This document shows positions 1 through 64,000 of a stretch of 64,000 bases of DNA, in pieces (positions within the stretch are counted from its first letter, which is position 1; every line of letters starts with the position of its first letter). The notes under the pieces were generated by a model. It was given only the letters and a program-made list of their open reading frames with translations, ran no database searches and had not been told where the DNA came from. Location: contig OZ246400.1 of assembly GCA_965230935.1 (NCBI GenBank), forward strand, positions 758,359-822,358, read 5' to 3'. The stretch is from an uncultured Gammaproteobacteria bacterium. GTDB taxonomy: Bacteria; Patescibacteriota; Patescibacteriia; Magasanikbacterales; JBBTQS01. A program made the position numbers and the translations under genes.

Positions 1-3
1 ATT

Positions 4-3000
4 ATGTCAGAGGCAATTGATGAGTCTACCGTTACCACAAGTAACGTAACACTGATTAAACAAGGTGGGGGTTCTAACTTATGTGATTCAGCAACACTCA
101 CCGCTACCACAACCATTAATTGTGGGTTGACTGCCGAACTTGAGACAAGCTCGACATATACCTTTACGCTTACCACTGGGATTACTGATGTTGTAGGAAA
201 CGCACTCGCATCTAATCAAACCTATACCTTTACTACAGGAGAGTTTGATCAAAATTCACAACAAACAATCAAACCATCTATTGTTGCTACTTCACCAGTC
301 GCAGGTGCAACAAATATTGGTACCAACCAAATTATTATTATTGAATTTGATAGTAATGCAAGTATGACAACATCCGGTGCCAATGGTTTGTTTGGCATGG
401 GAAACGTGACGCTCAAAGCGCTAGATGGGGGTGGTGCGCCAACAGGAAGTAATTTGTTGACTTGTACTGATGTAAGTACTAGTTGTAACTTTATGTACTC
501 ACCAGGAGCAAGTGGGAGTGAGGGTGATGAAGAAACGGCAGGTGAGAACCGACTGTACTTGCGACCAGGAAAAAATATTGCCCAGGATATTACTGCTGAT
601 CTTGGTACCGCGCTCTCAGCGAACACATCATATCAGCTCCGTATTGAAAGTGCGGTGCAATCAACCAACGGAGTTGGGCTTGGAGAAGATTTCATTCTGA
701 AGTTCAGCACAGGATCTGGTGCAGATAGCACTGGGCCAAGTGTACTTTCAAGTTTTCCTGCAAACAATGCGACCAATGTTTCTCCTACGGTAGCAGTGGA
801 GGGAATTCAAGTAACTATGAACGAACCATTATATGGGTCAAGTGTGGCTACCACTAGTGTAGCATTGCACGTTGACACCAATGATAGTGGATCTTTTGAT
901 GTTGGTACTGATGCATTAGTACAAACAAATGTTGCGTATGATTCCGGATCAAATACTATCCAGATCGCAGGTGAGGCATTGCTGGCAACAAACAAAAAGC
1001 ACTTCATTGTAATGAAGCCAGATGCCGTCAAAGATGCATCCTTGAATGCAATTGATTCTGAGACAAGCACCATGACTTCTTATCTTGCATTTACGACCGT
1101 ATCAAGTTATTCAGACAGTACCAAGCCAACAATTTTGTATGCGGAGGCCGGCAACTTCCAAGTGGTACTCAAAATGAGTGAGCCAATGGATTCAAATACC
1201 ATTAGCTCATCAACCGTAACACTCGAGAGCCCGGTAGGAACAACCTATACGTTCCAAGGAAATGACCCTACGCAGATTGATAGTCAAACCTTTGCCGTCG
1301 AAGGAAATAACATTGTCTTGAGTAACTTACTATTAAGCTCAGGATCGATTGTAAAAGTTACGGTAACTTCGACTGCAGCTGATCTTTCTGGAAATGTAAT
1401 GGATCCTGCAGTTGCAAATCATGTTGCACAAGCAACTGTTGTTAATATGCAAACTGCTGGTGCAGACTTTTTGGCCGAAGGTATGGCTGGAACAGTTGAT
1501 TATGCTGCCATGTGGGAATCCCCGGTTGAGATAATGCCGGAACGTGGAATTGCAGGTCAGACGAGTCGGTACCGAGTTACGTTTGAGCCAACACAAGCAA
1601 TTCCATCAGGTGGGCAGATTATGCTTGATATGCCAAAAGCAGCTGGTATGGATTTGAGCAATGCTGCTGCGGTGGGGGTCGGTCAATCATTTGCGAATAC
1701 GGATTTAAACGGATTGTATGATGCCAATCAAACAACCCCAACGATTGCATCAGTAAGTGCAAGTGGTAACTTGATTATTGTAACGACAGGTGGTGCTGCA
1801 ATTGCCGCAAATGACCTAGTCAGTTTCGAACTTGAAGGAATTGTAAACCCTACTATTCCTCGTGATTACACTACCACTGGGTATGTGGCGAAGATTAAAA
1901 CAAAAAATGATTCCGGAGTGCTTTTGGAAAGTTTAAGTGCAATGCCGTTCTTTATCAATGCTGCCGGAAGCCGATCAGTTTCTGGAACTGTATTTAATGA
2001 TAACGGTGCTGGCGCTGGTACCGCAGGGAACAATGTCCAAGATGGGAGTGAATCAGGAATTGAAGGTGTGGAGGTGTGGCTTGATGGTCCGTCGGGATTT
2101 TATAGTGCCTATACTGATGGAAGTGGTGATTATACTTTTAGCAGCTTGCTCGATGGAAGCTATGGTGTTTCTTTGGCCATGGTTTCAAGTACCATTGGTG
2201 GATCAAGTTATGTACCAACTTGTGGTTGGGAGCATGCTAATGTAAATGGCGGTAATGCCACCAATAAAGATCTAGCAATGCGCGGTACCACACAAGAGCT
2301 AACCGTTAATATTAGCGGCGGGCCAGCAAGTGCCAAAGTTGATGTGCGTGCGTTTAATTCATCATCCAGTTGTGGTGGAGGAGATAATGTTCGCGAAGTA
2401 ACCCTTAATGGAAGTGGTGCAGGGAGTGCAACCATGCCAGTATATGAAGGTGAATGGGAAGTTATCATTGAGCCATGGATGCCAAAGTTTGGGAACGCAG
2501 AATTTATGATGCCAGACTATGACTTTAGTATTCCAAAACCACAAGCAGTAACTGTGGCAAGTGCAGGAAATCCAGATGCGATCGCGTTTGCACTCAAGAC
2601 CTCAAACCAAACGATTAATGGTCAAGTACAAGACGGCTCAGATAATGGTATTGCCAATGTGTTTATTGTGGCACGTCCGGCAAAAGCATTTGACACCAGT
2701 GGAAATGACCTTGACGTTTCAAGTTCATATTCACAAACTCAAGCCGACGGAAGTTTTAACTTGAACGTAAACCCGGGTATGTGGCTTATTGAAGCACATG
2801 GGAAAGGTATTCCAAGTGCAGCACCAATGCAAGTAGAGGTGTATGCTGATACTGGCAACTCTGGTACTGATAATAATGCTAATGCTGATGTCTATGTTGA
2901 TGGAGCTTTGGTAACCGCAATGGGAGGAATTACCATTAAACTCGCAAAAGCAGGGCAGGTTATTCAAGGAAAGATTTTGGACGAAAATGGTAATGCGATT

Positions 3001-5622
3001 GATGGATTTGTGTGGGCAGACATGGTAGACGAGAGTGGTAATGTAACCGCCCCAGGACCAGGGACACCAACCGATGATGGCACCTACGCGTTGTATGTTG
3101 AATCAGGAGGATATGAAGTTAAGGCGCATGCTCCTGGATATGGTGAATTTGCAGCAGTTGCAGTGAATGTAGTTGATGGTGAGGACTCAACTGGTGTGAA
3201 CTTTCAAGCAGATACTGCAGATTTTGGAACCGTCACTGGTCAAGTGACCAAAAATGGAACTGCAGTTTCTGGTGCCCATGTATTTATCTTTGGACAAAAT
3301 GGTGGGAACATGGGAGTCACTGACGATAGTGGAAATTTCAGCCTAAATGTTAATGCTGGAGCAGGGTATACGATTGAAGGTTTTGTGCCAGGTTCTGGTC
3401 CATTATCTCCACTCACCAGTGTGACGGTGACTGCCGGCCAGACCAATAGTGGAAATAATCTTTCGATGGGTGCAACCGGTACGATTGAAGTGACCCTTGG
3501 TGCCGATTACTTTGTGAGTGCCTTTGATAGTAGTGGGCTTGGTGATGGTACGAACAAACGCGTAAGTGGTAAGTACACACTCACTTTGCCAGCAGGCACC
3601 TATACATTGCGTGCATTCCATCCGGCACAAGGAGAAGTACTCAACAAATCAGTGACCGTTACTGCAGGAGAGACTACTGCTGAGTCTCCAACTGAAGCAA
3701 CTACATATGCAGTGACCGGACGTATTTTGGTAAGCGGATCAAATGCCTCTGGTGCAACTGTACTCTTTATTGATGAGGACAACGGTCGTGTGGTCACCGC
3801 AGTGAGTGATACCACCAGTGGTGCCAGTGATAACACATCAGCATCATTACCTGACGGAACGTACAAAGTACTGAGTACCAAAGCAGGATATGTTGATGAT
3901 GCTGATGCAGAAACCGTTACGGTTTCTGGTGGAGCAACCACCTTTACCAGTCGCACCCTTGAGCTTGCAGCCGCAGCGGTTGCTGGGAGTGTGACGTTAA
4001 ATAGTGCTAACACTACTGTTGAGACGCGTGTGGTGGCAACAAATGGTGACAAGATTGTAGTGGCAGATGTCGATACCACCGAAAACAGTGGTGATAACTA
4101 TAGCTTAAAACTCACCAACGGTACCTGGACACTCAAAGCACGTGGTGATGGATATGAATCCGCAGAAACCGTAGTAGTCGTAAGTGGTGGTAGTCCTGAC
4201 CAATCAGACGTTGACTTCACGCTTAGCGCAATCTCCGGCTATACTGCAGTCGAAGCAAAAGTAGCCAGTGTTACCCCATCAGTTGGTGGTGTGGTTAAGA
4301 ATGACGATCTTGGCGATGATTTTGCCCTGAACCTTAATGCAAATAACTTAGGAAGTGATTCAAGTGCTGGGTCAGTAAAAACAAAGAAGAATGCGGCGTT
4401 GATTGATACTGCTAGTGGAAGTGTGCTGGGCGGATTTGGATACTCCATTACTCCACTTGATGCCAATGGAAATAAGATTACCGATGTTTCTGGTACTGAG
4501 CAGCCAACCATCACTCTTCCGATTGACACCTCTGCAGTTTCATCAGCAAGCGCAGACAAAGATAAGCTGCAAATTGGTGTGTGGGATACGTCACTTAATG
4601 ATTGGACATTGCTTGCGACTACTGTAGATTCTACAAACAACACTATGACCGCAAGTGTTCCTCACTTCTCAGATTTCGCGCCAATTATTCCTCCAGGAGG
4701 CACGGTGGCTGCGACAGCAAACACCAACGGTGGTAGTGGTGGGAGTATCAAGGCGCGACCAAGTTCACCAACCGAATTCTACATCGTTGATGTAGGAGAT
4801 GGGAAGAATGCGACTTTGCATTGGGACGCTCATACACATTGGAGTATTGCTAACTATGTAGTATATCGTTCAACAGATGGACAGGATTTTGGAGAGATTG
4901 CATTGGTGCCGGTGCCAGATACTGAATATGCCATTGATGATTTGGTAGAGGGTGAAACGTATTATTATGCAGTAGCTGCCCGTCGAGAGAATGGTGTTGA
5001 GTCTCTAGTCACCGTTCCAATTAAATTGCTCGCAGAAGTACGATACGAAGAAAAGATTCTAAGTGAAGGCGACAGCGAAATTAATGTTGAAGAAATTTCA
5101 GCACCAGCACCAGAAGTAACCGAAGAAGATCTTGTTGCTGATGAGGAAACAGATCAAGATCAAGTTCCGGAAGTAACCGAAGAAGTTGATGGTGATGAAC
5201 CAGCAGATGAACCAACTCTAGAAGAGCTTGCAGAAGAAAAGCAAGAAAAAGCGAAAAAGATTGTGACGCGAGCAGCTCAAGAGTTTAAGCGCATCTTTGG
5301 GCGCGACGCAACTTCTGAGGCTGACAAATCAGATTTGGCACTGATCGAACAAGGTCAGCGACCAGAACAGCGTAATGAAGCAGCAGAAAAACTCGCACGT
5401 AAGGTTTTTGACATGGTATTGCACATTGTTCCAACGAATGAGTTCCATGACGAGATGATTGACATGATTGCCTACGGTGGTCCGGTTGATCAGCGCAACT
5501 TAAATCGTGAGCGACAAGGTATTGGTGTATTCGGTGGTGTATTCCGACGATTGCCTGATTCAACCTACGATTGGAACATCGTCCGATTTATCAGCTACTT
5601 TACGGAGATTGGAAAAGAATAA
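4..5622 (+). CDS. Giant secreted or cell-surface protein, probably truncated at its 5' end by the window edge. It has repetitive Thr/Ser/Gly/Asn-rich Ig-like/CarboxypepD_reg-like beta-sandwich repeats, an FN3-like module near residue 1600 and an acidic Glu/Asp-rich C-terminal region.
   Basis: 1872-aa ORF with low-complexity T/S/G/N composition and repeated VxGxVxDxxGNxIxxA-type motifs. The segment YIVDVGDGKNATLHWDAHTHWSIANYVVYRSTDGQDFGEIALVPVPDTEYAIDDLVEGETYYYAVAA matches the fibronectin type III pattern. No obvious N-terminal signal peptide is visible at the first Met, consistent with truncation. Confidence 0.7.
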   Translation: MSEAIDESTVTTSNVTLIKQGGGSNLCDSATLTATTTINCGLTAELETSSTYTFTLTTGITDVVGNALASNQTYTFTTGEFDQNSQQTIKPSIVATSPVAGATNIGTNQIIIIEFDSNASMTTSGANGLFGMGNVTLKALDGGGAPTGSNLLTCTDVSTSCNFMYSPGASGSEGDEETAGENRLYLRPGKNIAQDITADLGTALSANTSYQLRIESAVQSTNGVGLGEDFILKFSTGSGADSTGPSVLSSFPANNATNVSPTVAVEGIQVTMNEPLYGSSVATTSVALHVDTNDSGSFDVGTDALVQTNVAYDSGSNTIQIAGEALLATNKKHFIVMKPDAVKDASLNAIDSETSTMTSYLAFTTVSSYSDSTKPTILYAEAGNFQVVLKMSEPMDSNTISSSTVTLESPVGTTYTFQGNDPTQIDSQTFAVEGNNIVLSNLLLSSGSIVKVTVTSTAADLSGNVMDPAVANHVAQATVVNMQTAGADFLAEGMAGTVDYAAMWESPVEIMPERGIAGQTSRYRVTFEPTQAIPSGGQIMLDMPKAAGMDLSNAAAVGVGQSFANTDLNGLYDANQTTPTIASVSASGNLIIVTTGGAAIAANDLVSFELEGIVNPTIPRDYTTTGYVAKIKTKNDSGVLLESLSAMPFFINAAGSRSVSGTVFNDNGAGAGTAGNNVQDGSESGIEGVEVWLDGPSGFYSAYTDGSGDYTFSSLLDGSYGVSLAMVSSTIGGSSYVPTCGWEHANVNGGNATNKDLAMRGTTQELTVNISGGPASAKVDVRAFNSSSSCGGGDNVREVTLNGSGAGSATMPVYEGEWEVIIEPWMPKFGNAEFMMPDYDFSIPKPQAVTVASAGNPDAIAFALKTSNQTINGQVQDGSDNGIANVFIVARPAKAFDTSGNDLDVSSSYSQTQADGSFNLNVNPGMWLIEAHGKGIPSAAPMQVEVYADTGNSGTDNNANADVYVDGALVTAMGGITIKLAKAGQVIQGKILDENGNAIDGFVWADMVDESGNVTAPGPGTPTDDGTYALYVESGGYEVKAHAPGYGEFAAVAVNVVDGEDSTGVNFQADTADFGTVTGQVTKNGTAVSGAHVFIFGQNGGNMGVTDDSGNFSLNVNAGAGYTIEGFVPGSGPLSPLTSVTVTAGQTNSGNNLSMGATGTIEVTLGADYFVSAFDSSGLGDGTNKRVSGKYTLTLPAGTYTLRAFHPAQGEVLNKSVTVTAGETTAESPTEATTYAVTGRILVSGSNASGATVLFIDEDNGRVVTAVSDTTSGASDNTSASLPDGTYKVLSTKAGYVDDADAETVTVSGGATTFTSRTLELAAAAVAGSVTLNSANTTVETRVVATNGDKIVVADVDTTENSGDNYSLKLTNGTWTLKARGDGYESAETVVVVSGGSPDQSDVDFTLSAISGYTAVEAKVASVTPSVGGVVKNDDLGDDFALNLNANNLGSDSSAGSVKTKKNAALIDTASGSVLGGFGYSITPLDANGNKITDVSGTEQPTITLPIDTSAVSSASADKDKLQIGVWDTSLNDWTLLATTVDSTNNTMTASVPHFSDFAPIIPPGGTVAATANTNGGSGGSIKARPSSPTEFYIVDVGDGKNATLHWDAHTHWSIANYVVYRSTDGQDFGEIALVPVPDTEYAIDDLVEGETYYYAVAARRENGVESLVTVPIKLLAEVRYEEKILSEGDSEINVEEISAPAPEVTEEDLVADEETDQDQVPEVTEEVDGDEPADEPTLEELAEEKQEKAKKIVTRAAQEFKRIFGRDATSEADKSDLALIEQGQRPEQRNEAAEKLARKVFDMVLHIVPTNEFHDEMIDMIAYGGPVDQRNLNRERQGIGVFGGVFRRLPDSTYDWNIVRFISYFTEIGKE

Positions 5623-5675
5623 GATAAGATTGGTACAGTAGTACCCGACGACAGATAAACAATAGAGATGGTTTT

Positions 5676-5704
5676 CGCAGCGCCTGCTTCCAGCAGGCGC
5701 TGTT
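5676..5704 (+). terminator. Intrinsic terminator after the giant surface-protein gene
   Basis: Hairpin CAGCGCCTGC-TTCC-AGCAGGCGCTG followed by TTT. Confidence 0.5.
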
Positions 5705-5718
5705 TAGGTATTGGATTC

Positions 5719-5747
5719 TTGACAGATGCGAAGACATGCGGTATGGT
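5719..5747 (+). promoter_or_regulatory. Sigma70-like promoter driving tRNA-fMet
   Basis: TTGACA (5719-5724), a 17-nt spacer, then TATGGT (5742-5747); the tRNA starts about 15 nt downstream. Confidence 0.55.
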
Positions 5748-5762
5748 GATCACGCATTCAAT

Positions 5763-5836
5763 CGCGGGATAGAGCAATTGGCAGCTCGCCAGGCCCATAA
5801 CCTGGAGGTTGGGGGTTCGAGTCCCTCTCCCGCAAC
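5763..5836 (+). tRNA. tRNA-Met, anticodon CAT, with initiator (fMet) features
   Basis: Manual cloverleaf: acceptor stem CGCGGGA/TCCCGCA with a C1:A72 mismatch, D-stem GAGC/GCTC with A11:U24, anticodon stem CCAGG/CCTGG with loop CCCATAA (anticodon CAT), T-arm GGGGG-TTCGAGT-CCCTC and discriminator A. CCA is not encoded. Confidence 0.8.
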
Positions 5837-5854
5837 ATATATACATATATCAGA

Positions 5855-5886
5855 AGACCACAGCGTCAATGCTGTGGTCTTTTGGT
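5855..5886 (+). terminator. Intrinsic terminator after tRNA-fMet
   Basis: Perfect 10-bp stem AGACCACAGC / GCTGTGGTCT with loop GTCAAT, followed by TTTT. Confidence 0.7.
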
Positions 5887-5900
5887 TGTGTGTTGATTTG

Positions 5901-6596
5901 TCAGCGAGCGAGCGGGATCACGGCGCCACGTTCGATCTCCTCACGCGTCGGCGGCCAGGTGATGGCACCGGGGCAGCTCATGTCCTCGAATCCGCTGAGG
6001 CTGTTGTACAGATCGTGGGCGAACTGGTAGTTCGCGACCGAGACGTCGGTCGCGGTCCGTTCCTCAACAGTGCACGTCTGGTCGGTGGGCGGCGGATTGT
6101 CCGAGTCTGCGCACTCTTGATCGAACACACAGCCAGACCCAAACCTGTAGGCCCACTCCTTGATCGCGCACCGTTGCATGGCCCGCGACCAGTTGCACCA
6201 CTGGGGTGAGGGGTCTTGCGGGTGATACTCCTGGATCGAGAAGTAGAAGGTCGCCCAGACCAGCTCGTAGAGGAGCTCCCGGAGCTTCGGGTTCTTGGTC
6301 TTGAGGATCTTGCCCGGCGGATGTTTTTTGCCGGTCTCCTCGTCCACCTTGTGGCCCATGGTGAAAGCCACCATGCTGGTGTAGGATCGACGCACTACGG
6401 CGCCGACCACGTGGTTGAGGATGTTGCGATCGGCCTTGCTCAGCGACGTGTACTCGATGCCGGCATGCTGCAGAATCCGCTCCTGCAGCGCGGACTTGGC
6501 CTGTCGGTACTCGGCGCTACCGCGCTTGGGGGGTTTGGCCAGCGCGCCGTTGCTGAGCAGCGCGCATACAATGAACAAAAGAATAGTGCGGGGCAC
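5901..6596 (-). CDS. GC-rich secreted Cys-rich hypothetical protein with an N-terminal signal peptide; probably starts at GTG
   Basis: The ORF is about 62% GC against a backbone of about 45% GC. An in-frame GTG at 6596 is preceded by AAGGAG with a 5-nt spacer, which gives a classic signal peptide (PRTILLFIVCALLSNGALA). The longer ATG-initiated ORF (to 6647) adds 17 residues that do not look like a signal. The mature part is Cys-rich. No family was recognised. Confidence 0.65.
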   Translation of the reverse strand: MPRTILLFIVCALLSNGALAKPPKRGSAEYRQAKSALQERILQHAGIEYTSLSKADRNILNHVVGAVVRRSYTSMVAFTMGHKVDEETGKKHPPGKILKTKNPKLRELLYELVWATFYFSIQEYHPQDPSPQWCNWSRAMQRCAIKEWAYRFGSGCVFDQECADSDNPPPTDQTCTVEERTATDVSVANYQFAHDLYNSLSGFEDMSCPGAITWPPTREEIERGAVIPLAR

Positions 6597-6714
6597 GAGA
6601 TCTCCTTGGTCGGGGTGCGAATGAGTCGTGCACCAGGTGGAATGCACTCTGGTGCTCGACTGTCCTGACGCTATACTATTGTAACGGTTTTGTCAAGGAG
6701 ACAGGCACCTTTGC

Positions 6715-7143
6715 ATGTTTAGAAACGCTAGGGTACAATCTATGTGTTCACACCCTATGACAAATGGTTTGAGAAAATTTACTGTTGGCACGCTATTGGT
6801 GATATATGCGGCTTTTAGTTTTCCGATTTTTGGTCATGCCGCTACCATGACTACGCATAGCATGCCAATGCCTATGCATGAGCAGATGAATGGATGTGAT
6901 GATATGGGACAGTGTATGGGTACAGTTGGACAGGTAGCTGAGCAGGCGTGTATTGATCATTGTATTAGCGCAATACAACAATTCTCAGAACAAACAGCAC
7001 CAACTCTTTTTGCACTGATGATCGTGTTGTGCATGGTGGCAATGGCCTTTGCTCTTGTTCGAGCGATTCAGGTATTTGTCTCGTCCACCTATTGGCGCGG
7101 AAATTCATTACATCTTTTTACTACGATTCAATTATTAGAGTAG
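6715..7143 (+). CDS. Small Met/His/Cys-rich membrane protein, a putative copper-binding protein
   Basis: Met-rich motif HSMPMPMHEQM, a Cys cluster (GCDDMGQCMG, ACIDHCI) and a C-terminal TM helix. It lies immediately upstream of the copper ATPase/chaperone genes. Confidence 0.5.
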   Translation: MFRNARVQSMCSHPMTNGLRKFTVGTLLVIYAAFSFPIFGHAATMTTHSMPMPMHEQMNGCDDMGQCMGTVGQVAEQACIDHCISAIQQFSEQTAPTLFALMIVLCMVAMAFALVRAIQVFVSSTYWRGNSLHLFTTIQLLE

Positions 7144-7147
7144 CGCG

Positions 7148-7164
7148 TACTACATTGTGTAGTA
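7148..7164 (+). promoter_or_regulatory. Perfect inverted repeat TACTACA-TTG-TGTAGTA; candidate metalloregulator operator (cop-box-like TACAnnnTGTA) upstream of the copper cluster
   Basis: A 7-bp perfect arms palindrome sits 19 nt upstream of the 7183 start codon. The core TACA...TGTA resembles CopY-type operators. Confidence 0.4.
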
Positions 7165-7182
7165 ATTCATAACGCATACTCT

Positions 7183-8586
7183 ATGGCAAAGAAAACGCAA
7201 TCGTTTCAGATTGCAGGAATGACTTGCACGAGTTGTGAAGTCATTATTGAGCGAAAGCTCAAAAAAGTTGAAGGAGTGATTGATGCGCAGGTAACCCATT
7301 CCACTGGGCGATGTATTGTCACCACGGCATCAGGAAGTTACGTCAAGCGAGATCATATTATCGACGCTTTGGCAGATACCGAATACGCCTTTACCAATTC
7401 AGGACGCGACATTGATCGCCCAACCAGTTGGCGTAATCTCTTGAAAATCGGGGTCACGTTTATTGTGGTGTATATTGTTGCGACGCGTCTGGGGCTTCTT
7501 GCCTTTGATACGGCAATTGGGGACTCGATCAGTTATGCTGGTGCATTTGGCATTGGGCTAATTGCCTCAGTCTCCTCATGTATTGCAGTGGTTGGCGGGT
7601 TAGTACTCACGTTTACTGCTACCACAAAACGGTTGAATGAAGATGTCTCAAAGTGGCAGCTCTTTCGTGCCCACTTGTTCTTTAACAGTGGAAGGTTGCT
7701 TGGGTATTTTTTCCTAGGTGGTCTTGTAGCAATACTTGGTGCAGCAATAACGCCGTCATTACGAACCATGGGTTTGATCTCACTGGTTGCGGCGTTGGTA
7801 ATGGTGCTGCTTGCACTTGATCTTCTGGGATTAGGGGGCTCGAAAAAATGGATTCCGAGGATGCCAAAGAAATGGAGTCATTGGATTCATGATATAGCTG
7901 AACGAGGTGAGTGGTGGATTCCATTCTTACTTGGGGCATTAACGTTTTTTCTCCCATGTGGATTTACGCAATCCATGCAGTTGTATGCACTCACCACCGG
8001 AAGCTTTACTGAAGGTGCATTAACATTATTGTTTTTTGCACTTGGAACACTCCCTGCACTTTTGGGAATTGCCGCATTGGCAAGTGTGGCGTCTTCAAGA
8101 GGAAAAGCGTATCGGTGGTTTATGGTAGTTTCCGGTTGTATTGTATTACTCCTTGGGGTATATAATGTAAAAAACAGCATGAACTTACTTGGGATTAATG
8201 TACAAAGCTGGTTTTCCTCAGATGATGGTGTAGTGAATGTTCCGATTGCAGTAGCCCAGGGAGTACAGGTGGTAGACATGGCAGTATCAGGAATTGATTA
8301 TGTGCCAAGTAGAATCACGATTCAAAAAGGAGTTCCCGTACGGTGGGAAGTGGATGGTTCTGGTGCGGTAGGGTGTACTTCAGTGTTGGCGATTCCATCA
8401 CTTGGAATCTCTCGGCCACTTACGCGGACAGGAAAAACCGTTATCGAGTTTACGCCAACCAAGACCGGGAGACTGCCTTTTACTTGTGGGATGGGCATGG
8501 CCTATGGGGAGTTCACTGTGGTTGAAGCTGCGCCGAGTGCGCCAGTTGGATCAACCTGTAATTCACAAATACAAAGTTGTACATAA
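7183..8586 (+). CDS. HMA-domain (MTCxxC) polytopic membrane protein with a C-terminal cupredoxin-like domain; putative copper handling or transport protein
   Basis: N-terminal GMTCTSCEVIIE heavy-metal-associated motif, about 8 predicted TM helices including LPCGFTQSM, and a C-terminal beta-rich domain with GCTSVL...FTCGMGMAYGEF resembling a cupredoxin fold. Located in the cop cluster. Confidence 0.6.
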   Translation: MAKKTQSFQIAGMTCTSCEVIIERKLKKVEGVIDAQVTHSTGRCIVTTASGSYVKRDHIIDALADTEYAFTNSGRDIDRPTSWRNLLKIGVTFIVVYIVATRLGLLAFDTAIGDSISYAGAFGIGLIASVSSCIAVVGGLVLTFTATTKRLNEDVSKWQLFRAHLFFNSGRLLGYFFLGGLVAILGAAITPSLRTMGLISLVAALVMVLLALDLLGLGGSKKWIPRMPKKWSHWIHDIAERGEWWIPFLLGALTFFLPCGFTQSMQLYALTTGSFTEGALTLLFFALGTLPALLGIAALASVASSRGKAYRWFMVVSGCIVLLLGVYNVKNSMNLLGINVQSWFSSDDGVVNVPIAVAQGVQVVDMAVSGIDYVPSRITIQKGVPVRWEVDGSGAVGCTSVLAIPSLGISRPLTRTGKTVIEFTPTKTGRLPFTCGMGMAYGEFTVVEAAPSAPVGSTCNSQIQSCT

Positions 8587-8592
8587 CATACT

Positions 8593-8805
8593 ATGAAAAT
8601 CTATACGTATCGTATCGACGGTATGACCTGTCATGCGTGTGAATCCTTGATCACTATGGATTTGGAGGATGCAGGGTTACCAAAACCTGAATCGATTTCT
8701 GCTACAGCAGGAGAGGTCAAAATTGGTCTTGAAGAATCTCAAGTTGAATCAGTACGAGCGGCAATTGAATCAAGTGGGAAATACACGGTAACCAGCATCG
8801 TATGA
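8593..8805 (+). CDS. copZ: Copper chaperone CopZ-like HMA domain protein
   Basis: 70 aa with a GMTCHACE metal-binding motif; directly upstream of the P-type ATPase and overlapping it in ATGA fashion. Confidence 0.8.
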   Translation: MKIYTYRIDGMTCHACESLITMDLEDAGLPKPESISATAGEVKIGLEESQVESVRAAIESSGKYTVTSIV

Positions 8806-11060
8806 GTAACACAACGAAACAGTTTGATGTAACTGGCATGACCTGTGCGTCATGCGTTGCGATTATTGAGCGTGCGATTGGTAAGGTAGATGGGGTTGAT
8901 TCAGTGGCGGTTAATATTGCCACTGAAAAAGCTACCGTTGGTTTTGATTCAGCAAAAGTAAATCTTGAAACGCTCAATACCGCGCTTGGCGCACATGGCT
9001 ACACGTTTGTACAAAAGGACGTCGATACAAAACAAGAAGCAGATAGTACTGCGGTAGCAGAAGTACGCGCCTTGCGAAAAGTGGCACTCCCTGCGTTTGT
9101 GGCAGCAGCATTGTTGTTTGTCGCCATGATTATTGAGTTGAGCATGCAGGCGGTTGGATTAGAATTTTTTGTACCGATGCGACAATGGCATGTGTTGCAA
9201 TTTATCATCGCAACGCCGGTGTTGTTTTTGGCCGGAGGAAGATTTTTTGCCGGAGTGTGGCGATTTATCCGTTATGGAAGAGCTGACATGAACTCGCTTG
9301 TTGGGATTGGAACCATTGTGGCGTATGTCTATAGCACGGCAATCTTGTTCTTACCCCAACTACAAACGCAACTGGGATTGCCATCAGTAGTGTACTTTGA
9401 TGCCACAATTGTAGTAATCGGTTTTGTGCTGTTTGGAAAGTATCTTGAAGGACGATCGAAGATGAAGACCGGGCAAGCGATTCAGTCGTTGCTCAAACTT
9501 CAAGCGCGTATTGCCCATGTGCAGCGTGACGGAAAGATAGTTGATCTTCCGATTGAAGAGGTGCAAGTAGGTGATTTGTGTGTAGTGAAAGTTGGTGAGA
9601 AAATCCCAATCGATGGGATTATCACAGAAGGTTCATCCCACCTTGATGAAGCTATGATTACCGGGGAAAGTATGCCGGTGAAGCGTGAGGTTGGTGATGC
9701 CGTCATTGGTGCCACGATTAATACCGAAGCAGTGCTTACTATTGAGGCTACCGCAATCGGGGGAAATACCGTGTTAGCGCAGATTGTTAAGATGGTACAA
9801 GAGGCTCAAGGGTCTAAAGCCCCTATTCAACAATTTGCTGATACGATCTCTGCATACTTTGTCCCAGCGGTTGTGGTGATTGCCGTGGTGTCAGTTGTGC
9901 TCTGGCTTACGGTTGGGAGTAATCTCCTTGGGTTTGAAGCAGTGATTCCGATTGCGATCTCTGCACTGGTTGGGGTATTGGTTATTGCTTGTCCGTGTGC
10001 GCTTGGGTTGGCGACACCGACCGCAATTATTGTTTCAACCGGGACAGCAGCACGCAATGGACTTCTCATTAAGAACGCCGAAAGTTTAGAACGTGCGCAC
10101 GCAGTAGACACCATTGTCTTTGACAAGACCGGAACACTTACCCAAGGCTCTCCAACAGTCACTGACGTGGTCGCTGTAGATGGAAGTGATAAGCAGGAGA
10201 TTGCACGATATGCTGCTTCAGTGGAGAACATGTCCTCGCATCCCCTTGGTGCTGCTATTGTTGCATATGCACATGATGCCGATATGGATTTGGTTGATGT
10301 GCGTGATGCGACCGAGGTTGCTGGAATGGGGATTTATGCAACGATACAGAAAAAACAATGGATTGTGGGAACGACCACACTACTTACCCAATCCGGGGTA
10401 ACGATCAACGATGCACTGGTTTCTCAGACGACTGCTTTGCAAGAGCAAGGAAAGACGGTGGTGCATGTAGCACAAGGAAAGAAACACGTTGGTATTATCG
10501 CGATTACTGATGTGATTAAGGACAATGCAATTGCTGGCGTGTCGCAACTTCATAAACTCGGTGTCCGTGTCGTTATGCTTACCGGTGATAATACCAAGAC
10601 CGCAGAAGCGATTGCACAACAAGCGAGTATTGATGAAGTGCATGCTGAGTTGAGGCCAGAAGATAAAGCAAACATTATCAAAGAGCTGCAAAAGAAAGGA
10701 CGAGTAGTTGCTATGGTTGGTGATGGAATTAATGATGCACCTGCTCTTGCGCAATCAGACGTAGGAATTGCAATGAGTACCGGTACTGATGTGGCAATCG
10801 AGTCTGCTGATATTACGGTGCTGCATGGAGACATTACCAAAGTGGTGGATGCATTGCGATTATCCCGACGGACATTGCGGGTGATTAAGCAGAATTTGTT
10901 CTGGGCGTTCTTTTATAATGTCATTGGTATCCCGCTTGCCGCAGGATTGTTCTATCCAGTATTTGGGTGGCTACTCAATCCCGCATTTGCCGGAATGGCC
11001 ATGGCGTTTAGTTCGGTATCAGTGATTACCAATTCATTGCGACTGCGGCGATTCAAGTGA
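8802..11060 (+). CDS. copA: Copper-translocating P1B-type ATPase
   Basis: N-terminal HMA GMTCASCVAIIE, the CPCALGLATP transmembrane metal site, the DKTGTLT phosphorylation motif and the GDGINDAP hinge. Confidence 0.95.
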   Translation: MSNTTKQFDVTGMTCASCVAIIERAIGKVDGVDSVAVNIATEKATVGFDSAKVNLETLNTALGAHGYTFVQKDVDTKQEADSTAVAEVRALRKVALPAFVAAALLFVAMIIELSMQAVGLEFFVPMRQWHVLQFIIATPVLFLAGGRFFAGVWRFIRYGRADMNSLVGIGTIVAYVYSTAILFLPQLQTQLGLPSVVYFDATIVVIGFVLFGKYLEGRSKMKTGQAIQSLLKLQARIAHVQRDGKIVDLPIEEVQVGDLCVVKVGEKIPIDGIITEGSSHLDEAMITGESMPVKREVGDAVIGATINTEAVLTIEATAIGGNTVLAQIVKMVQEAQGSKAPIQQFADTISAYFVPAVVVIAVVSVVLWLTVGSNLLGFEAVIPIAISALVGVLVIACPCALGLATPTAIIVSTGTAARNGLLIKNAESLERAHAVDTIVFDKTGTLTQGSPTVTDVVAVDGSDKQEIARYAASVENMSSHPLGAAIVAYAHDADMDLVDVRDATEVAGMGIYATIQKKQWIVGTTTLLTQSGVTINDALVSQTTALQEQGKTVVHVAQGKKHVGIIAITDVIKDNAIAGVSQLHKLGVRVVMLTGDNTKTAEAIAQQASIDEVHAELRPEDKANIIKELQKKGRVVAMVGDGINDAPALAQSDVGIAMSTGTDVAIESADITVLHGDITKVVDALRLSRRTLRVIKQNLFWAFFYNVIGIPLAAGLFYPVFGWLLNPAFAGMAMAFSSVSVITNSLRLRRFK

Positions 11061-11074
11061 GACCAGGCATACAT

Positions 11075-11106
11075 ACACCCAGGCACATTGCCTGGGTGTA
11101 TTTTTT
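11075..11106. terminator. Bidirectional intrinsic terminator between convergent copA and the 11105-11710 gene
   Basis: Stem ACACCCAGGC / GCCTGGGTGT with loop ACATT, followed by TTTTTT (A-run on the other strand). Confidence 0.7.
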
Positions 11107-11710
11107 AGTCGTGAGGGATTATATCGACATGGGTATCTTTTTCTTCTGTCGGTATTTCAGGTGTGTCGCGATTCGTATCTTGTATAGATACATCATCACC
11201 TATTGGCTTTCCATGGTGGTCGGTTATCTCTATGGTAGAGAATATAGTTTTCGCTGCAATAATACTCCCACCATATAAGAGTAATCCGACTACAATTGAA
11301 ATACCAATTGCCGATGCGAATTTACGAAAAAATTTTGTAAGAGTGTGTGTAGGGTTGTGCCAAAGAATCAAAGCAACAATAGCAATAAGTTCTATAGTCA
11401 CCAGAATGATTCCCAGAGGATCAACATGTTCCGGAGCGTTTAAAAATGGTGCGGGAAAAATTCGAGTAAAGATCCACATACTCAGGAGTGCACCGTTAAG
11501 CACAATACCAATATGGTGAAATAGTTCTTTTTGGTTTTTATAAAACCAAAACGCCCAAACAAGTTGGGCAACGCCAATGACAATAAAAAAGAACCATTCA
11601 GGAGCAACACCTTTGTGTACTTGGGCAACAAGTGTTATGTGGAGTATCCCAGCGGTAATTGCACTCATTCCGGCAAGAGAGCCATATACTTTTTTAGGGA
11701 CAGTGTGCAT
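11105..11710 (-). CDS. Hypothetical polytopic membrane protein with an acidic, His-containing C-terminal tail
   Basis: 201-aa ORF with 5 or 6 hydrophobic helices; tail ...DHHGKPIGDD...THVDIIPHD. Confidence 0.5.
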   Translation of the reverse strand: MHTVPKKVYGSLAGMSAITAGILHITLVAQVHKGVAPEWFFFIVIGVAQLVWAFWFYKNQKELFHHIGIVLNGALLSMWIFTRIFPAPFLNAPEHVDPLGIILVTIELIAIVALILWHNPTHTLTKFFRKFASAIGISIVVGLLLYGGSIIAAKTIFSTIEITDHHGKPIGDDVSIQDTNRDTPEIPTEEKDTHVDIIPHD

Positions 11711-11765
11711 AGATAAGAAATATTGTTATTTCGGGCAGCAGACTGTGTCTGCTGCCCGAAGTGAT

Positions 11766-12278
11766 TTATTTGTGTCGTAATGATGCGAAGATCATAAAGA
11801 TACCAAAGATGATGACCAAAAGGAATATCATCGGTACCCAACTGGCATGCCAGCCAAATCCCCAAGAACCCATCATCGTCGGTCCTGGCAAGGGAATTTG
11901 CTGCGTATTTGGTGGCTGTACTTGTTCGTTTCTGCGTACGCCCATAAGGGTAAGTACGTTGTCAGCTTGCTTTTCGCAGTACATCTTTTGTGCAATCCGA
12001 ACATGGGCATTATGCAGCATCGGTGTACCTTCACCACCCATCATGTCATCCATCATATTGTGAACTTCTTCATCCGGATACATGAGGTTCATGAAGTATT
12101 CGCCAATCATTTCATATTCATCTTCAGAAAGTTCATCACAGGACACTTCTTGTTCAATAAGCGTCTTTGCTTCTTCAAGATTTGCATCGCCGTGTGCATA
12201 TACACTAGTGACCAGTAGAGGAGTTAGTAAGATTGCGGTCAGTATAATGCCAAGCGGGCGATATTGTGTGGTAGTCAT
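11766..12278 (-). CDS. Met/His-rich secreted protein with a C-terminal TM anchor; putative periplasmic copper-binding protein
   Basis: Signal peptide (LLTPLLVTSVYAHG), Met-rich stretches (MNLMYPDEEVHNMMDDMMGG, MLHNAH) and a C-terminal hydrophobic helix. Lies in the cop cluster. Confidence 0.5.
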   Translation of the reverse strand: MTTTQYRPLGIILTAILLTPLLVTSVYAHGDANLEEAKTLIEQEVSCDELSEDEYEMIGEYFMNLMYPDEEVHNMMDDMMGGEGTPMLHNAHVRIAQKMYCEKQADNVLTLMGVRRNEQVQPPNTQQIPLPGPTMMGSWGFGWHASWVPMIFLLVIIFGIFMIFASLRHK

Positions 12279-12760
12279 ATTCTGGTGAATTCGGTAATTA
12301 CTCCTTCAGCATCAAATGCATAGATAATGAAGGGTTCTTGTTGTGGTCCAGGCATCCCTGGAGATCCTTGGGGCATCCCGGGTAGTGCGATGCCAACGAT
12401 ATCGGGCTTCTCTTGCATGAGACGTTCGACTACTGTTTCAGGAACATGGCCTTCTACCACATAGTTTCCAATGATGCTGGTATGACAACTTTCCAAGGAT
12501 TTAGGTACCCCAAGTCTGTTTTTCACATCAGTGATATCGTCTTGTTGTACCACTTCTATTGTATATCCTTTTCGACGCATGTGTGAAACGTATCCACCGC
12601 AACATCCGCAGGTTGGCGACTTGTATACTGTCATTTCTGTAGTATCAATTCGCTGTGCCAGTTGCGTTTGGGTGGTCGTTCGTTGATAGAAGATCATGCC
12701 GGCTAATATCAACAGCACTCCGGTTGCGCCAAGAAGTAATTGTTTCTTGGTTTTCTTCAT
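12275..12760 (-). CDS. DUF411 (CopG-like) periplasmic metal-binding protein with a CxCCG motif
   Basis: N-terminal TM/signal followed by the YKSPTCGCCGGY motif characteristic of DUF411/CopG copper-resistance proteins. Confidence 0.7.
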   Translation of the reverse strand: MKKTKKQLLLGATGVLLILAGMIFYQRTTTQTQLAQRIDTTEMTVYKSPTCGCCGGYVSHMRRKGYTIEVVQQDDITDVKNRLGVPKSLESCHTSIIGNYVVEGHVPETVVERLMQEKPDIVGIALPGMPQGSPGMPGPQQEPFIIYAFDAEGVITEFTRI

Positions 12761-12762
12761 AG

Positions 12763-13527
12763 TTAGAGAAGAGAATCAATCAAGTCTTGGATTTGCGAAA
12801 TTGGAAGCGCGCCAGAGAGTGGTATGGTTTCTCCACTTGGTGAGATCACTACCGAATAGGGAGTACCTTGTCCGCCCGCAGCAACCGCCTCTTTGCTGTG
12901 TTGGGTTACTACTGGGGACATTTCTCCGGAATCAAGACAGTTAGTGAATGCGCTTCGATCAAGTCCTATTGCTTGTGCAATATCCGGCAACTCACTTTCG
13001 GCAAGCCCATCATTTGATGGTGTGCGTTCGAAGATTTCATCCAGATATGCCCAGAAGCCATCATTGCCACCAAGCTTTGCGGCACATTCAGTTGCTTCGG
13101 CTTCTTTACGCGCATTTCGATGGAGACTTTCAAGTGGGAAGTGTTTGTACACCCACTTTACTTTTCCGGGGTATGTAGCGAGAATTTGCTGCATAGTGGG
13201 ATGGAAACGTTTACAGAATGGGCATTCGATATCTGAGAATTCAACGATGGTAATCGGCGCATCGTTGTCTCCACGGATGTGATCTTGGTTGGTTATCGCA
13301 GCCAGTTGTATCGGTGCGCTTGGTGCGGGGTTTGGATTTGGTGCTGCTGCAGGTATAGGCACCTCAGCTACTGTAGGAGTTGGTACAATTGCAGCAGTGG
13401 TTGTGTCATCACGAAGTACAATTCCAAGGAGGATAAAAAATCCAATTGTGCAGAGGATAAGGATGCCACCGGCAAATCCCACGAGTGCACTTCGTTTATC
13501 AATTAAGGTTGGTTGTTGTTCGTTCAT
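12763..13527 (-). CDS. DsbA-like thioredoxin-fold thiol:disulfide oxidoreductase, membrane anchored
   Basis: N-terminal TM helix and the CPFC active-site motif (FSDIECPFCKRFH) typical of DsbA/BdbD. Confidence 0.8.
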   Translation of the reverse strand: MNEQQPTLIDKRSALVGFAGGILILCTIGFFILLGIVLRDDTTTAAIVPTPTVAEVPIPAAAPNPNPAPSAPIQLAAITNQDHIRGDNDAPITIVEFSDIECPFCKRFHPTMQQILATYPGKVKWVYKHFPLESLHRNARKEAEATECAAKLGGNDGFWAYLDEIFERTPSNDGLAESELPDIAQAIGLDRSAFTNCLDSGEMSPVVTQHSKEAVAAGGQGTPYSVVISPSGETIPLSGALPISQIQDLIDSLL

Positions 13528-13597
13528 AGGGTTATGAGATAATACAATTCAATACAAAAACACAACAGCAAAGATAGTTGTGTTGTGGGAAAGGTAT

Positions 13598-13999
13598 TTA
13601 AAACAATTTAGGGTGGAGAATTCCTTTGCGGAGGATTTGCAGTAATTGAGAGAATATTTTGGTATTGCCGAAATTCGTTTTGAGGTGGTGGAGTAAAATA
13701 CGCCATCGGTTGCTCAGTACATCAGAGGTGGTCCGTCCGAACCAAGTCATTACGAGAATGATGATACTCAGTGCGATGAATTGTGGTGCGGTCACTGACC
13801 ACTCACTATTCATATCAATTACACTATGACCTAAGATCGCGCAGCAGATACTTGAGTGATGAGCTTCTGATGTTGAAGTGGTGGCCACGTGATTTGTCGG
13901 TTGGTTTACCACCATGGAAAGTCCGATTCCTTGGCAAAACATAAATAACCCGGCCAGTATGAGGGTAATCAGAATTGGGCTTTTTGCAATCTGCTGCAT
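13598..13999 (-). CDS. Hypothetical membrane protein
   Basis: 133-aa ORF with hydrophobic segments; no recognised motif. An inverted repeat followed by a T-run lies downstream (13562-13600) on the minus strand. Confidence 0.4.
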   Translation of the reverse strand: MQQIAKSPILITLILAGLFMFCQGIGLSMVVNQPTNHVATTSTSEAHHSSICCAILGHSVIDMNSEWSVTAPQFIALSIIILVMTWFGRTTSDVLSNRWRILLHHLKTNFGNTKIFSQLLQILRKGILHPKLF

Positions 14000-14102
14000 A
14001 GGGATTATGATACCATCATGGTATCAAAGATTATGGTATCTGAGTAGGGAGTGATAGAGAAGAAAAAATCCCAGTTCTGGGATTTTTTCTACCCTCCTCT
14101 TT

Positions 14103-14148
14103 TAGAGCGGCAAACCGGGTTCGAACCGGCGACCTCATCCTTGGCAAG
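14103..14148 (-). repeat. Distal 46-nt direct repeat of the tRNA-Gly 3' half (att site), with the probable ancestral tRNA terminator hairpin next to it
   Basis: TAGAGCGGCAAACCGGGTTCGAACCGGCGACCTCATCCTTGGCAAG matches 45 of 46 positions of tRNA-Gly from the anticodon loop to the CCA end (19751-19796). The flanking hairpin AAAATCCCAG-TTC-TGGGATTTT is at 14070-14092. Confidence 0.85.
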
Positions 14149-14307
14149 TATTCCTAAAAGACAGGAGGCACCCGGCAGGCAACGGAGCGACCGTTGTGCG
14201 GGGTTGATTAGTACAAGAAGATTAGCATTAAGAAATTTACGCTGTCAAATTAATGGAATTCAAAACACCCAGCCGGTTGGCCGAGTGTCTCGGTTGTTGT
14301 TGAATTG

Positions 14308-16557
14308 TTAGTCCCTCTGCGATTTGCCAAGGAACGTGTCCCAGTTTAACCAATCATCCTTGTAAGTTCTACGCGGCGTGCTTGGTAGCTGTTTCACGTT
14401 GCTTGCCAACTCTTCGTACTCCGATTTACTACCCACTTTCTTGGACTGGACGAACGCCGAAGCTATTTCGTAGTCCCAGAAACGAGCAGAGCGTCCTCGG
14501 AGTTTGCTCTTGTGAGTTCCCAGAAAAGTTGACCAGTCCACCCAATCGTCCTCGTAGACAACGTCTGGATGTCGAGGTAGGCATTTCGGTTTGGGAAGAC
14601 CTCTGCGCAGCTCCCTGTATGAAGGTTCCGTGGTGACCCCGTTATCTCTTACGAACTTAACGGCATCAGCATACGGAAGGAGGTGGGATCGACGTCCTGC
14701 TTCTTCCCTCCGCCTTTCCTTCCCCAGGAACATGCCCCAATCCACCCAATCCTCACTGTAAGTTCGGTTTGGATTACTCGGGAGGCTTGCAGTTCGCGAA
14801 GCCAGCTCCTGGTATAAAGACTTGGATGTCACCCCTTCAGCACGAGCCAGAGCGGAAGCCGCTCGATAGTCGTAGAATTCTTGACCACCCCACACCTTTC
14901 CTGTGCCACAGAAGTGGGGCCAGCCACGCCACTCGTCGCTGTAGAATTTCTTGGGGTTTTGAGGTAGACGACGGTCTTTGCGGTAGTGCTGTTGGTACTG
15001 CGTAGAGTTCAAGACTCTCGGTCGCAGTCGCCTAAGAGCAGTCATCGCTTCCCCCATCGTGGAGTAAAGTTCGACCACGACCTTATCAGCAGCGGCCAGG
15101 ATGTCGACCATCTCTTCGGAGAACAGAATCTTGAAGCCGGCAGCGATGATCACGCTCTTGCGATTACCTCCACCACCTCCACCTGGTTCGTCCTCCTCTT
15201 CGTCCTCGTCGGAATCAGCCTCAGCCTCGCTGTCGCCGTCCTCCTCTTCGTCCTCGTCGGAATCAGCCTCAGCCTCGCTGTCGCCGTCGTCAAGTCCAGG
15301 TTTCGGCTTCAAGTGGCCACCCCAATCCTCGACACTCACGCCGTCCTCCGAGTAGGATTTCGGATCGAAGTCGGGAGTAGCACCGTAGTCCTCGAGGAAA
15401 CCAGCAATCATCTGCAGACGTCGAACGTTTCCGACGAAGTCCAGGACAATCACGGTTTTTTCTGCGTTGCGCAGACCCCGACCCAACTGCTGAGTCCAGA
15501 TTCGAACAGAGTCCGTGACCCGGAGAAACACGACAAGCTCAGCGTCAGGGATGTCCATCCCTTCGTTGAACATGTTGATTACCAGGATGGTTTGCAGATC
15601 CCCCTCTCGGAAGTCGTGCAGAATCGCATCCAAGCCTCCTTCCGCCTTGGAGTGAAACGGAACGGCGTCAGGCATAAACTCGTTCACAACCTCGATGTGC
15701 TTCACGTCCCGACAGAAGATGATGGTCTTCTTACTGGCTCCCTGCTCTTTCCTGATGATTCGGCATTGCTCCTCGAGAGACTCCTCGAGGAACACACTGC
15801 GGTTGATGTCCGCAATACTGACGAGTCGATCTCCTTCGTCGAGGCGCCGTAGAAGCTCTCTGAGCTTGGCCTCGTCGAGGTTGTCCGACATGAGCCGGTA
15901 GTCCAGATAGGCCAGATACCCAGGTGGCTGGGTTTCGGCCATCCGGAGCGCTTGCATCAGGGTGAGTTGGAACACTGGTCGGCCAAAGACTTCGTCGGTG
16001 TCCCAGGTTGTCGTGTCCGCACGCTCTGGTGTGGCGGTAAGACCGACCGTGAAGGTCGCACCCGAGAAGTACTCCAATACTCCCAGGTAAGTCTCGGCCG
16101 GCGCGTGATGACACTCGTCCACGATGATGAGGGTGAACTCATCCTTCGTGTATCGGGAGAGCCGATTCCCCATCCCTTGGAATGTGGTGAACAGTACGTC
16201 GGCGTCCGGATTCTCGGTTTCCTTGCTGCAGATGATTCCGGTCGTGAAACCAGTCCCCGCAAGCGTGGAAGCGAAGTCACCTTTTCTTGCCTGACGCATC
16301 GGACCGGTTTGGTCCACCATGAAAAGAACACGCCCACCATGATACTGGAGCCAGTTACGTACGAACTCCGCAATGGTGAACGTCTTGCCAAGGCCGGTGG
16401 CCATGACAACGAGCGCTCGCTTCTGTCCCTGCACGTATGCTGCCGTGAGTGCCACGTTACAGCACAGCTGGTAGGGACGGAGCACCTTCTTTGCCTTTGC
16501 AGGCTTACTTGCTGTCATGATCACCCTCCTACGAGTGCCCAGTTGTTGATGGTCCAA
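14308..16557 (-). CDS. SF2 (DEAD/DEAH, type III restriction Res-like) helicase with a poly-acidic linker and four C-terminal ~55-aa Trp-rich repeats carrying the motif Y-x-[DE]-[DE]-W-x-x-W-x-x-F-[LC]-G
   Basis: Helicase motifs LRPYQ, MATGLGKTF (Walker A), IIVDECHH (DExH) and TATP, plus helicase-C motifs QxxGRGxR. The linker contains DGDSEAEADSDEDEEED twice. The repeats are FYSDEWRGWPHFCG, YSEDWVDWGMFLG, YEDDWVDWSTFLG and YKDDWLNWDTFLG. Confidence 0.8.
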   Translation of the reverse strand: MDHQQLGTRRRVIMTASKPAKAKKVLRPYQLCCNVALTAAYVQGQKRALVVMATGLGKTFTIAEFVRNWLQYHGGRVLFMVDQTGPMRQARKGDFASTLAGTGFTTGIICSKETENPDADVLFTTFQGMGNRLSRYTKDEFTLIIVDECHHAPAETYLGVLEYFSGATFTVGLTATPERADTTTWDTDEVFGRPVFQLTLMQALRMAETQPPGYLAYLDYRLMSDNLDEAKLRELLRRLDEGDRLVSIADINRSVFLEESLEEQCRIIRKEQGASKKTIIFCRDVKHIEVVNEFMPDAVPFHSKAEGGLDAILHDFREGDLQTILVINMFNEGMDIPDAELVVFLRVTDSVRIWTQQLGRGLRNAEKTVIVLDFVGNVRRLQMIAGFLEDYGATPDFDPKSYSEDGVSVEDWGGHLKPKPGLDDGDSEAEADSDEDEEEDGDSEAEADSDEDEEEDEPGGGGGGNRKSVIIAAGFKILFSEEMVDILAAADKVVVELYSTMGEAMTALRRLRPRVLNSTQYQQHYRKDRRLPQNPKKFYSDEWRGWPHFCGTGKVWGGQEFYDYRAASALARAEGVTSKSLYQELASRTASLPSNPNRTYSEDWVDWGMFLGKERRREEAGRRSHLLPYADAVKFVRDNGVTTEPSYRELRRGLPKPKCLPRHPDVVYEDDWVDWSTFLGTHKSKLRGRSARFWDYEIASAFVQSKKVGSKSEYEELASNVKQLPSTPRRTYKDDWLNWDTFLGKSQRD
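15193..15288. repeat. Exact 48-bp tandem duplication (two copies) inside the helicase gene, encoding the 16-aa acidic unit DGDSEAEADSDEDEEE
   Basis: CTCCTCTTCGTCCTCGTCGGAATCAGCCTCAGCCTCGCTGTCGCCGTC occurs at 15193-15240 and again at 15241-15288 with no mismatch. Confidence 0.9.
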
Positions 16558-16634
16558 ATCTCAGGCGAATGTCTGAGCAAGACCGGAAGCCCCAAGTGGG
16601 CACGGAGTAGGAGGTGATTGACGTCCTAAAGATA

Positions 16635-16691
16635 CCTATGGCGACATAGGTAAGGACACAAAATCATAGCATAATTTAGCCAATATGTCAA
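16635..16691 (-). promoter_or_regulatory. Minus-strand promoter TTGACA-N17-TATGAT for the helicase gene, with the palindrome ACCTATG-GCGA-CATAGGT at the predicted start region (candidate operator)
   Basis: Read on the minus strand: TTGACA (16691-16686), a 17-nt spacer, then TATGAT (16668-16663). The 7-bp arm palindrome at 16635-16652 lies 10-27 nt downstream of the -10 element. The motif TTTAGCCAA occurs twice upstream. Confidence 0.55.
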
Positions 16692-16921
16692 GTATAAATG
16701 ATCATTAGGGATGTGTACATTGGCATGGTCTAACCAATTTAGCCAAATAATGGGTAGCCAGCGACCTCACCCCTGGAAAAGATGTGTGGTAAAAAAGTGA
16801 AAGATGATGTGCCAAATCACAAGATCGTTGATTGAACACGATTTTCGTTAAATTTTTTTTGCCTAAAACAAAAGAAAAAACCCCTGTTCAGGGATTCCTT
16901 CTTCCTCCTCCTCTGGAGCGG

Positions 16922-16967
16922 CAAACCGGGTTCGAACCGGCGACCTCATCCTTGGCAAGCGTCCCGA
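16922..16967 (-). repeat. Second 46-nt direct repeat of the tRNA-Gly 3' half (internal att site between elements A and B)
   Basis: TGGAGCGGCAAACCGGGTTCGAACCGGCGACCTCATCCTTGGCAAG matches tRNA-Gly positions 32-76 exactly. The adjacent roughly 70 nt (16968-17035) resemble the 14149-14215 sequence and include a CAACGG-N5-CCGTTG hairpin. Confidence 0.9.
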
Positions 16968-17314
16968 AAAGAGAGGAGGGAACTTTGCAAGCAACGGCAG
17001 AGCCGTTGTGCAGGGTTGATTAGTTTCTCCATTCTACCAAGACGAGGCTGTTTCCGTCAACTCACCGGAATGATTATATAAAATCTGCTGTCGAACTACA
17101 AGACGACCCCAAAGGGTCGTCTTGTTTGTGTTCAACTGCCACCGCAGGGCTGTGGATAAGCCATGCATCTCGCGGTACGTCTCAAAACCAACGAGTTGCT
17201 CTATGCTAATGGCAGGCCGATGGTCCTGCCACCCCCTGGCTGCGACGACTGGCTTTGCGGAACCCATCATCTACACGAAAGGAGGTGACCCACGACTGTA
17301 CAGCATTCGGCTGA

Positions 17315-17638
17315 ATGCTGTCAAATAACCCTATGAAATCACAAATGAATCCGGTCGGTCGGCCGCTTGTGTTGCGCGTGCGCGGGCTGCGTACCTGTCG
17401 TCTTGGCGATGCCATGACTCAGCGTCAGCTCGCCGACCTTGCAGGCATCACGCTTAAGCGCCTTCAGCGTCTTGAGACCATGCGCGTAATGCCACATGAG
17501 TTGCAGGAGCTTCACGCGCTTGCCCTCGCGTTGCAGGTGCCGATGGAGCAGCTGTTCCACCCGCAGTGGGGCGAAGACCACCGAACCATCATCGAGGACA
17601 GGCGGTCGGTCTTGGCTGCAGGTCGTCAGGCCGCGTGA
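17315..17638 (+). CDS. XRE-family helix-turn-helix transcriptional regulator (Cro/CI-like); the true start may be an internal Met
   Basis: HTH segment MTQRQLADLAGITLKRLQRLE; small size; located within integrated element B. Confidence 0.55.
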   Translation: MLSNNPMKSQMNPVGRPLVLRVRGLRTCRLGDAMTQRQLADLAGITLKRLQRLETMRVMPHELQELHALALALQVPMEQLFHPQWGEDHRTIIEDRRSVLAAGRQAA

Positions 17639-17815
17639 CGCTGGTGGCGCCGGTTGGGCGAGAACGCCCTTGAGGGTTCAGTTTCTTTGTATCGTCGTCT
17701 CATGCTGTACTTTCCAGTTGGCGAGACCCTGCTGGCCCTATCCGCCATAGATTCGTTAGAAGAAATCAGCGAGACCCGCGGCGAACGCCGATACAAGGCG
17801 TAGGCTTGACAAAGT

Positions 17816-17844
17816 ACATAAAATGTGTTATGCTGCTCCAAACA
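17816..17844 (+). promoter_or_regulatory. Near-consensus sigma70 promoter TTGACA-N17-TATGCT inside element B, driving an apparently noncoding stretch
   Basis: TTGACA 17816-17821, a 17-nt spacer, TATGCT 17839-17844. It forms an AT-rich patch inside GC-rich DNA. Confidence 0.55.
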
Positions 17845-18298
17845 CACTCCTCCATCCACGGCAAAAGTGGCCGAGAATCCGCCAAACTGCGCGCCAACCG
17901 AGCGGTCAGAACGCTGGAAACTGTGCTCTCGACATGAGATGAACGAGGACGTCACCGGGGTGACCCATGTGCGCAGCATCGCTGCTCACGCGGGTCGTCC
18001 TGGACGAGGGGTGAGACTCGGCTGAGTCCCTGACGGTGTCCTCGGCTTATGTCCGCTCCGAACGTTCCTGTCCTACCAGGACGCGCCCAGGGCGACCTCC
18101 ACTCAACGGCTCTGACTGTCCAACCAGTCGGAGTCGTCTTTTGTTTTGGTCAAAACCGGGGCAGAGCATGGACTGCCAGCCCATGTCATTGTGATTCTTG
18201 TGTTGTGGGGTCGCGCAAGAAGAAACCGCGCCCCCGCCCAGTCCCAAGGGTAATGACCACCCATGAGAAGGACGGGGACGCGGTCCGCGAGTCTCAGC

Positions 18299-18718
18299 CT
18301 ACTTGTGTGGGAGCACTCCCTTGAGAGCCTCCACCGGGAGCAGGTTCTCGACTTCTCGTCGTGCGAGTAGGTAGAACCGGTTGCCGAGTTCCTTTTGCAG
18401 TCGTTTCTTGCGTTCGGCCTTCGCCTCTTCCTCGTCGCGGTCCATCACGACGAATGCGCGCGCACAAAGCCGCTTCACGGCAATACGCGCGGCATCACTA
18501 ACGTGGGCGTCGTCGAAGGACCAGTGCTCGACGTTCGCGCCGGCGTATTCCACGAAGGAGTAGTGCACGTCCTCGACCAAGCGTGGGGCGTCAGCGTGCG
18601 CCTGCTCGTACATGCGCAAGTACTGCCGTAGGTACTGTCGGTCCGTGACACCTTCGACCCAAATGGTGGCGCTGGAAAGGTAGACGGACGTGTTGCTGCC
18701 GACGTCAATTAATTTCAA
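18299..18718 (-). CDS. Standalone TOPRIM-like domain protein (OLD-family / DUF4435-like C-terminal nuclease module), probably a remnant
   Basis: Motifs IWVEGVTDRQYL and VVMDRDEE (DxD) with the C-terminal ENLLPVEAL match the Toprim core of OLD/AriB-like nucleases. At 139 aa it is too short for a complete protein of this family, and no ATPase partner ORF is adjacent. Confidence 0.45.
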   Translation of the reverse strand: MKLIDVGSNTSVYLSSATIWVEGVTDRQYLRQYLRMYEQAHADAPRLVEDVHYSFVEYAGANVEHWSFDDAHVSDAARIAVKRLCARAFVVMDRDEEEAKAERKKRLQKELGNRFYLLARREVENLLPVEALKGVLPHK

Positions 18719-18953
18719 GTAGCGCGCCTATGCCCTACGCAAAACCACAACTCAGCGAAGCACTCCTGCGCTTCTTCTACGGCGACATGCGCTTCGACAA
18801 ACTCACCATCGTGAAGATGACCGGCTGGGACCTCAAGGAGCTCGATGCTCTGCGCAGGCAAGCTGACATTCGCAAAGGGGAGCCAACGGCAGGGCCTCTT
18901 GAGTACGAACACCTGGACCAGCTCGCCACGCGAATCAGCGCCGCGCCACATTA

Positions 18954-19565
18954 CTACGGCAATCGTCGTGCTCCTTGGGTGCGCAGGAAATGGCACGAGA
19001 AGCTGCGCGCCATGGCGCTGGGCACCAGCCGGTCTTTGTCACCCTTCCCGTGACGAACCAGGATGGTGCGCTCCTCCAGGTTGACGTCGGCGCAGTCCAG
19101 CGCCAGCAGCTCACTACGTCGCAGGCCGGCGAAGATGAACAAGGAGAGCACGGCATGCGCGCGGTGCCCGGCGTAGTGGTACTTGTAGAGCTTGCGTACC
19201 ACTGAGAGCACCTGTCGTGCCTGCTGCGCTGTGAGGCTCTTGGGCAGGCTCTTGGGCAAACGCGGCTTCTCCAGGGCGCGCGCATAGTTCTTCCGCAGGA
19301 GCTTCTGCTTGATGCACCAGTCGAAAAAGGCAATCAGGCTCCTGCGGTACGTGAGGTAGGTGCGCACCTTCCAGGCGCCGGAGCTGCGGCCAAGCAGGAA
19401 GAAGGAGCGGACGTTCTTGTCCGTAATCTCGTGCAGGTACGTAGTGCCAGCGCACTTGGCATACAGGCGCACGCCTTGGCGGTAGCGCGTGATGGTGGCG
19501 CCTGAGAGCGCACGGAAGTTGATGGCCTCGTCGCAGAACGTACGAAGCGCCTGGTCAATGGTCAT
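18954..19565 (-). CDS. Tyrosine recombinase/integrase, C-terminally truncated and probably inactive
   Basis: The N-terminal SAM-like core-binding region and catalytic box I (FAGLRRSELLAL) are present, as is the beta-hairpin with catalytic Lys (RHGKGDKDRLVPS). The ORF then ends after about 30 residues in a double stop (TAG TAA), with no HxxR-H/W-Y catalytic region in any frame downstream. It lies adjacent to the tRNA-Gly 3' end. Confidence 0.7.
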   Translation of the reverse strand: MTIDQALRTFCDEAINFRALSGATITRYRQGVRLYAKCAGTTYLHEITDKNVRSFFLLGRSSGAWKVRTYLTYRRSLIAFFDWCIKQKLLRKNYARALEKPRLPKSLPKSLTAQQARQVLSVVRKLYKYHYAGHRAHAVLSLFIFAGLRRSELLALDCADVNLEERTILVRHGKGDKDRLVPSAMARSFSCHFLRTQGARRLP

Positions 19566-19750
19566 AGGGGTTGGAGTTAGTCCTGCGCAAAGCTCTTAGC
19601 TTGCGTCAGCTCCTCCATGCTAGCGGCATCATCTGCGTACCGGAAGTGCCGAGAGTGCCTTTGGGTGTCCACAGCGAGAACACAAAAGGCAGGGTTCCTT
19701 TGGGAATCCTGCCTAGATTTAGCGCAAAAATGGGCGCATGAATCTGTGTT

Positions 19751-19826
19751 TGGAGCGGCAAACCGGGTTCGAACCGGCGACCTCATCCTTGGCAAGGATG
19801 CGCTCTACCAACTGAGCTATTGCCGC
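19751..19826 (-). tRNA. tRNA-Gly, anticodon GCC, with encoded CCA
   Basis: The reverse complement reads GCGGCAATAGCTCAGTTGGTAGAGCGCATCCTTGCCAAGGATGAGGTCGCCGGTTCGAACCCGGTTTGCCGCTCCA, a canonical 76-nt cloverleaf with anticodon loop TTGCCAA. Confidence 0.95.
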
Positions 19827-19876
19827 GGACCGCTAGGCGCCCCTATCATAGCAAAGGCGCCCAATCGTATCAAGCG

Positions 19877-20734
19877 TTATTCAATTACAATCTCTTTTGT
19901 TTCGACCAGTGGTTTTCCAGAGAGTTCGTCCTCAAGCTCACCTTCTTGTTCGTATACTTCTGCGGTAATGGTCTGCGCGTCTTCCCATGTAATCGTTACT
20001 CGGCTTTGTGGATACCCAACACCGGCATTAAACGTCTGGCTTGTTGGGAGTGAAAGGACAGTTGCGATACTGTTTTCAATCGCATCAAACACCCATAGTG
20101 TGGTTGCGCTTCCTGCACCATCACCTTCCTGGTCAGTATTTACAAATACACTGTGGCGTTTGTCTGGTGCATGAGAAACTTCTAGATTGATTGCTCCGTC
20201 AGTGGTAATGATCTCAGTCAAATCTTCCACTTGGCTCATCGTATTGGTCGTTGCATCAAACACCCAGAGATCGAGTGGTGAAGTTTTTTCATCTGCGCCA
20301 CTTCCAGTAAAAACACGCCAAAATGCAATTTTGCCTTCAGTAGAAAATACAGCGTGTTCAAGATATGCCACATCGTCTTCTTCCTCTTGTGCTAACTCAC
20401 GCACACTCTCCACAAGCACTTCTTCAACACCGGCTTGGGTGTCAGTACGCAATACTTGTGTATCGTCGTCGGTGCGTTCTACTTTATAGATAAACTTAGA
20501 GAATTGTGACAGTGCTTCTTTTTGCTCGGCACTTTCTTCTTTAAGATTGGTCAGCTCACTTTCCAATTGGCTAACTTTGTTTTGCAACAGTTGTGATGAT
20601 TCTTCAAGATCATCTTGATTGCGCTCGAGTCCGCTTTTGGTATAAAAGCTTGCGCCAAATACCACGATTAACACCAAAACAATAAATCCAATAATCATTC
20701 CTGATGAATTGGATGGTTCCTTTTTGCTTGCCAT
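19877..20734 (-). CDS. Hypothetical membrane-anchored protein with an N-terminal TM helix, a coiled-coil segment and an acidic C-terminal half
   Basis: 285-aa ORF starting MASKKEPSNSSGMIIGFIVLVLIVVFGA, followed by the heptad-like segment LEESSQLLQNKVSQLESELTNLKEES. Confidence 0.5.
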   Translation of the reverse strand: MASKKEPSNSSGMIIGFIVLVLIVVFGASFYTKSGLERNQDDLEESSQLLQNKVSQLESELTNLKEESAEQKEALSQFSKFIYKVERTDDDTQVLRTDTQAGVEEVLVESVRELAQEEEDDVAYLEHAVFSTEGKIAFWRVFTGSGADEKTSPLDLWVFDATTNTMSQVEDLTEIITTDGAINLEVSHAPDKRHSVFVNTDQEGDGAGSATTLWVFDAIENSIATVLSLPTSQTFNAGVGYPQSRVTITWEDAQTITAEVYEQEGELEDELSGKPLVETKEIVIE

Positions 20735-20737
20735 AGA

Positions 20738-21418
20738 TTATACAAGATGATTAATGATGACTCCTGGGCCCATGGTGCTGCTCAAGGTGACTTTTTTGAT
20801 AAATGTTCCTTTTGCCTTGGCTGGTTTTGATTTGCTAATCGCTTCGATGATCGTGGTGATGTTTTCGCCCAGTTTATCTTTACCAAAAGAAATTTTACCA
20901 ACACCCAGATGAATGTTTGCCGTATCGTCATTTTTAAACGCCACTTTTCCTTTTTTCAACTCTTCAATTGCTTTGGCAAAGTCGGGTGTAACGGTATCGT
21001 TTTTTGGGTTTGGCATCAGCCCACGGGTGCCAAGGGTTTTTGCAATCGGTGCGAGCTTTGGCATCATCTCCGGAACTGCTACCGCCACATCAAAGTCAGT
21101 TTTTTGAGATTTTTTAATATCTTCGATAAGCTCCTCAGCTCCGGCGATGTCAGCTCCGGCAGCTTGCGCGTCTTTTATTTTATTTTCCGGAACAAAACAA
21201 ACCACGCGTGTGGTTTTTCCGGTTCCGTGTGGCAACGTTGCGGTTCCGCGAACCTGTTGCTCAGTTTTTTTCGGGTCAATGCCCAGGCGAAAATGAATCT
21301 CAACTGATTCATCAAATTTGGCATTACTCATGCTCATCAACAGATCGATTCCCTCGGCAATACTGTAGGTACGATCTTTTTTTACTTGTGCTTGGAGGGC
21401 ACGATGGCGTTTTCCCAT
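20738..21418 (-). CDS. rplA: 50S ribosomal protein L1
   Basis: Conserved L1 core (QVRGTATLPHGTGKTTRVVCF, RGLMPNPK). The start is assigned to the ATG at 21418 (MGKRHRAL...), because the longer ORF begins with TTG at 21454. Confidence 0.9.
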   Translation of the reverse strand: MGKRHRALQAQVKKDRTYSIAEGIDLLMSMSNAKFDESVEIHFRLGIDPKKTEQQVRGTATLPHGTGKTTRVVCFVPENKIKDAQAAGADIAGAEELIEDIKKSQKTDFDVAVAVPEMMPKLAPIAKTLGTRGLMPNPKNDTVTPDFAKAIEELKKGKVAFKNDDTANIHLGVGKISFGKDKLGENITTIIEAISKSKPAKAKGTFIKKVTLSSTMGPGVIINHLV

Positions 21419-21584
21419 ATATGTGTGATTACGTGGTGCAAATGTCTGCGTCAACAGACTCCCACATGATTAATGTGGTTGTATGGTAGGGGAAAATGGC
21501 AAAATTGTCAAGGGAAGTAATATCGGGAAAAAGCATACAACAGACCTGGTGGCCTGCTGCGCGTTGTATGTTGGTTGTTGGTGA

Positions 21585-21971
21585 TCAGCCGCCACCGGTG
21601 CCGGCGCCAGTCCGTGGGACGGACCGCATCACCGAGGCGCCCTCGCGAGCCGTTTCCTCGCCGTCTGGCGAATCTTGTTCAGCTGCGTCAGCGCGCTGCA
21701 ATGCCTCGCGAAGGAGGGTAACGGCGCTTTTGGCAAGGCCAGAGGTTTGGCACAGCCTCTGCAGACGCGTGTCCAGTCGCAGAATCGCCCAGACCAGCTC
21801 CCGCTGCTCACGATCGAGCGGAGCTCGGCTCAAGATGATCGCCGCGACTTCGCACGCGCGATCACTGTGCCCATGGCCTGCGAGCGCTTGGGCAAGCCCG
21901 CGGTCGTGCTCGTGGTCTCCGCTAAGTGCGGCGAGCATGAGCTCGAAGAGTGGTTTTTTCGGTGGTGGCAC
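21585..21971 (-). CDS. Hypothetical protein encoded on a GC-rich ~0.5-kb insertion between rplA and rplK
   Basis: The 21.5-22.0 kb segment is about 65% GC, and this 128-aa helical ORF is in the same orientation as the operon. The overlapping plus-strand ORF looks spurious. Coding status is uncertain. Confidence 0.3.
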   Translation of the reverse strand: MPPPKKPLFELMLAALSGDHEHDRGLAQALAGHGHSDRACEVAAIILSRAPLDREQRELVWAILRLDTRLQRLCQTSGLAKSAVTLLREALQRADAAEQDSPDGEETAREGASVMRSVPRTGAGTGGG

Positions 21972-22057
21972 CTATCATTACCCCCGTTGTTTTGGTTGCC
22001 GCATGAAAGTAACGTGGCTTGAAGGTAGCACGGTATGCGGCATTCGTCAATATCAAA

Positions 22058-22082
22058 AACACCCCGGGAGCTCCGGGGTGTT
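22058..22082 (-). terminator. Near-perfect palindromic hairpin immediately downstream of rplK, with a T-run on the minus strand
   Basis: ACACCCCGGGAGCTCCGGGGTGT followed by GTTTTTGATATTG on the minus strand. Confidence 0.55.
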
Positions 22083-22094
22083 GCGTGAGTGAAA

Positions 22095-22517
22095 TTATTT
22101 TACTTCAAGTCCCATCTGTCGTGCGGTGCCTTCGACGATCTTCATTGCCGCCTCGATATCATTGGCATTAAGGTCCGGCATTTTAATCTCAGCAATTTCT
22201 TTTACCTGTGCTTTGGTCACCGAACCACACTTTTCAGTAAGTGGTTTACCAGATCCTTTTTTCAGCCCGGCCGCTTTGAGCAACAATTTAGCTGCTGGAG
22301 GAGTTTTAAGAATAAAGTCGAATGAGCGGTCGTCGTACACACTAATTTCAACCGGAACAACATTTCCCATTTGATCTTTGGTCGCGTTGTTGAATTGGGT
22401 ACAAAAGTCTTGAATCGGAAGACCGTGTTGTCCCAATGCTGGACCAACTGGAGGTGCTGGATTTGCTTTTCCAGCCTGGATTTGGAGTTTGATTTTAGTC
22501 AATAATTCTTTTGCCAT
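22095..22517 (-). CDS. rplK: 50S ribosomal protein L11
   Basis: Starts [32 protein letters not shown]; a typical L11. Confidence 0.95.
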
Positions 22518-22550
22518 AGAGGTTTTGGTATCAGTGGGCAGTAGTGTAGC

Positions 22551-23102
22551 CTAAATCTTCTTAATTTGCAAGAAGTCGAGCTCAACCGGAGTTTCGCGGC
22601 CAAACATAGAGACCAGCACCTTGATTTTCCCGCGCGCTTCGTCAACTGCAGAAACTTTGCCTTCCATACTCTTGAATGGTCCATCGATAATAGTAACCGG
22701 AGCGCCAATCGTGACATCAACCGCATGGGTTGGTTCTTCAACACTCATGCGTTTCATGAGAACATCGATTTCTTTTTTATCCACTGGTGTTGGAGTGGTT
22801 CCAGAACCAACGAATCCGGTTACATTTGGTGTGTTGCGAACCACATACCATGAATCATCAGTCACAATCATCTCCACCATGACGTATCCGGGGAAAATCT
22901 TTTCTTCAACTTTGATACGCTTTCCGTTTCGGATTTTGATTTTTTTCTCTTTAGGAACCAGGACAGCAAAAATTTTGTCCTCCATAGAGTACGACTCGAT
23001 GCGTTGCTCCAGGTTGCGTTTAACATTTTCTTCATACCCAGAGTAGGTGTGGAGTACATACCATCGACGACCAAGTTTTTGCGTTAAGGCTTGCTTTGCC
23101 AT
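22551..23102 (-). CDS. nusG: Transcription termination/antitermination factor NusG
   Basis: NGN domain (WYVLHTYSGYEENV) and KOW motif; gene order secE-nusG-rplK. Confidence 0.9.
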   Translation of the reverse strand: MAKQALTQKLGRRWYVLHTYSGYEENVKRNLEQRIESYSMEDKIFAVLVPKEKKIKIRNGKRIKVEEKIFPGYVMVEMIVTDDSWYVVRNTPNVTGFVGSGTTPTPVDKKEIDVLMKRMSVEEPTHAVDVTIGAPVTIIDGPFKSMEGKVSAVDEARGKIKVLVSMFGRETPVELDFLQIKKI

Positions 23103-23122
23103 AGAAGTAAAATAACGAACGA

Positions 23123-23305
23123 TTAAATGAGAATGCGGATAGCATTACTAAAGACGTAATCCAAAATTGCAAAAAATACAGCGATTGCAGCGGTCATAAC
23201 CACCACCACAATGGTGTGGTTGATGAGCTGATTCTTGGTTGGCCAGGTAACCTTTTTAGATTCCTCAGTAGCCTCTTTAAGATACTTGATAAGTGCATTT
23301 GCCAT
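23123..23305 (-). CDS. secE: Preprotein translocase subunit SecE
   Basis: 60 aa with a single C-terminal TM helix; conserved position upstream of nusG. Confidence 0.8.
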   Translation of the reverse strand: MANALIKYLKEATEESKKVTWPTKNQLINHTIVVVVMTAAIAVFFAILDYVFSNAIRILI

Positions 23306-23429
23306 ACTGTGGCGAAAATTAAGTTTTCAAAAAAGGCCTTTTGGCCTCGATTGACTAGAGTATAGCATAAGGGAAGTGGTTGTCAAGTGGCTTGCATTCT
23401 CCTTACAGCCCTGAGACAATATCTCTATT

Positions 23430-24560
23430 ATGGGAATATGGACGAAAAAATCATATCGAAGTTATAACACGCTTCGGATCTCAAAAAGTCAATTACAGGC
23501 AAATTATACTGCACTGCAAGCACTGGCTCCGGATAAACAGCTCGGCGTGATTTTGAAAAGTAATGCCTATGGACACGGTATTCCTCAAGTGCTCGAGGTC
23601 TGTAATGGGCTCCAAGTTCCGTACGTGATTGTTGACAGCACTTACGAGGCGCTGGTGTGCCAAGATGCCGGAGCAACAGTGCCAATACTCGTAATGGGGT
23701 TTACGGCGCAAGAGAACTTGGCAACAAAAAAGTACCCATTCTCATTTGTAGCAAACGATGAGCGAACACTCAACGACTTGGTTGAGTATCAATCACACGC
23801 TCCTTTGCATATCTTTATTAATACCGGAATGAATCGGGAAGGGTTTGGGGTAACACAAGTTCCGTGGTTGATTGAATTTTTTAAAAGGCACCAACATATT
23901 AATTGGGAAGGGGTAATGTCTCATTTTGCGCAAGCAGATGTTGAACCTGAATCGGAATCATGTCGTGCGCAAAAACAAGCGTTTGCAAATGTGATTGAAC
24001 AATTTGCCGCAGCGGGGATTAATTTTCGCTATGCCCACATCGATGCTGCGCCAAGCGTGATTCATCAGCGCCAGGCCCCTGGAAATTTTGCTCGAATCGG
24101 AAAAGCGTTTTATGGTGTTGCCGATTCAGCGCAAGAATACCAGAAGTTTTATCATATGGTTTCTCCTGCGCTTGAATTTGTTTCTACCATCGTTAGTGTG
24201 TATGACGTAAAACAAGGAGATGAGATTGGCTATGGTGGTGCATATCATGCGCAGCGTAACATGAAAGTCGCACTGATCCCTGCTGGATATCAAGAAGGAG
24301 TTTCGCGAGAGCTTAGCAATCGTGGCGTGATGCTTGTGCGTGGAAAACAATGTCCAATTGTTGGGCGTGTGAGCATGAATTACACCTCAATTGATGTAAG
24401 TGGTGTTGAAGGAGTCGCAGTAGATGATGAAGTAATTGTATATAGTAAGAATCCAGAGGATCCCAACTCAATGATGAATGTGAGTACTATGTGCGATACC
24501 ATCCCCCATGAGATGATGGTACGCATGGATAGCAGTGTGCGAAGAGTAATAATTGACTAA
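23430..24560 (+). CDS. alr: Alanine racemase
   Basis: PLP-binding motif VLKSNAYGHG and an overall alanine racemase N- and C-domain pattern. Confidence 0.85.
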   Translation: MGIWTKKSYRSYNTLRISKSQLQANYTALQALAPDKQLGVILKSNAYGHGIPQVLEVCNGLQVPYVIVDSTYEALVCQDAGATVPILVMGFTAQENLATKKYPFSFVANDERTLNDLVEYQSHAPLHIFINTGMNREGFGVTQVPWLIEFFKRHQHINWEGVMSHFAQADVEPESESCRAQKQAFANVIEQFAAAGINFRYAHIDAAPSVIHQRQAPGNFARIGKAFYGVADSAQEYQKFYHMVSPALEFVSTIVSVYDVKQGDEIGYGGAYHAQRNMKVALIPAGYQEGVSRELSNRGVMLVRGKQCPIVGRVSMNYTSIDVSGVEGVAVDDEVIVYSKNPEDPNSMMNVSTMCDTIPHEMMVRMDSSVRRVIID

Positions 24561-24615
24561 AACAAAACATCACACAAATATGATTGGTGATGTCTTGTTT
24601 GATCTTGTTTTTCGT

Positions 24616-25029
24616 TTAAAGAAAATCTTCGATTGCCTTCGCCTCTTCGTATGTTTGTGTTTTTGAATACATTTGCGCCAAGCTTTCTGCGCGTGCAGCA
24701 GCTTCCTCAATCGAATCCATAAGGGGGAGATCTTCAAAACCCCCAATGTCGCCCAGTGAGTTGTATTGATCACTTGCGACTGCTGGCTTAAATTTGCCAT
24801 CTACTTCTTTAACCAAGGGCACCACTTCGCTCTTATCATCGCTGTTGATCCAACTTGGCTTGCTGAATTTGGTGTCACTAACAAAAAGTCCAGCAGTGTC
24901 GCCATGATGCCAGCCCATTTCCTGGAGCTTAGCCGTTTGTGCGTCTACCGGTTGCTCTGCTGCTTGCTCAGCTTGATGCGCTTGGTAAGCGGCATCATTT
25001 CCTCCCTCTGTTTTTGATGTTCCTTCCAT
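24616..25029 (-). CDS. Hypothetical acidic protein
   Basis: 137-aa ORF with no recognised motif. Confidence 0.4.
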   Translation of the reverse strand: MEGTSKTEGGNDAAYQAHQAEQAAEQPVDAQTAKLQEMGWHHGDTAGLFVSDTKFSKPSWINSDDKSEVVPLVKEVDGKFKPAVASDQYNSLGDIGGFEDLPLMDSIEEAAARAESLAQMYSKTQTYEEAKAIEDFL

Positions 25030-25040
25030 AGATTGTGTAA

Positions 25041-27128
<2,088 letters not shown>

Positions 27129-27233
27129 TCAGAAAAATACTACGCACCTAGTTTAGCATTTTGAGCTGTGTTTGGCAACCGGTTTTGCCTGGGTTTTTTT
27201 GCACAAATAGCGTATAATTGACATACATTTTCT

Positions 27234-28136
27234 ATGGCAAAAGAGCGTGAAACATTTGAACAGTATCGACCAGTGAACGAACATAGTTTGAGTACTCGCC
27301 AACTCAAGTGGGGTGAGTGGTGGTTGCGTCGCAAAGCGGGATTTCGCTACACGTTTGTAGGGATATTACTTTTGATTGGTGTTGGTGGAATTGGCTATGG
27401 TCTTTTTTCGATTGGGTATTATTTTGCTGTGGGACAAGACCAAGAGGCAGTAGAGACCAAGCATTTTTTGCGCTCCAAAGTTCCGTTTAGTTTGTATCAT
27501 GAAAAACTTGCGCCAAGTAATCCCACCTTTCAAAAAGTGAATGTGTTGCGTGGCACTGATGATTTGTATGATTTTGTGACCATTGCAGTTAATGACAATA
27601 CCGATTGGTATGTGGAGATCGAATACAGTTTTGTCTTTGATTCGCGGGAGACGCCAAGTGAGACGATTATGCTTTTACCTGGGCAAGAAAGCATTGTGGC
27701 GCATCTTGGGTATGAGACGGTTCAGCGGCCGGGCAATGCCATCATCGATGTTAAGCATGTACGGTGGTATCATGTCTCAGCACACTTGGCTCCTGACCCG
27801 GTTGATTATGTTCAAGAGCACAGTAATGTTGAAGTGCGTAATGTGCAGTTGATTACCGCGAGTACTGATCAAGAATCGGATTCGGTTCAAGCACATCGGG
27901 CCTTATTTACGCTCCAAAACAACACCGCGTACAATTTTTGGAGTGTGCCGATGTATGTATTGTTTAAAAATGGTTCGGTGTTGAAAGCGATTGAGCGCAC
28001 AGAGGTGACACAGCTTAAAAGTGGCGAGATCCGGGATATTGATGTACGCTTGTTGCAACCAGGACTCAAGGTAAATAATCTGGAAATCTATAGTTATATT
28101 CCGGTCTTTGACGATACTATTTATATGGATCAATAG
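27234..28136 (+). CDS. Hypothetical membrane-anchored protein
   Basis: 300-aa ORF with one N-terminal TM helix; no recognised family. Confidence 0.45.
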   Translation: MAKERETFEQYRPVNEHSLSTRQLKWGEWWLRRKAGFRYTFVGILLLIGVGGIGYGLFSIGYYFAVGQDQEAVETKHFLRSKVPFSLYHEKLAPSNPTFQKVNVLRGTDDLYDFVTIAVNDNTDWYVEIEYSFVFDSRETPSETIMLLPGQESIVAHLGYETVQRPGNAIIDVKHVRWYHVSAHLAPDPVDYVQEHSNVEVRNVQLITASTDQESDSVQAHRALFTLQNNTAYNFWSVPMYVLFKNGSVLKAIERTEVTQLKSGEIRDIDVRLLQPGLKVNNLEIYSYIPVFDDTIYMDQ

Positions 28137-28157
28137 TTGTATGCAGGATAGACCACT

Positions 28158-29294
28158 ATGCGAGTAAGATCGTATAGCGCAATTCGAAGTTTTTTGCTGG
28201 GCACTGATTGGGTGCTTGTTTTGTCTGTGCTAACTCTTGCGGCGTTTGGGTTGGCGGCAATTTATAGTATCGATCTTGGTCGAGGTTTGGGGTTTGGGCA
28301 GACCAAGACGCAAGTGTTTGCTTTGGTGCTTGGACTGGTGTTGATGTTTGCATTATCGCGTGTGCCTAAAAGTGCGTGGCGATCCTATAGTTTGCTCGCC
28401 TATGTGTTGGGGGTGTTGGTGTTGTTGTATGTGGTGCTGTTTGGGGTGGAGATTCGAGGGACGCGTGGGTGGATTATTTTTGCTGGGTTTTCGTTTCAGC
28501 CGGTTGAATTTATGAAAGTTGGTATGGTGCTTTTTATGGCGTACTTGATCGAACGCTCTGGCCGCGCCTTTGCCACGTTTACCTTTTTTAGTAAAACCGC
28601 GTTGTATGCAGTGGTGCCGGTGCTGTTGGTATTGCTCCAGCCAGACTTGGGTTCGGCGATTACGTTGTTTGTCGTGTGGCTCGGACTGGTATTAATGGTG
28701 GGGATTAAGCGGCGATATGTATTGTTACTTGCAGTTGGTTTGGTGGTTGTTGCGGTATTGGGGTGGTTATTTGTGCTGCAGGGGTATCAAAAAGATCGTA
28801 TCATGACCTTTATTGATCCAAATCGTGACCCACTTGGTGCCGGGTATAATGTTCAACAATCAATTATTGCAGTGGGATCTGGTCGGGTATTTGGTCGAGG
28901 ATTAGGACAAGGTTCGCAAACACAACTTCGATTTTTGCCAGAGGCACAAACCGACTTTATTTTTTCGGTGATTGCTGAAGAACTTGGCTTTATTGGGGTG
29001 TCGGTCGTCTTTATTGCGTTTATCGCACTCTGGTATCGATTGATTCGTATTGCGCTGGCGGCCAAAGATGATTTTGGATTGTTTGTGGTGCTTGGCGCCA
29101 CAATGTTAATTTTTGGTGAGGTGGGTATTAATGTTGGCGCCACCCTTGGTAGTATGCCGGTAACCGGGATTGCCTTGCCGTTTGTGAGCGCTGGTGGAAG
29201 CTCGTTGCTGCTTCATTTGATACTTATTGGTATACTATTAAGTGTCCATCGAAGTGCTGGTGTACAAGAGCATCAATATGTTGAACCGGTATAG
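28158..29294 (+). CDS. ftsW: SEDS family peptidoglycan glycosyltransferase (FtsW/RodA)
   Basis: 10-TM profile with conserved SEDS motifs (GAGYNVQQS, FIFSVIAEELGFIG, ALPFVSAGGSSL). Confidence 0.85.
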   Translation: MRVRSYSAIRSFLLGTDWVLVLSVLTLAAFGLAAIYSIDLGRGLGFGQTKTQVFALVLGLVLMFALSRVPKSAWRSYSLLAYVLGVLVLLYVVLFGVEIRGTRGWIIFAGFSFQPVEFMKVGMVLFMAYLIERSGRAFATFTFFSKTALYAVVPVLLVLLQPDLGSAITLFVVWLGLVLMVGIKRRYVLLLAVGLVVVAVLGWLFVLQGYQKDRIMTFIDPNRDPLGAGYNVQQSIIAVGSGRVFGRGLGQGSQTQLRFLPEAQTDFIFSVIAEELGFIGVSVVFIAFIALWYRLIRIALAAKDDFGLFVVLGATMLIFGEVGINVGATLGSMPVTGIALPFVSAGGSSLLLHLILIGILLSVHRSAGVQEHQYVEPV

Positions 29295-29309
29295 CATATC
29301 AGTCACTTC

Positions 29310-29702
29310 TTGACATATTTCCGTTACTTATCTATACTTTTGCCCACTATGGAACATGACTCGTTTCCGTCAGAATTCGATGCGGTCCCTGGCCGTATGG
29401 TCAACTTTTGTCCGATGTGCGACGCAGAGTTTAATCCGCTTATGGCGCGGGTGATTCAAGAACATAGCAATGGAACGGTCGTTCATGTTCGGTGTAGTAA
29501 TTGTCGTAACGCATTAATCGCGCTTATGCATCATGGGAGTCATGGAGTGAACTCGTTTGGCTTTATCAGTGATATGAGTGCAGAAGATTATTTGCGCGTT
29601 CGACACGCGAAGCCGTTGAGCGCTGATGATGTGATTGATATGCATGTGCGACTCAGAAGCGGCGCAACATTTACCAAAGCAATTACCCAATACCAAAAGT
29701 AA
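29310..29702 (+). CDS. Hypothetical zinc-ribbon-like protein
   Basis: Cys pairs CPMC and CSNC; the probable true start is MEHDSF. Confidence 0.35.
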   Translation: MTYFRYLSILLPTMEHDSFPSEFDAVPGRMVNFCPMCDAEFNPLMARVIQEHSNGTVVHVRCSNCRNALIALMHHGSHGVNSFGFISDMSAEDYLRVRHAKPLSADDVIDMHVRLRSGATFTKAITQYQK

Positions 29703-29708
29703 AATAGT

Positions 29709-30410
29709 ATGACGCATACCATTACGCTCTTGAAGCGAGAAACTACCACTAAACAACTTGAAGCATTGCGCAAAAGCGGAGTGATTCCTGGCGTGCTGTA
29801 TGGCCCTGATCGCGAAGTGGTTTCCGTTCAGATGAAAGCATACGACTTTCAAAAAATGTATGAAGAGGCTGGACGTTCCAGTTTGATTGACTGTACCTAT
29901 AATGGAGAAGATGCTGTAAAAGTGTTGGTACAAGATATCCAACGTGATCCAGTGTTTGGCAATATTACGCATGTGGATTTTCGCCAGATTAAGATGGGAG
30001 AGAAGATGCGTGTGAAAGTTCCTCTTGAGTTTACCGGCGAGGCAGCAGCAGTTACGATGTTGGCCGGAACATTGATCACCAATGTGTCCGAAGTTGAGGT
30101 TGAATGTTTACCAAAAGATTTGATCTCGAGTATTGAAGTCCCACTGGCATCACTGGCAACATTCGAAGATTCAATCGCGGTGAAAGATTTGAGCGTACCG
30201 GACACGATTACCATTTTGTCTGATGAGACCAACACCGTCGTATTTGTTGAAGCGCCACGTACGGTCGAGGAAATGGAGAAACTCGACGAGGCCGTTGAAG
30301 AAGATGTGGCTGGTGTTGCGGTTGAAGGCGAGAAGCCAGAAGATGCGCCAGAAGGTGAAGCAGATGCGAAGGCAGAAGCGCCAAAAGAAGAAGCACAGAA
30401 AAAAGAATAA
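29709..30410 (+). CDS. rplY: 50S ribosomal protein L25 / general stress protein Ctc
   Basis: L25 N-terminal domain (RKSGVIPGVLYG, ITHVDFRQI) plus the Ctc-type C-terminal extension and an acidic tail. Confidence 0.8.
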   Translation: MTHTITLLKRETTTKQLEALRKSGVIPGVLYGPDREVVSVQMKAYDFQKMYEEAGRSSLIDCTYNGEDAVKVLVQDIQRDPVFGNITHVDFRQIKMGEKMRVKVPLEFTGEAAAVTMLAGTLITNVSEVEVECLPKDLISSIEVPLASLATFEDSIAVKDLSVPDTITILSDETNTVVFVEAPRTVEEMEKLDEAVEEDVAGVAVEGEKPEDAPEGEADAKAEAPKEEAQKKE

Positions 30411-30416
30411 ATCCCC

Positions 30417-31562
30417 ATGGGGCAAGGAGAAGGAAAAAAGCCAAAATCAAAACGCCGTCTTGCGATTTCGCGCAAGGCGGTGTTTGGCGTTTCCTTGCTG
30501 GTGATCGTGTTAGCTGCCGGAGCGTATGCTGCGTATACACTGTATTATCGCGTGTGCTGTGCTGAGCCGCCGCTTGATATTGTTGTTGTTGAAAATCCCG
30601 ATGGACAATTGGTTGGTTTTCCGCGAGGGTTAGATGGAGAGTTGGTTCCAGAACTGACTGAGCAATTTCCAATTGTTACCGCAGTTGTACTTGATAACCA
30701 TCCTGACTCACGTCCACAATCTGGTTTGGCAGATGCTTCAGTGGTGTATGAGATTCCGGTTGAAGGAATATTTACTCGCTTCCTTGCCTTATATCCTATG
30801 TATCCGAGTGCTGGGTTGGCGTCAGTAACCAGCACCTATGATGGCGATATTGGTCCGGTACGCAGTGCGCGTCCGTATATGCTTGATGTCGCTGCTGAGT
30901 ATGATGCGATTTTTGCTCATGTTGGTGGATCGCCAACAGCATTAACCCAGTTGAAGTCTGGCACCATTGCAGATATTAATGAATTTTCTCGAGGTCACCT
31001 CTTTTGGCGTAGTACTCAAAATGTCGCACCGCACAACGTCATGACGTCGCTTGAAGATTTAGAAGACGGTCATGCTCAGTATTTTTCAACACAACTCGAG
31101 AGCGAGTTTGTGCCATGGGAGTGGAATTACGATTTGGATGATGTGCAAGAGTCAGATGAATCACAAGTTGCAATCGTAAGTATTGCCTGGAAAGATACCA
31201 GTAACTTTGTTGAGTGGGAATGGGATCAAGATGCCGGGCAGTTTAATCGTTATCAAAACAATACTCGTCATCGTGATGCTGCTTCTTCAGCAATTGTGGC
31301 TGATACCGTGATTGTGCAACGAGTTGATACTGCGGTGATTGACGATGTGGGACGACTTGCCATTGATATGGTCGGTAGTGGCGATGTTACGGTGTATCGT
31401 GATGGAATCAAAATTGAAGGGACATGGAATAAAGATCGTCGCTTGGGACGGACAACATTTGTTGATAAAGATAATCTTCCGATTGCGTTGGCACCGGGAA
31501 AGATTTGGGTAGAGGTGGTTCCGCAGACTATTGCGGTTGATGAGATTTTTGAAATTGAGTAA
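30417..31562 (+). CDS. DUF3048-like membrane-anchored or lipoprotein-like protein
   Basis: N-terminal TM helix; the motif SVVYEIPVEGIFTRFLALY matches the DUF3048 signature. Confidence 0.5.
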   Translation: MGQGEGKKPKSKRRLAISRKAVFGVSLLVIVLAAGAYAAYTLYYRVCCAEPPLDIVVVENPDGQLVGFPRGLDGELVPELTEQFPIVTAVVLDNHPDSRPQSGLADASVVYEIPVEGIFTRFLALYPMYPSAGLASVTSTYDGDIGPVRSARPYMLDVAAEYDAIFAHVGGSPTALTQLKSGTIADINEFSRGHLFWRSTQNVAPHNVMTSLEDLEDGHAQYFSTQLESEFVPWEWNYDLDDVQESDESQVAIVSIAWKDTSNFVEWEWDQDAGQFNRYQNNTRHRDAASSAIVADTVIVQRVDTAVIDDVGRLAIDMVGSGDVTVYRDGIKIEGTWNKDRRLGRTTFVDKDNLPIALAPGKIWVEVVPQTIAVDEIFEIE

Positions 31563-32409
31563 GTGCTATCTCTACCATTCGATCATGACCAGCGAGGTCT
31601 TGATGGATCGCAATATCGCGATACGGCAGCAAGTCATGTATCGTTTTTTTTATGTGTTGCGTTTGTGAAGGATCGATTTCACAGAGGAGTCTTATACTTT
31701 TTTCAGGACGCTTTTTTTGAAGCGTAGCAATTTGTGCAAATATTTTGCGATAGAGATCAAGGCCATCATCACCTGATTCAAGGGCAAGCTTTGGTTCAAA
31801 GTTTTTCACATTTGGCTGTAAAGTCTTGTATTGCGCGGTTGAGATGTACGGGAGATTCATCGTGAACAGGAGTGGGAGATCTGACAAAGATTCATGGTTA
31901 AGATTATTAAGCAAATCATTTTGCACAAACGTAATTTGCGTGTCGACCTTATGTTGTTGTGCATTGTGTTTGGCAATTGCCAATGCGTCATTTGAAACAT
32001 CAGTCGCCGTAATAGTTGTTTTTGGCGAGCGTACAGCAATACTGATTGCAATACATCCAGAACCAGTACCAACATCAATGACATGATGGGGCGTACTGGT
32101 AAGAATCTCGAGTGCGCGTTCGACCATGAGCTCGGTTTCCGGGCGAGGAATAAGCACGCGCGAATCCACCGCAAAATCAAGCCCAAAGAATGCTTTATGG
32201 CCGGTAATGTATGCAATTGGTTCGTGCAATTGCGCACGGCGAACGTTGCGTAAAAAACGCCACAGCTCACTGATGCTGAGTTTGTGCTCCGGATGCGCAG
32301 CTAAAAAAGCGCGGTCTTTACTCGTGGCGTGTGCAAGTAACAATTCAGCATCGAGCCGGTCAATATCAGCACTGGCGCGCGCAATGAGTTTGCCAACCAG
32401 TCGAGACAT
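31528..32409 (-). CDS. prmC: Release factor glutamine N5-methyltransferase PrmC/HemK
   Basis: SAM-binding motif VIDVGTGSGCIAI, an NLPY variant of the NPPY motif, and a position directly downstream of prfA. Confidence 0.8.
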   Translation of the reverse strand: MSRLVGKLIARASADIDRLDAELLLAHATSKDRAFLAAHPEHKLSISELWRFLRNVRRAQLHEPIAYITGHKAFFGLDFAVDSRVLIPRPETELMVERALEILTSTPHHVIDVGTGSGCIAISIAVRSPKTTITATDVSNDALAIAKHNAQQHKVDTQITFVQNDLLNNLNHESLSDLPLLFTMNLPYISTAQYKTLQPNVKNFEPKLALESGDDGLDLYRKIFAQIATLQKKRPEKSIRLLCEIDPSQTQHIKKTIHDLLPYRDIAIHQDLAGHDRMVEIALTQFQKSHQPQ

Positions 32410-32411
32410 AC

Positions 32412-33470
32412 TTACGCTTGGGCTGATTGATAATCAGCTGTTCGGAGTTTTGCAATAATATCGGTGATATCGCCATTGAGAATTCCGGGGATGTTATTCC
32501 AGCTTTCTTTAATGCGATGATCAGTCACGCGATCTTGTGGAAAGTTGTAGGTGCGGATTTTTTCACTGCGATCACCAGTACCAATTTGGCTTTTGCGTTT
32601 AGCGTCCAGTTCTGCTTTTTGTTTGGCTTGCTCAAGTTCGTATAGACGCGCGCGCAAAATATTCATGGCTTTAATCTTGTTTTGTGTCTGTGATCGCTCA
32701 TCCTGACACGAGACAACGGTGTTGGTTGGCAGATGCGTGATTCGCACCGCACTATATGCCGTATTCACACTTTGCCCACCCGCACCACTGGAACAAAACG
32801 TATCAATGCGTAAATCATTCGGATTGATCTCAAATTCTTTCTCTTCGATTTCTGGAAGCACGGCCACGCTGACTGTTGAGGTATGAATGCGTCCGGATTT
32901 TTCTGTCTCGGGAATGCGTTGTACGCGATGAACCCCCATTTCATACTTCATGTCTTTGTACACATTGGTTCCGGTGATCTCAAAAATGACTTCTTTGTAT
33001 CCCCCAATCCCAATATGACTTTCACTCATGAGCGAGGTTTTCCATCCTTGGGATTCAGCATACTTTAAGTACATCCGCATGAGCTCACCGGCAAACAGTG
33101 CGGATTCGTCGCCACCAGCCCCAGCGCGGATTTCAACAATTACATTCTTTTTGTCGAGTGGATCTTTGGGGCGAGTAAATTCTTGGAGTTGTTCTTGCGC
33201 TTGCGCCAAAGCACGTTCAAGCTCGGGAAGTTCTACACGGGCAAGTTCGGCAAGTTCGGCATCGTCACCTTTAGTAATCTCTTGGGTATCGGCAATTTGC
33301 TGGGTAAAATCGTTGACCTTATCAGTAGCAGCGACGATTTCTTTAAGCTCATTATATTCTTGACCAAGCGTTTTCATTTGTTTGGCATCAGAAACAATTG
33401 CAGGGTCTTGCATCTGCTGTTCAATCGTTTTGAGTTTTGCATGATAATCAGTCATAGAGGGTGTTGGCAA
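32412..33470 (-). CDS. prfA: Peptide chain release factor 1
   Basis: GGQ motif ([11 protein letters not shown]) and an RF1-type PxT tripeptide region ([14 protein letters not shown]). Confidence 0.9.
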
Positions 33471-33517
33471 AATAAAAACACGTGTTCAGCATAGCATGAA
33501 ACACGTGTTCCCAATAT

Positions 33518-33802
33518 TTATTTTGAATCGTCTGCTGATTTTTTGGCAGCACGAGCAGCGCGCTTTGCCTTCTTTCCTTTGCGGGTTGCAGAAGCTGCTG
33601 CTTGCTTTGCGGCTTTTTCCTGAAATTTTTCTACGCGACGAGCAGTATCCACAAACTTTTGTTTACCAGTGTAAAACGGGTGGCACTTGTTGCATAGCTC
33701 GATACGAACCGCTTCTTTGGTTGAACCAACCTCAAATTCCTCACCACAGGCGCAGGTGATTTTGATCGCAGTATTATAGGTTGGATGAATCGCTGTTTTC
33801 AT
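33518..33802 (-). CDS. rpmE: 50S ribosomal protein L31 with a Lys-rich C-terminal extension
   Basis: Starts [10 protein letters not shown]...CACGEEF...[10 protein letters not shown], with a Zn-ribbon CxxC pair. Confidence 0.85.
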
Positions 33803-33809
33803 AGATTTT

Positions 33810-35231
33810 TTGAATGCGGGGGTATTGTATAGGAGTCATATGATGTTGTCAATACTGCTTGCGAGTCTTTCTTTTGGGGAGGAATATGGGTATGATGGAG
33901 CACATATGATTACTCATCTTGAAGACAATATCTATACTAATGGTACGCATTATTTTTTTACGTTGCTTGGACCGCGTTTTGATGCGGTGGTTGAGTTGTA
34001 TCGACAAGAATTATCCAGGCGTCTGGGTGTACTGGTAAAGCCTATTTTTGTACTTAATGCAATCCCATGTACCCATTTTGAAAAAGAGAATTACATTATT
34101 TTGAATGCAAAGGGTGAGCAGGAAAGTCGTGATCGAAATCGACCGGTGATTGATTTACCAGAATACGAAGATTTGAATGCTGAGTTTTTGCAATCTAAAA
34201 AGGTTCAGGCGATTGCTGACCAACTTTTGCAAAAACAAGATACCGTATATGTGCATAGCACGACCTCATCATTTTTTGCACACGATGCGCGCTATACATT
34301 GCTTGGTCCAGATCCTCAGGTTTCTAAAAAATATGACGCCAAAACTACTCAGCATGATCTGTTTGTTAGGCTTGGGTTGTCCTATGTTCCGGCTGAAACG
34401 GTAAGTAATAGAGCTGATCTGTCTGCGCGTCCGTATCCCTACTATCTCAGCGCTGCGTATACTTCTGGTGGAAATGAAAGTGGGCCAGTAGAGAATGAAT
34501 CATCTCGTGAGGCACTATTGTCTGCCATGCGAGACGTGAATGTGCAAGGGCCGTTTTTGGTGAGCGAGATCATTACCGATATTATTGCTGAGCCTAACAC
34601 TACGGCAATGGTTATTGACCATGACAAGACGGTTGTTACGACAATTAGTGATCAGATTATGCGGGGTAAGCGCTATTTGGGGAATGCATATCCCACTGCA
34701 ATCGATCAGATGCAGCAACAAGAGGTTATTGCCATGACGGAAGCGATTGGAAATGCACTTTCGGGTGAGGGATTCCGTGGCATGTTTGGTTGCGATTTTT
34801 TAATTACCAAGGATGGTAGAGTCATGGTTGTTGACCTTAATCCTCGTCGTCAGGGTGGGTATGCGTGTGTGGTACTTTTTGCTCAAGAAGTAGGAGTAGA
34901 TTTGGTGAAAACTGAAATTGAATGTGCGCTTGATGGGGCAGCTACACTACCGACTAACTATGCTGATATGCAATATGATCATGCATGGGTACACAGTAAG
35001 ATTAAGCCGAATCAACAAGGTGATCAGAAACACGATGTCATGCACGGCGATATTGTAGACGCGTTTACCCAAGGATCAGGGGAATATTTTGCAACGTTTT
35101 ATGATACCTCTGCGATGTTTTTGGATGGATATACCGGATACGCCGTATGTGTAGGAGAGGATCGTGAGGTATTGCTCAAACGGTTAACTCAAATCACAAA
35201 GAAGTATTCAGCCGTCACTCTTGACGAATAA
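33810..35231 (+). CDS. Uncharacterised ATP-grasp-like protein
   Basis: The C-terminal region [29 protein letters not shown] resembles the ATP-grasp Mg/ATP-binding segment. Confidence 0.4.
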
Positions 35232-35359
35232 TCGATATCCAGGTAGACTATCGCCAGTTATTCATCATTCATCTTGGCACTTTCCTTGGGTGATCCTCCC
35301 AACCCGCGCAAGCGGCGGGCCGCTCAAGCGCCAAGAGAAGCTAAAAGGAGATATATACT

Positions 35360-36136
35360 ATGGCAAAAATGCCCACTCTACTGGAGATGCTCCAGTCCGG
35401 GATGCACTTTGGTCACCAACAAAATCGTTGGCACCCAAAGATGGAACCCTACATCTTCGCCGTTCGTTCTGGCGTACACGTTATTAACTTAGAGAAAACC
35501 CAACGACTCTTGGCCGAGGCTGCAGAGTTTGTCAAAGGTGTTGCTGCCAAGGGTGGTACAGTTTTGTTTTTGGGAACCAAGCGTCAGGCGCAAGCACCGA
35601 TTAAAGAAGCAGCGCAAAAGTGTAGCATGCCGTACATTACCGAACGGTGGCTTGGTGGATTTATTACCAACTTTGAAGAGATCAAAAAGTTGCTCAAGCG
35701 TTTTCGTGAAATGAAAGCATCACGCGAAGCAGGTGAGCTTGAAAAGTACACTAAAAAAGAGCGCGTGATGTTTGATAAAGAAATCGCTAAGCTTGAGTCG
35801 TACTTGGAAGGTGTAGAGCAAATGGATAAAATGCCAGACGCGGTGTTTATCATGGATATTCGTCATGAGAAGACCGCACGCGAGGAAGCAAAAGTCAAAG
35901 GCGTGCCAATTGTAGCGGTATGTGATACTAATGTGAATCCAAAAGTAGTAGATTATGTGATTCCGGCAAATGATGACGCGGTGCGTTCGATCGCGATGGT
36001 ATCCAATGTGTTGGCTGATGCAATTAATGAAGGTCGCGAGTTGGCTAAAAAGGCAGCGCCAGCAACAGTGGTCCCAGCGAAAGGAATGGCAGCGCCAAAG
36101 AAGTCTGCACCAATCAAAATTTCTAATCCAGTGTAA
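35360..36136 (+). CDS. rpsB: 30S ribosomal protein S2
   Basis: Starts MLQSGMHFGHQQNRWHPKM with a conserved S2 core; followed by tsf. Confidence 0.95.
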   Translation: MAKMPTLLEMLQSGMHFGHQQNRWHPKMEPYIFAVRSGVHVINLEKTQRLLAEAAEFVKGVAAKGGTVLFLGTKRQAQAPIKEAAQKCSMPYITERWLGGFITNFEEIKKLLKRFREMKASREAGELEKYTKKERVMFDKEIAKLESYLEGVEQMDKMPDAVFIMDIRHEKTAREEAKVKGVPIVAVCDTNVNPKVVDYVIPANDDAVRSIAMVSNVLADAINEGRELAKKAAPATVVPAKGMAAPKKSAPIKISNPV

Positions 36137-36154
36137 TTGTAAGGAGGAAAATCT

Positions 36155-36805
36155 ATGGCAATTGATTTGAAAACCATTTCAAAAATCCGCGAATTAACTG
36201 GCGCGGGCATGATGAACGTGAAAAACGCACTTGAAGAAGCAAATGGCAATGAACAGCAAGCAATTGATTTGTTGCGCAAAAAAGGAGCTGCTAAGGCAGC
36301 CAAGCGATCTGGAAAAGTGGCAGCTGAGGGACGTGTTGCAAGTTATATTCATGGTGAGGGGCGTGTTGGGGTATTGGTTGAGGTAAACTCAGAGACCGAC
36401 TTTGTGGCAAAGAACGACGCATTTGTTGAGTTGACTCGTGACATTGCAATGCATATTGCAGCAGCAGCGCCGCACTATGTGTCTCGTGAAGAGGTGCCTG
36501 CTGATGTGTTGGCGCGTGAGAAAGATGTCTATGCCGAGCAACTTAAAGCTGAGGGTAAGCCGGCTGAGATGATTGAGAAGATTGTGGAAGGTAAGATGAA
36601 CAAGTTTTACGCCGAGGTGTGTTTGCTCGAGCAATCCTTTATTAAGGATGAGGACAAGAGTGTGCAGCAGTTGCTTGAAGAGAAGACTGCCGAGATTGGT
36701 GAGAAAATGATTGTGCGTCGTTTTGCACGATATGAGTTGGGTGAAGGGATTGAAAAAGAGGAGACTGATTATTTGGCAGAAGTTGAGGAAGCGATGCAAG
36801 CTTAA
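36155..36805 (+). CDS. tsf: Elongation factor Ts (short form)
   Basis: UBA-like N-terminus IRELTGAGMMNVKNALEEANGN; preceded by the RBS AAGGAGGA. Confidence 0.9.
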   Translation: MAIDLKTISKIRELTGAGMMNVKNALEEANGNEQQAIDLLRKKGAAKAAKRSGKVAAEGRVASYIHGEGRVGVLVEVNSETDFVAKNDAFVELTRDIAMHIAAAAPHYVSREEVPADVLAREKDVYAEQLKAEGKPAEMIEKIVEGKMNKFYAEVCLLEQSFIKDEDKSVQQLLEEKTAEIGEKMIVRRFARYELGEGIEKEETDYLAEVEEAMQA

Positions 36806-36820
36806 GAAATATGATTTGGA

Positions 36821-36848
36821 AAAGCCCCGCGCAGCGGGGCTTTTTGAT
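36821..36848 (+). terminator. Intrinsic terminator after tsf
   Basis: AAAGCCCCGC-GCAG-CGGGGCTTTTTG. Confidence 0.75.
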
Positions 36849-36883
36849 TTTAGCGCACTTTTCGGTATAGTACCTGCAAGTTT

Positions 36884-39070
36884 ATGCAACGTATATTAGC
36901 CATAATCCCAACCTATAACGAACGCGAGAATATCGCGGAACTTATTGCACGCTTGCATGCCCTCTATGGCGAACGAGTTGAGATTCTTGTAGTAGATGAT
37001 AGCTCACCAGATGGTACTGCTGAAGTAGTACGGCAGATGCAAGAGCAGTTTCCACACGTCCATCTACTCACTCGCCCGCATAAGTCCGGAATCGCTGGTG
37101 CTTACCTTGAAGCATTTACCCATGCACAAGAAAACGGCTACGATATCGTGGTGCAGATGGATGCCGACTTTTCGCATGATCCGGCTCACATCCAAGACAT
37201 GATTGACCAGCTTGAGGCACATGATGTGGTGATTGGTTCTCGCTATGTTGATGGTGGTGGTGTGCAGGATTGGCCATGGCATCGTCGCATGATCAGTCGG
37301 TTAGGGAGTTGGTATGCACGGATGGTATTGCAAAAACCAATTCGTGATTTTACCGGTGGGTTTACTGCCTGGCGAACCCATGTATTTACCACGATTGGTC
37401 TTAATCGGATTCGATCACGCGGATATAGTTTTCAAATTGAAATGAAATACCGCGCAGCCTCGCACGGACATCGCATTACCGAAGTGCCGATTACGTTTGC
37501 TGATCGCACCCAAGGTAAATCTAAGATGTCAAAGCGCATTGTGTTTGAAGCAATATGGCGGTTATGGATGATCCGTGGTCGACGAGTGGCAGAGCAAATC
37601 AGTCGATGTGTTCGTGAACGGCCGATCCGATGTTGGTATCTGTTGGTGCTGATTCTCCTTGCCGGGTTTGTTTCGTTCTGGAATTTGGGAGCAGGAGCAA
37701 TTGAAAATTGGGACGAAGGAATTTACGCGATTGTATCGCACGAGATGCTTGAGCAGCCAAGTCTTACGCTCCAGTTGCATGGACAGCCGTGGTTTGAAAA
37801 GCCACCACTTGGATTTTGGATCGAGGCCGGATCAATGGCACTCTTTGGAGTAACTGAGTTTGCTGTTCGCCTCCCTTCAGCAATATACTTTTTTATTTCA
37901 ATCCTATTGATCTATTTTTTGGGCAAAGCATTGTTTGACGAACATATCGCGTTTGTCAGCGCCATACTCACTGCTATCACTCCCGCAATGCTGCATGAGC
38001 ATATGGCACGCACCGGTGATCTGGATACCGGTCTGTTGTTACTCACTGTTGCGGCGCTTTACTTTTTAGTAAAAGCAGTTGGCCAACATCGTCCGGGAAT
38101 GTTAATCGCATCAGGAGCAATGGTTGGTTTGTTGGTGATGTTACGTGGCACACCAGCAGTGTTTGTGCTGCTGATTGGTTTGGTGTATTTCATTGTTACT
38201 GGTGCGTGGCGCGCGTTTGCTTTCAAAGTGTACGGGTACACTATTTTGGTGCTGCTTGGTATTGCATTGCCTTGGCATATCCATCAACTATGGGTGCACG
38301 GCCAGCAATTTTGGAATGTATATGTAATGGAACACTTTTTATCTCGCATTAGTATGCCGATTCAAACGCATGGCGGGCCTTGGTATTTTTACGTAGAGTA
38401 TTTTTGGGATCGACAAGGAATCATATTCAGTGTGTTGGTAATTGTGGCGTTGCTTTATGCTTTGTATCGATTATGGACTGCAAAGCGTCACACGTTGTGG
38501 TTGCCGCTTATCTGGATGATAGTGATTATCGTTCCACTGATGATCATGCAGACCAAACTTCATTGGTATGCCATTACTCTTATTCCGCCGATGATGTATG
38601 TGGTTGCGTATACGGTTGTTGATTTTGTCCGTCGTGGTTGGAATGAGCGGCATTGGTGGCAGCGATCTGCAGCAACGTTGAGCTTGGCTGCAGTGCTGTA
38701 TTCTGGTGGCATGTTTGTGGCACATACCTATCAATATGTATTGCAGTCAAACACTTCTTCAATACAACAGCTTGCGTTATCGCTTCCATCAGACGCACAA
38801 CAAGTGGTGGTACACGGAGTACAGCAGTGGTATCGTGGATACATCTTGCCGGAGTCTACGTGGTATTTTCAGTATCAACATGACGTCGAACCAATTCTGG
38901 TTGGTCCAACCAACTTGAATCATTATGTGGTGCGGTCGCAATACCAGTATTTCGTAACTGATCAAGATCATCTTCAAGATCTAGAAGGCGCTGCTAATGG
39001 CCGGTATCGATTTGTTGAGTTTACACGTCATGAAGATATGGCAATTTACAAAAAAGAATCTCATAACTAA
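36884..39070 (+). CDS. Fusion of a GT2 polyprenol-phosphate mannose synthase-like domain with a GT-C (PMT/ArnT-like) membrane glycosyltransferase domain
   Basis: The N-terminal ~240 aa carry the IIPTYNERENI and VDDSSPDGT DPM-synthase motifs. The C-terminal ~480 aa are polytopic, with the GT-C-like first-loop motif WDEGIY and YFL/HPPL-type segments. Confidence 0.65.
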   Translation: MQRILAIIPTYNERENIAELIARLHALYGERVEILVVDDSSPDGTAEVVRQMQEQFPHVHLLTRPHKSGIAGAYLEAFTHAQENGYDIVVQMDADFSHDPAHIQDMIDQLEAHDVVIGSRYVDGGGVQDWPWHRRMISRLGSWYARMVLQKPIRDFTGGFTAWRTHVFTTIGLNRIRSRGYSFQIEMKYRAASHGHRITEVPITFADRTQGKSKMSKRIVFEAIWRLWMIRGRRVAEQISRCVRERPIRCWYLLVLILLAGFVSFWNLGAGAIENWDEGIYAIVSHEMLEQPSLTLQLHGQPWFEKPPLGFWIEAGSMALFGVTEFAVRLPSAIYFFISILLIYFLGKALFDEHIAFVSAILTAITPAMLHEHMARTGDLDTGLLLLTVAALYFLVKAVGQHRPGMLIASGAMVGLLVMLRGTPAVFVLLIGLVYFIVTGAWRAFAFKVYGYTILVLLGIALPWHIHQLWVHGQQFWNVYVMEHFLSRISMPIQTHGGPWYFYVEYFWDRQGIIFSVLVIVALLYALYRLWTAKRHTLWLPLIWMIVIIVPLMIMQTKLHWYAITLIPPMMYVVAYTVVDFVRRGWNERHWWQRSAATLSLAAVLYSGGMFVAHTYQYVLQSNTSSIQQLALSLPSDAQQVVVHGVQQWYRGYILPESTWYFQYQHDVEPILVGPTNLNHYVVRSQYQYFVTDQDHLQDLEGAANGRYRFVEFTRHEDMAIYKKESHN

Positions 39071-39076
39071 TCGTGT

Positions 39077-39391
39077 ATGGATTTTGCTGAAATTTCAAAA
39101 CTTGTGCTACAAAACGCAGATCGCTATGCCAAAAAGCATGGGGTGAACTTTGATCAAGATTTTTCTGTGCTCAAACTCACTGAAGAGGTGGGTGAGTTGG
39201 CACAAGCGGTAATTGTGCATCAGCGTCGATCGCGGCCAGAAAAATATTTACCAGAAGAGGAGTCGCGTAAAAATGTTGGTGACGAGTTGGCTGATGTATT
39301 GTGTTTTATCATTGTGATCGCTGATCAATTTGGTGTAGATCTGGAAGAAGCGATTGATCGTAAATGGCTCTCACAGGTGCGTAAGAGGTAG
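39077..39391 (+). CDS. MazG-like nucleotide pyrophosphohydrolase domain protein
   Basis: EEVGELAQAV...DELADVLCFIIVIADQFGVDLEEAI matches the MazG helical EExxE...E pattern. Confidence 0.5.
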   Translation: MDFAEISKLVLQNADRYAKKHGVNFDQDFSVLKLTEEVGELAQAVIVHQRRSRPEKYLPEEESRKNVGDELADVLCFIIVIADQFGVDLEEAIDRKWLSQVRKR

Positions 39392-39432
39392 CCTCATGGT
39401 ACAATACGGATACAACGTAAGTATACAATTGT

Positions 39433-40443
39433 ATGGCAAAAAAAATTCGTCTCGCAATCAATGGCTTTGGCCGTATTGGTCGGCATGCAGCAAAGATCGC
39501 ACTCCAGAACAAAAACGTGCAGGTGGTTGCAATCAATGATTTAACTGACAATGAGACATTGGCACATCTGTTAAAGTTCGATTCCGTATATGGGCCATAT
39601 GATCAGCAGGTGAGCTTTACTAACGACTCCATTACCATTGGCAAAACCAAAATTGCGGCGTTTTCTGACAGAAATCCTGAGGTACTTCCTTGGACTAAGC
39701 TGAATATTGATGTAGTGATCGAATCGACCGGTGTGTTTCGAACTGAAGAAGGAGCGAGTAAGCACTTTGCAGCAGGGGCAAAGAAAGTAATTGTGAGCGC
39801 GCCGGGAAAAGGCGGTAATGTGCCGACCTATGTGCGTGGGGTGAATGATCATTCACTTAAGAAAAAAGATCGCTTAATCAATAACGCGTCTTGCACTACC
39901 AATTGCATCTCACCAGTGATGGCAATTATGGATGCGCGATTTGGAATTGCCAAAGCATTCATGAGTACCGTACATGGCTATACAGCAGATCAACGTTTGC
40001 AAGATGCACCACATAAGGATCTGCGGCGCGCACGCGCAGCTGCAGTTAATATTATTCCAACCACAACCGGCGCTGCTATCGCCACCACTGAGGCAATCCC
40101 AAAGCTGGCAGGCAAGTTTGATGGTATGGCGATTCGGGTTCCGGTTCCTACTGGCTCGTGTGCTGATTTTACGATTGTGACCAAGAAAAAAACCACCGTT
40201 GCCAAGGTGAATGCCGCGTTTGAGGCAGCAGCAAAAAATATATTGTATCGTGATATTTTGCGTGTAGAGAAAGAGCCAATTGTGAGTAGTGATATTATTG
40301 GTGACCCGCACAGCGCAATCGTAGATTTAGCATTTACTAAAGTGGTGGATGGTGATTTGGTAAAAGTGTTGGCGTGGTATGACAATGAGTACGGCTATTC
40401 GCATCGGTTGGTCGAGATGGTGGTGGAGCTTGGACGGCGGTAA
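39433..40443 (+). CDS. gap: Glyceraldehyde-3-phosphate dehydrogenase
   Basis: INGFGRIGR NAD-binding motif and active site ASCTTNC. Confidence 0.95.
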   Translation: MAKKIRLAINGFGRIGRHAAKIALQNKNVQVVAINDLTDNETLAHLLKFDSVYGPYDQQVSFTNDSITIGKTKIAAFSDRNPEVLPWTKLNIDVVIESTGVFRTEEGASKHFAAGAKKVIVSAPGKGGNVPTYVRGVNDHSLKKKDRLINNASCTTNCISPVMAIMDARFGIAKAFMSTVHGYTADQRLQDAPHKDLRRARAAAVNIIPTTTGAAIATTEAIPKLAGKFDGMAIRVPVPTGSCADFTIVTKKKTTVAKVNAAFEAAAKNILYRDILRVEKEPIVSSDIIGDPHSAIVDLAFTKVVDGDLVKVLAWYDNEYGYSHRLVEMVVELGRR

Positions 40444-40477
40444 GGCACAACAACGATAGGGCAAAAATAATAGATAG

Positions 40478-40504
40478 AACACCTCGCACGGCGAGGTGTT
40501 TTTA
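40478..40504 (+). terminator. Intrinsic terminator after gap
   Basis: AACACCTCG-CACGG-CGAGGTGTT followed by TTT. Confidence 0.7.
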
Positions 40505-40510
40505 GTATTC

Positions 40511-40539
40511 TTGACAAGATTGAGAAAATATAGTATGAT
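40511..40539 (+). promoter_or_regulatory. Consensus-like sigma70 promoter TTGACA-N17-TATGAT driving the GC-rich inserted ORF
   Basis: TTGACA 40511-40516, a 17-nt spacer, TATGAT 40534-40539. Confidence 0.6.
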
Positions 40540-40680
40540 AATTTGCCGTTTGGCATCTGTTCTCTGACATCAAAATTTGGACTTGCGAGGTGTTGTTTGC
40601 AAGTAGTATACGGCGATGGGCTTCAGCAACCACGCGTCTCGATCTTGCTCGAGTGGCACGATCTGAGCGCGGACTGGGTG

Positions 40681-41028
40681 ATGACCAAAGCCATGGAAGT
40701 CGGCGCGTTCGAGACCGAGACCATGTACCACGACGACGGTTCAATCACGGACACGTCTGAGTGGGCATACGTCTGTCACTACACCAACCCGACCCAGGTG
40801 TTCAAGGTCGAGTACCACGCCCTGGCGCTGATGATGGAGGTGTGGCTGCGCATCAGCAACGACGACCGCAGTACTTCCAAAGTCAAGCGCGAACAACGCA
40901 AGTGGTCTGACTTGACCGCCCGCATTGAGGGACGGCCAACAAGTCGACAGCGCGCGAAAGCACGCGCCATTGCTGCTGGCAAGAAGACGCCAAGGCAAAG
41001 AAAGCGGGGGAATCGACGTCGCGATTAG
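40681..41028 (+). CDS. Hypothetical protein with a basic C-terminal tail, encoded on a GC-rich ~0.5-kb insertion
   Basis: About 62% GC. The longest ORF (from 40543) starts upstream of the predicted transcription start, so the start is assigned to the ATG at 40681 (MTKAMEVGAF...). The C-terminus is RQRAKARAIAAGKKTPRQRKRGNRRRD. Confidence 0.35.
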   Translation: MTKAMEVGAFETETMYHDDGSITDTSEWAYVCHYTNPTQVFKVEYHALALMMEVWLRISNDDRSTSKVKREQRKWSDLTARIEGRPTSRQRAKARAIAAGKKTPRQRKRGNRRRD

Positions 41029-41099
41029 CAGGCGCACCACCGCACCGGCGACACAACTCAACACAACCACACACCGACGTTTCTCGTCGGTGTTCGTGA

Positions 41100-42134
41100 T
41101 TATGAGGATTTTTTTCTTGAGGATTTTCGTTTTCGCGATTTGGCTGTTGTCTTGGTCTTGCGTGCTTTCTTTTGCAGATTAACCACATGGTCAGTTTCAT
41201 CAACAATCTCTTGGCGTAAAATTTCCTCAACCACATCTTCGAGTGTCACAATCCCTTCAAGCCCTTGGTATTCGTTTTCAACGAATGCGATGTGCGTTTT
41301 GGCTTTAATAAACTCATTGAGTAGCACGTCAAGTTTAGTATCACGTGAGATCGTGAGTGCCTTACCTTTTTTGTAGACTTTGTCGATCTTCTTGCCCGGG
41401 GTGAGTGTGATAAGATCCTTGGCGTAGAGCACCCCGACTGCATTATCAATAACGTCTTTATAGACTGGAATCCTGGTGAATCCTTCTTTTTTGATTTTGG
41501 TCAATGTCTTAGCATCTAGTTTTATTCCAAGAGGTAGGGCAAATACCACAGTTCGGGGAGTCATAACATACTCTGCTGTTTTGCTTGAATAGGAAAGTGC
41601 TCCTTTAATAATGCGCTCTTCGTCAGCATCAACATCACTTGCCAGCGATCCCTCATGCTGTTCAACAATTTTCATGAGTTCACCTTTGGAATATACCGTT
41701 GGAATTTCTTCACCAAGCGTTTTATTGAGTATTGCCGCAATCGGCCAACACACTGGATAAAGGATAATCATGAAAAATCGTACCATCCAGACCGTTCGTG
41801 CGCCTACTTGGAGTGCATAACGAGAAAACGTGGCTTGTGGAATGATTTCACCGAAAATCACAATCAAACCTGTTGCCACCAACCCACCAATCATTCCACT
41901 AGTGAGGTCACCCAAGAAGATTGCAATTGCAGAGTTCACGCCCACGTTACCAAGCAAAAGCGTGCAGAGTAGCAAATTACCCCGTTTGCGCACGGAGTAT
42001 ACTTTTTTTGCATCTTTATTTCCAAGAGATATTTTACGCTCGAGATCGCTTTTATCGAGGCTCAGCAGACCAAGGGTTAAGCCTGAGAACATTCCAGAAA
42101 GGAGAACCAGTAAGGCAACGATGATGTAGTCCAT
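41100..42134 (-). CDS. CNNM/CorC-TlyC family membrane protein (DUF21 + CBS pair + CorC_HlyC domain)
   Basis: N-terminal DUF21 TM region, a central CBS pair and a C-terminal transporter-associated domain with a Lys/Arg tail. Confidence 0.8.
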   Translation of the reverse strand: MDYIIVALLVLLSGMFSGLTLGLLSLDKSDLERKISLGNKDAKKVYSVRKRGNLLLCTLLLGNVGVNSAIAIFLGDLTSGMIGGLVATGLIVIFGEIIPQATFSRYALQVGARTVWMVRFFMIILYPVCWPIAAILNKTLGEEIPTVYSKGELMKIVEQHEGSLASDVDADEERIIKGALSYSSKTAEYVMTPRTVVFALPLGIKLDAKTLTKIKKEGFTRIPVYKDVIDNAVGVLYAKDLITLTPGKKIDKVYKKGKALTISRDTKLDVLLNEFIKAKTHIAFVENEYQGLEGIVTLEDVVEEILRQEIVDETDHVVNLQKKARKTKTTAKSRKRKSSRKKSS

Positions 42135-42267
42135 AGTGGAGAGATAGTATGTGTGTAGTATACCGGAGATTCCTTTCGTTGGGATGTTGATAACCAGCGC
42201 TTGTTGACAAGGGATCTTTTTTGTGATACGTTATTTTCTGTTTCCACTGGATAAGGAGGGCTAAGAC

Positions 42268-42816
42268 GTGGGGCAAAACATTCTCCTGATTGCCGGGTAT
42301 CCACCGGCGCAGGGAGATCGTGTCATGGGAAGCATGATGCACGACAACCTGCATCACGCGCTCCGGTTGTGGCGATCGGGCGCTTATGACATGATCGCGG
42401 TTGTCGGAGGGAGAACCCGACCCATCGAAGTGCAAAGCCAGCCCGAAGCAAACATCATGTTCGGTTGGCTTGTCGAAAATGGCGTGCCTCGTGAGGTGAT
42501 CCGTCGGGAGTGGACCAGCGTTGACACGTACGAGAACGTTCATCATGTCGTTGATCTCGTGGTCAGCGACTCAAGCGCTGCTGACACACAGATCACCATT
42601 GTTGCCTACCTCGTGCATAGTCTGCGGTTTTACATCACGTTTCGGCGTGTGTACCGCGGTCTGGACGTGCGCTTGGCACCGTTGCGGAAGACCGGTGGTT
42701 TGTCGCGACTCCTAACAGACGTGCTGGGAGTCCTGTTGCACCTGGTTAATCCAAACGGCGGTAACTGGTACTCCAAGTGGATTCGCGAGCGCCGCCGCCG
42801 TCAGGCTCGACGATAA
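42268..42816 (+). CDS. DUF218 (YdcF/ElyC/SanA-like) domain protein; GC-rich; GTG start
   Basis: ILLIAGYPP ... VVGG ... the SVDTYENV signature of DUF218. GTG at 42268 is preceded by AAGGAGG with a 7-nt spacer. GC is about 60%. Confidence 0.55.
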   Translation: MGQNILLIAGYPPAQGDRVMGSMMHDNLHHALRLWRSGAYDMIAVVGGRTRPIEVQSQPEANIMFGWLVENGVPREVIRREWTSVDTYENVHHVVDLVVSDSSAADTQITIVAYLVHSLRFYITFRRVYRGLDVRLAPLRKTGGLSRLLTDVLGVLLHLVNPNGGNWYSKWIRERRRRQARR

Positions 42817-42927
42817 CAATTCAACACAACCATTCACCGATGCCACTGGCGTCGGTTTGTGATTTATGTTGCCACAGGCGGGCGGAGACAGTGGTTTGCT
42901 TGAAATTCTAAATGGGTGGTAAGCTGA

Positions 42928-43776
42928 GTGAAACATGCAAAACCTATGGCCCAATTTGACCAACAATACAAAGATGCGATTTTGCGCATTATGAATGAGG
43001 GAGTGGAGGAGCTCAATGAGCGCACCGGCCATTCCACTAAAATTATTCCTGGCTTAACGTTTGAGCTCGATACCGGATTTCCGCTGTTGACGTTGCGGCG
43101 CATTCCAGTACAGCTTTTTGTGGCAGAACAAGTGTGGTTTATCATGGGATCGCAACGGCCGGATGAGTTTTTGAACCACTTTACCAAAATCTGGGATGAC
43201 TTTACTGAGGAAGACGGCAAAGTGTTGGCAGCCTATGGGTACCGATGGCGACACCATTTTGGTCGGGATCAATTAGATGATTTGGTTCACCTTTTGGATA
43301 AAGAGCCAGGTTCGCGTCATGGCGTGGTGGTAACCTGGGATCCAGCTGATGATGGTCTTGGAACCGGGACGCGCAAAAAAAATGTACCATGCCCGTACAC
43401 GTTTACCGTCAATATTATCGGGAACAAATTGCACATGCATAATGTCGTTCGGAGTAATGACATGATGCTCGGGTGCCCGCATGATGTTGGCGGGTTTGCC
43501 TTGCTGATGTATATTTTGGCGGCCAAGATTGGGGTGAAGCCGGGTAAGTACACACACACCATTAGCAATGCCCACATTTATGATATTCATTATAAACATG
43601 CGTGGGAATTAGTAGAGCGAGAAGACACGCATCCGGCGATTCAGTTTGAGGCACAAGCAGATTATTATGATCGCGCGGAGAAAGGGGATATTGAATTGGT
43701 GAAAGAGATTGTCGCCAAGCTTAAGTCGCAGTATCATCCGCAAAAATCAATCAAAGGAATGAACATTGTGCTGTAG
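42928..43776 (+). CDS. thyA: Thymidylate synthase (ThyA-type, divergent)
   Basis: DRTGTG-like NERTGHST, the RR loop and WFIMG, and the overall ThyA pattern. The start may instead be the ATG at 42946. Confidence 0.75.
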   Translation: MKHAKPMAQFDQQYKDAILRIMNEGVEELNERTGHSTKIIPGLTFELDTGFPLLTLRRIPVQLFVAEQVWFIMGSQRPDEFLNHFTKIWDDFTEEDGKVLAAYGYRWRHHFGRDQLDDLVHLLDKEPGSRHGVVVTWDPADDGLGTGTRKKNVPCPYTFTVNIIGNKLHMHNVVRSNDMMLGCPHDVGGFALLMYILAAKIGVKPGKYTHTISNAHIYDIHYKHAWELVEREDTHPAIQFEAQADYYDRAEKGDIELVKEIVAKLKSQYHPQKSIKGMNIVL

Positions 43777-43777
43777 T

Positions 43778-44290
43778 ATGAAGATGATTCTCCTCATGGC
43801 AATAACACTCGATGGGATGATTGGTCGCGATAGCGAGCATTTGTCTTTAGATTGGACGTGTAAAGAAGACAAAAAACTTTTTGTCTCTATGACCAAAGAG
43901 GCTGGGGTAATGATCATGGGACGCAAGACGTATGCGACCATTGGTCGGCCATTGCCTGGGCGATTGATAAAAGTAATGACTCATGACACCAGCAAATTTG
44001 AGTCAATTCCAGATCAAGTGGAATTCACAGACCGTTCGCCCGAAGAGATCGCAAAAGAGCTAGAGTCGCGAGGTTTTGAAAAGTGTATCTTGGCTGGTGG
44101 AGCAACCATCAATGGATTATTTTTGAACACCGGATTGATTGATGAAGTCGTGGTGACGGTTGAACCAAAAATTTTTGGCCAAGGTGTGCCATTATTTAAT
44201 GGTGTTGTTCAAGACGCCGACTTGGAATTACTCGATTCCCAAATGCTTAATGCAAACACGATCAAACTGCATTATCAGGTTGTGCGGTAG
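43778..44290 (+). CDS. folA: Dihydrofolate reductase family protein (DHFR / RibD C-terminal-like)
   Basis: MKMILLMAITLDGMIGRDS ... IMGRKTY matches the DHFR-like fold. It lies immediately downstream of thyA. The first ATG is at 43778; the longer ORF starts with TTG. Confidence 0.65.
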   Translation: MKMILLMAITLDGMIGRDSEHLSLDWTCKEDKKLFVSMTKEAGVMIMGRKTYATIGRPLPGRLIKVMTHDTSKFESIPDQVEFTDRSPEEIAKELESRGFEKCILAGGATINGLFLNTGLIDEVVVTVEPKIFGQGVPLFNGVVQDADLELLDSQMLNANTIKLHYQVVR

Positions 44291-44306
44291 GAGATTTTTT
44301 CAGTAA

Positions 44307-44948
44307 TCAAAACTCAACAAAAAAGGTTTGCTCTGGCGCAATTATATTGTGGCCGTGATAGCCAATGGTACGTTCGTCTTCAAACCAAAAGGCATCAGTG
44401 CCACAGGTTGAACCACAAACAAAATCAATAGTCTCGCCTGGTGCTTGGGCAAAGTCGTGTTTGTCTATCAGCGCTCCGTCTTCATCAATTTCAAGTACAA
44501 ATAGTTTTGTGAGTCCAGAATACTCATATTGATTTACTGCTGCACAAGCAATTGTTTGGCTATCGTTATACCAAACACAGCTGAGGCCTTCGAGTGTTGG
44601 GTGAAACGATACCATCTGCGTGGTGTTGCTGTCTCCCACATCATAGAGCTTAAGTGAAACGTCGTGTTCATAAACTACAAAGCGTTCGTTGGGGGAAAGT
44701 TTTATACTTGCGTTTGCACAAGAAAATACTTCTTGAAGTTCTGCAGGGACGTCTTGTTGAGTCCCATTTTTGTCTTGGAGTGCGAGCTGAATACAAGATG
44801 CTTCGTGACCGATTTCAACTAATTGTGTTTTGGTTTCTTGCTGTGGTGGGGATGTGGTGTCACTGATCGGTTCCACGTATTCACAGCCCGCTCCTAAAAA
44901 GACAATTACGGCGGTAAGGATGGTAACGGTAAAGATGTGTTTTTTCAT
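44307..44948 (-). CDS. Hypothetical lipoprotein
   Basis: Signal peptide with a lipobox-like LGAGC. Confidence 0.5.
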   Translation of the reverse strand: MKKHIFTVTILTAVIVFLGAGCEYVEPISDTTSPPQQETKTQLVEIGHEASCIQLALQDKNGTQQDVPAELQEVFSCANASIKLSPNERFVVYEHDVSLKLYDVGDSNTTQMVSFHPTLEGLSCVWYNDSQTIACAAVNQYEYSGLTKLFVLEIDEDGALIDKHDFAQAPGETIDFVCGSTCGTDAFWFEDERTIGYHGHNIIAPEQTFFVEF

Positions 44949-44966
44949 ATGTATTGCAGAGAAAGA

Positions 44967-45269
44967 TTATACTTGAATTTGAATAGAAAAATGGATGGTT
45001 TTACCTACAACGATATTTTTTTGTTTACGAATTTGGGCTTTAAGCGGCAATAGATACGAGCCCGATTTTTTATCTGGGAAAATCGAAGTCTTCCATTTTG
45101 TAGTATCCATAGTCACGTGTACCGGCAGCGATCCCCAACCACGCCGTAATTTGGAGTATTGTTTTTTGATTTTTTGTGCATGTGTTTTAGGGAGTGTCAC
45201 AAAATGCCACCCGGCCATGCCGGGGTAGAGCCAGACTTTTGCACGTATGGAATATTGTTGTTGTGACAT
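44967..45269 (-). CDS. DUF1905 domain protein
   Basis: WHFVTLP ... GSLPVHVT ... WKTSIFPDKKSGSYLLPLK pattern. Confidence 0.5.
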   Translation of the reverse strand: MSQQQYSIRAKVWLYPGMAGWHFVTLPKTHAQKIKKQYSKLRRGWGSLPVHVTMDTTKWKTSIFPDKKSGSYLLPLKAQIRKQKNIVVGKTIHFSIQIQV

Positions 45270-45315
45270 AACTTTTCAAAAAGTATACATCCACTGTATC
45301 AGGATTGTGTACTAA

Positions 45316-45344
45316 TTGACAAAAGAGGCCATACGCGATATACT
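45316..45344 (+). promoter_or_regulatory. Sigma70 promoter TTGACA-N17-TATACT for typA; the TTG of the -35 box is the first codon of the longest ORF in the track
   Basis: TTGACA 45316-45321, a 17-nt spacer, TATACT 45339-45344. The conserved BipA N-terminus begins at the ATG at 45388. Confidence 0.6.
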
Positions 45345-45387
45345 CGCTCGGTTGCGCCCTATTGCAGGGCGTTTTTCACTCGAAACT

Positions 45388-47175
45388 ATGGATATTAGAA
45401 ACATTGCAATTATTGCACACGTTGATCATGGCAAGACCAGTTTAACCGATGCACTGATGCGGCAAACCGGGATGATGAGCGACGAGGATGCTGGCATGGA
45501 TTCAAACGATCTTGAGAAAGAGCGTGGGATTACGATTTACTCAAAAAATACTTCGGTAATCTACAACAATACCAAGATTAACATTGTGGACACTCCAGGC
45601 CATGCTGATTTTGGTTCTGAAGTCGAACGCGTGTTGCGGTCGATTGATTCAGTGTTGTTGGTGGTAGATGCCCAAGAAGGCCCAATGCCGCAAACCAAGT
45701 TTGTACTGAAAAAGTCTTTGCAGCTCGGTCTTAAGCCAATTGTCGTGCTCAACAAAATCGATAAACCAGCTGCGCGACCGGATTGGGCACACGATCAGGT
45801 GTTGGAATTGTTTATGGATCTTGGTGCTAATGACGAACAACTTGATTTTGTGACGGTATATGCGATTGCGAAGAATGGAACCGCAGTGTTGCATCTTGAT
45901 GATGAGCATACTGATCTTAGTCCACTGCTCGAGACTATCCTCGATCATGTGGCGCCAGCGCCAAGTGATACAACAACACCATTTGCGTTTCAGCCGTTTA
46001 ATCTTGCCTATGACAACTATTTAGGAAGAATGGGTATTGGACGTGTGTATCAAGGGGTGGTTAGTATTGGGAAACCCGTGGTAGTAAAAAAACCAGACGG
46101 CACAAGTACAAAAGGAACGATTTCAAAATTATTTACATTCGAGGGAGTACGCCGCGTTGAGGTATCACAGATCAGCGCAGGAGACATCGCAATGATTGCC
46201 GGTATTCCAGAAATTTATATTGGAGACACGGTGTGTGTCGATGCGAAACAAGACCCACTTCCCGCGATTACGGTTGATGAACCAACCATCTCGTTACAGT
46301 TTATGGTAAACAGTTCACCGTTTGCCGGACGTGATGGAAAGTATGTTACTAGTCGTCAGATCAAAGAACGACTTGAAAAAGAGTTGGAGGTGAATGTCGG
46401 GATTCATGTTGATTTTTCTATGCCAGATCGGTTTGCTGTTTTAGGGCGAGGTGAGTTGCATGTTGCGGTCTTGCTCGAGAACATGCGCCGCGAAGGATAT
46501 GAGGTACAAGTGTCCCAACCACAGGTCATTGTTAAAGAAGTTGATGGAGTTAAGCACGAACCCTTTGAGCTCCTCACTATTGATGCGCCTGAGGAATGTG
46601 TCGGAACCGTGATCGAAAAGTTGGCCAAACGAAAAGGACAGATGATTAGTATGAATCCAGAGCAATCGCATATCCGTTTGCAATTTGAAATTCCTACCCG
46701 TGGGTTACTTGGGTATCGGAACGAGTTTGTGGTGGATACGCGCGGTGAGGGAATTTTAAGCAGCGAGCAGCTCGGCTTTCGGCCATATGCTGGAGAGATT
46801 CAAAAGCGTGCAGTGGGTTCGATGATCTCTGGTGAGACCGGAAAAGTGTTGGGTTACTCTTTGGCGAATTTGCAAGAGCGGGGAGCGCTCTATATCGGAC
46901 CTAATATTGATGTGTATGAAGGCATGGTGATTGGGAATACTGCAAAAGGAATGGATATGACTGTGAATCCAATCAAAGGAAAGCATCTTACTAACATGCG
47001 TGCCTCTGGTGCTGATGCCGCACTTAATTTAACGCCGCCAGTACCGGTGACGCTAGAGCGCGGTTTGGAGTTAATGACTGATGATGAATATTTAGAAGTT
47101 ACGCCAACGCATGTTCGATTGCGAAAACACCATCTGACAGAATCGGATCGGGTGCGAGCGGGAAGGAAGAAATAA
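45388..47175 (+). CDS. typA: Translational GTPase TypA/BipA
   Basis: Starts [17 protein letters not shown] (G1), has DTPGHADF (G3) and NKID (G4), and an EF-G-like domain arrangement. Confidence 0.9.
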
Positions 47176-47183
47176 TTTCACTT

Positions 47184-47495
47184 TTACTCAACATCAATTT
47201 TTATCCCGCCAAACCATTTTGCAAATAGATTATAAAAGGGAGCGCCAACAAGTCCTACTACACATCCAAAAACAGCAAAAATAATTGGCATCCCGATAAG
47301 TGCTCCAAATGCGAGTACGGTACCGGAGCTTAGCCCAGGAGTTTCTTGAGATGTTATCCAGCCAATAGTTACCAGTGTGTCAATTACCAATCCTCCAAAT
47401 GAATACAATATTCCAAGAACCAAGCCGATAAGCGCTCCAAATGCTGTGTGCATTTTTACAAAGGGGAGAATTCCTATTTTTTTAATGGTTTTCAT
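47184..47495 (-). CDS. Small hypothetical membrane protein (cassette-like)
   Basis: 103 aa with 3 TM helices; no recognised family. Confidence 0.45.
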   Translation of the reverse strand: MKTIKKIGILPFVKMHTAFGALIGLVLGILYSFGGLVIDTLVTIGWITSQETPGLSSGTVLAFGALIGMPIIFAVFGCVVGLVGAPFYNLFAKWFGGIKIDVE

Positions 47496-47502
47496 TTAGG
47501 GT

Positions 47503-47787
47503 TTATTTATTTTTGCGTTTCATGTAGATGAAACTGGAAATGACATACACAACGATTGCCATAATGAGATATACCCATGTATCAATATAATTTCCTGGGC
47601 ACTCAGTTATTGGTGGCTTTACGTTATTGAGATACCCTTCATAGCTTAATCCAGTACAGGAAAAAGTGGTTTTGAGTATCATGAGTCCAAAAAGAGAAAG
47701 AGCAGTGATGCTTACATTTATCCAATTTGGTTTTAGCCCATAATTTTTTGCCGGGCTACTTTGCTTATGATTCCTTTGGTTTTTCAT
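47503..47787 (-). CDS. Small hypothetical membrane protein (cassette-like)
   Basis: 94 aa with 2 TM helices. Confidence 0.45.
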   Translation of the reverse strand: MKNQRNHKQSSPAKNYGLKPNWINVSITALSLFGLMILKTTFSCTGLSYEGYLNNVKPPITECPGNYIDTWVYLIMAIVVYVISSFIYMKRKNK

Positions 47788-48220
47788 AGATGTATTTCAC
47801 TTTGCCAAAATCACGCTCGTATTGTTCATCACTAACTTTTTGAACACCAGGTAATTTTTCTGTTGCTCTGATTGATGCGGTATTATCAAGGCTGATTGTC
47901 ATGGTAATAAACGGAAGATCAAGTTCATCCATCAACTGTTGTTTGAACTTGGCGGCAAGTCCTTGTCCTCGATATTTATTATCTACTACCGTGTGAGTTA
48001 CATTTTTTTCATCAGCGGTGTCATACACACCGACGATTCCTAGTTTTTCTCCTTTACTGCCGTAGAGAGTAAAGTATCGTTGGTTCGCGCAGTTTTCTTG
48101 ACCAAGAGCAATCCAGCCACCTTCTCCTTCAAGTTCTTGAAAATATTGCATATCAAAATCACCGAGACGTTGAATCTCAGCAGGCTCTTGTTCGTGGCGC
48201 CTTGTTTCTGGTGTGGTCAT
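47765..48220 (-). CDS. GNAT-family N-acetyltransferase-like protein
   Basis: Motif-A-like RGQGLAAKF and a beta/alpha pattern of about 150 aa. Confidence 0.45.
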   Translation of the reverse strand: MTTPETRRHEQEPAEIQRLGDFDMQYFQELEGEGGWIALGQENCANQRYFTLYGSKGEKLGIVGVYDTADEKNVTHTVVDNKYRGQGLAAKFKQQLMDELDLPFITMTISLDNTASIRATEKLPGVQKVSDEQYERDFGKVKYIYEKPKES

Positions 48221-48235
48221 AACTATTTACATTTT

Positions 48236-48589
48236 TTACTCTACTTCGTCTTTCATCTGAGTTAATAGATCGGCAATTTTTTCAGAAATTTGTTCTAGTT
48301 CTTCAAATTTTTTTATAGCTTCTTCCTTGTTATCAGAATTGTGTAAAGAAATGATTTCATTTGTCAGCTCATGTAATTGTTGATGATTGTTTTTTAGATC
48401 ACCTAATTCTTTGAGGTCTTTACATTCATTTTCTGCCTCTCCTTCAATCCATTGTCCTAAATTACACGCATGATGAGATTTAAATTTTTCTTCCGGTATG
48501 TTGGACGTTCCACTTTTTATATAAGGCCTAAGTTGGATCATCCAATTTCTGTGGTTTACGATGGCAAGATTAAAGTTGAGAGTACTCAT
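48236..48589 (-). CDS. CZB (chemoreceptor zinc-binding) domain protein
   Basis: The HxxCxLGxW signature (HHACNLGQWIEG), preceded by a conserved His (HRNWM). Confidence 0.6.
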   Translation of the reverse strand: MSTLNFNLAIVNHRNWMIQLRPYIKSGTSNIPEEKFKSHHACNLGQWIEGEAENECKDLKELGDLKNNHQQLHELTNEIISLHNSDNKEEAIKKFEELEQISEKIADLLTQMKDEVE

Positions 48590-48670
48590 AGTAGATAATT
48601 AAATTGTTAATACCATGGTTTTTTTATTCTATTATTAACTCAATGGATTGGCAAGAGTTAAGCGAAAAAT

Positions 48671-48773
48671 GTATTTCAGCTAACGTTTGCGTGTATGCGA
48701 TGTTGCGACCGAAGGGAGCAATATGGGTGAGCTCTCTCGAAAGAGAGCGAACCTCATACACGCTGTTAGCTGA
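48671..48773 (+). repeat. attC-like imperfect palindrome / structured element, copy 1
   Basis: R box TCAGCTAAC (48676-48684) pairs with GTTAGCTGA (48765-48773). L stems TGCGTGTATG / CATACACGC. The internal hairpin is GCTCTC-TCGAAA-GAGAGC. Shared motifs with copy 2 are GTATTTCAGCTAACGTT, TGGGTGA, GAACC and GTTA. It is followed by a terminator at 48792-48818. Confidence 0.55.
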
Positions 48774-48791
48774 TGTACACTTTTTCTTTTA

Positions 48792-48818
48792 ATCCCGACC
48801 CAGTCGGGATCGTTTTTC
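48792..48818 (+). terminator. Intrinsic terminator downstream of element copy 1
   Basis: ATCCCGAC-CCAG-TCGGGAT then CG and TTTTT. Confidence 0.6.
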
Positions 48819-48904
48819 TATTATAGATCAAATTGATTTTTCATTTGGCGGGGGCGCAAGAGGGAAAATCAAAAAGGGTGAATTGCGCCCCCGCCAACAC
48901 TCAA

Positions 48905-49855
48905 TTATTTCACTTTCCTTTTTCTGTCACGTCTTTTCATGTAACGATCCACAGCTTCTTTGGTTGTAACCCAATCACGACCTTCTTTGTGTGCCTCTAG
49001 TTTGCCTTGTCGTGCCAAAAGATTGAGGTATTTTGCGGAATACGGAGTTTTTTCTGCCACATCAGCAAGTTTCATGAATTTTTCTCGTTTTTTATCTGTC
49101 GGAGTAAGTGTTTTAAGATACAAGTCTAGTGAACGCTCAACAGATTGAGCAATAAAGCGAGCAAATGGTTCAAGATTTTTCTTGTCGGCTTGATCAAGCG
49201 CTCGGTAATATTTTTTTCTGTCATTTTTCAAGACAATGGACAAAGGAAAACCAGCCTGCATTAAAATGAGGTTCATCAAAAGTCGAGAGGTGCGTCCATT
49301 ACCGTCAAAAAATGGATGAATGAAAACAAGTTTGTGGTGTGTGAGCGTTGCAAGCTCAACAACATGTAGTTTTTTTCGTTTGGCAGAAAACCACTTAACA
49401 AGGTCATGCATGTGTTGCGACACTTCAAGTGCGTCAGGTGGTGTATGATCAGCGCCGCCAATGATCACGTTTGAGTTTCTATATCTTCCGGCCCACTCTT
49501 TGTCGGTTTCCTGCACAATGAGCATATGGAGTTGTTTGATCAAATTTTCGGAGAGCGTATGGTGTTTGCCTTTTTCAATCAAATCATACAAATACTCAAG
49601 AGCCTGGTAATGATCTTTTGCTTCCAAATGATCTTTGAGTGGCTTTCCTTTCACGGTTAACCCCTCGTTAATAACAAGAAACGTCTCTTTGAGTGTTAAA
49701 GAGTTACCTTCAATGGCATTGGAGTTGTACGTCATTTCAATACGAAGCTGGTCTCTGAGTTTTTCAACCGCTGATTTCGGAAGTGGGCGGAGTGAATTGA
49801 GACGTTTTAGTTTGTCGTTGAGACGATTTTGTAGGGATTGATTTAAGTGAGACAT
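48905..49855 (-). CDS. Fic/Doc (Fido) family protein with an intramolecular inhibitory motif
   Basis: Fic motif HPFFDGNGRTSR and an upstream S-x-x-x-E-G inhibitory motif (SNAIEGN). 316 aa. Confidence 0.85.
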   Translation of the reverse strand: MSHLNQSLQNRLNDKLKRLNSLRPLPKSAVEKLRDQLRIEMTYNSNAIEGNSLTLKETFLVINEGLTVKGKPLKDHLEAKDHYQALEYLYDLIEKGKHHTLSENLIKQLHMLIVQETDKEWAGRYRNSNVIIGGADHTPPDALEVSQHMHDLVKWFSAKRKKLHVVELATLTHHKLVFIHPFFDGNGRTSRLLMNLILMQAGFPLSIVLKNDRKKYYRALDQADKKNLEPFARFIAQSVERSLDLYLKTLTPTDKKREKFMKLADVAEKTPYSAKYLNLLARQGKLEAHKEGRDWVTTKEAVDRYMKRRDRKRKVK

Positions 49856-50114
49856 ATTTAATATGGTTTAGATAATTTATTACACTATACCATATTAAGG
49901 ATTTTATCTAAAATGTAGGATGTGTATAAAAATGAATGAAGGCCGACGGTACTTTTCGATTGCTCGAATTTCCCGCCGACCTTGTATTGACCTCCTTTTC
50001 GGTCATCTCACTCCTTCTTTTTGCTTTTGAGGTTGCTTCGAATGGTCCACACCTTCTCGACGATAGTGAAGACCAATAGGATGCATACGACTGTGAGCAT
50101 GATGTCGATTTTGC

Positions 50115-50471
50115 TCATAATCTGCTCCCCTTATTATTCTCGATCTTTGCAAGCATCAGCAGGTGTGGTCCGACGAAGACACCGAGACCCATACAGATGA
50201 CGCTCACAATGACCAACATGGCGCGCGACTGGGTTAGTGGTTGCCTTGTCACGACAAGCACAACAACTAATCCCGCTAGACCCAGGATTATACACGCCCA
50301 GCCTGCCACCTTGTTTTTCTTTACCTTCTGGCTAATGCTGACCAGCATGCTTGCACTTATGATGGCGAGACCCAGCATAATCAAGGTAAAGCTCCACATG
50401 TCCGCGAACGGGGATACGGCAAAGCCGATGATGGAAAGGATAAGTCCACCAGTTGTGGCAGTGCGTAGCAT
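50115..50471 (-). CDS. Small hypothetical membrane protein
   Basis: 118 aa with 4 TM helices. Confidence 0.45.
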   Translation of the reverse strand: MLRTATTGGLILSIIGFAVSPFADMWSFTLIMLGLAIISASMLVSISQKVKKNKVAGWACIILGLAGLVVVLVVTRQPLTQSRAMLVIVSVICMGLGVFVGPHLLMLAKIENNKGSRL

Positions 50472-50764
50472 GTCATTTCCTCCTACTTCCCGCGATCACC
50501 CCAACCATTGCCGGACTTCCCAAGCATCCAAACGAGCAGGAGGCAAATGGGAAGACACAACACGAGGGTGAGAATGATGATAAAGATCCCTATTTTGTTC
50601 TCCTTTGTTTCCGTCTTTACTGAATTGTAAAGAACAATGAAATATAACGTGGCAATCAAATACTGTCAATGATATTTACTAAATAAAGTATATTATTTAG
50701 CTAAATTGACAATAAAATAAATGTATGCTACAATACCTGTAAATAATTTCTACAACAAAATACT

Positions 50765-51493
50765 ATGCTTAACGAACTCATCAACAATTTTTATTTCAAT
50801 GAAAAAGAGGCCAAGGTCTATTTGGCTGCGTTGGAATTGGGACGCAGTCGAGTAAGCAGAATTGCGAAAAAAGCAGGGCTTAACAGAGTTACAGCTTATG
50901 AGGTGTTAAAACGACTATCTCAAATGGGCATTGCACAAAGTGCTATTTACGGCGGTGTGCAGACATTTATTGTCGTACCACCAGAGACGTTGGTGGAAAA
51001 ACAGGAGAGTCGGTTATCGGTTGCTAAAAAGATATTACCGGAACTTTCTTTGCTTACTGCTTCCAAAAAAAATAAGCCTTCTATTTTATTTTACGAGGGT
51101 ACGGAAGGCATACGGAGTATTTATGAAGATACCCTTGCTTGCAAAGATAAACTGATTTTGAATATTACTCACCCACAAAATCTATTGCAGACTATTGGAG
51201 AGGATTTTTTTTATCAATATGTGAAGAAGCGAACACGTAAGCACATTGCCGTGCAAGTGCTTTTGCCTGATACAAAAGAAAACAAAAAATACAAAAAAGA
51301 AGTCACAACTGCTAAACGACAAATAAAATTCTTTGACTCCACTAAATATCCTTTACCAAACGAAATTTTGATCTATGACAATAAGGTGGCTCTGCTTTCT
51401 TTCTCGTCGCTAGTTGGCGTGGTCGTGGAAGATAGGGATATTGCTCAGTCGGTAAAATCTCTTTGGCAAATGGTTTGGGACAGTATAGATTAA
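50765..51493 (+). CDS. TrmB-like winged-HTH transcriptional regulator
   Basis: The N-terminal region EKEAKVYLAALELGRSRVSRIAKKAGLNRVTAYEVLKRL matches the TrmB HTH; it also has a C-terminal effector-like domain. Confidence 0.6.
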   Translation: MLNELINNFYFNEKEAKVYLAALELGRSRVSRIAKKAGLNRVTAYEVLKRLSQMGIAQSAIYGGVQTFIVVPPETLVEKQESRLSVAKKILPELSLLTASKKNKPSILFYEGTEGIRSIYEDTLACKDKLILNITHPQNLLQTIGEDFFYQYVKKRTRKHIAVQVLLPDTKENKKYKKEVTTAKRQIKFFDSTKYPLPNEILIYDNKVALLSFSSLVGVVVEDRDIAQSVKSLWQMVWDSID

Positions 51494-51654
51494 AAATAAA
51501 AATTGTCACACCTGAGCATACTGGTGTGACTCCATGTTTTTTCCCTCATCAAAAAAACGTCCCGCCGAATATACGGCGGGACACCTATTTTAAATGAAAA
51601 ATCAATTTGGTCATTATAGAAAAATGGGCGACGTCAGGAGCCAAAAGAAAAAGC

Positions 51655-51762
51655 GTATTTCAGCTAACGTTAGGGATATACGAAGTTTTTCTGTAGCGTA
51701 GCGGAAGAAAAATTTGGGTGAAGCCCGAGCCGAGGGCTGAACCGTATATCCCTTGTTATGTG
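51655..51762 (+). repeat. attC-like imperfect palindrome / structured element, copy 2
   Basis: Same 17-nt leader GTATTTCAGCTAACGTT. L stems AGGGATATACG / CGTATATCCCT (compensatory relative to copy 1). The internal hairpin AGCCC-GAGCCGA-GGGCT is flanked by TGGGTGA and GAACC, with a closing GTTA. Confidence 0.55.
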
Positions 51763-51835
51763 CCCCGACGACTGAAAGGAGGAGAGCGCAGCGTGGCGCG
51801 AACGATAGTGAGCAAGTCCGTCGTAGCCCGCCGCC

Positions 51836-52483
51836 CTATTCGCAATTATTATGCAATTTCCACATTTCTGGGTCATGTCCTTCAGGGATATTCTCGCATG
51901 GATCTCCAGAAGTGTATCCTCTCAACTCATTATACTTCTCTACTTGCTGGGGCGTAAGAATTTCAACCATAGACAAGTGATATTTCAAATGAACAACTCT
52001 CAACTGACCGTATAAATCAGCACTTTCTTTAACTTTCTCTTGAAGAAATGCGTTTGTGATTGTTTTACCTGTAAATGCGTCATCAATTCCTTTTTCAATA
52101 TCTATAATTTTTTCGCCAAGCTCAATGGCTTCAGAACGCATTTCTTCATAAAGTGCTTCAATTTGTTTATGTTGTTCATTTGTCAGTTGAAATTCGCCTG
52201 CATCATACGCATCCAAAACATGACGAGGACCAGGATAGCCATTTAGTTCGGCAGGTTTTGCCATGCCTCCAAACGGAGTTCCAGCCCCAGCAAGTAGTCC
52301 CTCAATATCATCTTGAGAAAGTGCTTTTATACCTCTTGCTTCTTGTCCTGCATAAGGAGAATGTATGGCACTTTCGTCAGAAGTTTGAGAGGTGGTTTTA
52401 TCTTGTTGCGAGAATATCCCTATAACGATAGCTACTAGGATAACTCCAATAATAATTGCGAATTTTTTATCAAACTTTTTCAT
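51836..52483 (-). CDS. LTXXQ-motif (Spy/CpxP/ZraP-like) periplasmic protein
   Basis: Signal/TM N-terminus and two LTxxQ motifs (LTNEQHKQIEALYEEM, LTPQQVEKYNEL). Confidence 0.55.
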   Translation of the reverse strand: MKKFDKKFAIIIGVILVAIVIGIFSQQDKTTSQTSDESAIHSPYAGQEARGIKALSQDDIEGLLAGAGTPFGGMAKPAELNGYPGPRHVLDAYDAGEFQLTNEQHKQIEALYEEMRSEAIELGEKIIDIEKGIDDAFTGKTITNAFLQEKVKESADLYGQLRVVHLKYHLSMVEILTPQQVEKYNELRGYTSGDPCENIPEGHDPEMWKLHNNCE

Positions 52484-52631
52484 AATACTTAGTTAAATTA
52501 TAAATGATTTAAAAGTTTTCCGCTAAAGGCAGGCGAAGGCGGATTGCACATAACTGGTTTCAATCCGCACTTTCTTGCTGATAATACTCGAATCTTGCGT
52601 AGTATGCGAACTATCTGTACAATACCATAAT

Positions 52632-53444
52632 ATGCAAAATTATCTACAACAGGCACAAACAGAACTTAGGCTTCGAAATTATAGTCCAAAAACAATCAAA
52701 AGCTATCTCCGTTGCCTTACGCAGTATTTGGACACTATCAAAATTGATCCAACAAAAGCCACACGAGATGACATCGCCCGATTTCTTCTTGCCAAACAGC
52801 ACATCGGTCTTGCGCCATCAAGCATCAATCAATATCTTGGCGCAATTAAATTTTTTTATACGGAGATTTTACATCAGCCGCTCCATCTTACAATCAAGTT
52901 TGCAAAAAGACCACACCGACTCCCGGTAGTACTTTCTTCCACAGAAATCAAACGACTCATCAACGCTATCGCTAACAGTAAGCACCGTCTACTTATCTCA
53001 CTTGCCTATGGTGCAGGCTTGCGAGTGAGCGAGGTTGTGCGTTTGCGCGTGCAAGACATCTCCCTTGACGAGCTCACTATTCATATTAAACAGGCGAAAG
53101 GGCGTAAAGATCGTATTACGCTTTTCCCGGAAAAGTTACACAACGATTTTTTGATTCTTCTCAAAGAGAGAGAACCAAAAACATATGTATTTCTCTCTCA
53201 AAGAGGAGGGAGACTTACCACGCGCACTGCACAAAAGATTTTTACCAAGGCACTTATCAAAGCAAGCATTACTAAACCAGCCACATTCCATTCCCTTCGT
53301 CACAGTTTTGCAACACATCTTATTGAAAACGGAGTTGATATTCGCTATGTTCAAGAGCTGCTCGGGCATAGTAATATTCGAACCACACAACAGTATACTC
53401 AGGTCACTCGTCCTGCACTTAAAAATATCAAAAGCCCCCTATAA
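52632..53444 (+). CDS. Short tyrosine site-specific recombinase (XerC/D-like integrase, 271 aa)
   Basis: Catalytic residues in the expected spacing: AGLRVSEV (box I Arg), KGRKDRIT (Lys) and HSLRHSFATHLIENGVDIRYVQELLGHSNIRTTQQYTQV (HxxR, H, Y). The start is assigned to the ATG at 52632 (MQNYLQQAQ). Confidence 0.85.
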   Translation: MQNYLQQAQTELRLRNYSPKTIKSYLRCLTQYLDTIKIDPTKATRDDIARFLLAKQHIGLAPSSINQYLGAIKFFYTEILHQPLHLTIKFAKRPHRLPVVLSSTEIKRLINAIANSKHRLLISLAYGAGLRVSEVVRLRVQDISLDELTIHIKQAKGRKDRITLFPEKLHNDFLILLKEREPKTYVFLSQRGGRLTTRTAQKIFTKALIKASITKPATFHSLRHSFATHLIENGVDIRYVQELLGHSNIRTTQQYTQVTRPALKNIKSPL

Positions 53445-53507
53445 TCCCCAGTTGCCACACACCCTCTCCAATGCTAAACTCAATTTAGCAAAATAGTCCA
53501 AAAATAT

Positions 53508-54173
53508 ATGGTGCTCAACAAAACAGAACTTCTCTCCTATATAAAGGAAGGAAAACTCACGTTTTCACCCTCTCTCGATGCGTTTCAAATGCAGCCAAAC
53601 TCCGTTGATCTGCGTCTGGGCTGGAGCTTTTATGTTCCCAAAGGCGAAGAGATGACCGCACAAGGTCGTGTAGGTGTTTCAGCAGATTATCTGGATTATG
53701 AATCTCCAAAAGAATATTACAAATTGATCAAACTCAAACCAGGGCAAGTGTTTGAGATTCAACCAAAAGAGTTTGTGATTATCTCCACACTCGAGAAGGT
53801 TACCTTTGCTGATGGTTCTATTGCCGCCACACTCTACCCACGTAGCTCAGTGATGCGCCGTGGATTGATTATGGAAGGGGGAGTGGTTGATGCATTTTAC
53901 TCCGGGCACCTCACCATTCCGCTCTTTAACAGTACCACCCATGCGATTAAGCTATTCCCAGGTGAGCGGGTGTGTCAGTTGATGGTTCAGCAACTAAGTT
54001 CGGCATTGGAGAAAGACGGCGCAAACACCCATGGTGTTGCCCAAGCCAAATACATGGATGCAACTCCCTATGGTCTTGAAGCACGTACTGACAGCAAAGA
54101 AGAGATTGACTTTATCAAGGCTGGAAACCTCGACGGACTTAAAGATCAATTCACCATCACCGCTAAAGAGTAA
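53508..54173 (+). CDS. dcd: dCTP deaminase / dUTPase-fold protein
   Basis: N-terminal pattern ...SVDLRLG... typical of Dcd; about 220 aa with the trimeric dUTPase fold. Confidence 0.6.
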   Translation: MVLNKTELLSYIKEGKLTFSPSLDAFQMQPNSVDLRLGWSFYVPKGEEMTAQGRVGVSADYLDYESPKEYYKLIKLKPGQVFEIQPKEFVIISTLEKVTFADGSIAATLYPRSSVMRRGLIMEGGVVDAFYSGHLTIPLFNSTTHAIKLFPGERVCQLMVQQLSSALEKDGANTHGVAQAKYMDATPYGLEARTDSKEEIDFIKAGNLDGLKDQFTITAKE

Positions 54174-54174
54174 T

Positions 54175-55116
54175 ATGGCCTATCAGAGCCCAAAGCCATT
54201 CCCGTTTATCCCACCAGGCCACACCATAGGATATGTGGCAGCAGATCACGATCACATTGTTGCAGCTCGCAATGCAGCACAAGCATCCAAAGGGTGTCGC
54301 TGGCGCGTAGGGACGGTCTTGGTAAAAGACGATCAAATTATTGGCCAAGGTGCCAATGCCACTGACGCACCGCAAGATCGCACATTATTTTGTCCGCGCC
54401 AAGTCCTTGAGTGTCCCAGTGGCCAAGGGTACGAGCATTGCCCGGCGTGTGTCGGCATTCATTCCGAAGTCGCTGCGGTCAAAAACGCAAAAGCAAACGG
54501 TAATCACACTGATGGTACTGACGCGTACCTGTACGGTCATTGGTGGTGCTGCGAGCCGTGTTGGAAAGTCATGATCGACGCTGGAGTACGCAACGTATAT
54601 CTAGTAGAGCAAGCAACTGAGCAATTTGAAAAAGTAGATTGGCAGCCACCGGCATGGTCACAACCGATTCAAACCTATGTTTCCGGTTCACTCACGCACA
54701 GTGCGATGGAACGTCGCGCACTGTATGAACAAGTCGGGCGTGCATTAGAGCTCGCCAATCTTGGACCATATGTTCCACACCAAACCACAGAGCCCAACAT
54801 GGGTCCAGATGGAGAAAACCACAAACCGCGAACACCGGAAGAAATTTGGCGCATTAACCACGATGTGATTAAAGACTCTCAGCTTATGGTGGCATTTGTT
54901 GATGAGCCATCACTTGGCGTTGGGATGGAGTTACAAATCGCAGAGCAATACGAAATTCCGGTAATCGTGTTGGCGCATATTGATGCGCGCGTTTCTCGAA
55001 TGGCACTCGGTTTTCCGCAATTGCAACATACCATCCGGTATCATGAACTCCCTGATTTACTCACGCAGTTGCATAGCGCACTCGACGAAGTGGTGGTACC
55101 ACGGTTTGGTATTTAA
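54175..55116 (+). CDS. Fusion of dCMP/cytidylate deaminase with a nucleoside 2-deoxyribosyltransferase / DNPH1-like domain
   Basis: Zinc motifs HSEVAAV and CEPCWKVM of the CDA superfamily. The C-terminal ~170 aa (QLMVAFVDEPSLGVGMELQIAEQYEIPVIVL) match the NDT/Rcl-fold catalytic Glu context. Confidence 0.6.
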   Translation: MAYQSPKPFPFIPPGHTIGYVAADHDHIVAARNAAQASKGCRWRVGTVLVKDDQIIGQGANATDAPQDRTLFCPRQVLECPSGQGYEHCPACVGIHSEVAAVKNAKANGNHTDGTDAYLYGHWWCCEPCWKVMIDAGVRNVYLVEQATEQFEKVDWQPPAWSQPIQTYVSGSLTHSAMERRALYEQVGRALELANLGPYVPHQTTEPNMGPDGENHKPRTPEEIWRINHDVIKDSQLMVAFVDEPSLGVGMELQIAEQYEIPVIVLAHIDARVSRMALGFPQLQHTIRYHELPDLLTQLHSALDEVVVPRFGI

Positions 55117-55119
55117 TAT

Positions 55120-55680
55120 ATGAATTCTACAGAGAAGAAAATTATTCTGGGCTTTGTTGGTCCTATGGCCAGTGGCAAAGGCGCAGCGTCTGATTATCTG
55201 ATCGAGAAATATGATGTTGGGCATGTGCGGTATTCAACCATGTTGCGTGATATGGCGGATCGATTATTTTTGCCGCACACTCGTGACGTGTTGATTACTA
55301 TGTCCGAGGCGATCCGCGAGAAATTTGGTGATGATATTATGGCCAAAGTGGTGCGCGAGGAAGCCATGCGTAGCCCTAAACGTATCGTGTGTATTGATGG
55401 CATTCGTCGCCCAATGGATATTGAGGTGCTCAAAGACGCGCCCGGGTTTACCTTGGTGCACATTACTGCTGACATGCGCACACGCTATGAACGTCTTATT
55501 GCACGGACAGAAAATTCAGATGATCAAACCAAAACGTTTGAGCAGTTTGAACAAGAGCATCAACGCAGCACTGAGGTAACAATTGCACAAGTGGCTGCTG
55601 GGGCTGATGTGACCATTGATAATAATGGAACATTTGAGCAGCTCTATGCGCAGCTCGATAAATTGATTACCACATTATGA
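55120..55680 (+). CDS. P-loop (d)NMP kinase-like protein
   Basis: Walker A GPMASGKG; small kinase size; located between the deaminase and tmk. Confidence 0.5.
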   Translation: MNSTEKKIILGFVGPMASGKGAASDYLIEKYDVGHVRYSTMLRDMADRLFLPHTRDVLITMSEAIREKFGDDIMAKVVREEAMRSPKRIVCIDGIRRPMDIEVLKDAPGFTLVHITADMRTRYERLIARTENSDDQTKTFEQFEQEHQRSTEVTIAQVAAGADVTIDNNGTFEQLYAQLDKLITTL

Positions 55681-56414
55681 ACAACGGAACATTTATCATG
55701 ATTGATGGGATTGATGGCTCTGGAAAGAGTACGATCATGACTACCTGGAAAGAGGTGCTCGAAGCTGCTGGCAAATCAGTGTTTGTGTTGAAAGATTTTT
55801 GGGCGCAGCATAATCGTCATCCCGAACCTAAAGAGATTCCCGAGGATACCTTTGCAATTATCTCAGCCGAGCCAACGAATATCTGGATTGGAGCAGCCAT
55901 TCGACAAGAGATGATTCAAAAACATGATCGTGAATATAGTGCACACGCGATTGCTTCTGCATTTGCTATGGATCGTTTGGTGCTGTATAAGCGGGTGCAT
56001 ATGCCTGCTCGCGTACGTGGCATTCACATTATTCAGGATCGCGGAGTTTCCACGTCGTTGTGTTATCAAGCGCTCACGTTACAAGATCAAGGAATTACGC
56101 GCGAACATATTGCCGAACTTGAAGGCAATGCGTTTGCTCTGCAAAACGCACCTGATATTTTACTGTTGCTTGATGTGGCGCCCGAGACGTGTGTTGCGCG
56201 ATTGGCCGGTCGGGTAGAGAAGGACGATAATGCGATCTTTGAGCAAATCGCATTTCAAAAACAAGCAGATGCCTGTTTTCGCTCCCCAGAATTTCAAGAG
56301 TTTTTTACCAAAAATGGCAGCAAGGTGCACACCTTTAATGCTGATCAAGAACTTGATATACTACAACCACAACTGCGCGATTTGCTCAGTGAATATTTAG
56401 CAACTAAATTATGA
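55677..56414 (+). CDS. tmk: Thymidylate kinase-like protein
   Basis: IMIDGIDGSGKST P-loop characteristic of dTMP kinase; the DRG/ lid region is present. Confidence 0.65.
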   Translation: MNNGTFIMIDGIDGSGKSTIMTTWKEVLEAAGKSVFVLKDFWAQHNRHPEPKEIPEDTFAIISAEPTNIWIGAAIRQEMIQKHDREYSAHAIASAFAMDRLVLYKRVHMPARVRGIHIIQDRGVSTSLCYQALTLQDQGITREHIAELEGNAFALQNAPDILLLLDVAPETCVARLAGRVEKDDNAIFEQIAFQKQADACFRSPEFQEFFTKNGSKVHTFNADQELDILQPQLRDLLSEYLATKL

Positions 56415-57289
56415 AACATCAACTCATGAGTGCGTTTGCGCTGTTGTCCGCCGGTTTTGGATTATGGAAAACGCGCTGGGGGGCTATGCTTGGGTTTGGT
56501 CTGCTCCTGTATGTGACACAACTGGTTGCACAATTTGCCAGTTTTGTGGCAAGTGCATCCTTTTTAAATCTTTTTGGCACGCATCCAGAACAGCTTACCT
56601 CACTTGAGAAGTCTTTCCCGATCCTGCTCGAGCACAAGGAGCTTCTAGGCTCATGGGGCGTGTTTCTTTTGAGTACCCTGATTGTCATTATGACCACCGT
56701 AGTATCGTTGTGGATTTTTATTGCAACCACGCGCATGCTGGCTGATGTATTTTCTAAGAAGAAAGGCAAAGGCGTTGGTGCGTATTTGAGCAGTGCGGTT
56801 TCATTGGTAGTGCCACTTGCCGTAGTCGCGTTTATGATTTTGATTTTGATCAAGGTTGCGCAGTATTTGTTGGTTGCGCTCCCACTCTCACTGGTGCCAA
56901 AGTTGAGTCTGGTTGTGTTAGCAAGTATCGCCATTATTACCTTCTTCATGTTTGCGTTCTATATTGTGGTGTTTGAAAAACCACGAGGCATAGCAGCACT
57001 TCGGGAGAGTATTGCACTCGTGCGCGGGCGTGTGTGGTTTATGATGCTCAATGTATTTATCATTACCATTGGACTTTGGATTTTGGGAGCAGTACTTGGT
57101 CGGGTAATTCAGTATCTCTTCTTAATGTTCTTTAGTAGTTTGCCGGTTGGGTTATCACAAAGCACGGCCGCATGGCTCGACTTTTTCATCCAAAGCTTGC
57201 CGGTGATCATTATTTTGCCATATCTGTTTAGTGTGCAATATCGTTTTTATCGTAATGCCGAAGAAACACTTGGGAAGACGTCCAAGTAA
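56411..57289 (+). CDS. Hypothetical polytopic membrane protein
   Basis: 292 aa with about 6 TM helices. Confidence 0.45.
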   Translation: MKHQLMSAFALLSAGFGLWKTRWGAMLGFGLLLYVTQLVAQFASFVASASFLNLFGTHPEQLTSLEKSFPILLEHKELLGSWGVFLLSTLIVIMTTVVSLWIFIATTRMLADVFSKKKGKGVGAYLSSAVSLVVPLAVVAFMILILIKVAQYLLVALPLSLVPKLSLVVLASIAIITFFMFAFYIVVFEKPRGIAALRESIALVRGRVWFMMLNVFIITIGLWILGAVLGRVIQYLFLMFFSSLPVGLSQSTAAWLDFFIQSLPVIIILPYLFSVQYRFYRNAEETLGKTSK

Positions 57290-57294
57290 CTCCT

Positions 57295-58803
57295 ATGCAA
57301 TATCGACCAGTCATTGGACTTGAAATTCATGTACAGCTTAAAACGCGCAGCAAAATGTTCTGCGCGTGTGCTAACCGTACCGAGGATGCGCCAATCAATA
57401 CCGATATCTGTCCAATCTGTACTGGTCAGCCAGGATCGCTTCCCACACCAAACGCTCAAGCGATTGCCTATGGGATTACGGCCGCCAAGGCGCTCAATTG
57501 TCGGATTAATGATCAGTCAAAGTTTGATCGCAAAAACTATTTTTATCCTGATCTGCCAAAGGGATATCAGATTTCTCAGTTTGATCAGCCAGTAGGAGAA
57601 GATGGTGTGTTTTCAATTACCGTACCACTTGAGGATGGGCGTACAATTGATAAGCAAGTGGGGATTACTCGACTCCATCTTGAAGAGGACGCGGCAAAGT
57701 TACTCCATCGCGGTGAAAAAACCTTGGTAGATTTTAACCGTGCAAGTGCGCCACTAGCCGAGATTGTTACTGAACCTGACATGCAAAGCGCGAGCGAGGC
57801 CAAGGTGTTCCTGCAAGAGCTACGTTTGCTCATGCGCTACCTTGGTGTATCTCATGCTGATATGGAAAAGGGGCAGATGCGCTGTGATGTGAATGTAAGT
57901 TTGTTGCCACTACAAGATAAAGACGATGTTGAGTTGTCTGATGTTGAACTCCATCCCAAGACTGAAGTCAAAAACGTAAATTCATTTCGTGCAGTCGAAC
58001 GCGCAATCAACCATGAGATCGCGCGGCAAACTGAACTGTGGGAAAAGGGTACCCCACCGGCGCACACCACCACCCGTGGTTGGGATGATGATAAGCAAAT
58101 CACTACCAAGCAACGTACCAAAGAGGCTGCACATGACTATCGGTATTTCCCCGAGCCGGATATTCCACCGATGAACCTGGCGGCACAAGCACAGCACATT
58201 AATTTACCTGAGTTGCCTGCTGATCGTCGTGCTCGTATGGATAAAGAGTATGGTTTTGCCGAGGAGGATATTGAGATTTTTGTACAAAATAAAGCGCTCG
58301 GGGATTATGCCGAGCAGGTTTATTCCGAATTTGGTGCCTGGATGAACAGTAAAGGAGTATCACTTGAGCAAGAGCGAGTGCGTATTGCCAAGCTTGTCGG
58401 TGGGTGGATCACCAATAAATTGGTGCCACGGTTACTTGAGCATAATCAAACAATTGAGGACGTCAAAATTACCCATGAGAATTTCGCTGAGTTTTTGACC
58501 ATCATCTATGAAGAAAAAATTAACAGCACCAATGCGCAAAAGTTGCTCGGTATGATGGTGGCACGAGGGGGTGATCCAAGTCATTTGATGGAAGATCATG
58601 GATTGGGACAGATGCGCGACGGTGACGCGATTGCGCGTGTGGTTGCTGAGGTGATTGAATCACATCCAAAACAAGTGACAGAGTTTCGCGCTGGCAAAGA
58701 AGTGGTGCTTAAGTTTTTAGTTGGCATGTGTATGAAAGCCACTGAAGGAAGTGCTGATCCTGCACTCGTTGCAGACGAGCTTACCAAACAACTTCATCAG
58801 TAA
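57295..58803 (+). CDS. gatB: Aspartyl/glutamyl-tRNA(Asn/Gln) amidotransferase subunit B
   Basis: Starts MQYRPVIGLEIHVQL; has a cysteine cluster CxxC and a C-terminal YqeY-like domain. Confidence 0.9.
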   Translation: MQYRPVIGLEIHVQLKTRSKMFCACANRTEDAPINTDICPICTGQPGSLPTPNAQAIAYGITAAKALNCRINDQSKFDRKNYFYPDLPKGYQISQFDQPVGEDGVFSITVPLEDGRTIDKQVGITRLHLEEDAAKLLHRGEKTLVDFNRASAPLAEIVTEPDMQSASEAKVFLQELRLLMRYLGVSHADMEKGQMRCDVNVSLLPLQDKDDVELSDVELHPKTEVKNVNSFRAVERAINHEIARQTELWEKGTPPAHTTTRGWDDDKQITTKQRTKEAAHDYRYFPEPDIPPMNLAAQAQHINLPELPADRRARMDKEYGFAEEDIEIFVQNKALGDYAEQVYSEFGAWMNSKGVSLEQERVRIAKLVGGWITNKLVPRLLEHNQTIEDVKITHENFAEFLTIIYEEKINSTNAQKLLGMMVARGGDPSHLMEDHGLGQMRDGDAIARVVAEVIESHPKQVTEFRAGKEVVLKFLVGMCMKATEGSADPALVADELTKQLHQ

Positions 58804-58807
58804 TTGC

Positions 58808-59989
58808 ATGCGATTACCAACAATACAATCTCGCCGAACATATCGCAATCAGCGTGTTCTGGTACGGCTTGATCTTAATGTGCCGCTTCGAGGAAGAAAG
58901 GTAATTGATGATGCGCGATTGCGCGCTTCATTACCAACACTTCGATTGTTGCGTGATCGAGGCGCAACCGTGATTATTATTGCGCACCTTGGACGTCCGG
59001 GCGGCACGCCAGACAAAGCGTTGAGTCTTGCGCCCATCGCACGCCAGCTCGGAACACTGTTGCGTACCAAAGTATCGCTGTTGCGTGAGCCAATAGGAAG
59101 TGAGAAGTTGACTCACCAGGTTGAACAACTCACCCCCGGATCAATCGCTATGCTTGAGAACATTCGGTTTTACAAAGCAGAGCTGAGCAATGATACCGCT
59201 TTTGCCAAACAACTCGCGGCACTTGGAGATGCGTATGTAAATGATGCGTTTGCCGTGAACCATCGAAAACACACCAGTTTAGTTGCGCTTGCTAAACAAC
59301 TCCCAGCATTTGCTGGGTTGTTAGTTCAAGATGAGTTGGGTGCAATGAATCATGCGCTTACACCTAAATCGCCAGCAGTGTTGGTGATCGGTGGAATGAA
59401 AATCGAGACAAAGTTGCCGGTGATTCGCCACCTTCTTCCTCGGTTTGATGCGGTATTAGTTTCCGGCGGGGTATTTAATACCATTCTGGCGAGCCAAGGA
59501 CATCGTATTGGTGATTCAGCAAAAGATAGTTCGTTTTACCAAGAAGCACGCTGGTTAGCAAAGCAGAAAAAAGTATGGCTGCCGTTTGATGTCACGATTG
59601 GTACGCCGGACGGGACGCATATCCGTCATGTGCCAATACCCAAAACCAGATCAGTACTGGCAAAAAAAGGATTAGCAATTATGGACATTGGTCCTGCGAC
59701 CATGAAGCTCTACTGCGAGATTATCCGCAGTGCCAAGACGATTGTGTGGAACGGGCCGTTAGGTTTTTTCGAGCAATCTCGGTATCGCCTGGGGACAGAT
59801 GCAATGGCGGCAGCGGTTGGGGAACGTGCCAAAGCAGGAGCCTATGTGCTTGTGGGTGGCGGAGAAACCACTGAGGCGCTTCATACACATCGCATGGTAC
59901 AATATATTACACATGTGAGCACTGGCGGAGGCGCTATGCTTGCGTATTTATCAGGTAAGCAGCTTCCAGCACTTGGAGCGCTTCGATAA
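58808..59989 (+). CDS. pgk: Phosphoglycerate kinase
   Basis: RVLVRLDLNVP N-terminus and hinge GGGASL-type motifs. The ATG at 58808 was chosen because the longer ORF would overlap gatB. Confidence 0.9.
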   Translation: MRLPTIQSRRTYRNQRVLVRLDLNVPLRGRKVIDDARLRASLPTLRLLRDRGATVIIIAHLGRPGGTPDKALSLAPIARQLGTLLRTKVSLLREPIGSEKLTHQVEQLTPGSIAMLENIRFYKAELSNDTAFAKQLAALGDAYVNDAFAVNHRKHTSLVALAKQLPAFAGLLVQDELGAMNHALTPKSPAVLVIGGMKIETKLPVIRHLLPRFDAVLVSGGVFNTILASQGHRIGDSAKDSSFYQEARWLAKQKKVWLPFDVTIGTPDGTHIRHVPIPKTRSVLAKKGLAIMDIGPATMKLYCEIIRSAKTIVWNGPLGFFEQSRYRLGTDAMAAAVGERAKAGAYVLVGGGETTEALHTHRMVQYITHVSTGGGAMLAYLSGKQLPALGALR

Positions 59990-59996
59990 TAAGTAT

Positions 59997-61259
59997 ATGG
60001 CTACACAACGCGCAATCAAATCAATTCATGCACGCGAGATTTTGGACTCGCGTGGAAACCCAACTGTTGCCGTTCGGGTGACGCTTCGCAATGGGATTGT
60101 TGGTGAGGCAAGTGTGCCATCTGGCGCATCGACCGGTGTGCACGAAGCGCATGAGTTGCGTGACAACGATCCAAAGCGCTATGGCGGCAAAGGCGTACGC
60201 AAGGCAGTACGCAATGTGAATACGAAAATCGCAAGCGAGCTTAACGGCGTTGATCCAACCGCGCAACGTGCAGTGGATGAGATTATGTTGACGCTCGATG
60301 GCACGGAAAACAAAACCAAGCTCGGTGCCAATGCTATTCTTGGCGTTTCCTTAGCAGTGGCGCATGCAGCTGCTCGAGCAAAAGGTATTCCGTTGTATCG
60401 CCATATCCGCAATCTTTTTGATCGCAAGAATAAAACGTGGCGCATGCCACAACCAACTATGAATGTGATCAACGGTGGTAAACATGCAAAAAGCGGTTTG
60501 CAAGTACAAGAGTTTATGATCGTGCCATTTGCTCCGTCATTTGCCAAGCGTGTGCAAATGGGCGCCGAAGTATTTCAGATGCTCAAAAAACTTTTGGACA
60601 AGGCAGGGTATGCAACTGGTGTAGGAGATGAGGGTGGATTTGCTCCGGGGTTTACTTCAGAAGAGCAGGCATTTTCTTTCTTGATGAGGGCGATCACCAA
60701 AGCAGGATACAAACCAGGAAAACAAATCGCGCTTGCGACTGACATTGCTGCTTCAGAGTTTTATGTTAACGGCAAGTATGAACTGAAAAAAGGGACACTA
60801 TGGCCAGCAAAAAAAATGATTGCCAAAGTGGTTTCCTGGCAAAAAAAGTATCCATTGGTATCTATTGAAGATCCATTGCATGAAGATGATTGGGACAGCT
60901 GGGCGCAGATTACCAAAGCACTTGGGCGCAAAGCTGCGATTGTAGGTGATGATTTGTTTGTAACAAATGTCACTCGTTTGCAAAACGGTATTGATAATGG
61001 AGTGGCAAATGCTATTTTGATTAAAGTAAACCAAATCGGTTCATTGTCAGAGACGCTTGATTGTATTACACTCGCAAAGCAGCATGGGTATAAGGTATCG
61101 GTGTCGCATCGTTCAGGAGAGACTGGAGACACGACTATTGCTGACCTTGCGGTTGCGGTAAACGCTGATTATTTAAAATCCGGTTCGCTTTCTCGGTCTG
61201 AGCGGGTAGAAAAATACAATCGCGTGATGGAGATTGAAACAGAACTCAAAAATACATAA
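59997..61259 (+). CDS. eno: Enolase
   Basis: Starts EILDSRGNPTV; has SHRSGETGD and IKVNQIGSLSET motifs. Confidence 0.95.
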   Translation: MATQRAIKSIHAREILDSRGNPTVAVRVTLRNGIVGEASVPSGASTGVHEAHELRDNDPKRYGGKGVRKAVRNVNTKIASELNGVDPTAQRAVDEIMLTLDGTENKTKLGANAILGVSLAVAHAAARAKGIPLYRHIRNLFDRKNKTWRMPQPTMNVINGGKHAKSGLQVQEFMIVPFAPSFAKRVQMGAEVFQMLKKLLDKAGYATGVGDEGGFAPGFTSEEQAFSFLMRAITKAGYKPGKQIALATDIAASEFYVNGKYELKKGTLWPAKKMIAKVVSWQKKYPLVSIEDPLHEDDWDSWAQITKALGRKAAIVGDDLFVTNVTRLQNGIDNGVANAILIKVNQIGSLSETLDCITLAKQHGYKVSVSHRSGETGDTTIADLAVAVNADYLKSGSLSRSERVEKYNRVMEIETELKNT

Positions 61260-61269
61260 TTGATACGGT

Positions 61270-62853
61270 ATGGCAAAACAACGACCAAAACCAGTAGTCC
61301 TTATTGTCTGTGATGGGTTTGGTGTTGCCCCTCCAGGAGAGGGCAATGCAATCATTAATGCAAGTACGCCGGTATTTGATCGACTGGTCAAAACCTATCC
61401 TGCTATGACGGTGATTTCCTCAGGTGTAGAGGTTGGACTTTCGCGAGGAGAAATGGGGAATTCAGAAGTTGGGCATCTCAACATTGGTGCTGGTCGTGTG
61501 TATTATCAGATGTTCCCACGGATTAACAAAGCAATTGCTGATGGAAGTTTTTTGGAACTCCCCGCGCTCACCGGCGCTATTGATCATGCAAAAAAGAACA
61601 ACAGTCGGTTGCATGTCATGGGGATTATTAGTCCAGGAAATGTGCATGGGAGTGAAGAGCATGTGTGGGAATTGCTTAAGTTAGCCAAAGCGCAAGAGAT
61701 ACGTGAAGTATATATCCACGCATTTCTTGATGGACGTGATGTTGCGTTTGATACGGGAAAAGAGTTTATTGCTCGTTTGCAAGAGAAGAGTAAAGAGATT
61801 GGTGTTGGGAAAATCGCTACATTGTCTGGGCGGTATTATGCCATGGATCGCGACAATCGTTGGGAGAGAATTGAGTCGGTGTACAATGCCATGGTCAAAG
61901 GGGAGGCAAAGAATACAGGCGAGGATCCGTTGCAATTGATTCAACAGTCTTATGACGCCAAAGTGTATGACGAAGAATTTGTTCCGGCAGTGATTACTAG
62001 TGGTGGCAAGCCGGTTGCAACCGTGCAAAAAGGTGATGCCATTATCTTTAGTAATTTTCGTCCGGATCGTGCACGTCAGCTCACCAAAGCATTTGTGATT
62101 CCGGCATTTGAAAAGTTTAGCCGGGAGTATATTGATGATGTGTATTTTGGTGCCATGGCCGAGTATGAAAAAGGACTTCCGGTCGAAGTAGCGTTTCCAC
62201 CAGAAGTGGTAACCAATTGTTTGGCGCAGACGATCAGCAAGGCCGGGCTCACACAATTTCATATTGCTGAGACAGAAAAGTACGCGCACATTACGTTTTT
62301 CTTAAATGGAACCATTGAAGAGCCGTTTGCTGGAGAAGATCGCAAGATTATCCCATCTCCTAAAGTCGATAGCTATGCCCAAGCGCCAGAGATGTCTGCT
62401 GCAGCCATTGCCAAAGAAACTGTTAAGGTGGTTGAGGCCGGGACCCATGATGTTATTGTCCTTAACTTTGCCAATGCTGACATGGTTGGACATACTGGTG
62501 ATTTGCAAGCGGTGCTAAAAGGAGTTGAGGCGATAGACGCGAGTATTGGAAAAATCGTTGATGCTACATTGGCTAAAGACGGTGTGGTGGTGATTACCGC
62601 TGATCACGGCAATGGTGAGGAGCTACTCAATGTCCAAACTGGCGATATGATTAAAGAACACACCACGAATCCGGTACCGTTTGTTGTTATCGGCAAACAA
62701 TGGGAGGGAGTTTCCGGACCGGGCGGTGATGTGATTGATGGTGATTTAAGTTTAATGCCTCCGGTTGGTATTTTGGCTGATGTGGCACCTACACTTTTGC
62801 ATATCCTCGGTATTGATCAGCCGGCAGAGATGACCGGTCGTTCATTATTGTAA
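61270..62853 (+). CDS. gpmI: 2,3-bisphosphoglycerate-independent phosphoglycerate mutase
   Basis: iPGM N-terminal VVLIVCDGFG and a metal-binding ADHGN region. Confidence 0.9.
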   Translation: MAKQRPKPVVLIVCDGFGVAPPGEGNAIINASTPVFDRLVKTYPAMTVISSGVEVGLSRGEMGNSEVGHLNIGAGRVYYQMFPRINKAIADGSFLELPALTGAIDHAKKNNSRLHVMGIISPGNVHGSEEHVWELLKLAKAQEIREVYIHAFLDGRDVAFDTGKEFIARLQEKSKEIGVGKIATLSGRYYAMDRDNRWERIESVYNAMVKGEAKNTGEDPLQLIQQSYDAKVYDEEFVPAVITSGGKPVATVQKGDAIIFSNFRPDRARQLTKAFVIPAFEKFSREYIDDVYFGAMAEYEKGLPVEVAFPPEVVTNCLAQTISKAGLTQFHIAETEKYAHITFFLNGTIEEPFAGEDRKIIPSPKVDSYAQAPEMSAAAIAKETVKVVEAGTHDVIVLNFANADMVGHTGDLQAVLKGVEAIDASIGKIVDATLAKDGVVVITADHGNGEELLNVQTGDMIKEHTTNPVPFVVIGKQWEGVSGPGGDVIDGDLSLMPPVGILADVAPTLLHILGIDQPAEMTGRSLL

Positions 62854-62868
62854 GATCGTGTCGGTGCA

Positions 62869-63387
62869 TTGAAAGTAGTCTTCATGAAACGTCAACCACA
62901 ACTATTATTTTCGTTAAATCATTGGGCAAACCAAACCCGGGCGCATCTTCGTGTAGTTACGTTTTTTGCCAAATGGTTGCTGTTTATTCTGATCGCGATT
63001 GGATTGGGAGTGCATTGGTATGAAGCAGGACTTTCCCAGGCTTGGCTCGTGGTGGGCGCTGCAGCAGTTGCATGGGTCGCGAATGTTCTTATTGGTAATG
63101 TGGTGAAGCGTCCACGCCCATCAAAGACTCATGCTCGAATCAAAGAAGTATTTGCCCCAATGTCCCATTGGAAAAGTTTTCCATCAGATCACACTGCGCT
63201 TGCGAGCGTCGTTGCCTTTAGTGTATTCTCAATATACCCATTGTTGGGTTGGGGTCTCCTTGCCCTTGCATTAAGCATTGGTCTTTCGCGAGTAGCTGCT
63301 GGATTGCACTATGGGAGTGATATTGTTGGCGGGGCATTTGTTGGCCTTGCTATTACCTTAATTTTTGGCCTTCTTCCTTTGGTATGA
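62869..63387 (+). CDS. PAP2-family membrane phosphatase
   Basis: PAP2 motifs KxxxxxxRP (VKRPRP), PSDHT (PSGH) and SRxxxxxHxxxD (SRVAAGLHYGSD). Confidence 0.75.
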   Translation: MKVVFMKRQPQLLFSLNHWANQTRAHLRVVTFFAKWLLFILIAIGLGVHWYEAGLSQAWLVVGAAAVAWVANVLIGNVVKRPRPSKTHARIKEVFAPMSHWKSFPSDHTALASVVAFSVFSIYPLLGWGLLALALSIGLSRVAAGLHYGSDIVGGAFVGLAITLIFGLLPLV

Positions 63388-64000
63388 AAATTGTTATCCG
63401 CGCTGGTGGACATGGTACGCGATTGTGGCCATTGTCTCGACGCCACAAACCAAAACAGTTTCATTCGATTTTGAATGAAAAAACATTGTTGCGTAACACG
63501 TTTGAACGTGTCTATCCGTTGGTCGAATCAACGGATGATATTTATGTTTCGTGTAATGAAGAATATGCACAGCGGTTGCAAGAGATGATTCCAGAGGTAC
63601 CAAGCAAAAATTTTATTCTCGAACCCGAAGCACGCAATACTGGCCCAGCCGTTGCACTCGAGTCCGCATACTTGCATGCACATGATGTTGCTGATGACGA
63701 GATGATTGTCACTATCCCCGCAGATGATCATGTGGGCAATGAGGATGCCTTTCGGCAAATGGTTCAGGACATTGATGTGTTTTTAAAAAGTCATAGCGAG
63801 TATGTGGTTGCGCCTGCGGTAGTGCCAATGATTCCGAGTGATGGGTATAGTTATTTAAGTCCCGGAGTGCAGATTGATACGGTGCACACCTACGCGTTTA
63901 CCTTAATTGGAGAGTGGCTCGAAAAACCAGATCAGACCAAGAGTCGAGAGTTGTTGCGCAGCGGTAAGCATTTTGCCCATGTTGGGATGTACATGTGGCA
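63384..64000 (+). CDS. Sugar-1-phosphate nucleotidyltransferase (mannose-1-phosphate guanylyltransferase-like), truncated at its 3' end by the window edge
   Basis: Starts MKIVIRAGGHGTRLWPLS (the GxGTRLxPLS signature); the ATG overlaps the PAP2 stop (ATGA). Confidence 0.7.
   Translation, partial: MKIVIRAGGHGTRLWPLSRRHKPKQFHSILNEKTLLRNTFERVYPLVESTDDIYVSCNEEYAQRLQEMIPEVPSKNFILEPEARNTGPAVALESAYLHAHDVADDEMIVTIPADDHVGNEDAFRQMVQDIDVFLKSHSEYVVAPAVVPMIPSDGYSYLSPGVQIDTVHTYAFTLIGEWLEKPDQTKSRELLRSGKHFAHVGMYMW

Follow-up and report, generated by a model that had tools for sequence, protein, structure and literature searches.

The stretch of DNA analysed here (64 kb, referred to as the window) raises the question of how a GC-rich orphan gene came to lie beside a tRNA-Met in a Patescibacteria (CPR) genome of lower GC content, and whether other GC-rich genes nearby share its history. 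A sequence-only reading had described four short GC-rich segments, each holding one gene, and had explained them by repeated uptake from a high-GC donor, possibly an actinobacterial host, or alternatively as a dispersed gene family with a shared promoter module. The four segments were recovered when segments were defined by 200-nt windows of at least 56% GC (mean of the whole window 46.4%), and the same scan gave two GC-rich islands:

5757-6720, GC-rich segment (59%)
21448-22093, GC-rich segment (59%)
40574-41130, GC-rich segment (57%)
42223-42904, GC-rich segment (56%)
14538-16628, GC-rich island
17085-19869, GC-rich island

All four of the described genes were found: one for a putatively secreted, Cys-rich protein (c5.9), one of 128 codons (c21.5), one for a protein with a basic tail (c40.5), and one for a DUF218 protein (c42.3). 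These solitary islets comprise about 0.6-0.75 kb with one gene each, and no two of their proteins are related. At least four more GC-rich single genes lie just outside the window, so that at least eight such islets are found in about 77 kb of the ~0.93-Mb genome. Next to the GC-rich segments lie tRNA-Met, a cluster for copper handling, rplK/rplA, gap, and thyA.

As reference for the composition we used 51 backbone genes (GC 0.443±0.031, GC3 0.401±0.053, maximum GC3 0.51). The GC3 z-scores of the islet genes range from 4.8 to 8.0. GC and GC3 are 0.66 and 0.67 for c21.5 (z = 5.1), 0.59 and 0.73 for c40.5 (z = 6.2), and 0.58 and 0.66 for c42.3 (z = 4.8); the GC3 of c5.9 lies farthest from the backbone (0.83 against 0.40±0.05, z = 8.0). 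In synonymous-codon likelihood, high-GC models (-0.93) do better than the backbone of the genome itself (-1.41). A crude count of windows at the median GC +0.10 across 106 loci gave no discrimination.

The region of c5.9 is organized as follows:

5763-5836, plus strand, tRNA-Met (CAT), found by ARAGORN and Rfam, convergent with c5.9
5849-5886, both directions, back-to-back intrinsic terminator hairpin common to tRNA-Met (plus) and c5.9 (minus), from a terminator scan
5884-5900, minus strand, CA-rich motif CAAATCAACACACAACC behind the stop codon of c5.9, start of the shared 3' module
5901-6596, minus strand, c5.9, orphan gene for a 231-aa protein, GTG start, GC 0.62, GC3 0.83
6602-6607, minus strand, RBS AAGGAG, 5 nt upstream of the GTG
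6624-6661, minus strand, stable leader stem-loop with 13-bp arms, from inverted repeat and fold
6670-6696, minus strand, candidate promoter with a perfect -35 box TTGACA (6696-6691), a 15-nt spacer and TATAGC (6675-6670)

The GTG start with a perfect RBS and the TTGACA-N15-TATAGC sequence had both been described correctly, the latter as a reading of the sequence. The 15-nt spacer is suboptimal and a consensus promoter scan did not report this promoter. The leader (6597-6672) folds with -26.9 kcal/mol (z = -3.4) and the hairpin at 5849-5886 as RNA with -20.6 kcal/mol (z = -5.2). The stop codon of c5.9 (5901) is 64 nt away from the 3' end of tRNA-Met (5836). This tRNA has its own promoter (TTGACA-17-TATGGT, 5719-5747), and its C1xA72 mismatch suggests that it is the initiator tRNA.

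The GC content of c5.9 shows a strong period of three (0.58/0.46/0.83 at the three codon positions) which fits the minus-strand frame only. In the public gene tables plus-strand ORFs were called instead, i.e. on the wrong strand. Long chance ORFs on the plus strand include one of 157 aa and one of 150 aa. Going by these sequence features, c5.9 is a real minus-strand gene for an orphan protein that is predicted to be secreted. The N-terminus resembles a signal peptide, MPRTILLFIVCALLSNGALA|KPP, with an AXA-type site as read from the sequence, and cleavage presumably occurs after Ala20. Six Cys residues (134, 143, 156, 162, 175, 208) are situated in the C-terminal half of the mature protein and the N-domain is helical. 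Single-sequence AlphaFold (AF2) returned a pLDDT of 58 with a low-confidence helix at residues 5-14, and a Foldseek search of this model against the PDB gave no match below E = 0.7. The protein is probably exported and may act at the cell surface or on a partner cell. The c5.9 unit would be autonomous: a promoter with a perfect -35 and a weak -10 box and a leader that folds stably precede the strong RBS, and the GC-rich ORF ends in a CA-rich spacer and a terminator.

The other three islets are built in a comparable way:

21585-21971, minus strand, c21.5, 128-aa orphan ORF between rplK and rplA, GC 0.66
40511-40539, plus strand, c40.5 promoter TTGACA-17-TATGAT, in DNA of 30-32% GC just past the gap terminator
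40597-41028, plus strand, c40.5, orphan ORF after gap with an Arg/Lys-rich (basic) tail, GC3 0.73
42204-42232, plus strand, candidate c42.3 promoter TTGACA-17-TACGTT with TGn in front
42268-42816, plus strand, c42.3, DUF218 protein with an Arg-rich tail, before thyA, GC 0.58, GC3 0.66

On the 3' side of c21.5 come TCACCAACAACC and a terminator (21560-21537), and rplA has a separate promoter (TTGACA-17-TACCAT, 21511-21483). The start of c40.5 is ambiguous, being either TTG 40597 behind GAGGTG or ATG 40681, and this gene is entirely uncalled in the public gene tables. c42.3 has the RBS AAGGAGG (42253-42259) and belongs to the DUF218 (YdcF/SanA-like) family, matching PF02698 over residues 21-145 with a score of 54.7 bits (cut-off 27.6, E = 1.3e-14). 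Terminator-type hairpins with U-containing tails follow c5.9, c40.5, c42.3, c21.5, and the helicase gene of the larger GC-rich element described below (-16.6 to -22.3 kcal/mol, z = -2.6 to -5.2).

That helicase belongs to a pair of integrated elements at a tRNA-Gly:

14104-14148 (plus strand), 16915-16959 and 19752-19796, att repeats, 45-nt copies of the 3' segment of tRNA-Gly (three matches, none expected)
14308-16518, minus strand, helicase with ResIII/Helicase_C/INT_rpt architecture (Pfam), GC 0.56, GC3 0.64, promoter at 16691-16663

The three att copies delimit two tandem elements, and a conserved sequence of ~65 nt follows copies 1 and 2. The recombinases in the window are an integrase fragment (18954-19565) and a Phage_integrase gene at about 52.6-53.4 kb.

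We considered two features by which the islets could be connected with each other and with this element. First, they could share a promoter. A near-identical TTGACA-N17-TATGAT promoter had been proposed for c40.5, c42.3, and the helicase. It is exact at 40511-40539 (c40.5) and at 16691-16663 (helicase), matching at 11/12 positions in both cases, but c42.3 has TACGTT, and CTTGACAAG occurs a single time in the window. The TTGACA-N17 consensus also precedes tRNA-Met (see above) and the backbone genes at 23386, 33852, 50669, and 50706; it is therefore a native promoter type and not specific for the inserts.

Second, they could share a 3' end. A module of ~55 nt is common to four of the GC-rich genes (5.9, 14.3, 41.0, and 42.8 kb). 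It consists of CAAnTCAACA(n0-3)CAACC followed by a hairpin, and in all four copies the motif lies on the coding strand 0-25 nt past the stop codon. Besides the copy of c5.9 these are:

14245-14310, minus strand, helicase copy, TAA-CAATTCAACAACAACC and a 14-bp hairpin, inside the att-flanked element A
41051-41106, plus strand, c40.5 copy, CAACTCAACACAACC at 41054-41068 and a hairpin at 41071-41093
42814-42872, plus strand, c42.3 copy, CAATTCAACACAACC at 42817-42831 and a hairpin at 42836-42856

A regular expression for the motif gave exactly four matches in the 64 kb and none in 100 shuffles. A BLAST search that started from the flank of c42.3 led to the helicase copy independently. The pairwise alignments reach z = 4.1-7.6, and an nhmmer profile recovers just these four copies (c5.9 motif E = 4.8e-9). 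The CA-rich tract is conserved, the hairpin sequence is variable, and the 3' end of c21.5 shows a weak similarity (z about 2). In other loci the motif was not found in about 2.15 Mb, and by regular expression and nhmmer profile the module was absent from the other Patescibacteria genomes examined. The idea of a dispersed family with a shared module can therefore be kept in part: there is a shared module, but it is the 3' module, which in our reading is newly described here, whereas the promoter is of a general type and no relationship exists among the proteins. Because one copy lies inside an element bounded by the 45-nt tRNA-Gly repeats, the module belongs to mobile DNA, and by sharing it the solitary islets are tied to the integrative element.

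Homologs of the islet proteins were searched for extensively. c5.9 had no relative among 5.8 billion protein clusters, and a full HMMER search over 1.84 billion representatives gave a tandem-repeat artefact only: the match (P0001, E = 2e-5) was rejected, as it is a 948-aa tandem-repeat protein with a score summed over 10 repeats. Scans at the DNA level of metagenome, viral, plasmid, and phage collections and exact-protein look-ups gave no match for c5.9 either. Pfam, NCBIfam, PHROGs, and PADLOC contained no significant match for c5.9, c21.5, and c40.5. For c42.3 the large protein search returned the self-match only; a further YdcF match of 27% identity was found on a Clostridium plasmid. For c40.5 and c21.5 the search covered smaller collections (profile libraries, plasmids, viral contigs, and fetched loci), and no homologs from Actinobacteria were found there. 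As there was no significant PHROG match and no relative on viral contigs, the islets do not lie within a phage or prophage. Rfam, run over the whole window, recognized the two tRNAs and nothing else; none of the GC-rich blocks is therefore a structured RNA of a known family. Gene callers get these islets wrong, and the protein databases may for this reason lack relatives from other genomes of low GC. With no homolog of c5.9 in any collection, the origin of this gene has to be argued by association, from the shared module and the composition.

The islets are compositionally foreign, self-contained single-gene units in intergenic sites, and horizontal acquisition is therefore the natural reading. 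To this extent the proposed uptake of high-GC DNA stands; the actinobacterial host as donor finds no support. Among the GC-rich genes the helicase alone has relatives, and these are of the Patescibacteria type only: proteins of the same ResIII/Helicase_C/INT_rpt architecture are found in genomes named Uhrbacteria, Parcubacteria, Azambacteria, Paceibacterota, and Patescibacteria. Best matches within its own lineage had been named beforehand as evidence against an outside donor. The three closest homologs with readable DNA (L174, L178, and L188) are GC-rich too and lie in other Patescibacteria genomes, with a GC3 of 0.61 in L174 (backbone about 0.41-0.49), 0.74 in L178 (overall GC 0.60, flanks about 0.49), and 0.66 in L188 (backbone about 0.44-0.55). 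In L174 and L188 the helicase gene adjoins GC-rich orphan ORFs with the same design of TTGACA promoter, GGAGG RBS, and terminator; the more distant homolog L176 is not GC-rich.

We infer that the islets are foreign and share the origin of the helicase element. On balance, we lean slightly towards regarding them as accessory units resembling morons, which would stem from a mobile gene pool of higher GC among Patescibacteria, not from an actinobacterial host. The islets would have been gained horizontally, and their likeliest source would be a pool circulating among Patescibacteria, for example on integrative elements like the tandem att-flanked pair at tRNA-Gly. Donors of high GC possibly exist within Patescibacteria, as L098 (0.61) and L091 (0.60) are high-GC Patescibacteria with conserved synteny to this genome. 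Several points count against this explanation. No homolog of c5.9 was found, traces of integration are lacking around the solitary islets, and the 3' end of c21.5 resembles the module weakly. Mobile elements, moreover, tend to exceed their hosts in AT and not in GC, and the module, being absent from the other Patescibacteria genomes examined, could have been acquired first and have spread within this genome later.

It seems unlikely that the islets are instead DNA of a high-GC host or neighbour, such as an actinobacterium parasitised by an episymbiont, each with a promoter from the donor. Host-to-symbiont transfer is known for Saccharibacteria, and high-GC bacteria commonly have GTG starts and strong RBSs. 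The codon usage would also allow it: the GC3 of 0.66-0.83 fits models from Rothia and Corynebacterium equally well as high-GC Patescibacteria. Rothia, Corynebacterium, Conexibacter, and high-GC Patescibacteria models lie less than 0.1 per codon apart; any high-GC model fits, and the suggested comparison of codon usage, which confirmed a high-GC signature, is uninformative as to the donor. Against a host stands the lack of a c5.9 or c42.3 homolog in all collections. Some of these are assemblies of the same samples from which this genome comes, and an abundant co-resident donor should have shown up there. Furthermore, the helicase with the same promoter type, 3' module, and composition is of the Patescibacteria type. 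The islet promoters sit in DNA of 30-40% GC and match the consensus of the recipient, which a donor of 60-65% GC would not supply, and the compositional switch coincides with the CDS ends. Neither is the organism evidently a Saccharibacterium, the best gap and L1 matches being other Patescibacteria with 55-62% identity.

A second alternative, to which we give little credence, is that the GC-rich genes are long resident and that their high GC is maintained, either through selection on codons or mRNA or through repair or conversion with a gene-specific bias. None of the islets could be traced to a donor, and the helicase has diverged like the backbone (45% identity of its core between the window and L174, compared with 47% for L1, 52% for gatB, and 39% for tmk) and yet is GC-rich in the window, L174, L178, and L188. 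But the helicase is found at different loci in the different genomes and is inside an att-flanked integrated element in the window, and the islet ORFs are singletons without orthologs in the syntenic relatives. The rplK-rplA gap of the relatives carries a different gene which is not GC-rich; these relatives come from an L1 metagenome scan (at most 61% identity), which is informative on this site and not on the c5.9 site. A search of genome contigs with gap gave only distant taxa of at most 62% identity and no close-relative synteny. Moreover, we know of no mechanism that holds single genes at +0.25-0.40 GC3.

The third alternative concerns the 3' module, which would be the recombination end of an undescribed cassette-mobilising system, resembling attC in function, with promoter-bearing cassettes scattered over intergenic sites; we regard this as rather improbable. 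Four unrelated ORFs are followed by a homologous module of ~55 nt starting at or near the stop codon, its combination of a conserved single-stranded tract and a hairpin whose sequence varies recalls recombination sites that are recognized by structure, and one copy is in a mobile element. However, no recombinase is associated with the solitary islets. A matching 5' end, flanking duplications, and inverted repeats were looked for around the islets and nothing convincing was found, and attC-like R''/L''-L'/R' cores are not visible on inspection of the sequence. The intrinsic terminator fully explains the hairpin and the U-tract, and there are only four copies, none of them in the other genomes examined. 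Similarly doubtful is the more specific proposal that the module marks the end of an undescribed kind of mobile single-gene cassette in Patescibacteria, in which a GC-rich pool on small tRNA-integrating elements would seed promoter-bearing orphan genes into scattered intergenic sites and the module would serve as a recombination or homology anchor and as terminator.

An artefact (chimeric joins, contaminating reads, or a chance ORF in GC-rich noncoding DNA) is highly improbable. Small blocks of high GC are a familiar alarm signal in genomes assembled from metagenomes, GC-rich DNA yields long chance ORFs in several frames, such as the two plus-strand ORFs mentioned above, and the public gene calls differ from ours. 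But the c5.9 sequence with both junctions is identical in separate assemblies of the runs ERR2281800 and ERR2281801 and in the 931-kb NCBI contig, each block holds exactly one ORF with RBS, candidate promoter, and terminator in backbone-type DNA, the codon periodicity of c5.9 fits its own frame only, and the blocks match no Rfam family.

Patescibacteria genomes are tiny, and their accessory genes are for the most part unexplained in origin and function. If the islets come from a mobile pool among Patescibacteria, part of this accessory load would enter the genomes in GC-rich, self-contained units of one orphan gene each, linked to a family of mobile elements particular to the lineage, which would offer a handle on how streamlined symbionts gain new surface and secreted proteins. 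A high-GC patch in an episymbiont need not be host DNA. As gene callers trained on the AT-richer backbone skip such genes or use the wrong strand, the class is under-represented in protein databases.

A survey of groundwater Patescibacteria assigned up to 13% of the genome to islands and individually transferred genes, and about 83% of the detected transfers into Patescibacteria came from other Patescibacteria, Actinomycetota donors being rare (PMC12455944). The helicase affinity matches this Patescibacteria-to-Patescibacteria transfer, whereas the survey approach needs a recovered donor and reports neither orphan GC-rich islets bearing promoter and terminator nor a shared 3' module.

tRNA-linked genomic islands and islets are inserted by tyrosine integrases (PMC2704930). 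The tRNA-Gly of this genome is a textbook case, in which an integrase fragment accompanies the three 45-nt att repeats. The solitary islets resemble such islands in their atypical GC and, for c5.9, in the distance of 64 nt from the tRNA-Met 3' end, but neither c5.9 nor the other solitary islets have an integrase, att remnant, target-site duplication, or terminal repeat around them, and the tRNA-Met 3' end has no second copy at up to three mismatches.

Like integron cassettes, the islets are unrelated single ORFs, each followed by a related 3' element with a hairpin. In contrast to these cassettes, they carry candidate promoters and lie scattered over 37 kb; neither intI/attI nor attC cores accompany them, and their hairpin with its U-tract would behave as a terminator.

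The islets also resemble the morons of phages, i.e. autonomously transcribed units that have been added to prophages between conserved genes (PMC3594210). The islets differ from morons in being situated in the chromosomal backbone and not in a prophage, with no phage genes nearby, in being GC-richer than the host, and in that several share a 3' module. As in morons, there is a single accessory ORF of divergent composition with a candidate sigma-70 promoter of its own and a factor-independent terminator, and it is inserted between conserved genes which are left undisrupted, as seen for c21.5 between rplK and rplA, the latter keeping its own promoter at 21511-21483.

The mean GC content of the window is 46.4%. 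Using sliding 200-nt windows and a threshold of ≥56% GC, the following GC-rich regions were delimited.

5757-6720: segment with gene c5.9 (5901-6596, minus strand, 231 aa), next to tRNA-Met (5763..5836, plus strand)
21448-22093: segment with gene c21.5 (21585..21971, minus strand, 128 aa), between rplK and rplA
40574-41130: segment with gene c40.5 (40597..41028, plus strand), after gap
42223-42904: segment with gene c42.3 (42268..42816, plus strand), a DUF218 protein (Pfam), before thyA
14.5-16.6 kb: island with a helicase gene (14308..16518, minus strand, ResIII/Helicase_C/INT_rpt)
17.1-19.9 kb: second island

The short single-gene segments (islets), which the sequence-only reading had reported as interrupting the backbone, are real. 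The GC3 values of c5.9, c21.5, c40.5 and c42.3 (0.83, 0.67, 0.73 and 0.66) lie 4.8-8.0 SD off the backbone value of 0.40±0.05 (maximum 0.51, n=51 genes). At 60-nt resolution the GC-rich extent is approximately that of the coding sequence; the promoter and terminator regions are at backbone level or below (30-32% GC at 40500-40540). Three further GC-rich single-ORF islets were found within the 9 kb beyond the right end of the window, and at least one further GC-rich islet within the 2.8 kb beyond its left end, in the adjoining loci L171 and L001 of the same genome.

L171 14493-15092, minus strand: R1, membrane protein, orphan
L171 16746-17180, minus strand: R2, possibly receiver-like, orphan
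L171 18649-19386, minus strand: R3, orphan
L001 ~1150-1850: left islet, left of a 2099-aa surface protein, orphan

Arg-rich C-terminal tails are present in four islet proteins that are unrelated to one another (RQRKRGNRRRD, RERRRRQARR, RARRRPRKRRG, VQRRRETPSS), located at 40980-41025 and 42780-42813 and at the C-termini of R1 and R3. The tails may represent a common functional tag or be a side effect of GC-rich 3' ends. The stretch 47500-53500 is AT-rich (36-40% GC) and may be a second, AT-rich type of island; it encodes a Fic protein, an acetyltransferase, a CZB-domain protein, a TrmB-like regulator and a full tyrosine recombinase (52575-53444).

The minus-strand frame of c5.9 has GC1/2/3 values of 0.58/0.46/0.83, a textbook high-GC coding signature, and the plus-strand ORFs that overlap it have the antisense GC pattern. 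AAGGAG is found 5 nt before the GTG start. On the 5' side, on the gene's own strand, a perfect TTGACA, a 15-nt spacer and TATAGC are followed by a stable leader hairpin. Downstream, c5.9 shares a strong hairpin (5849-5886), in back-to-back arrangement, with the convergent tRNA-Met, whose sequence contains a C1xA72 mismatch as in initiator tRNAs. The N-terminus (MPRTILLFIVCALLSNGALA|KPP...) is signal-peptide-like, and all six cysteines of the putative mature protein of 211 residues are at residues 134-208. From the predicted signal peptide and the cysteines we infer an exported, disulfide-stabilised accessory protein. Single-sequence AlphaFold modelling predicted a helical N-domain with moderate confidence (pLDDT 58, pTM 0.59), and a PDB fold search with this model yielded no match. 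A copper/redox cluster, every gene of which has backbone composition, adjoins c5.9; it includes a DsbD_2 gene (7183-8586) and a DsbA-like gene (12763-13527). On the other side a surface-type protein ends just before tRNA-Met.

6757-13527: copper/redox cluster (small membrane protein, HMA-DsbD_2-cupredoxin fusion, 70-aa ORF, HMA P-type ATPase, DUF411, DsbA-like thioredoxin)
4-5622: surface-type protein, 2099 aa, continuing upstream (L001 2141-8440), with Big_5, fn3, CarboxypepD_reg and SdrD_B-like repeats

The real c5.9 protein is missing from protein databases because the public gene tables call two plus-strand ORFs there (157 aa and 148 aa, 5736-6668), the 157-aa call overlapping tRNA-Met. 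c40.5 is missing from these tables (40444-41099), and R3 is called on the wrong strand (L171 18586-19230). GC-rich islets within AT-richer genomes are systematically mis-annotated.

A chimeric assembly is very unlikely, since the identical sequence is present in separate assemblies of ERR2281800, ERR2281801 and ERR2281805 (PRJEB17505) and in the 931,061-bp NCBI contig. Gene content and best matches place the source organism in the Patescibacteria: the gap protein best matches Curtiss-, Magasanik-, Davies- and Buchananbacteria MAGs (55-62% identity), and the matches of L1 reach at most 61%. At 90% identity every backbone protein tested is a singleton, so no close relative is available for an empty-site comparison. 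The order DUF3048-L25-FtsW-gyrB-...-nusG-rplK-rplA is kept in more distant relatives.

Uptake from a high-GC donor, perhaps an actinobacterial host, had been proposed for the islets. c5.9 had no match among 5.8 billion protein clusters, and DNA-level scans of viral and metagenome contigs, plasmids and phages revealed no relatives; its sole HMMER match, in a full pass over 1.84 billion representatives, was a tandem-repeat artefact. For c42.3 a large protein search found only the protein itself, and the sole further match was YdcF on a Clostridium plasmid (27% identity). c40.5 and c21.5 had no match in family, plasmid or viral collections. The four genes are mutually unrelated, and none has a relative within ~2.1 Mb of fetched loci. 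As the large collections include assemblies of samples holding this genome, an abundant co-resident donor should have shown up. The helicase relatives that share the ResIII/Helicase_C/INT_rpt architecture belong to Patescibacteria. Horizontal transfer is a reasonable reading; an actinobacterial donor is unsupported.

As an alternative, a gene family dispersed with a shared promoter module had been considered. An exact TTGACA-N17-TATGAT stands before c40.5 and before the helicase; the -10 box of c42.3 is TACGTT. For c21.5 only a weak TTGACG-17-TACCTT is visible, and CTTGACAAG occurs once in the window. tRNA-Met and several backbone genes are also preceded by 10-11/12 matches to this promoter, which is therefore the recipient's normal type and no module travelling with the inserts. 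A 13-nt direct repeat (GCGAGGTGTTTTT / GCGAGGTGTTGTT, 40491-40503 and 40585-40597) flanks the 94-nt promoter segment of c40.5; copy 1 is the 3' arm of the gap terminator, and copy 2 contains the putative RBS. It could be due to chance (~0.2 expected by a rough estimate) or be an insertion footprint.

A shared module does exist, at the 3' end, and is a new observation. CAAnTCAACA(n0-3)CAACC directly follows the stop codon of c5.9, c42.3 and the helicase, and lies 25 nt after it in c40.5; a hairpin and a T..TGA-containing tail come next. The motif occurs exactly four times in the window and in 0/100 shuffles, a test that is partly post hoc, the pattern having been derived from three copies, and it has no occurrence in 2.15 Mb of other loci. 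The helicase copy, however, came to light independently, in a BLAST search with the c42.3 flank (TAACAATTCAACA, 13/13 identical). Pairwise module alignments gave z = 4.1-7.6, with 43 identical columns between c42.3 and c40.5 (56 and 53 nt), and an nhmmer profile retrieved these four copies only (E = 1e-9 to 1e-12). In all four, folding leaves the CA-rich tract unstructured, with a stable hairpin after it. A looser version is present at c21.5 (TGA-TCACCAACAACC), and in R2 a CA-rich tract (CACACACAACACAACAACCA) precedes the terminator hairpin. The chance that the module marks a new cassette-mobilisation mechanism is small.

The helicase copy lies between repeats of a tRNA-Gly 3' segment.

14104-14148: tRNA-Gly 3' segment, 45 nt, copy 1
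16915-16959: copy 2
19752-19796: copy 3

About 65 nt after copies 1 and 2 are conserved as well. The three repeats bound two tandem integrated elements of ~2.8 kb each. The only cargo of element A is the GC-rich helicase with its own promoter and 3' module; element B carries an HTH gene, small ORFs and an integrase fragment (203 aa, truncated to the first ~70 catalytic-domain positions). Mobile DNA therefore carries the module, which is also present at the solitary islets.

The best helicase match (core 45% identical) is in L174, a distantly related ~1.0-Mb genome (identity to the source genome: L11 72%, L1 47%, gatB 52%). This helicase is again GC-rich (GC3 0.61 versus ~0.41-0.49); a 156-aa orphan (GC3 0.73) flanks it and a 114-aa orphan (GC3 0.70) is nearby. 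Each has a TTGACA promoter, the 156-aa orphan also a GGAGG RBS, and the terminators of all three lie behind a G-poor spacer. In L178, an Uhrbacteria contig, the helicase (GC 0.60, GC3 0.74 versus flanks of ~0.49) is followed after the stop codon by CACAAACAGAACCAACC and a hairpin. The L188 helicase has a GC3 of 0.66 versus 0.44-0.55 for the backbone, and close to it is a GC-rich orphan of 339 aa. The composition of a more distantly related member of the family, in L176, is that of the backbone. Four Patescibacteria genomes, originating from different projects, thus show GC-rich islets around this helicase subfamily.

In relatives, rplK and rplA are separated by 15 to 7396 bp, and this spacer often contains a conserved two-helix membrane protein of ~134-165 aa whose GC is ordinary (MSKATQTIRSIYFYAVSIIALFML...FHFRIVQKEWKERKE; spacers surveyed in L138, L102, L115, L140, L109, L118, L124-L126, L162 and L122). 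Occupancy of this site thus varies throughout the lineage, c21.5 being a different occupant that is specific to this genome. A terminator on either side of c21.5, together with a TTGACA-17-TACCAT promoter ahead of rplA, divides the operon into separate units.

The islets would stem from a GC-richer gene pool exchanged among Patescibacteria. Four observations argue for such a pool: the module is common to the islets and the att-flanked element; the helicase, the only placeable gene, is affiliated with Patescibacteria; other Patescibacteria genomes contain islets of the same design; and high-GC syntenic relatives exist (L098, GC 0.61; L091, GC 0.60). For c5.9 itself we infer this origin. The reading agrees with a published transfer survey, in which ~83% of detected transfers into Patescibacteria came from other Patescibacteria (PMC12455944). 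The islets are a variant of known genomic islets or morons. They fit the moron definition (PMC3594210) in everything except location: morons reside in prophage, whereas the units described here are situated in the chromosomal backbone.

Follow-up and report, generated by a model that had tools for sequence, protein, structure and literature searches.

A probable frozen tandem of two small integrative elements in the 3' half of a Patescibacteria tRNA-Gly(GCC) gene

Background: islands in tRNA genes

That elements insert site-specifically into tRNA genes, form tandem arrays and leave decayed hitch-hikers is textbook knowledge for cultivated bacteria, and tRNA-gene insertion with tandem accretion is already a well-known kind of event. 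In the Islander collection the commonest class of island has an anticodon-centred attP (2083 of 3919 islands; PMC4383910), and 125 tandems are documented. Accretion involving cis-mobilisable elements (CIMEs) has also been documented, with definitions in PMC5704250 and examples of the ICESt1/ICESt3 type (Pavlovic 2004 and Bellanger 2011, as cited there).

The locus described here lies in a Patescibacteria (CPR) MAG with a genome of roughly 0.93 Mb, which sets it apart from the usual Islander/TIGER hosts. Its two elements are close to the 2-kb lower limit of Islander and far under the usual peaks at 13.6 and 40 kb. Coordinates (Table 1) refer to the window, that is, the whole 64,000-nucleotide stretch of DNA that was analysed.

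Table 1. Features of the tRNA-Gly(GCC) array, ordered from the tRNA gene to the distal end
Feature	Position	Strand	Description	Basis
tRNA-Gly(GCC)	19751-19826	-	intact; attL junction	ARAGORN; Rfam RF00005, 71 bits
Core copy in tRNA-Gly	19751-19796	-	inside the intact gene	core match
Hairpin downstream of tRNA-Gly	19680-19713	-	terminator-like, with T-run	read from sequence
Element B (proximal)	16960-19750		2,791 bp, 59.0% GC; patchwork of gene fragments	core copies as bounds
Tyrosine recombinase, truncated	18954-19565	-	203-aa ORF; SAM-like N-domain and start of catalytic domain
107-aa ORF	18730-19053	+	overlaps truncated integrase 3' end on opposite strand; spans DNA just past truncation	ORF list
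139-aa fragment	18299-18718	-	weak likeness to Toprim part of OLD/GajA-type nucleases, without ATPase part	PADLOC, Pfam
Cro/CI-type HTH regulator	17315-17638	+	107 aa	Pfam HTH_31/HTH_26/HTH_3; PHROG transcriptional regulator or repressor
Sigma-70-like promoter in element B arm	17060-17031	-	predicted; directed at core	promoter scan
Element B arm beside middle core	16960-17060	-	ACTAATCAACCC; palindrome CAACGG-N5-CCGTTG at 16992-17008; CCTCCT
Middle core	16914-16959	-	junction of elements B and A	46/46 against tRNA 3' part
Hairpin directly after middle core	16872-16905	-	terminator-like; homologous to distal hairpin	repeat search and alignment
Element A (distal)	14149-16913		2,765 bp, 53.4% GC; one gene, without integrase	core copies as bounds
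Promoter-like site	16663-16691	-	TTGACA-17-TATGAT, 11/12; predicted	promoter scan
SF2 helicase	14308-16518	-	intact, 736 aa; C-terminal INT_rpt array	Pfam ResIII and Helicase_C
Element A arm beside distal core	14149-14212	-	homologous to element B arm; palindrome at 14180-14196
Distal core	14103-14148	-	45/46; ends in CTA, not CCA
Distal terminator hairpin	14056-14095	-	AAAAAATCCCAG/CTGGGATTTTTT, after distal core	inverted repeat, arms 14056-14074 / 14077-14095

Three copies of a tRNA 3' half

The repeated core is the 3' 46 nt of tRNA-Gly, running from the final base of the 5' anticodon-stem strand to the CCA end, and it occurs in three copies in direct orientation (0 expected by chance). Both fragments have the orientation of the tRNA gene and lie on its 3' side; their identity begins at one common base, position 31, bordering the anticodon loop, while the base preceding the core differs among all three aligned copies. 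Tyrosine integrases that insert into tRNA genes leave just this signature, a common start base beside the anticodon loop. The distal core would be the native tRNA 3' end, displaced to an attR junction. The cores are spaced 2,811 and 2,837 nt apart, and this near equality, which is unexplained, is taken as a coincidence.

Composition sets the array apart from its surroundings. The flanks have 45-46% GC and the element A coding sequence 55.7%, GC3 is 0.69-0.83 in element B and 0.64 in the element A helicase against 0.35-0.42 in the host, and the shift begins and ends within about 100-300 nt of the outer repeats. The earlier note, made from the letters and their open reading frames, had correctly identified the intact tRNA gene, an exact and a one-mismatch repeat, and two elements of about 2.8 kb; it had placed the middle repeat 8 nt off, at 16922-16967, and had put both elements near 60% GC, a figure that fits B and not A.

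The identical arrangement is present in independent assemblies from three samples. These are short-read metagenome assemblies made at k=127, and since the exact repeat of only 46 nt is far below that value and the arrangement recurs in all three, mis-joining is unlikely. Unitigs at k=31 end within the repeats.

Element B: a decayed integrase and its neighbours

The gene adjoining the tRNA, 186 nt away, had been taken for an integrase, and it does encode a tyrosine recombinase, but as a truncated fragment without the catalytic motifs. Pfam Phage_integrase is matched at positions 2-72 of 172 only, and the best models, of XerC/D type, are matched to about position 177-184 of 290-300, far below their cut-offs. 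The alignments of all its homologues (17/17) stop at 19020-19041, homology is lost near residue 181 of roughly 300, and no frame downstream of the truncation contains the HxxR or Tyr motif. By its sequence, the element B integrase is a pseudogene that lacks the catalytic C-terminal third. For want of that third the locus should now be incapable of moving itself, and because no intact integrase is present, we infer integration from its scars only. A split integrase of SSV type was considered and rejected: the fragment breaks off inside the element, and the C-terminal part is absent near 16960 and throughout the island.

The 107-aa ORF has no family match in Pfam, PHROGs, PADLOC or NCBIfam, and the 139-aa fragment has weak matches to PADLOC GajA (positions 381-479 of 627, E 0.0015) and Pfam RloB (E 0.0075). 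A prophage or phage satellite was likewise rejected, as PHROGs matches comprise only the helicase, regulator and integrase, with no structural, packaging or replication-hijack genes; comparison with 50,697 phage records gave no similarity except in a low-complexity stretch.

Element A: one intact helicase gene

Neither the ORF list nor Pfam reveals an integrase in element A, and elements A and B have no gene in common. The predicted promoter-like site of element A sits in an AT-rich spacer (16560-16871, 41% GC) upstream of the helicase gene, whose acidic linker bears a perfect tandem duplication of 2 x 48 nt (15189-15284). Its homologues number more than 5,000, those with a named source coming from Patescibacteria lineages or unclassified bacteria, and the best is 36% identical over 99% of the length. 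The protein resembles the Patescibacteria helicases with INT_rpt ("integrase repeat-containing") units in its ResIII and Helicase_C domains, its array of about four INT_rpt units and its end-to-end alignment. It differs in being at most 36% identical to any other member and in being bounded by att repeats; near the other copies examined there are neither att repeats nor an integrase. Because helicase-INT_rpt genes are common on Patescibacteria chromosomes, the element A gene is not necessarily of a foreign kind.

Seven other CPR contigs were examined for the setting of such genes. In four, a helicase-INT_rpt homologue directly adjoins a tDNA, in each case on the 3' side of it (tRNA-Gly(GCC), tmRNA, tRNA-Thr and tRNA-Glu); in a fifth, an INT_rpt/helicase cluster ends 165 nt from tRNA-Arg. 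The GC3 of helicase-INT_rpt genes exceeds that of their neighbours clearly in two of three other genomes measured and marginally in the third, and likewise in the window.

Homologous units at the internal cores

Relatedness over about 70 nt had been reported beside both internal repeats, and alignment of the element ends had been suggested as a check. The alignment bears out homologous arms on the high-coordinate side and carries the homology past the core: units 14060-14212 and 16872-17024 match on both sides of it (155 aligned nt, 84%). The palindrome CAACGG-N5-CCGTTG occurs just twice, once in each arm, with an invariant stem and, as the earlier note had observed, different loops, all five bases being changed. 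A TTGACA-18-TAATCT motif upstream of the element A arm (about 14220-14250), read from the alignment and not flagged by the promoter scan, is in register with the promoter predicted in the element B arm. The common arm supports related att sites, and the putative kinship of the two elements draws only on its roughly 65 nt; the suggestion that they form one family gains from this arm and loses from the lack of any common gene and of an integrase in the distal element.

Homology on the terminator side complicates the picture. The distal hairpin, probably the native tRNA-Gly terminator, had been ascribed to the distal repeat, but it has a homologue after the middle core (82% across 34 nt; a single A-T to T-A change in the stem is compensatory); the hairpin just downstream of tRNA-Gly comes from element B and in alignment is unrelated to these two. 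The att region of element A thereby looks, in sequence terms, like a whole attR junction, with B-like arm, core and host-like terminator. Homology between its terminator-side flank and the host flank is unpredicted by a plain attP model and needs gene capture as an extra assumption.

Comparison with described islands and relatives

The array shares with Islander/TIGER islands a tRNA gene regenerated by element DNA, displaced 3' fragments in direct orientation, an identity block starting from the anticodon loop, a recombinase gene beside the tRNA, anomalous composition and two islands on one tDNA. A full-length tDNA is accompanied by cognate fragments on its 3' side in the same orientation, the first base of both fragments is the final one of the 5' anticodon-stem strand (crossover class A of PMC4383910), and both lengths fall within the Islander range of 2-200 kb. 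Islander also asks for a tyrosine integrase inside the island, not of Xer or integron type; element B retains the N-terminal two-thirds only (203 aa, best models XerC/D-like below cut-offs) and element A none. Unlike Islander tandems, in which each member must have its own integrase, each element here has a fragment but the only integrase remnant is in B.

Element A is CIME-like in being att-flanked, in lacking integration genes (its single gene is the helicase) and in standing in tandem with an integrase-bearing element of related arm; gene capture, as in CIME accretion, would explain its attR-like att region. In contrast to CIMEs of the ICESt1/ICESt3 type, neither A nor B carries conjugation or mobilisation genes and the helper integrase is dead; derivation of A by decay of a larger element is putative, as is its mobilisation.

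The only syntenic relative (contig L079) has the order rplA, a 292-aa homologue and tRNA-Gly(GCC), with no island at the tRNA. Synteny with the locus stops exactly at the tRNA 3' end, beyond which the DNA is unrelated, and the L079 tRNA-Gly, like the distal core, does not encode CCA. This relative is too distant (63% identity in L1 by tblastx, 38% in the neighbouring protein) to be informative as an empty-site comparison. Neither an empty attB nor an excised circle was found, and the contigs of the three samples contain no alternative junction.

How the array may have formed

We favour, at a probability of about 0.72, a frozen tandem array in which two small integrative elements occupy the 3' half of the tRNA gene; accretion of an integrase-bearing remnant and a CIME-like integrase-less element is the best reading of how it formed. 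The recombination steps are modelled on the known behaviour of tRNA-targeting tyrosine integrases. The attP of a circular element would carry its own version of the tRNA's final 46 nt, and strand exchange by the integrase would take place within the anticodon loop or beside it, so that the tRNA is completed by the element's copy and the native 3' half displaced to the element's far end. If a further integration then used one of the att sites so created, the order would be tRNA - B - core - A - core - native terminator. Element B would have delivered the integrase, HTH regulator and nuclease-like gene and decayed afterwards, whereas element A may be a CIME or hitch-hiker that would need a B-type integrase in trans. 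The likeness of its att region to a complete attR junction suggests that element A originated in a related host of higher GC, by capture of DNA adjoining a B-like element integrated there. The earlier proposal of successive insertions into one attB agrees with foreign segments each bounded by the tRNA 3' half from the same start base; its simple form does not explain the attR-like att region of A.

Alternatively, a pre-joined B and A composite could have integrated once, importing the middle repeat. This is unlikely, although transfer of a whole CIME-ICE tandem is documented (PMC5704250), the middle core matches the tRNA copy without a difference and, unlike the distal core, encodes CCA as that copy does, and the host-like terminator inside the array would then come from the previous host. 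The differing composition of A and B (GC3 above) suggests separate histories; single and successive insertion otherwise lead to the same final structure, and nothing tells them apart.

Quite improbable is a history with B as sole island, in which the helicase would be native, the middle fragment and its hairpin the native 3' end, and the distal copy derived from the attR junction by gene conversion or by duplication on the spot. A Patescibacteria contig (L080) does have tRNA-Gly(GCC), terminator, AT-rich spacer and helicase-INT_rpt gene laid out as from 16959 down to 14308, and homology of the 155-nt units on both sides of the core would fit. Yet the helicase has foreign codon composition, it is the distal and not the middle fragment that lacks CCA, as in L079, and units just 84% identical around a conserved core are no recent duplication; moreover, only site-specific or Campbell-type integration puts a second arm-core-terminator unit exactly at the gene's far end.

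Still less probable is that the roughly 155-nt units are small RNA genes under selection, with a promoter, an RNA of about 150 nt holding the tRNA 3' half in a CCUCCU/AGGAGG stem, and a terminator. The in-register -35/-10-like hexamers (one site flagged by the scan; spacer diverged, 7/18 identical), the compensatory terminator-stem change and the invariant palindrome stem around a fully diverged loop are what such genes could show, and copy 1 folds better than shuffled sequence (z = -2.7). Copy 2 reaches only z = -1.2, however, the MFE folds of the copies differ, two copies permit no covariation statistics, no Rfam family or homologue was found in any collection searched, and a protein-binding arm site explains palindrome conservation equally well. 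That the array is an assembly chimera, or consists of decayed tandem tRNA genes that have nothing to do with the island boundaries, is hardly credible: although the data are all short-read metagenome assemblies with k=31 unitigs that break in the repeats, the junctions are identical in three samples at k=127, both fragments are cut at the same base with 5' halves replaced by mutually homologous non-tRNA arms, and GC content changes where the outer repeats lie.

Implications for Patescibacteria

The frozen tandem would represent the familiar process with unusually small elements in a genome of very modest size. Practical value is modest, but the att sites and arm motif could serve in a search for active relatives. 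A more speculative idea, possible but doubtful, is that helicase-INT_rpt genes are cargo of widespread, undescribed minimal integrase-less islets at the 3' ends of Patescibacteria tRNA and tmRNA genes, with element A the sole copy to retain both att scars. If so, its attR-mimicking att region would record islet formation through gene capture and cis-mobilisation; the clustering of these genes at tDNA 3' ends is testable at scale. Horizontal gene flow in such small Patescibacteria genomes is hard to document for lack of close relatives and isolates, and the locus would offer a precisely bounded case of foreign DNA uptake, with one intact cargo gene, in a reduced and probably symbiotic lineage.

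Repeats and composition of the locus

At this locus two small att-bounded elements of foreign composition stand in tandem in tRNA-Gly(GCC), much as the earlier note had outlined from the repeats and the composition. A single tRNA-Gly(GCC) is called by both ARAGORN and Rfam, at 19751-19826 on the minus strand. Its last 46 nt, which begin with the final base of the 5' anticodon-stem strand and include the encoded CCA at the end, form a core that occurs three times in the window, always on the minus strand, where chance predicts none. Element B lies between the tRNA and the middle core copy (16960-19750), and element A between the middle and distal copies (14149-16913). The earlier note had set the middle repeat 8 nt too high, at 16922-16967 instead of 16914-16959, while locating the outer repeat copies and the tRNA correctly.

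In a three-way alignment both fragments match the tRNA from exactly the same base onward, and the base just before the core is different in all three copies. Such a common start points to fixed-site strand exchange, since independent truncations of a tRNA would not share a boundary. Crossover in the anticodon loop characterizes the commonest class of tRNA-targeting tyrosine integrases (2,083 of 3,919 Islander islands; PMC4383910). The difference between CTA and CCA falls at 14104 in the distal copy, versus 16915 and 19752 in the element-derived copies, and fits a native gene that relied on CCA addition, the encoded CCA being supplied by the elements.

Element B (2,791 bp) has 59.0% GC and element A (2,765 bp) 53.4%, or 55.7% in its coding region, against flanks of 46.1% (14 kb left) and 45.2% (44 kb right); outside the locus, no 2.8-kb stretch of the window exceeds 50.2%. 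Followed in 150-nt steps, GC starts to rise some 300 nt inward of the distal repeat, and the raised stretch stops no more than 100 nt from the tRNA. GC at third codon positions (GC3) separates islands from host more sharply than total GC: 0.64 for the element A gene and 0.69-0.83 for the element B ORFs, versus 0.35-0.42 for four flanking host genes.

Features of the tandem elements, and tDNA-associated helicase-INT_rpt genes on other fetched contigs (L-numbers)
Feature	Sequence	Coordinates	Strand	Remarks
Core copy inside tRNA	window	19751-19796	minus	reference
Middle core copy	window	16914-16959	minus	identical to tRNA core
Distal core copy	window	14103-14148	minus	one mismatch; ends CTA, not CCA
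Recombinase ORF, 203 aa	window, element B	18954-19565	minus	SAM-like N-domain and first 70 of 172 positions of Phage_integrase catalytic domain
Cro/CI-type HTH protein	window, element B	17315-17638	plus	
139-aa fragment	window, element B	18299-18718	minus	weak likeness to Toprim part of OLD/GajA nucleases, E 0.0015
SF2 helicase, 736 aa, intact	window, element A	14308-16518	minus	ResIII and Helicase_C; sole gene of element A
Helicase-INT_rpt	L080	5676-8289		3' of tRNA-Gly(GCC)
Helicase-INT_rpt	L083	3931-7172		3' of tmRNA
Helicase-INT_rpt	L085	3871-5844		3' of tRNA-Thr (GGT)
Helicase-INT_rpt	L088	5001-7385		3' of tRNA-Glu (CTC)
INT_rpt/helicase/INT_rpt cluster	L086	2673-10447		end 165 nt from tRNA-Arg 3' end

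Gene content: a dead integrase and a helicase

The integrase gene described beside the tRNA in the earlier note is present as recombinase sequence but is dead, its C-terminal part missing. XerC/D-type models (290-300 positions) match the ORF only to about position 177-184, a 300-aa homologue aligns with it only as far as its own residue 182, and the alignments of all 17 detectable homologues end at 19020-19041. The HxxR and Tyr motifs are absent from every frame downstream of the ORF, and neither six-frame translation nor tblastn with the 17 homologues found a C-terminus; a 28-aa match at 18170-18250 on the plus strand was dismissed at E ~1. Judged by these sequence comparisons, the element B recombinase is a pseudogene. 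Element B also holds ORFs that match no family. Elsewhere in the window (52575-53444) lies a full-length tyrosine recombinase of 289 aa with complete RHRY-type motifs and a host-like, AT-rich composition, 31% identical to the element B fragment over 88 aa; comparison with it shows which parts the fragment lacks, and it may be a host Xer-type enzyme.

Element A lacks an integrase. On the C-terminal side of its helicase, an acidic linker is followed by about four INT_rpt repeats. Homologues number more than 5,000, the named sources being Uhrbacteria, Parcubacteria, Azambacteria, Paceibacterota, Saccharibacteria, and unclassified bacteria; the closest is 36% identical across 99% of the length. 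The acidic linker contains a perfect, in-frame 2 x 48-nt tandem duplication at 15189-15284 (DSEAEADSDEDEEEDG twice). The ERR2281801 assembly breaks there, one contig (L002) ending at the repeat and another (L006) beginning about 60 nt beyond, which may reflect copy-number variation of the 48-nt repeat.

Proposed integration and capture

Two site-specific integrations into one tRNA gene would give the observed layout, whose order would read tRNA (5' part from the host, 3' part from B), B, a junction of B arm, core, and A flank, then A, and a junction of A arm, core, and host flank; the product would be the same whichever element arrived first. The integrase of element B would have been truncated later, leaving the array now fixed. 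We infer this mechanism from the scars, together with what is established about how tyrosine integrases work. On sequence grounds, the distal fragment is the best candidate for the native tRNA 3' end, since it is the sole copy without an encoded CCA and the one syntenic relative (contig L079) likewise lacks it; this is a single substitution, weak as evidence though in the right direction. In that relative, rplA (63% by tblastx) and a 292-aa homologue of the 285-aa neighbour (38%, BLASTP) are followed by tRNA-Gly(GCC) at L079:2745-2818, with CCA not encoded, and synteny with the window stops exactly at the tRNA 3' end. Like a CIME as defined in PMC5704250, element A keeps attL and attR without integration genes, and the pair matches the published concept of accretion (PMC5704250).

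On the upstream side (in tRNA orientation), the middle and distal cores each adjoin an arm of about 65 nt, homologous between the two and made up, in this order, of ACTAATCAACCC, the palindrome CAACGG-N5-CCGTTG and CCTCCT. Apart from these arms, the palindrome is found nowhere in the window; its stem is invariant and all five loop bases differ between the arms. Both fragments are followed by GAGGAGG and a terminator-like hairpin. The two hairpins, at 16872-16905 and 14060-14093, share 82% identity, and one compensatory change in the stem replaces A-T by T-A. The arm-core-hairpin units therefore align over 155 nt at 84%. The hairpin after the intact tRNA (19680-19713) is unrelated to the other two. 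The earlier note had rightly seen relatedness beside the internal repeats on the arm side but had missed the homology on the other. Further upstream in both arms, TTGAC(A/G)-18-TA...T hexamers stand in register and point at the core; a promoter scan flags only 17060-17031, the second pair having been read by eye from the alignment.

The plain model does not predict that the A flank following the middle core should be homologous, as it is, to the host flank that follows the distal one. The att region of element A may have originated by capture: it would be a captured attR junction, comprising a B-like arm, the core, and the terminator of a related host, and the adjoining helicase gene would have been taken along with it. 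Gene capture comparable to this has been described for accreted elements.

Other accounts of the locus

A single integration of a pre-assembled B+A composite is inseparable from two local events, although the difference in GC3 between A and B points to separate histories. That the helicase is native, and only element B an island, is suggested by contig L080, which runs tRNA-Gly(GCC), terminator, AT-rich spacer, and helicase, as here; the foreign codon composition of the helicase and the second arm-core-terminator unit at its far end would then go unexplained. A reading of the 155-nt units as small RNA genes agrees with the promoter-like hexamers and the compensatory stem change, but folding lends it no support (z-scores of -2.7 and -1.2, with single-sequence folds that differ between copies), the units match no Rfam family, and no homologue of them was found in the viral contigs, JGI metagenome contigs, or fetched loci.

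An assembly artefact or random tRNA pseudogenes are contradicted by three concordant assemblies and by the fragment boundary common to both copies. The flanking proteins recur on an NCBI contig of 931 kb and on contigs of three ENA PRJEB17505 runs (ERR2281800, ERR2281801, and ERR2281805); these contigs and the window are collinear, with an identity of 99.9% or more. Each junction is spanned by at least two independent k=127 assemblies, in which an exact repeat of only 46 nt makes mis-joining implausible; Logan unitigs (k=31) break within the repeats, as expected. No alternative junction was seen, every contig with the flanking proteins matching the window. By its flanking genes (secE-nusG-rplK-rplA, gyrB, copper ATPase, DsbA) the window belongs to a Patescibacteria (CPR) genome, and the closest L1 proteins among 185,579 species representatives, at most 60% identical, come from Magasanikbacteria-, Uhrbacteria-, and Parcubacteria-like MAGs.

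Searches for empty sites and relatives

A scan of those 185,579 genomes with the L1 protein yielded 67 loci, none with tRNA-Gly(GCC) after rplA and none with a helicase homologue. The 285-aa neighbour, used as query, led to a single relative, L079, whose synteny reaches as far as the tRNA; it was rejected as an empty site because it is too distant. Neither an empty site nor an excised circle nor a variant junction turned up among the assembled contigs and relatives searched. Exact-pattern scans (arm; arm plus core; tRNA 3' half) returned nothing from viral or JGI metagenome contigs, and among 168 fetched loci the arm motifs turned up only in copies of the same genome. A phage or plasmid origin was rejected, as the DNA has no meaningful similarity to known examples of either; in viral contigs the matches are confined to the generic helicase core, at 25-33%.

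Other features of the window

Beyond the distal repeat, a metal/redox cluster (6700-13530) encodes HMA-domain proteins, a P-type ATPase (8802-11060), DUF411, and a DsbA-like thioredoxin. Nothing comparable follows the tRNA in L079, and the two islands may therefore be only part of a longer variable region at tRNA-Gly.

GC-rich ORFs lie elsewhere in the window, suggesting a genome dotted with single-gene patches of foreign composition. At 21500-22090, a GC-rich (~60-66%) ORF of 117-128 aa (21585-21938/21971, minus strand; weak TPR match only) sits in the rplK-rplA spacer with terminator-like and promoter-like signals either side, and resembles the insertion of one gene into an operon that is normally compact. 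Close behind tRNA-Met (5763-5836, plus strand) and its terminator comes a very GC-rich ORF at 5901-6647 on the minus strand (62% GC, GC3 0.82) that belongs to no Pfam family; no repeat of a tRNA-Met fragment exists anywhere in the window, and no island boundary can therefore be drawn. Isolated GC-rich ORFs at 40543-41028 and 42268-42816 have GC3 of 0.69 and 0.66, one belonging to no family and the other carrying a DUF218 domain.

Helicase-INT_rpt genes beside tDNAs

The contexts of eight helicase-INT_rpt homologues were considered, with DNA for seven, a small sample not designed as a test. In four of the seven a tDNA directly adjoins the helicase homologue, which lies on the 3' side of the tDNA every time; two others (L076 and L081) have no adjacent tDNA. 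None of the seven contexts holds an integrase or tDNA fragment near the helicase. Helicase GC3 stands above that of its neighbours in L076 (0.61 versus 0.41-0.49) and L080 (0.66 versus 0.44-0.55), each of which also holds a second GC3-rich ORF, its function unknown (0.73 and 0.66, respectively); in L081 the excess is marginal, and two adjacent genes are richer still. If some 45 tDNAs per 1,000 genes are assumed (our own estimate), a random gene would have a tDNA neighbour about 9% of the time, at which rate four of seven has a binomial probability of about 0.0015.

Tandem elements integrated in tDNAs are already well known as a kind, and this locus adds one more example; its wider significance grows only if the association between helicase and tDNA proves general. 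Should the pattern hold, small tDNA-associated islets in CPR bacteria would repeatedly carry helicase-INT_rpt genes as cargo, and element A would be the copy still showing how such genes arrived.

Follow-up and report, generated by a model that had tools for sequence, protein, structure and literature searches.

An intact, island-borne SF2 helicase with a C-terminal INT_rpt array, from a populous family of Patescibacteria

The 64,000-nucleotide stretch of DNA analysed here (the window) carries an intact gene of foreign appearance. It encodes a complete SF2 DExH motor, then an acidic linker and four Trp-rich repeats of about 55 aa each, as an earlier sequence-only reading had described. The gene belongs to an already populous, uncharacterised CPR family and is thus not a new type. 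We consider it probable, though well short of certain, that the protein is a DNA-anchored translocase on dsDNA with an accessory role, encoded by a horizontally acquired copy of a family that is often transferred among Patescibacteria.

The minus-strand frame at 14308..16557 is open for 749 codons when counted from a TTG at 16557. However, the ATG at 16518, with AGGAGG 6 nt upstream, is almost certainly the real start rather than this TTG, which places the gene at 14308..16518 on the minus strand (736 aa plus stop). The database copy (P0001) has the same 736 aa and is 100% identical to the helicase in the window.

The motor (15379..16518, minus strand) consists of two RecA-like lobes with a helical insertion, as indicated by Pfam, by its motifs and by an AF2 model with pLDDT mostly above 90. 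Pfam assigns ResIII at 16021-16488 (2e-29; 103 bits against a cut-off of 22.5) and Helicase_C at 15466-15768 (3e-11; 43.9 bits against 23.5), both on the minus strand. Motifs Q, I, II (DECH), III and VI are intact, with RPYQ at residue 27, GLGKT at 55, DECH at 147, TATP at 174 and QQLGRGLR at 356 in the 749-aa numbering. The Walker A, the DExH box, motif III, the arginine finger of motif VI and the two RecA-like lobes are what characterises the SF2 ResIII/Helicase_C enzymes, and the assignment to an SF2 DExH helicase with a ResIII-type Q/RPYQ motif therefore stands; the core, previously put at about 450 aa, folds over about 380 aa in the AF2 model. The full-length model (pLDDT 83.5) shows the two RecA lobes, a disordered linker and the four repeats. 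The protein begins directly at the Q motif, and neither the Pfam scan nor the AF2 model revealed a nuclease domain. In Foldseek, the motor matched RadD (2e-18), SauUSI (1.5e-17), XPB and an HsdR fragment, with top matches from 2e-18 to 1e-15, and by sequence it matched SauUSI (1.5e-30), followed by RadD, HsdR and XPB.

The motor is followed by a disordered acidic linker of 71 aa (15166..15378, minus strand) with a net charge of -28 and a run of six Gly at its end; pLDDT falls below 50 at residues 381-451. Tandem Repeats Finder (TRF) reports an exact tandem duplication at 15189..15288 (period 48, 2.1 copies, 100% identity), and a direct check besides TRF found the two 48-nt units to be identical, with the periodicity extending another 4 nt. 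The duplication encodes GDSEAEADSDEDEEED two times. It is the same repeat that had been noted at 15193-15288, read in another phase, and because it is perfect it must be recent. The spacer between the DF[VIL][GAS]N motif of the motor and the first repeat, linker included, is about 120 aa long against a family median of 63, and its D+E fraction of 0.32 makes it the most acidic among the twelve longest spacers of the family.

Between the linker and the repeats lies a connector of a beta-hairpin and a helix (15070..15165, minus strand) with the family-conserved pattern V-x-G-x-G-F-x-F-x-F-S...V-D-L. The four repeats, all on the minus strand, occupy 14902..15069 (unit 1, residues 497-552 in the 749 numbering), 14719..14877 (unit 2, residues 561-613), 14515..14682 (unit 3, residues 626-681) and 14323..14481 (unit 4, residues 693-745). 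The sequence-only reading had left them without a named domain, but the Pfam search assigns them to PF14882, INT_rpt ("Integrase repeat unit"), with 63.2 bits against a cut-off of 26.5 and E = 2.6e-17 over four stretches. This score also places the closing pattern Y-x-[DE]-[DE]-W-x-x-W-x-x-F-[LC]-G, recognised earlier in all four repeats, far above chance. The tandem units of about 55 aa carry the INT_rpt signature L-P-x-x-P-x(3)-Y-x(3)-W-x(2)-W-x(2)-F-L-G, and the columns V, Y, L, P, P, Y, W, W, F and G are invariant across the four. Each repeat is predicted by AF2 to form two helices of about 10 residues and then two of 4 residues. With a net charge of +13 and a pI of 9.7, the C-terminal half is basic, whereas the linker is strongly acidic (-28); unit 1, with a net charge of +7, is the only clearly basic unit.

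When the C-terminal 270 aa were used as a protein-search query, only three unannotated matches were returned, owing to a limit of the word index, and an HMMER profile of the four units was used instead. This profile retrieved 3907 cluster representatives. Among the 39 of these with the longest non-repeat regions, which were scanned with Pfam, INT_rpt was called in 35, and the partner domains were Integrase_2 (22 proteins), ResIII (15) and Mrr nuclease (up to 4). Given that INT_rpt is partnered with integrases, helicases and nucleases, it is a portable accessory module of DNA enzymes, and these partners, together with the charge of the array, are what suggests that it binds DNA. The fold has no significant solved relative: in Foldseek, the four-repeat model had no PDB match below E = 1, the weak HTH, Myb and sigma-like entries being not significant, and the repeat profile matched no PDB sequence. 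HNH_repeat was considered as a homologue, and an hhalign comparison of 251 INT_rpt with 40 HNH_repeat units was in register but not significant (probability 11.5%, P = 0.0026). A literature search found no functional study of INT_rpt (PF14882), Integrase_2 or sigma-ResIII fusions.

The gene lies in an island at an intact tRNA-Gly(GCC) (19751..19826, minus strand), the integration target. Two att-like direct repeats are exact 44-nt copies of the 3' part of this tRNA: DR1 (14105..14148), the distal one, and DR2 (16916..16959), the middle one; the third copy of the 44-nt core lies in the tRNA gene itself at 19753-19796. The similarity extends beyond the cores, as a 153-nt segment around DR1 (14060-14212) is 82% identical to that around DR2 (16872-17024). 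The tRNA fragments in DR1 and DR2, which are flanked by CCTCCT...AGGAGG, were considered as structured RNA and rejected (z = -0.5 and +0.1). DR2 forms the boundary between element A, of 2.8 kb, in which the helicase is the only credible gene, and element B (16960..19752; GC 0.59), which adjoins it and is decayed. Element B carries a truncated tyrosine integrase of 203 aa (18954-19565, minus strand) that covers catalytic profile positions 2-72 of 172, a Cro/C1-type HTH protein (17315-17638, plus strand) and a weak, sub-threshold RloB-like match (18299-18718, minus strand; 16.9 bits against a cut-off of 31.5). The exact repeats and the foreign GC3 of the helicase gene (0.64 against 0.33-0.44 in host genes) bear out its description as island-borne and as the sole gene of an att-flanked segment. 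Element A thus has the tRNA adjacency, the direct repeats of a tRNA 3' end and the atypical composition of an integrated element, and it has no integrase of its own. Elsewhere in the window, neither att-type repeats nor Pfam matches were found in a high-GC patch at 6.0-7.0 kb beside a tRNA-Met.

Could the protein serve the replication or maintenance of the mobile element that carries it, as had been suggested? Across all libraries, the highest-scoring family is phrog_16, a phage 'DNA helicase' (201 bits), and related motors, annotated 'DNA helicase', occur in temperate phages of Streptococcus, Mycobacterium and Gordonia. However, these phage relatives are 26-31% identical and match the motor only; element A contains no integrase, rep, primase, initiator, origin or origin-like iterons; and the homologues examined elsewhere lie outside recognisable elements. 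To our knowledge, moreover, ResIII-type SF2 enzymes are not replicative helicases. The suggestion of an element-replication role is therefore unsupported, and we regard it as extremely unlikely.

Upstream of the gene, a sigma-70-type promoter-like site (16663..16691, minus strand) reads TTGACA-17-(TG)TATGAT, with an extended -10 and a match at 11 of 12 positions. Just downstream of the -10 hexamer is a perfect palindrome, ACCTATG-N4-CATAGGT (16634..16651), which has no second perfect match in the window; one other copy has two mismatches, so that two were found at up to two mismatches against 0.13 expected. The gene had been credited with its own promoter and an operator-like palindrome. The promoter-like site is strong and is followed by the palindrome as described, but the palindrome lies within the predicted leader of about 138 nt (16519..16656, minus strand). 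Because it is transcribed there and forms the 5'-terminal hairpin of a stable fold, it may be an RNA element rather than an operator. The predicted fold (-62 kcal/mol, z = -5.1; none of 200 shuffles was equally stable) also contains a long-range stem in which the anti-SD AUCACCUCCUAC pairs with the Shine-Dalgarno sequence and the AUG. An Rfam scan of 13.5-20.5 kb found the tRNA-Gly only, and no family for the leader. Given the predicted sequestration of the ribosome-binding site, the helicase gene may not be expressed at all in this host, which counts against the reading that we favour.

A protein search returned about 4000 homologues, and the named or full-length genomic matches are almost all from Patescibacteria/CPR. 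Most of the 120 homologues listed, and nearly all of the first 91, have the ResIII, Helicase_C and INT_rpt architecture; as this architecture is common across Patescibacteria, the helicase in the window is not a one-off. Many members align at 93-98% query coverage and 29-38% identity, with the connector and repeats included in the alignment, and the nearest relatives among the matches listed are about 36% identical over the full length and 46-48% identical over the motor alone. Among the relatives, about 9 of 23 loci have a strongly deviant GC3, which suggests frequent horizontal transfer, and GC steps occur at the gene borders in all four loci that were profiled closely. Of 14 loci checked, the window included, the copy in the window is the only one with significant flanking direct repeats; the 13 homologous genes have none beyond chance, and an att-flanked cassette is therefore not characteristic of the family.

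These data bear on the reading of the protein as a vertically inherited housekeeping repair helicase, acting in fork repair like RadD or RecG, with the proximity to the tRNA being coincidental. RadD is the top fold match, the family is widespread across Patescibacteria, and in nine contexts the homologues are solitary genes among housekeeping genes such as polA/holA/rpsT, thyA/folA, rpoC/ruvC, der/dprA/topA and rplJL. Nevertheless, synteny is not conserved across the homologue contexts examined, about 40% of relatives are compositionally foreign, even the nearest listed relative shares just 36-48% identity, and the NCBIfam RadD model (NF053632) gives 81.8 bits, on the motor only, against a cut-off of 720. 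Moreover, 44-nt att repeats flank the copy in the window, and its GC3 stands against about 0.4 in the host. Inheritance as a housekeeping gene therefore seems very improbable to us. It had been held that a known housekeeping domain and core-genome contexts would count against an unusual role; the repeats do have a name, yet the domain is uncharacterised, and the homologues do sit among core genes, yet they lack conserved synteny and are often of foreign composition.

A role in defence or anti-defence, also raised earlier, may apply: as a type IV-restriction-like or other anti-phage helicase, the protein would use INT_rpt to recognise foreign DNA and its motor to act on that DNA, with or without the help of an unlinked nuclease. 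Among solved structures, the nearest relative by sequence is SauUSI, a type IV restriction enzyme, the best PADLOC matches are mREase_IV (106 bits) and PbeA, and Mrr-type nucleases are fused to some INT_rpt helicases. Defence genes are often island-borne and compositionally foreign; the location and composition of this gene, and the foreign composition of many relatives, fit this pattern. On the other hand, the helicase has no nuclease or other effector domain, the nine contexts examined contain no integrase, methylase, nuclease or conserved partner gene, and the PADLOC matches cover the generic motor only: residues 37-384 align to positions 234-567 of the 953 in the mREase_IV profile. PADLOC-DB v2 gave such partial matches alone, with no full-length match to a defence system and no partner genes nearby, and no methylase or specificity gene was found in the island. 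We regard a defence function as unlikely.

Some sister proteins are fused to sigma-70 or to Mrr nucleases, which indicates more specialised roles; the protein in the window lacks those domains and may or may not share such a role. In particular, same-clade helicases are fused to complete sigma-70 factors in P0092 (42% identical core), P0271 (38%) and P0061 and to sigma region 4 in P0291 and P0296, a distant XPB-like clade of Actinobacteria (P0318 and others) has sigma-70 fusions as well, and the motor fold matches XPB in TFIIH pre-initiation complexes. The helicase could accordingly be a transcription-coupled factor working with sigma-70 and RNA polymerase, either as an XPB-like translocase on promoter DNA or as an RNAP-recycling motor, with INT_rpt positioning it on DNA. 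We find this quite unlikely for the protein in the window: it has no sigma domain and no sigma gene near it, the sigma fusions are a small minority of the family, and the pattern of horizontal transfer is unusual for a core transcription factor. A sigma-70 gene near the homologue in locus L009 was discarded as evidence, since the helicase downstream of it is unrelated and of the HrpA/DEAH type. A broader idea, which we hold to be very doubtful, is that the whole helicase-repeat family, with INT_rpt, HNH_repeat or DUF4379 arrays, plays in bacteria the part that XPB plays in TFIIH, as a DNA-anchored translocase acting at promoters together with sigma-70 and RNA polymerase. If that were true, the sigma fusions would be this link made permanent, and the island copy would be a transferable accessory for transcription remodelling, translationally locked by its leader.

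For the DNA-anchored translocase that we favour, the following mechanism can be proposed. The flexible acidic linker of about 70 aa would tether the SF2 motor to the C-terminal array of four INT_rpt units. These small four-helix modules, which also form non-catalytic arms of large tyrosine recombinases, would anchor the protein on DNA, and the ATP-driven motor would translocate along adjacent duplex or branched DNA. Since no nuclease is present, the DNA would be remodelled rather than cut, for example by loop pulling, displacement of proteins or branch migration. The gene would be a recently acquired accessory copy; it is all that is carried by the 2.8-kb cassette, which has att repeats at its ends and no integrase and lies at the tRNA-Gly in tandem with a decayed integrative element.

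For the window itself little is at stake, since Pfam already lists the repeats as a domain and the architecture is widely shared among CPR bacteria. The family deserves attention because it is large and uncharacterised, has a repeat fold without a solved relative and is apparently mobile as a single gene from one reduced genome to another; the fusion of some close relatives to sigma factors or Mrr nucleases is a further reason. Two features, the exact 48-nt duplication and the single-gene cassette between att repeats, clearly mark very recent change in the genome of a CPR bacterium. With an intact gene, four well-predicted repeats, its own promoter-like site and a strongly structured predicted leader, this copy could also suit biochemistry.

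Among known systems, SauUSI, an ATP-dependent type IV restriction endonuclease (PDB 7CLG), is the closest solved sequence relative of the motor, and both proteins would combine a motor with a C-terminal DNA-recognition region, if INT_rpt acts as one. In contrast to SauUSI, the protein in the window has no N-terminal PLD nuclease, and the INT_rpt array replaces the target-recognition domain; with no nuclease and a motor-only PADLOC match, it does not belong to the SauUSI-like or mREase_IV type IV enzymes. RadD of E. coli (PDB 6JDE, 7R7J) and archaeal and eukaryotic XPB, the top Foldseek matches, share the same two-lobe ResIII-type SF2 core. Pfam detects none of their accessory domains here, and besides the low RadD score, the XPB/Rad25 models give 31.7 bits against 610 (NF045503) and 24.2 bits against a subfamily cut-off of 329 (TIGR00603). 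HsdR of the EcoAI family (NF046051) is the top NCBIfam match of the motor, and the HsdR fragment 3H1T matches as well, but the score of 121 bits is far from the cut-off of 550, Pfam finds no nuclease domain, such as the N-terminal PD-(D/E)xK domain of that family, and neither hsdM nor hsdS lies nearby.

Cis-mobilizable elements (CIMEs), known from the literature on ICESt of Streptococcus thermophilus, are att-flanked, integrase-less remnants in tandem with an integrative element. Element A is CIME-like in having att-type bounds and no integrase, in adjoining a second element at the same tRNA and in sharing homologous ends with it. Because the integrase of element B is truncated, however, elements A and B may both be fixed remnants.

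The repeat module itself, with its Y...W..W..FLG signature, recurs in large tyrosine recombinases (Integrase_2, PF13009) in arrays of up to 17 units. Those proteins have a recombinase catalytic domain where the protein in the window has a helicase, and the integrase adjoining the helicase gene is an ordinary truncated Phage_integrase without INT_rpt, unlike the Integrase_2 proteins. The closest counterparts are the Patescibacterial ResIII, Helicase_C and INT_rpt proteins (P0002 and P0030, for example), annotated as 'DEAD/DEAH box helicase family protein' or 'integrase repeat-containing protein', which have the same domain order, motor motifs and connector. They carry 1-11 C-terminal INT_rpt units and most often four, the number found here. 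Compared with these relatives, the protein in the window has a W-x-x-W variant of the repeat where the family usually has F-P-G-W, and an unusually long and acidic linker with a fresh 48-nt duplication.

The helicase gene lies on the minus strand, in an ORF of 749 open codons that runs from a TTG at 16557 to the stop at 14308–14310. AGGAGG stands 6 nt upstream of the ATG at 16518, and the only database copy, P0001 (736 aa, 100% identical, present on a 931-kb contig and a 51.8-kb ENA contig), begins at this ATG. The SF2 motifs RPYQ, GLGKT, DECH, TATP, and QQLGRGLR are each intact, and Pfam assigned ResIII (2e-29) and Helicase_C (3e-11) to the protein. The C-terminal repeats, which the sequence-only reading had left unnamed, match PF14882 INT_rpt ("Integrase repeat unit") in four stretches with 63.2 bits (cut-off 26.5), so they belong to a catalogued domain. 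Alignment of all four confirmed the proposed ending, Y-x-[DE]-[DE]-W-x-x-W-x-x-F-[LC]-G, and revealed ten invariant positions; the units are old, with 25–34% protein identity to one another. At two loci with homologous genes, L015 (7144–8126) and L016 (7178–7761), INT_rpt units are 67–92% identical in DNA with a period of 183–186 nt, and this high identity indicates a recent amplification of units.

The motor and the repeats are joined by an acidic linker, in which a perfect 48-nt duplication had been described; TRF found 2.1 copies of the unit at 100% identity at 15189–15288, and direct comparison showed both units to be identical. The spacer from the motor to the first repeat is approximately 120 aa, compared with a family median of 63 aa, and is the most acidic among the twelve longest in the family. 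The linker carries a net charge of -28 and the C-terminal half +13 (pI 9.7), with +7 in repeat 1 alone, so that charge is strongly partitioned between the two regions. An AlphaFold2 model built from 70 homologues (mean pLDDT 83.5) consists of two RecA-like lobes with a helical insertion (residues 1–380, pLDDT mostly >90), a disordered stretch corresponding to the acidic linker (residues 381–451), a β-hairpin and helix conserved in the family (residues 454–480), and the four repeats, each modelled as two helices of approximately 10 residues followed by two of 4 residues. The C-terminal region modelled separately, a prediction that had been suggested for the repeats, reached a pLDDT of 86.8.

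To see where else INT_rpt occurs, a profile made from the four units was searched with HMMER against 1.84 billion representatives, yielding 3907 proteins (335 below 1e-30) with a maximum of 17 units per protein. Among the 39 matches with the longest non-repeat regions, which were scanned with Pfam, 22 contain Integrase_2 (PF13009, large tyrosine recombinases), 15 are ResIII helicases, and at most four have Mrr-type nuclease domains (Mrr_cat_2 in four, Mrr_cat in three). Searches of viral collections by structure and by sequence matched giant-virus SF2 helicases (Bodo saltans virus, Klosneuvirus, Catovirus, and Terrestrivirus; E 2e-3 to 0.15, BFVD) and hypothetical proteins of the jumbo phages XacN1, Xoo-sp13, Stenotrophomonas CM1/RAS14, and an uncultured 485-kb phage (records LR745208.1, AP018399.1, MN047793.1, OP883945.1, and OP752703.1), both of which carry INT_rpt-like arrays. 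Given these partner domains and viral matches, INT_rpt behaves as a portable accessory module for DNA-processing enzymes. From the partner enzymes and the charge, we infer that it binds DNA. A comparison with the analogous HNH_repeat module gave no significant relationship.

The gene is part of an island at tRNA-Gly(GCC) (19751–19826, minus strand). The 3' 44 nt of this tRNA are repeated exactly at 16916–16959 and 14105–14148, and both distal copies lie within 153-nt segments that are 82% identical to each other, sharing approximately 70 nt towards the element and, on the opposite side, a terminator-like hairpin. Two related insertions thus lie in tandem here. In element A (about 14.15–16.9 kb, GC 0.53), the helicase gene is the only gene. 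Element B (about 16.96–19.75 kb, 16960–19752, GC 0.59) is a decayed integrative element with a truncated tyrosine integrase (18954–19565, minus strand, 203 aa, covering positions 2–72 of the 172-position catalytic profile), a Cro/C1-type HTH gene (17315–17638, plus strand), and an ORF (18299–18718, minus strand) whose RloB-like match is weak and sub-threshold (16.9 bits, cut-off 31.5). GC is 0.45–0.46 in the flanking DNA, and GC3 is 0.64 for the helicase, 0.69–0.83 for element B genes, and 0.33–0.44 for host genes; the helicase gene is of foreign origin, and the element B genes are even more foreign. The att copies, the GC and GC3 contrast, and the lone ORF support the view that the helicase is island-borne and the sole gene of element A. 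Element A resembles an integrase-less, att-flanked, cis-mobilizable remnant of the kind described in the ICESt literature, and its current mobility is doubtful because the neighbouring integrase is truncated. A degenerate tRNA-Gly-like fragment (16758–16784, 81% identical to 19774–19800), located in element A on the upstream side of the promoter, may be a remnant of an earlier insertion. Elsewhere, a patch at 6001–7000, directly downstream of tRNA-Met (5763–5836), has a GC of 0.55 against about 0.45; it has no att-type repeats, and its ORFs gave no Pfam matches.

A promoter-like site at 16691–16663 is near-consensus with an extended -10 (11/12 positions). The palindrome ACCTATG-N4-CATAGGT (16634–16651), previously called operator-like, is indeed perfectly symmetrical; the window has no other perfect match, and its one further match carries 2 mismatches. 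It falls within the predicted transcript, however, where it forms the 5'-terminal hairpin of the predicted leader fold. The 157-nt RNA from the predicted start site to the first codons (16500–16656, minus strand) has a folding energy of -62 kcal/mol (z = -5.1, 0/200 shuffles as stable), and an anti-SD, AUCACCUCCUAC (about 16609–16620), is predicted to pair with the SD and start codon. The "operator" may thus be an RNA feature rather than a DNA site, and translation of the helicase may be gated by the leader, which matched no Rfam family. Both the structured leader and the linker duplication are specific to this copy. Two copies of the 11-mer TTGGCTAAATT lie 63 nt apart (16673–16683 and 16736–16746, minus strand), one of them inside the promoter spacer; within one mismatch the 11-mer has 6 matches in the window against 2.1 expected, and it may be a binding site of a regulator or recombinase.

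A full-length search returned about 4000 homologues, and of the first 91 listed, nearly all have ResIII, Helicase_C, and INT_rpt in this order; the named ones belong to Uhrbacteria, Falkowbacteria, Parcubacteria, Azambacteria, or "Patescibacteria group". In a scan of species-representative genomes, full-length matches were almost confined to Patescibacteria MAGs, while motor-only matches reached Actinobacteria, Firmicutes, and others. The number of INT_rpt units ranges from 1 to 11 (mode 4), and somewhat more distant motors bear other C-terminal arrays, HNH_repeat (PF18780) or DUF4379 (PF14311). Among the matches listed, the closest relative over the full length is P0002 (36% identity) and the closest motors are P0003, P0006, and P0007 (46–48%). 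A role in element replication, the least supported of the alternatives for function, would recall the phage relatives, the phrog_16 family (201 bits) and temperate-phage proteins annotated 'DNA helicase' (26–31% identity), but the window protein is closer to the CPR family members than to these.

The proposed survey of genomic neighbourhoods covered nine annotated loci, in all of which (9/9) the homologous gene stands by itself with housekeeping genes around it: miaA/miaB-thrS beside a thyA/folA/dut/tmk cluster, rpoC-yebC-ruvC, glycosyltransferases (conserved between two related Uhrbacteria), polA-holA-rpsT-rmuC, der-dprA-topA, and thyX-rplJL. No integrase, methyltransferase, or conserved partner was found in these nine. 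Housekeeping repair, ranked third among the alternatives, would fit such core-genome neighbours, yet the homologues have no conserved synteny and often a foreign composition. GC3 of the helicase exceeds that of its neighbours by 0.12–0.28 in about 9 of 23 loci, as in L013 (0.71 vs 0.43), L016 (0.55 vs 0.31), and L002 (0.60 vs 0.43), which carries the closest homologue, and also in L004, L019, L015, L005, and L007. Fine profiles of L002, L004, L013, and L016 showed GC climbing at the gene start and dropping at the gene end in L016 and L004 and one small ORF further in L002; the L013 sequence ends before any drop is seen. The L019 homologue begins 161 nt past tRNA-Tyr within a higher-GC stretch of approximately 3.6 kb (5757–9450), near the end of which, 3.6 kb away, lies a degenerate T-arm copy (9434–9450); a 326-aa ORF in this stretch has no Pfam match. 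No flanking direct repeats above chance were found around 13 homologous genes outside the window. Members of the family thus seem to move horizontally often, in many cases as lone genes, along routes leaving no att scars.

On the best-supported reading, the gene is intact, was acquired recently, has an accessory role, and encodes a DNA-anchored SF2 translocase that belongs to the Patescibacterial helicase–INT_rpt family; it is the only cargo of a cassette at tRNA-Gly that is flanked by att copies and lacks an integrase. The INT_rpt array would anchor the helicase on DNA, and the motor would translocate on it. The analysis establishes the gene's identity, its architecture, the island around it, and its foreign origin; the physiological role, like the anchoring and the translocation, is proposed. 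Sigma/RNAP-coupled action, second among the alternatives, is suggested by a complete sigma-70 at the N terminus of P0092 (motor 42% identical, HNH_repeat tail), P0271 (38%, with INT_rpt), and P0061 (with INT_rpt), and by sigma region 4 fused C-terminally in P0291 and P0296, all of the same clade as the window protein. A distant XPB-like clade in Actinobacteria (e.g. Arthrobacter) also has sigma-70 fusions (P0318, P0323, P0330, P0334, P0341, P0348, P0349, P0384, and P0385). Across CPR and Actinobacteria, sigma-70 fusions to ResIII/XPB-like motors recur with the two domains in either order; our literature search found no publication on them. They are Rosetta-stone-type evidence linking the clade to transcription initiation, in a minority of members that excludes the window protein. 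Mrr-nuclease fusions point instead to restriction-like roles, and defence is the alternative with the most support; PADLOC matches (mREase_IV, 106 bits; PbeA) are restricted to the motor, and the protein has no nuclease domain.

The closest solved folds of the motor are RadD (2e-18), SauUSI, XPB (archaeal and within TFIIH), and an HsdR fragment, and its closest solved relatives by sequence are, in order, SauUSI (1.5e-30), RadD, HsdR, and XPB. The helicase scores far below the equivalog cut-offs of EcoAI-type HsdR (121 vs 550), RadD (82 vs 720), and XPB (32 vs 610). Our literature search found no published study on INT_rpt function, while the helicase–INT_rpt family is already known by sequence, and this gene is a fresh member of it.
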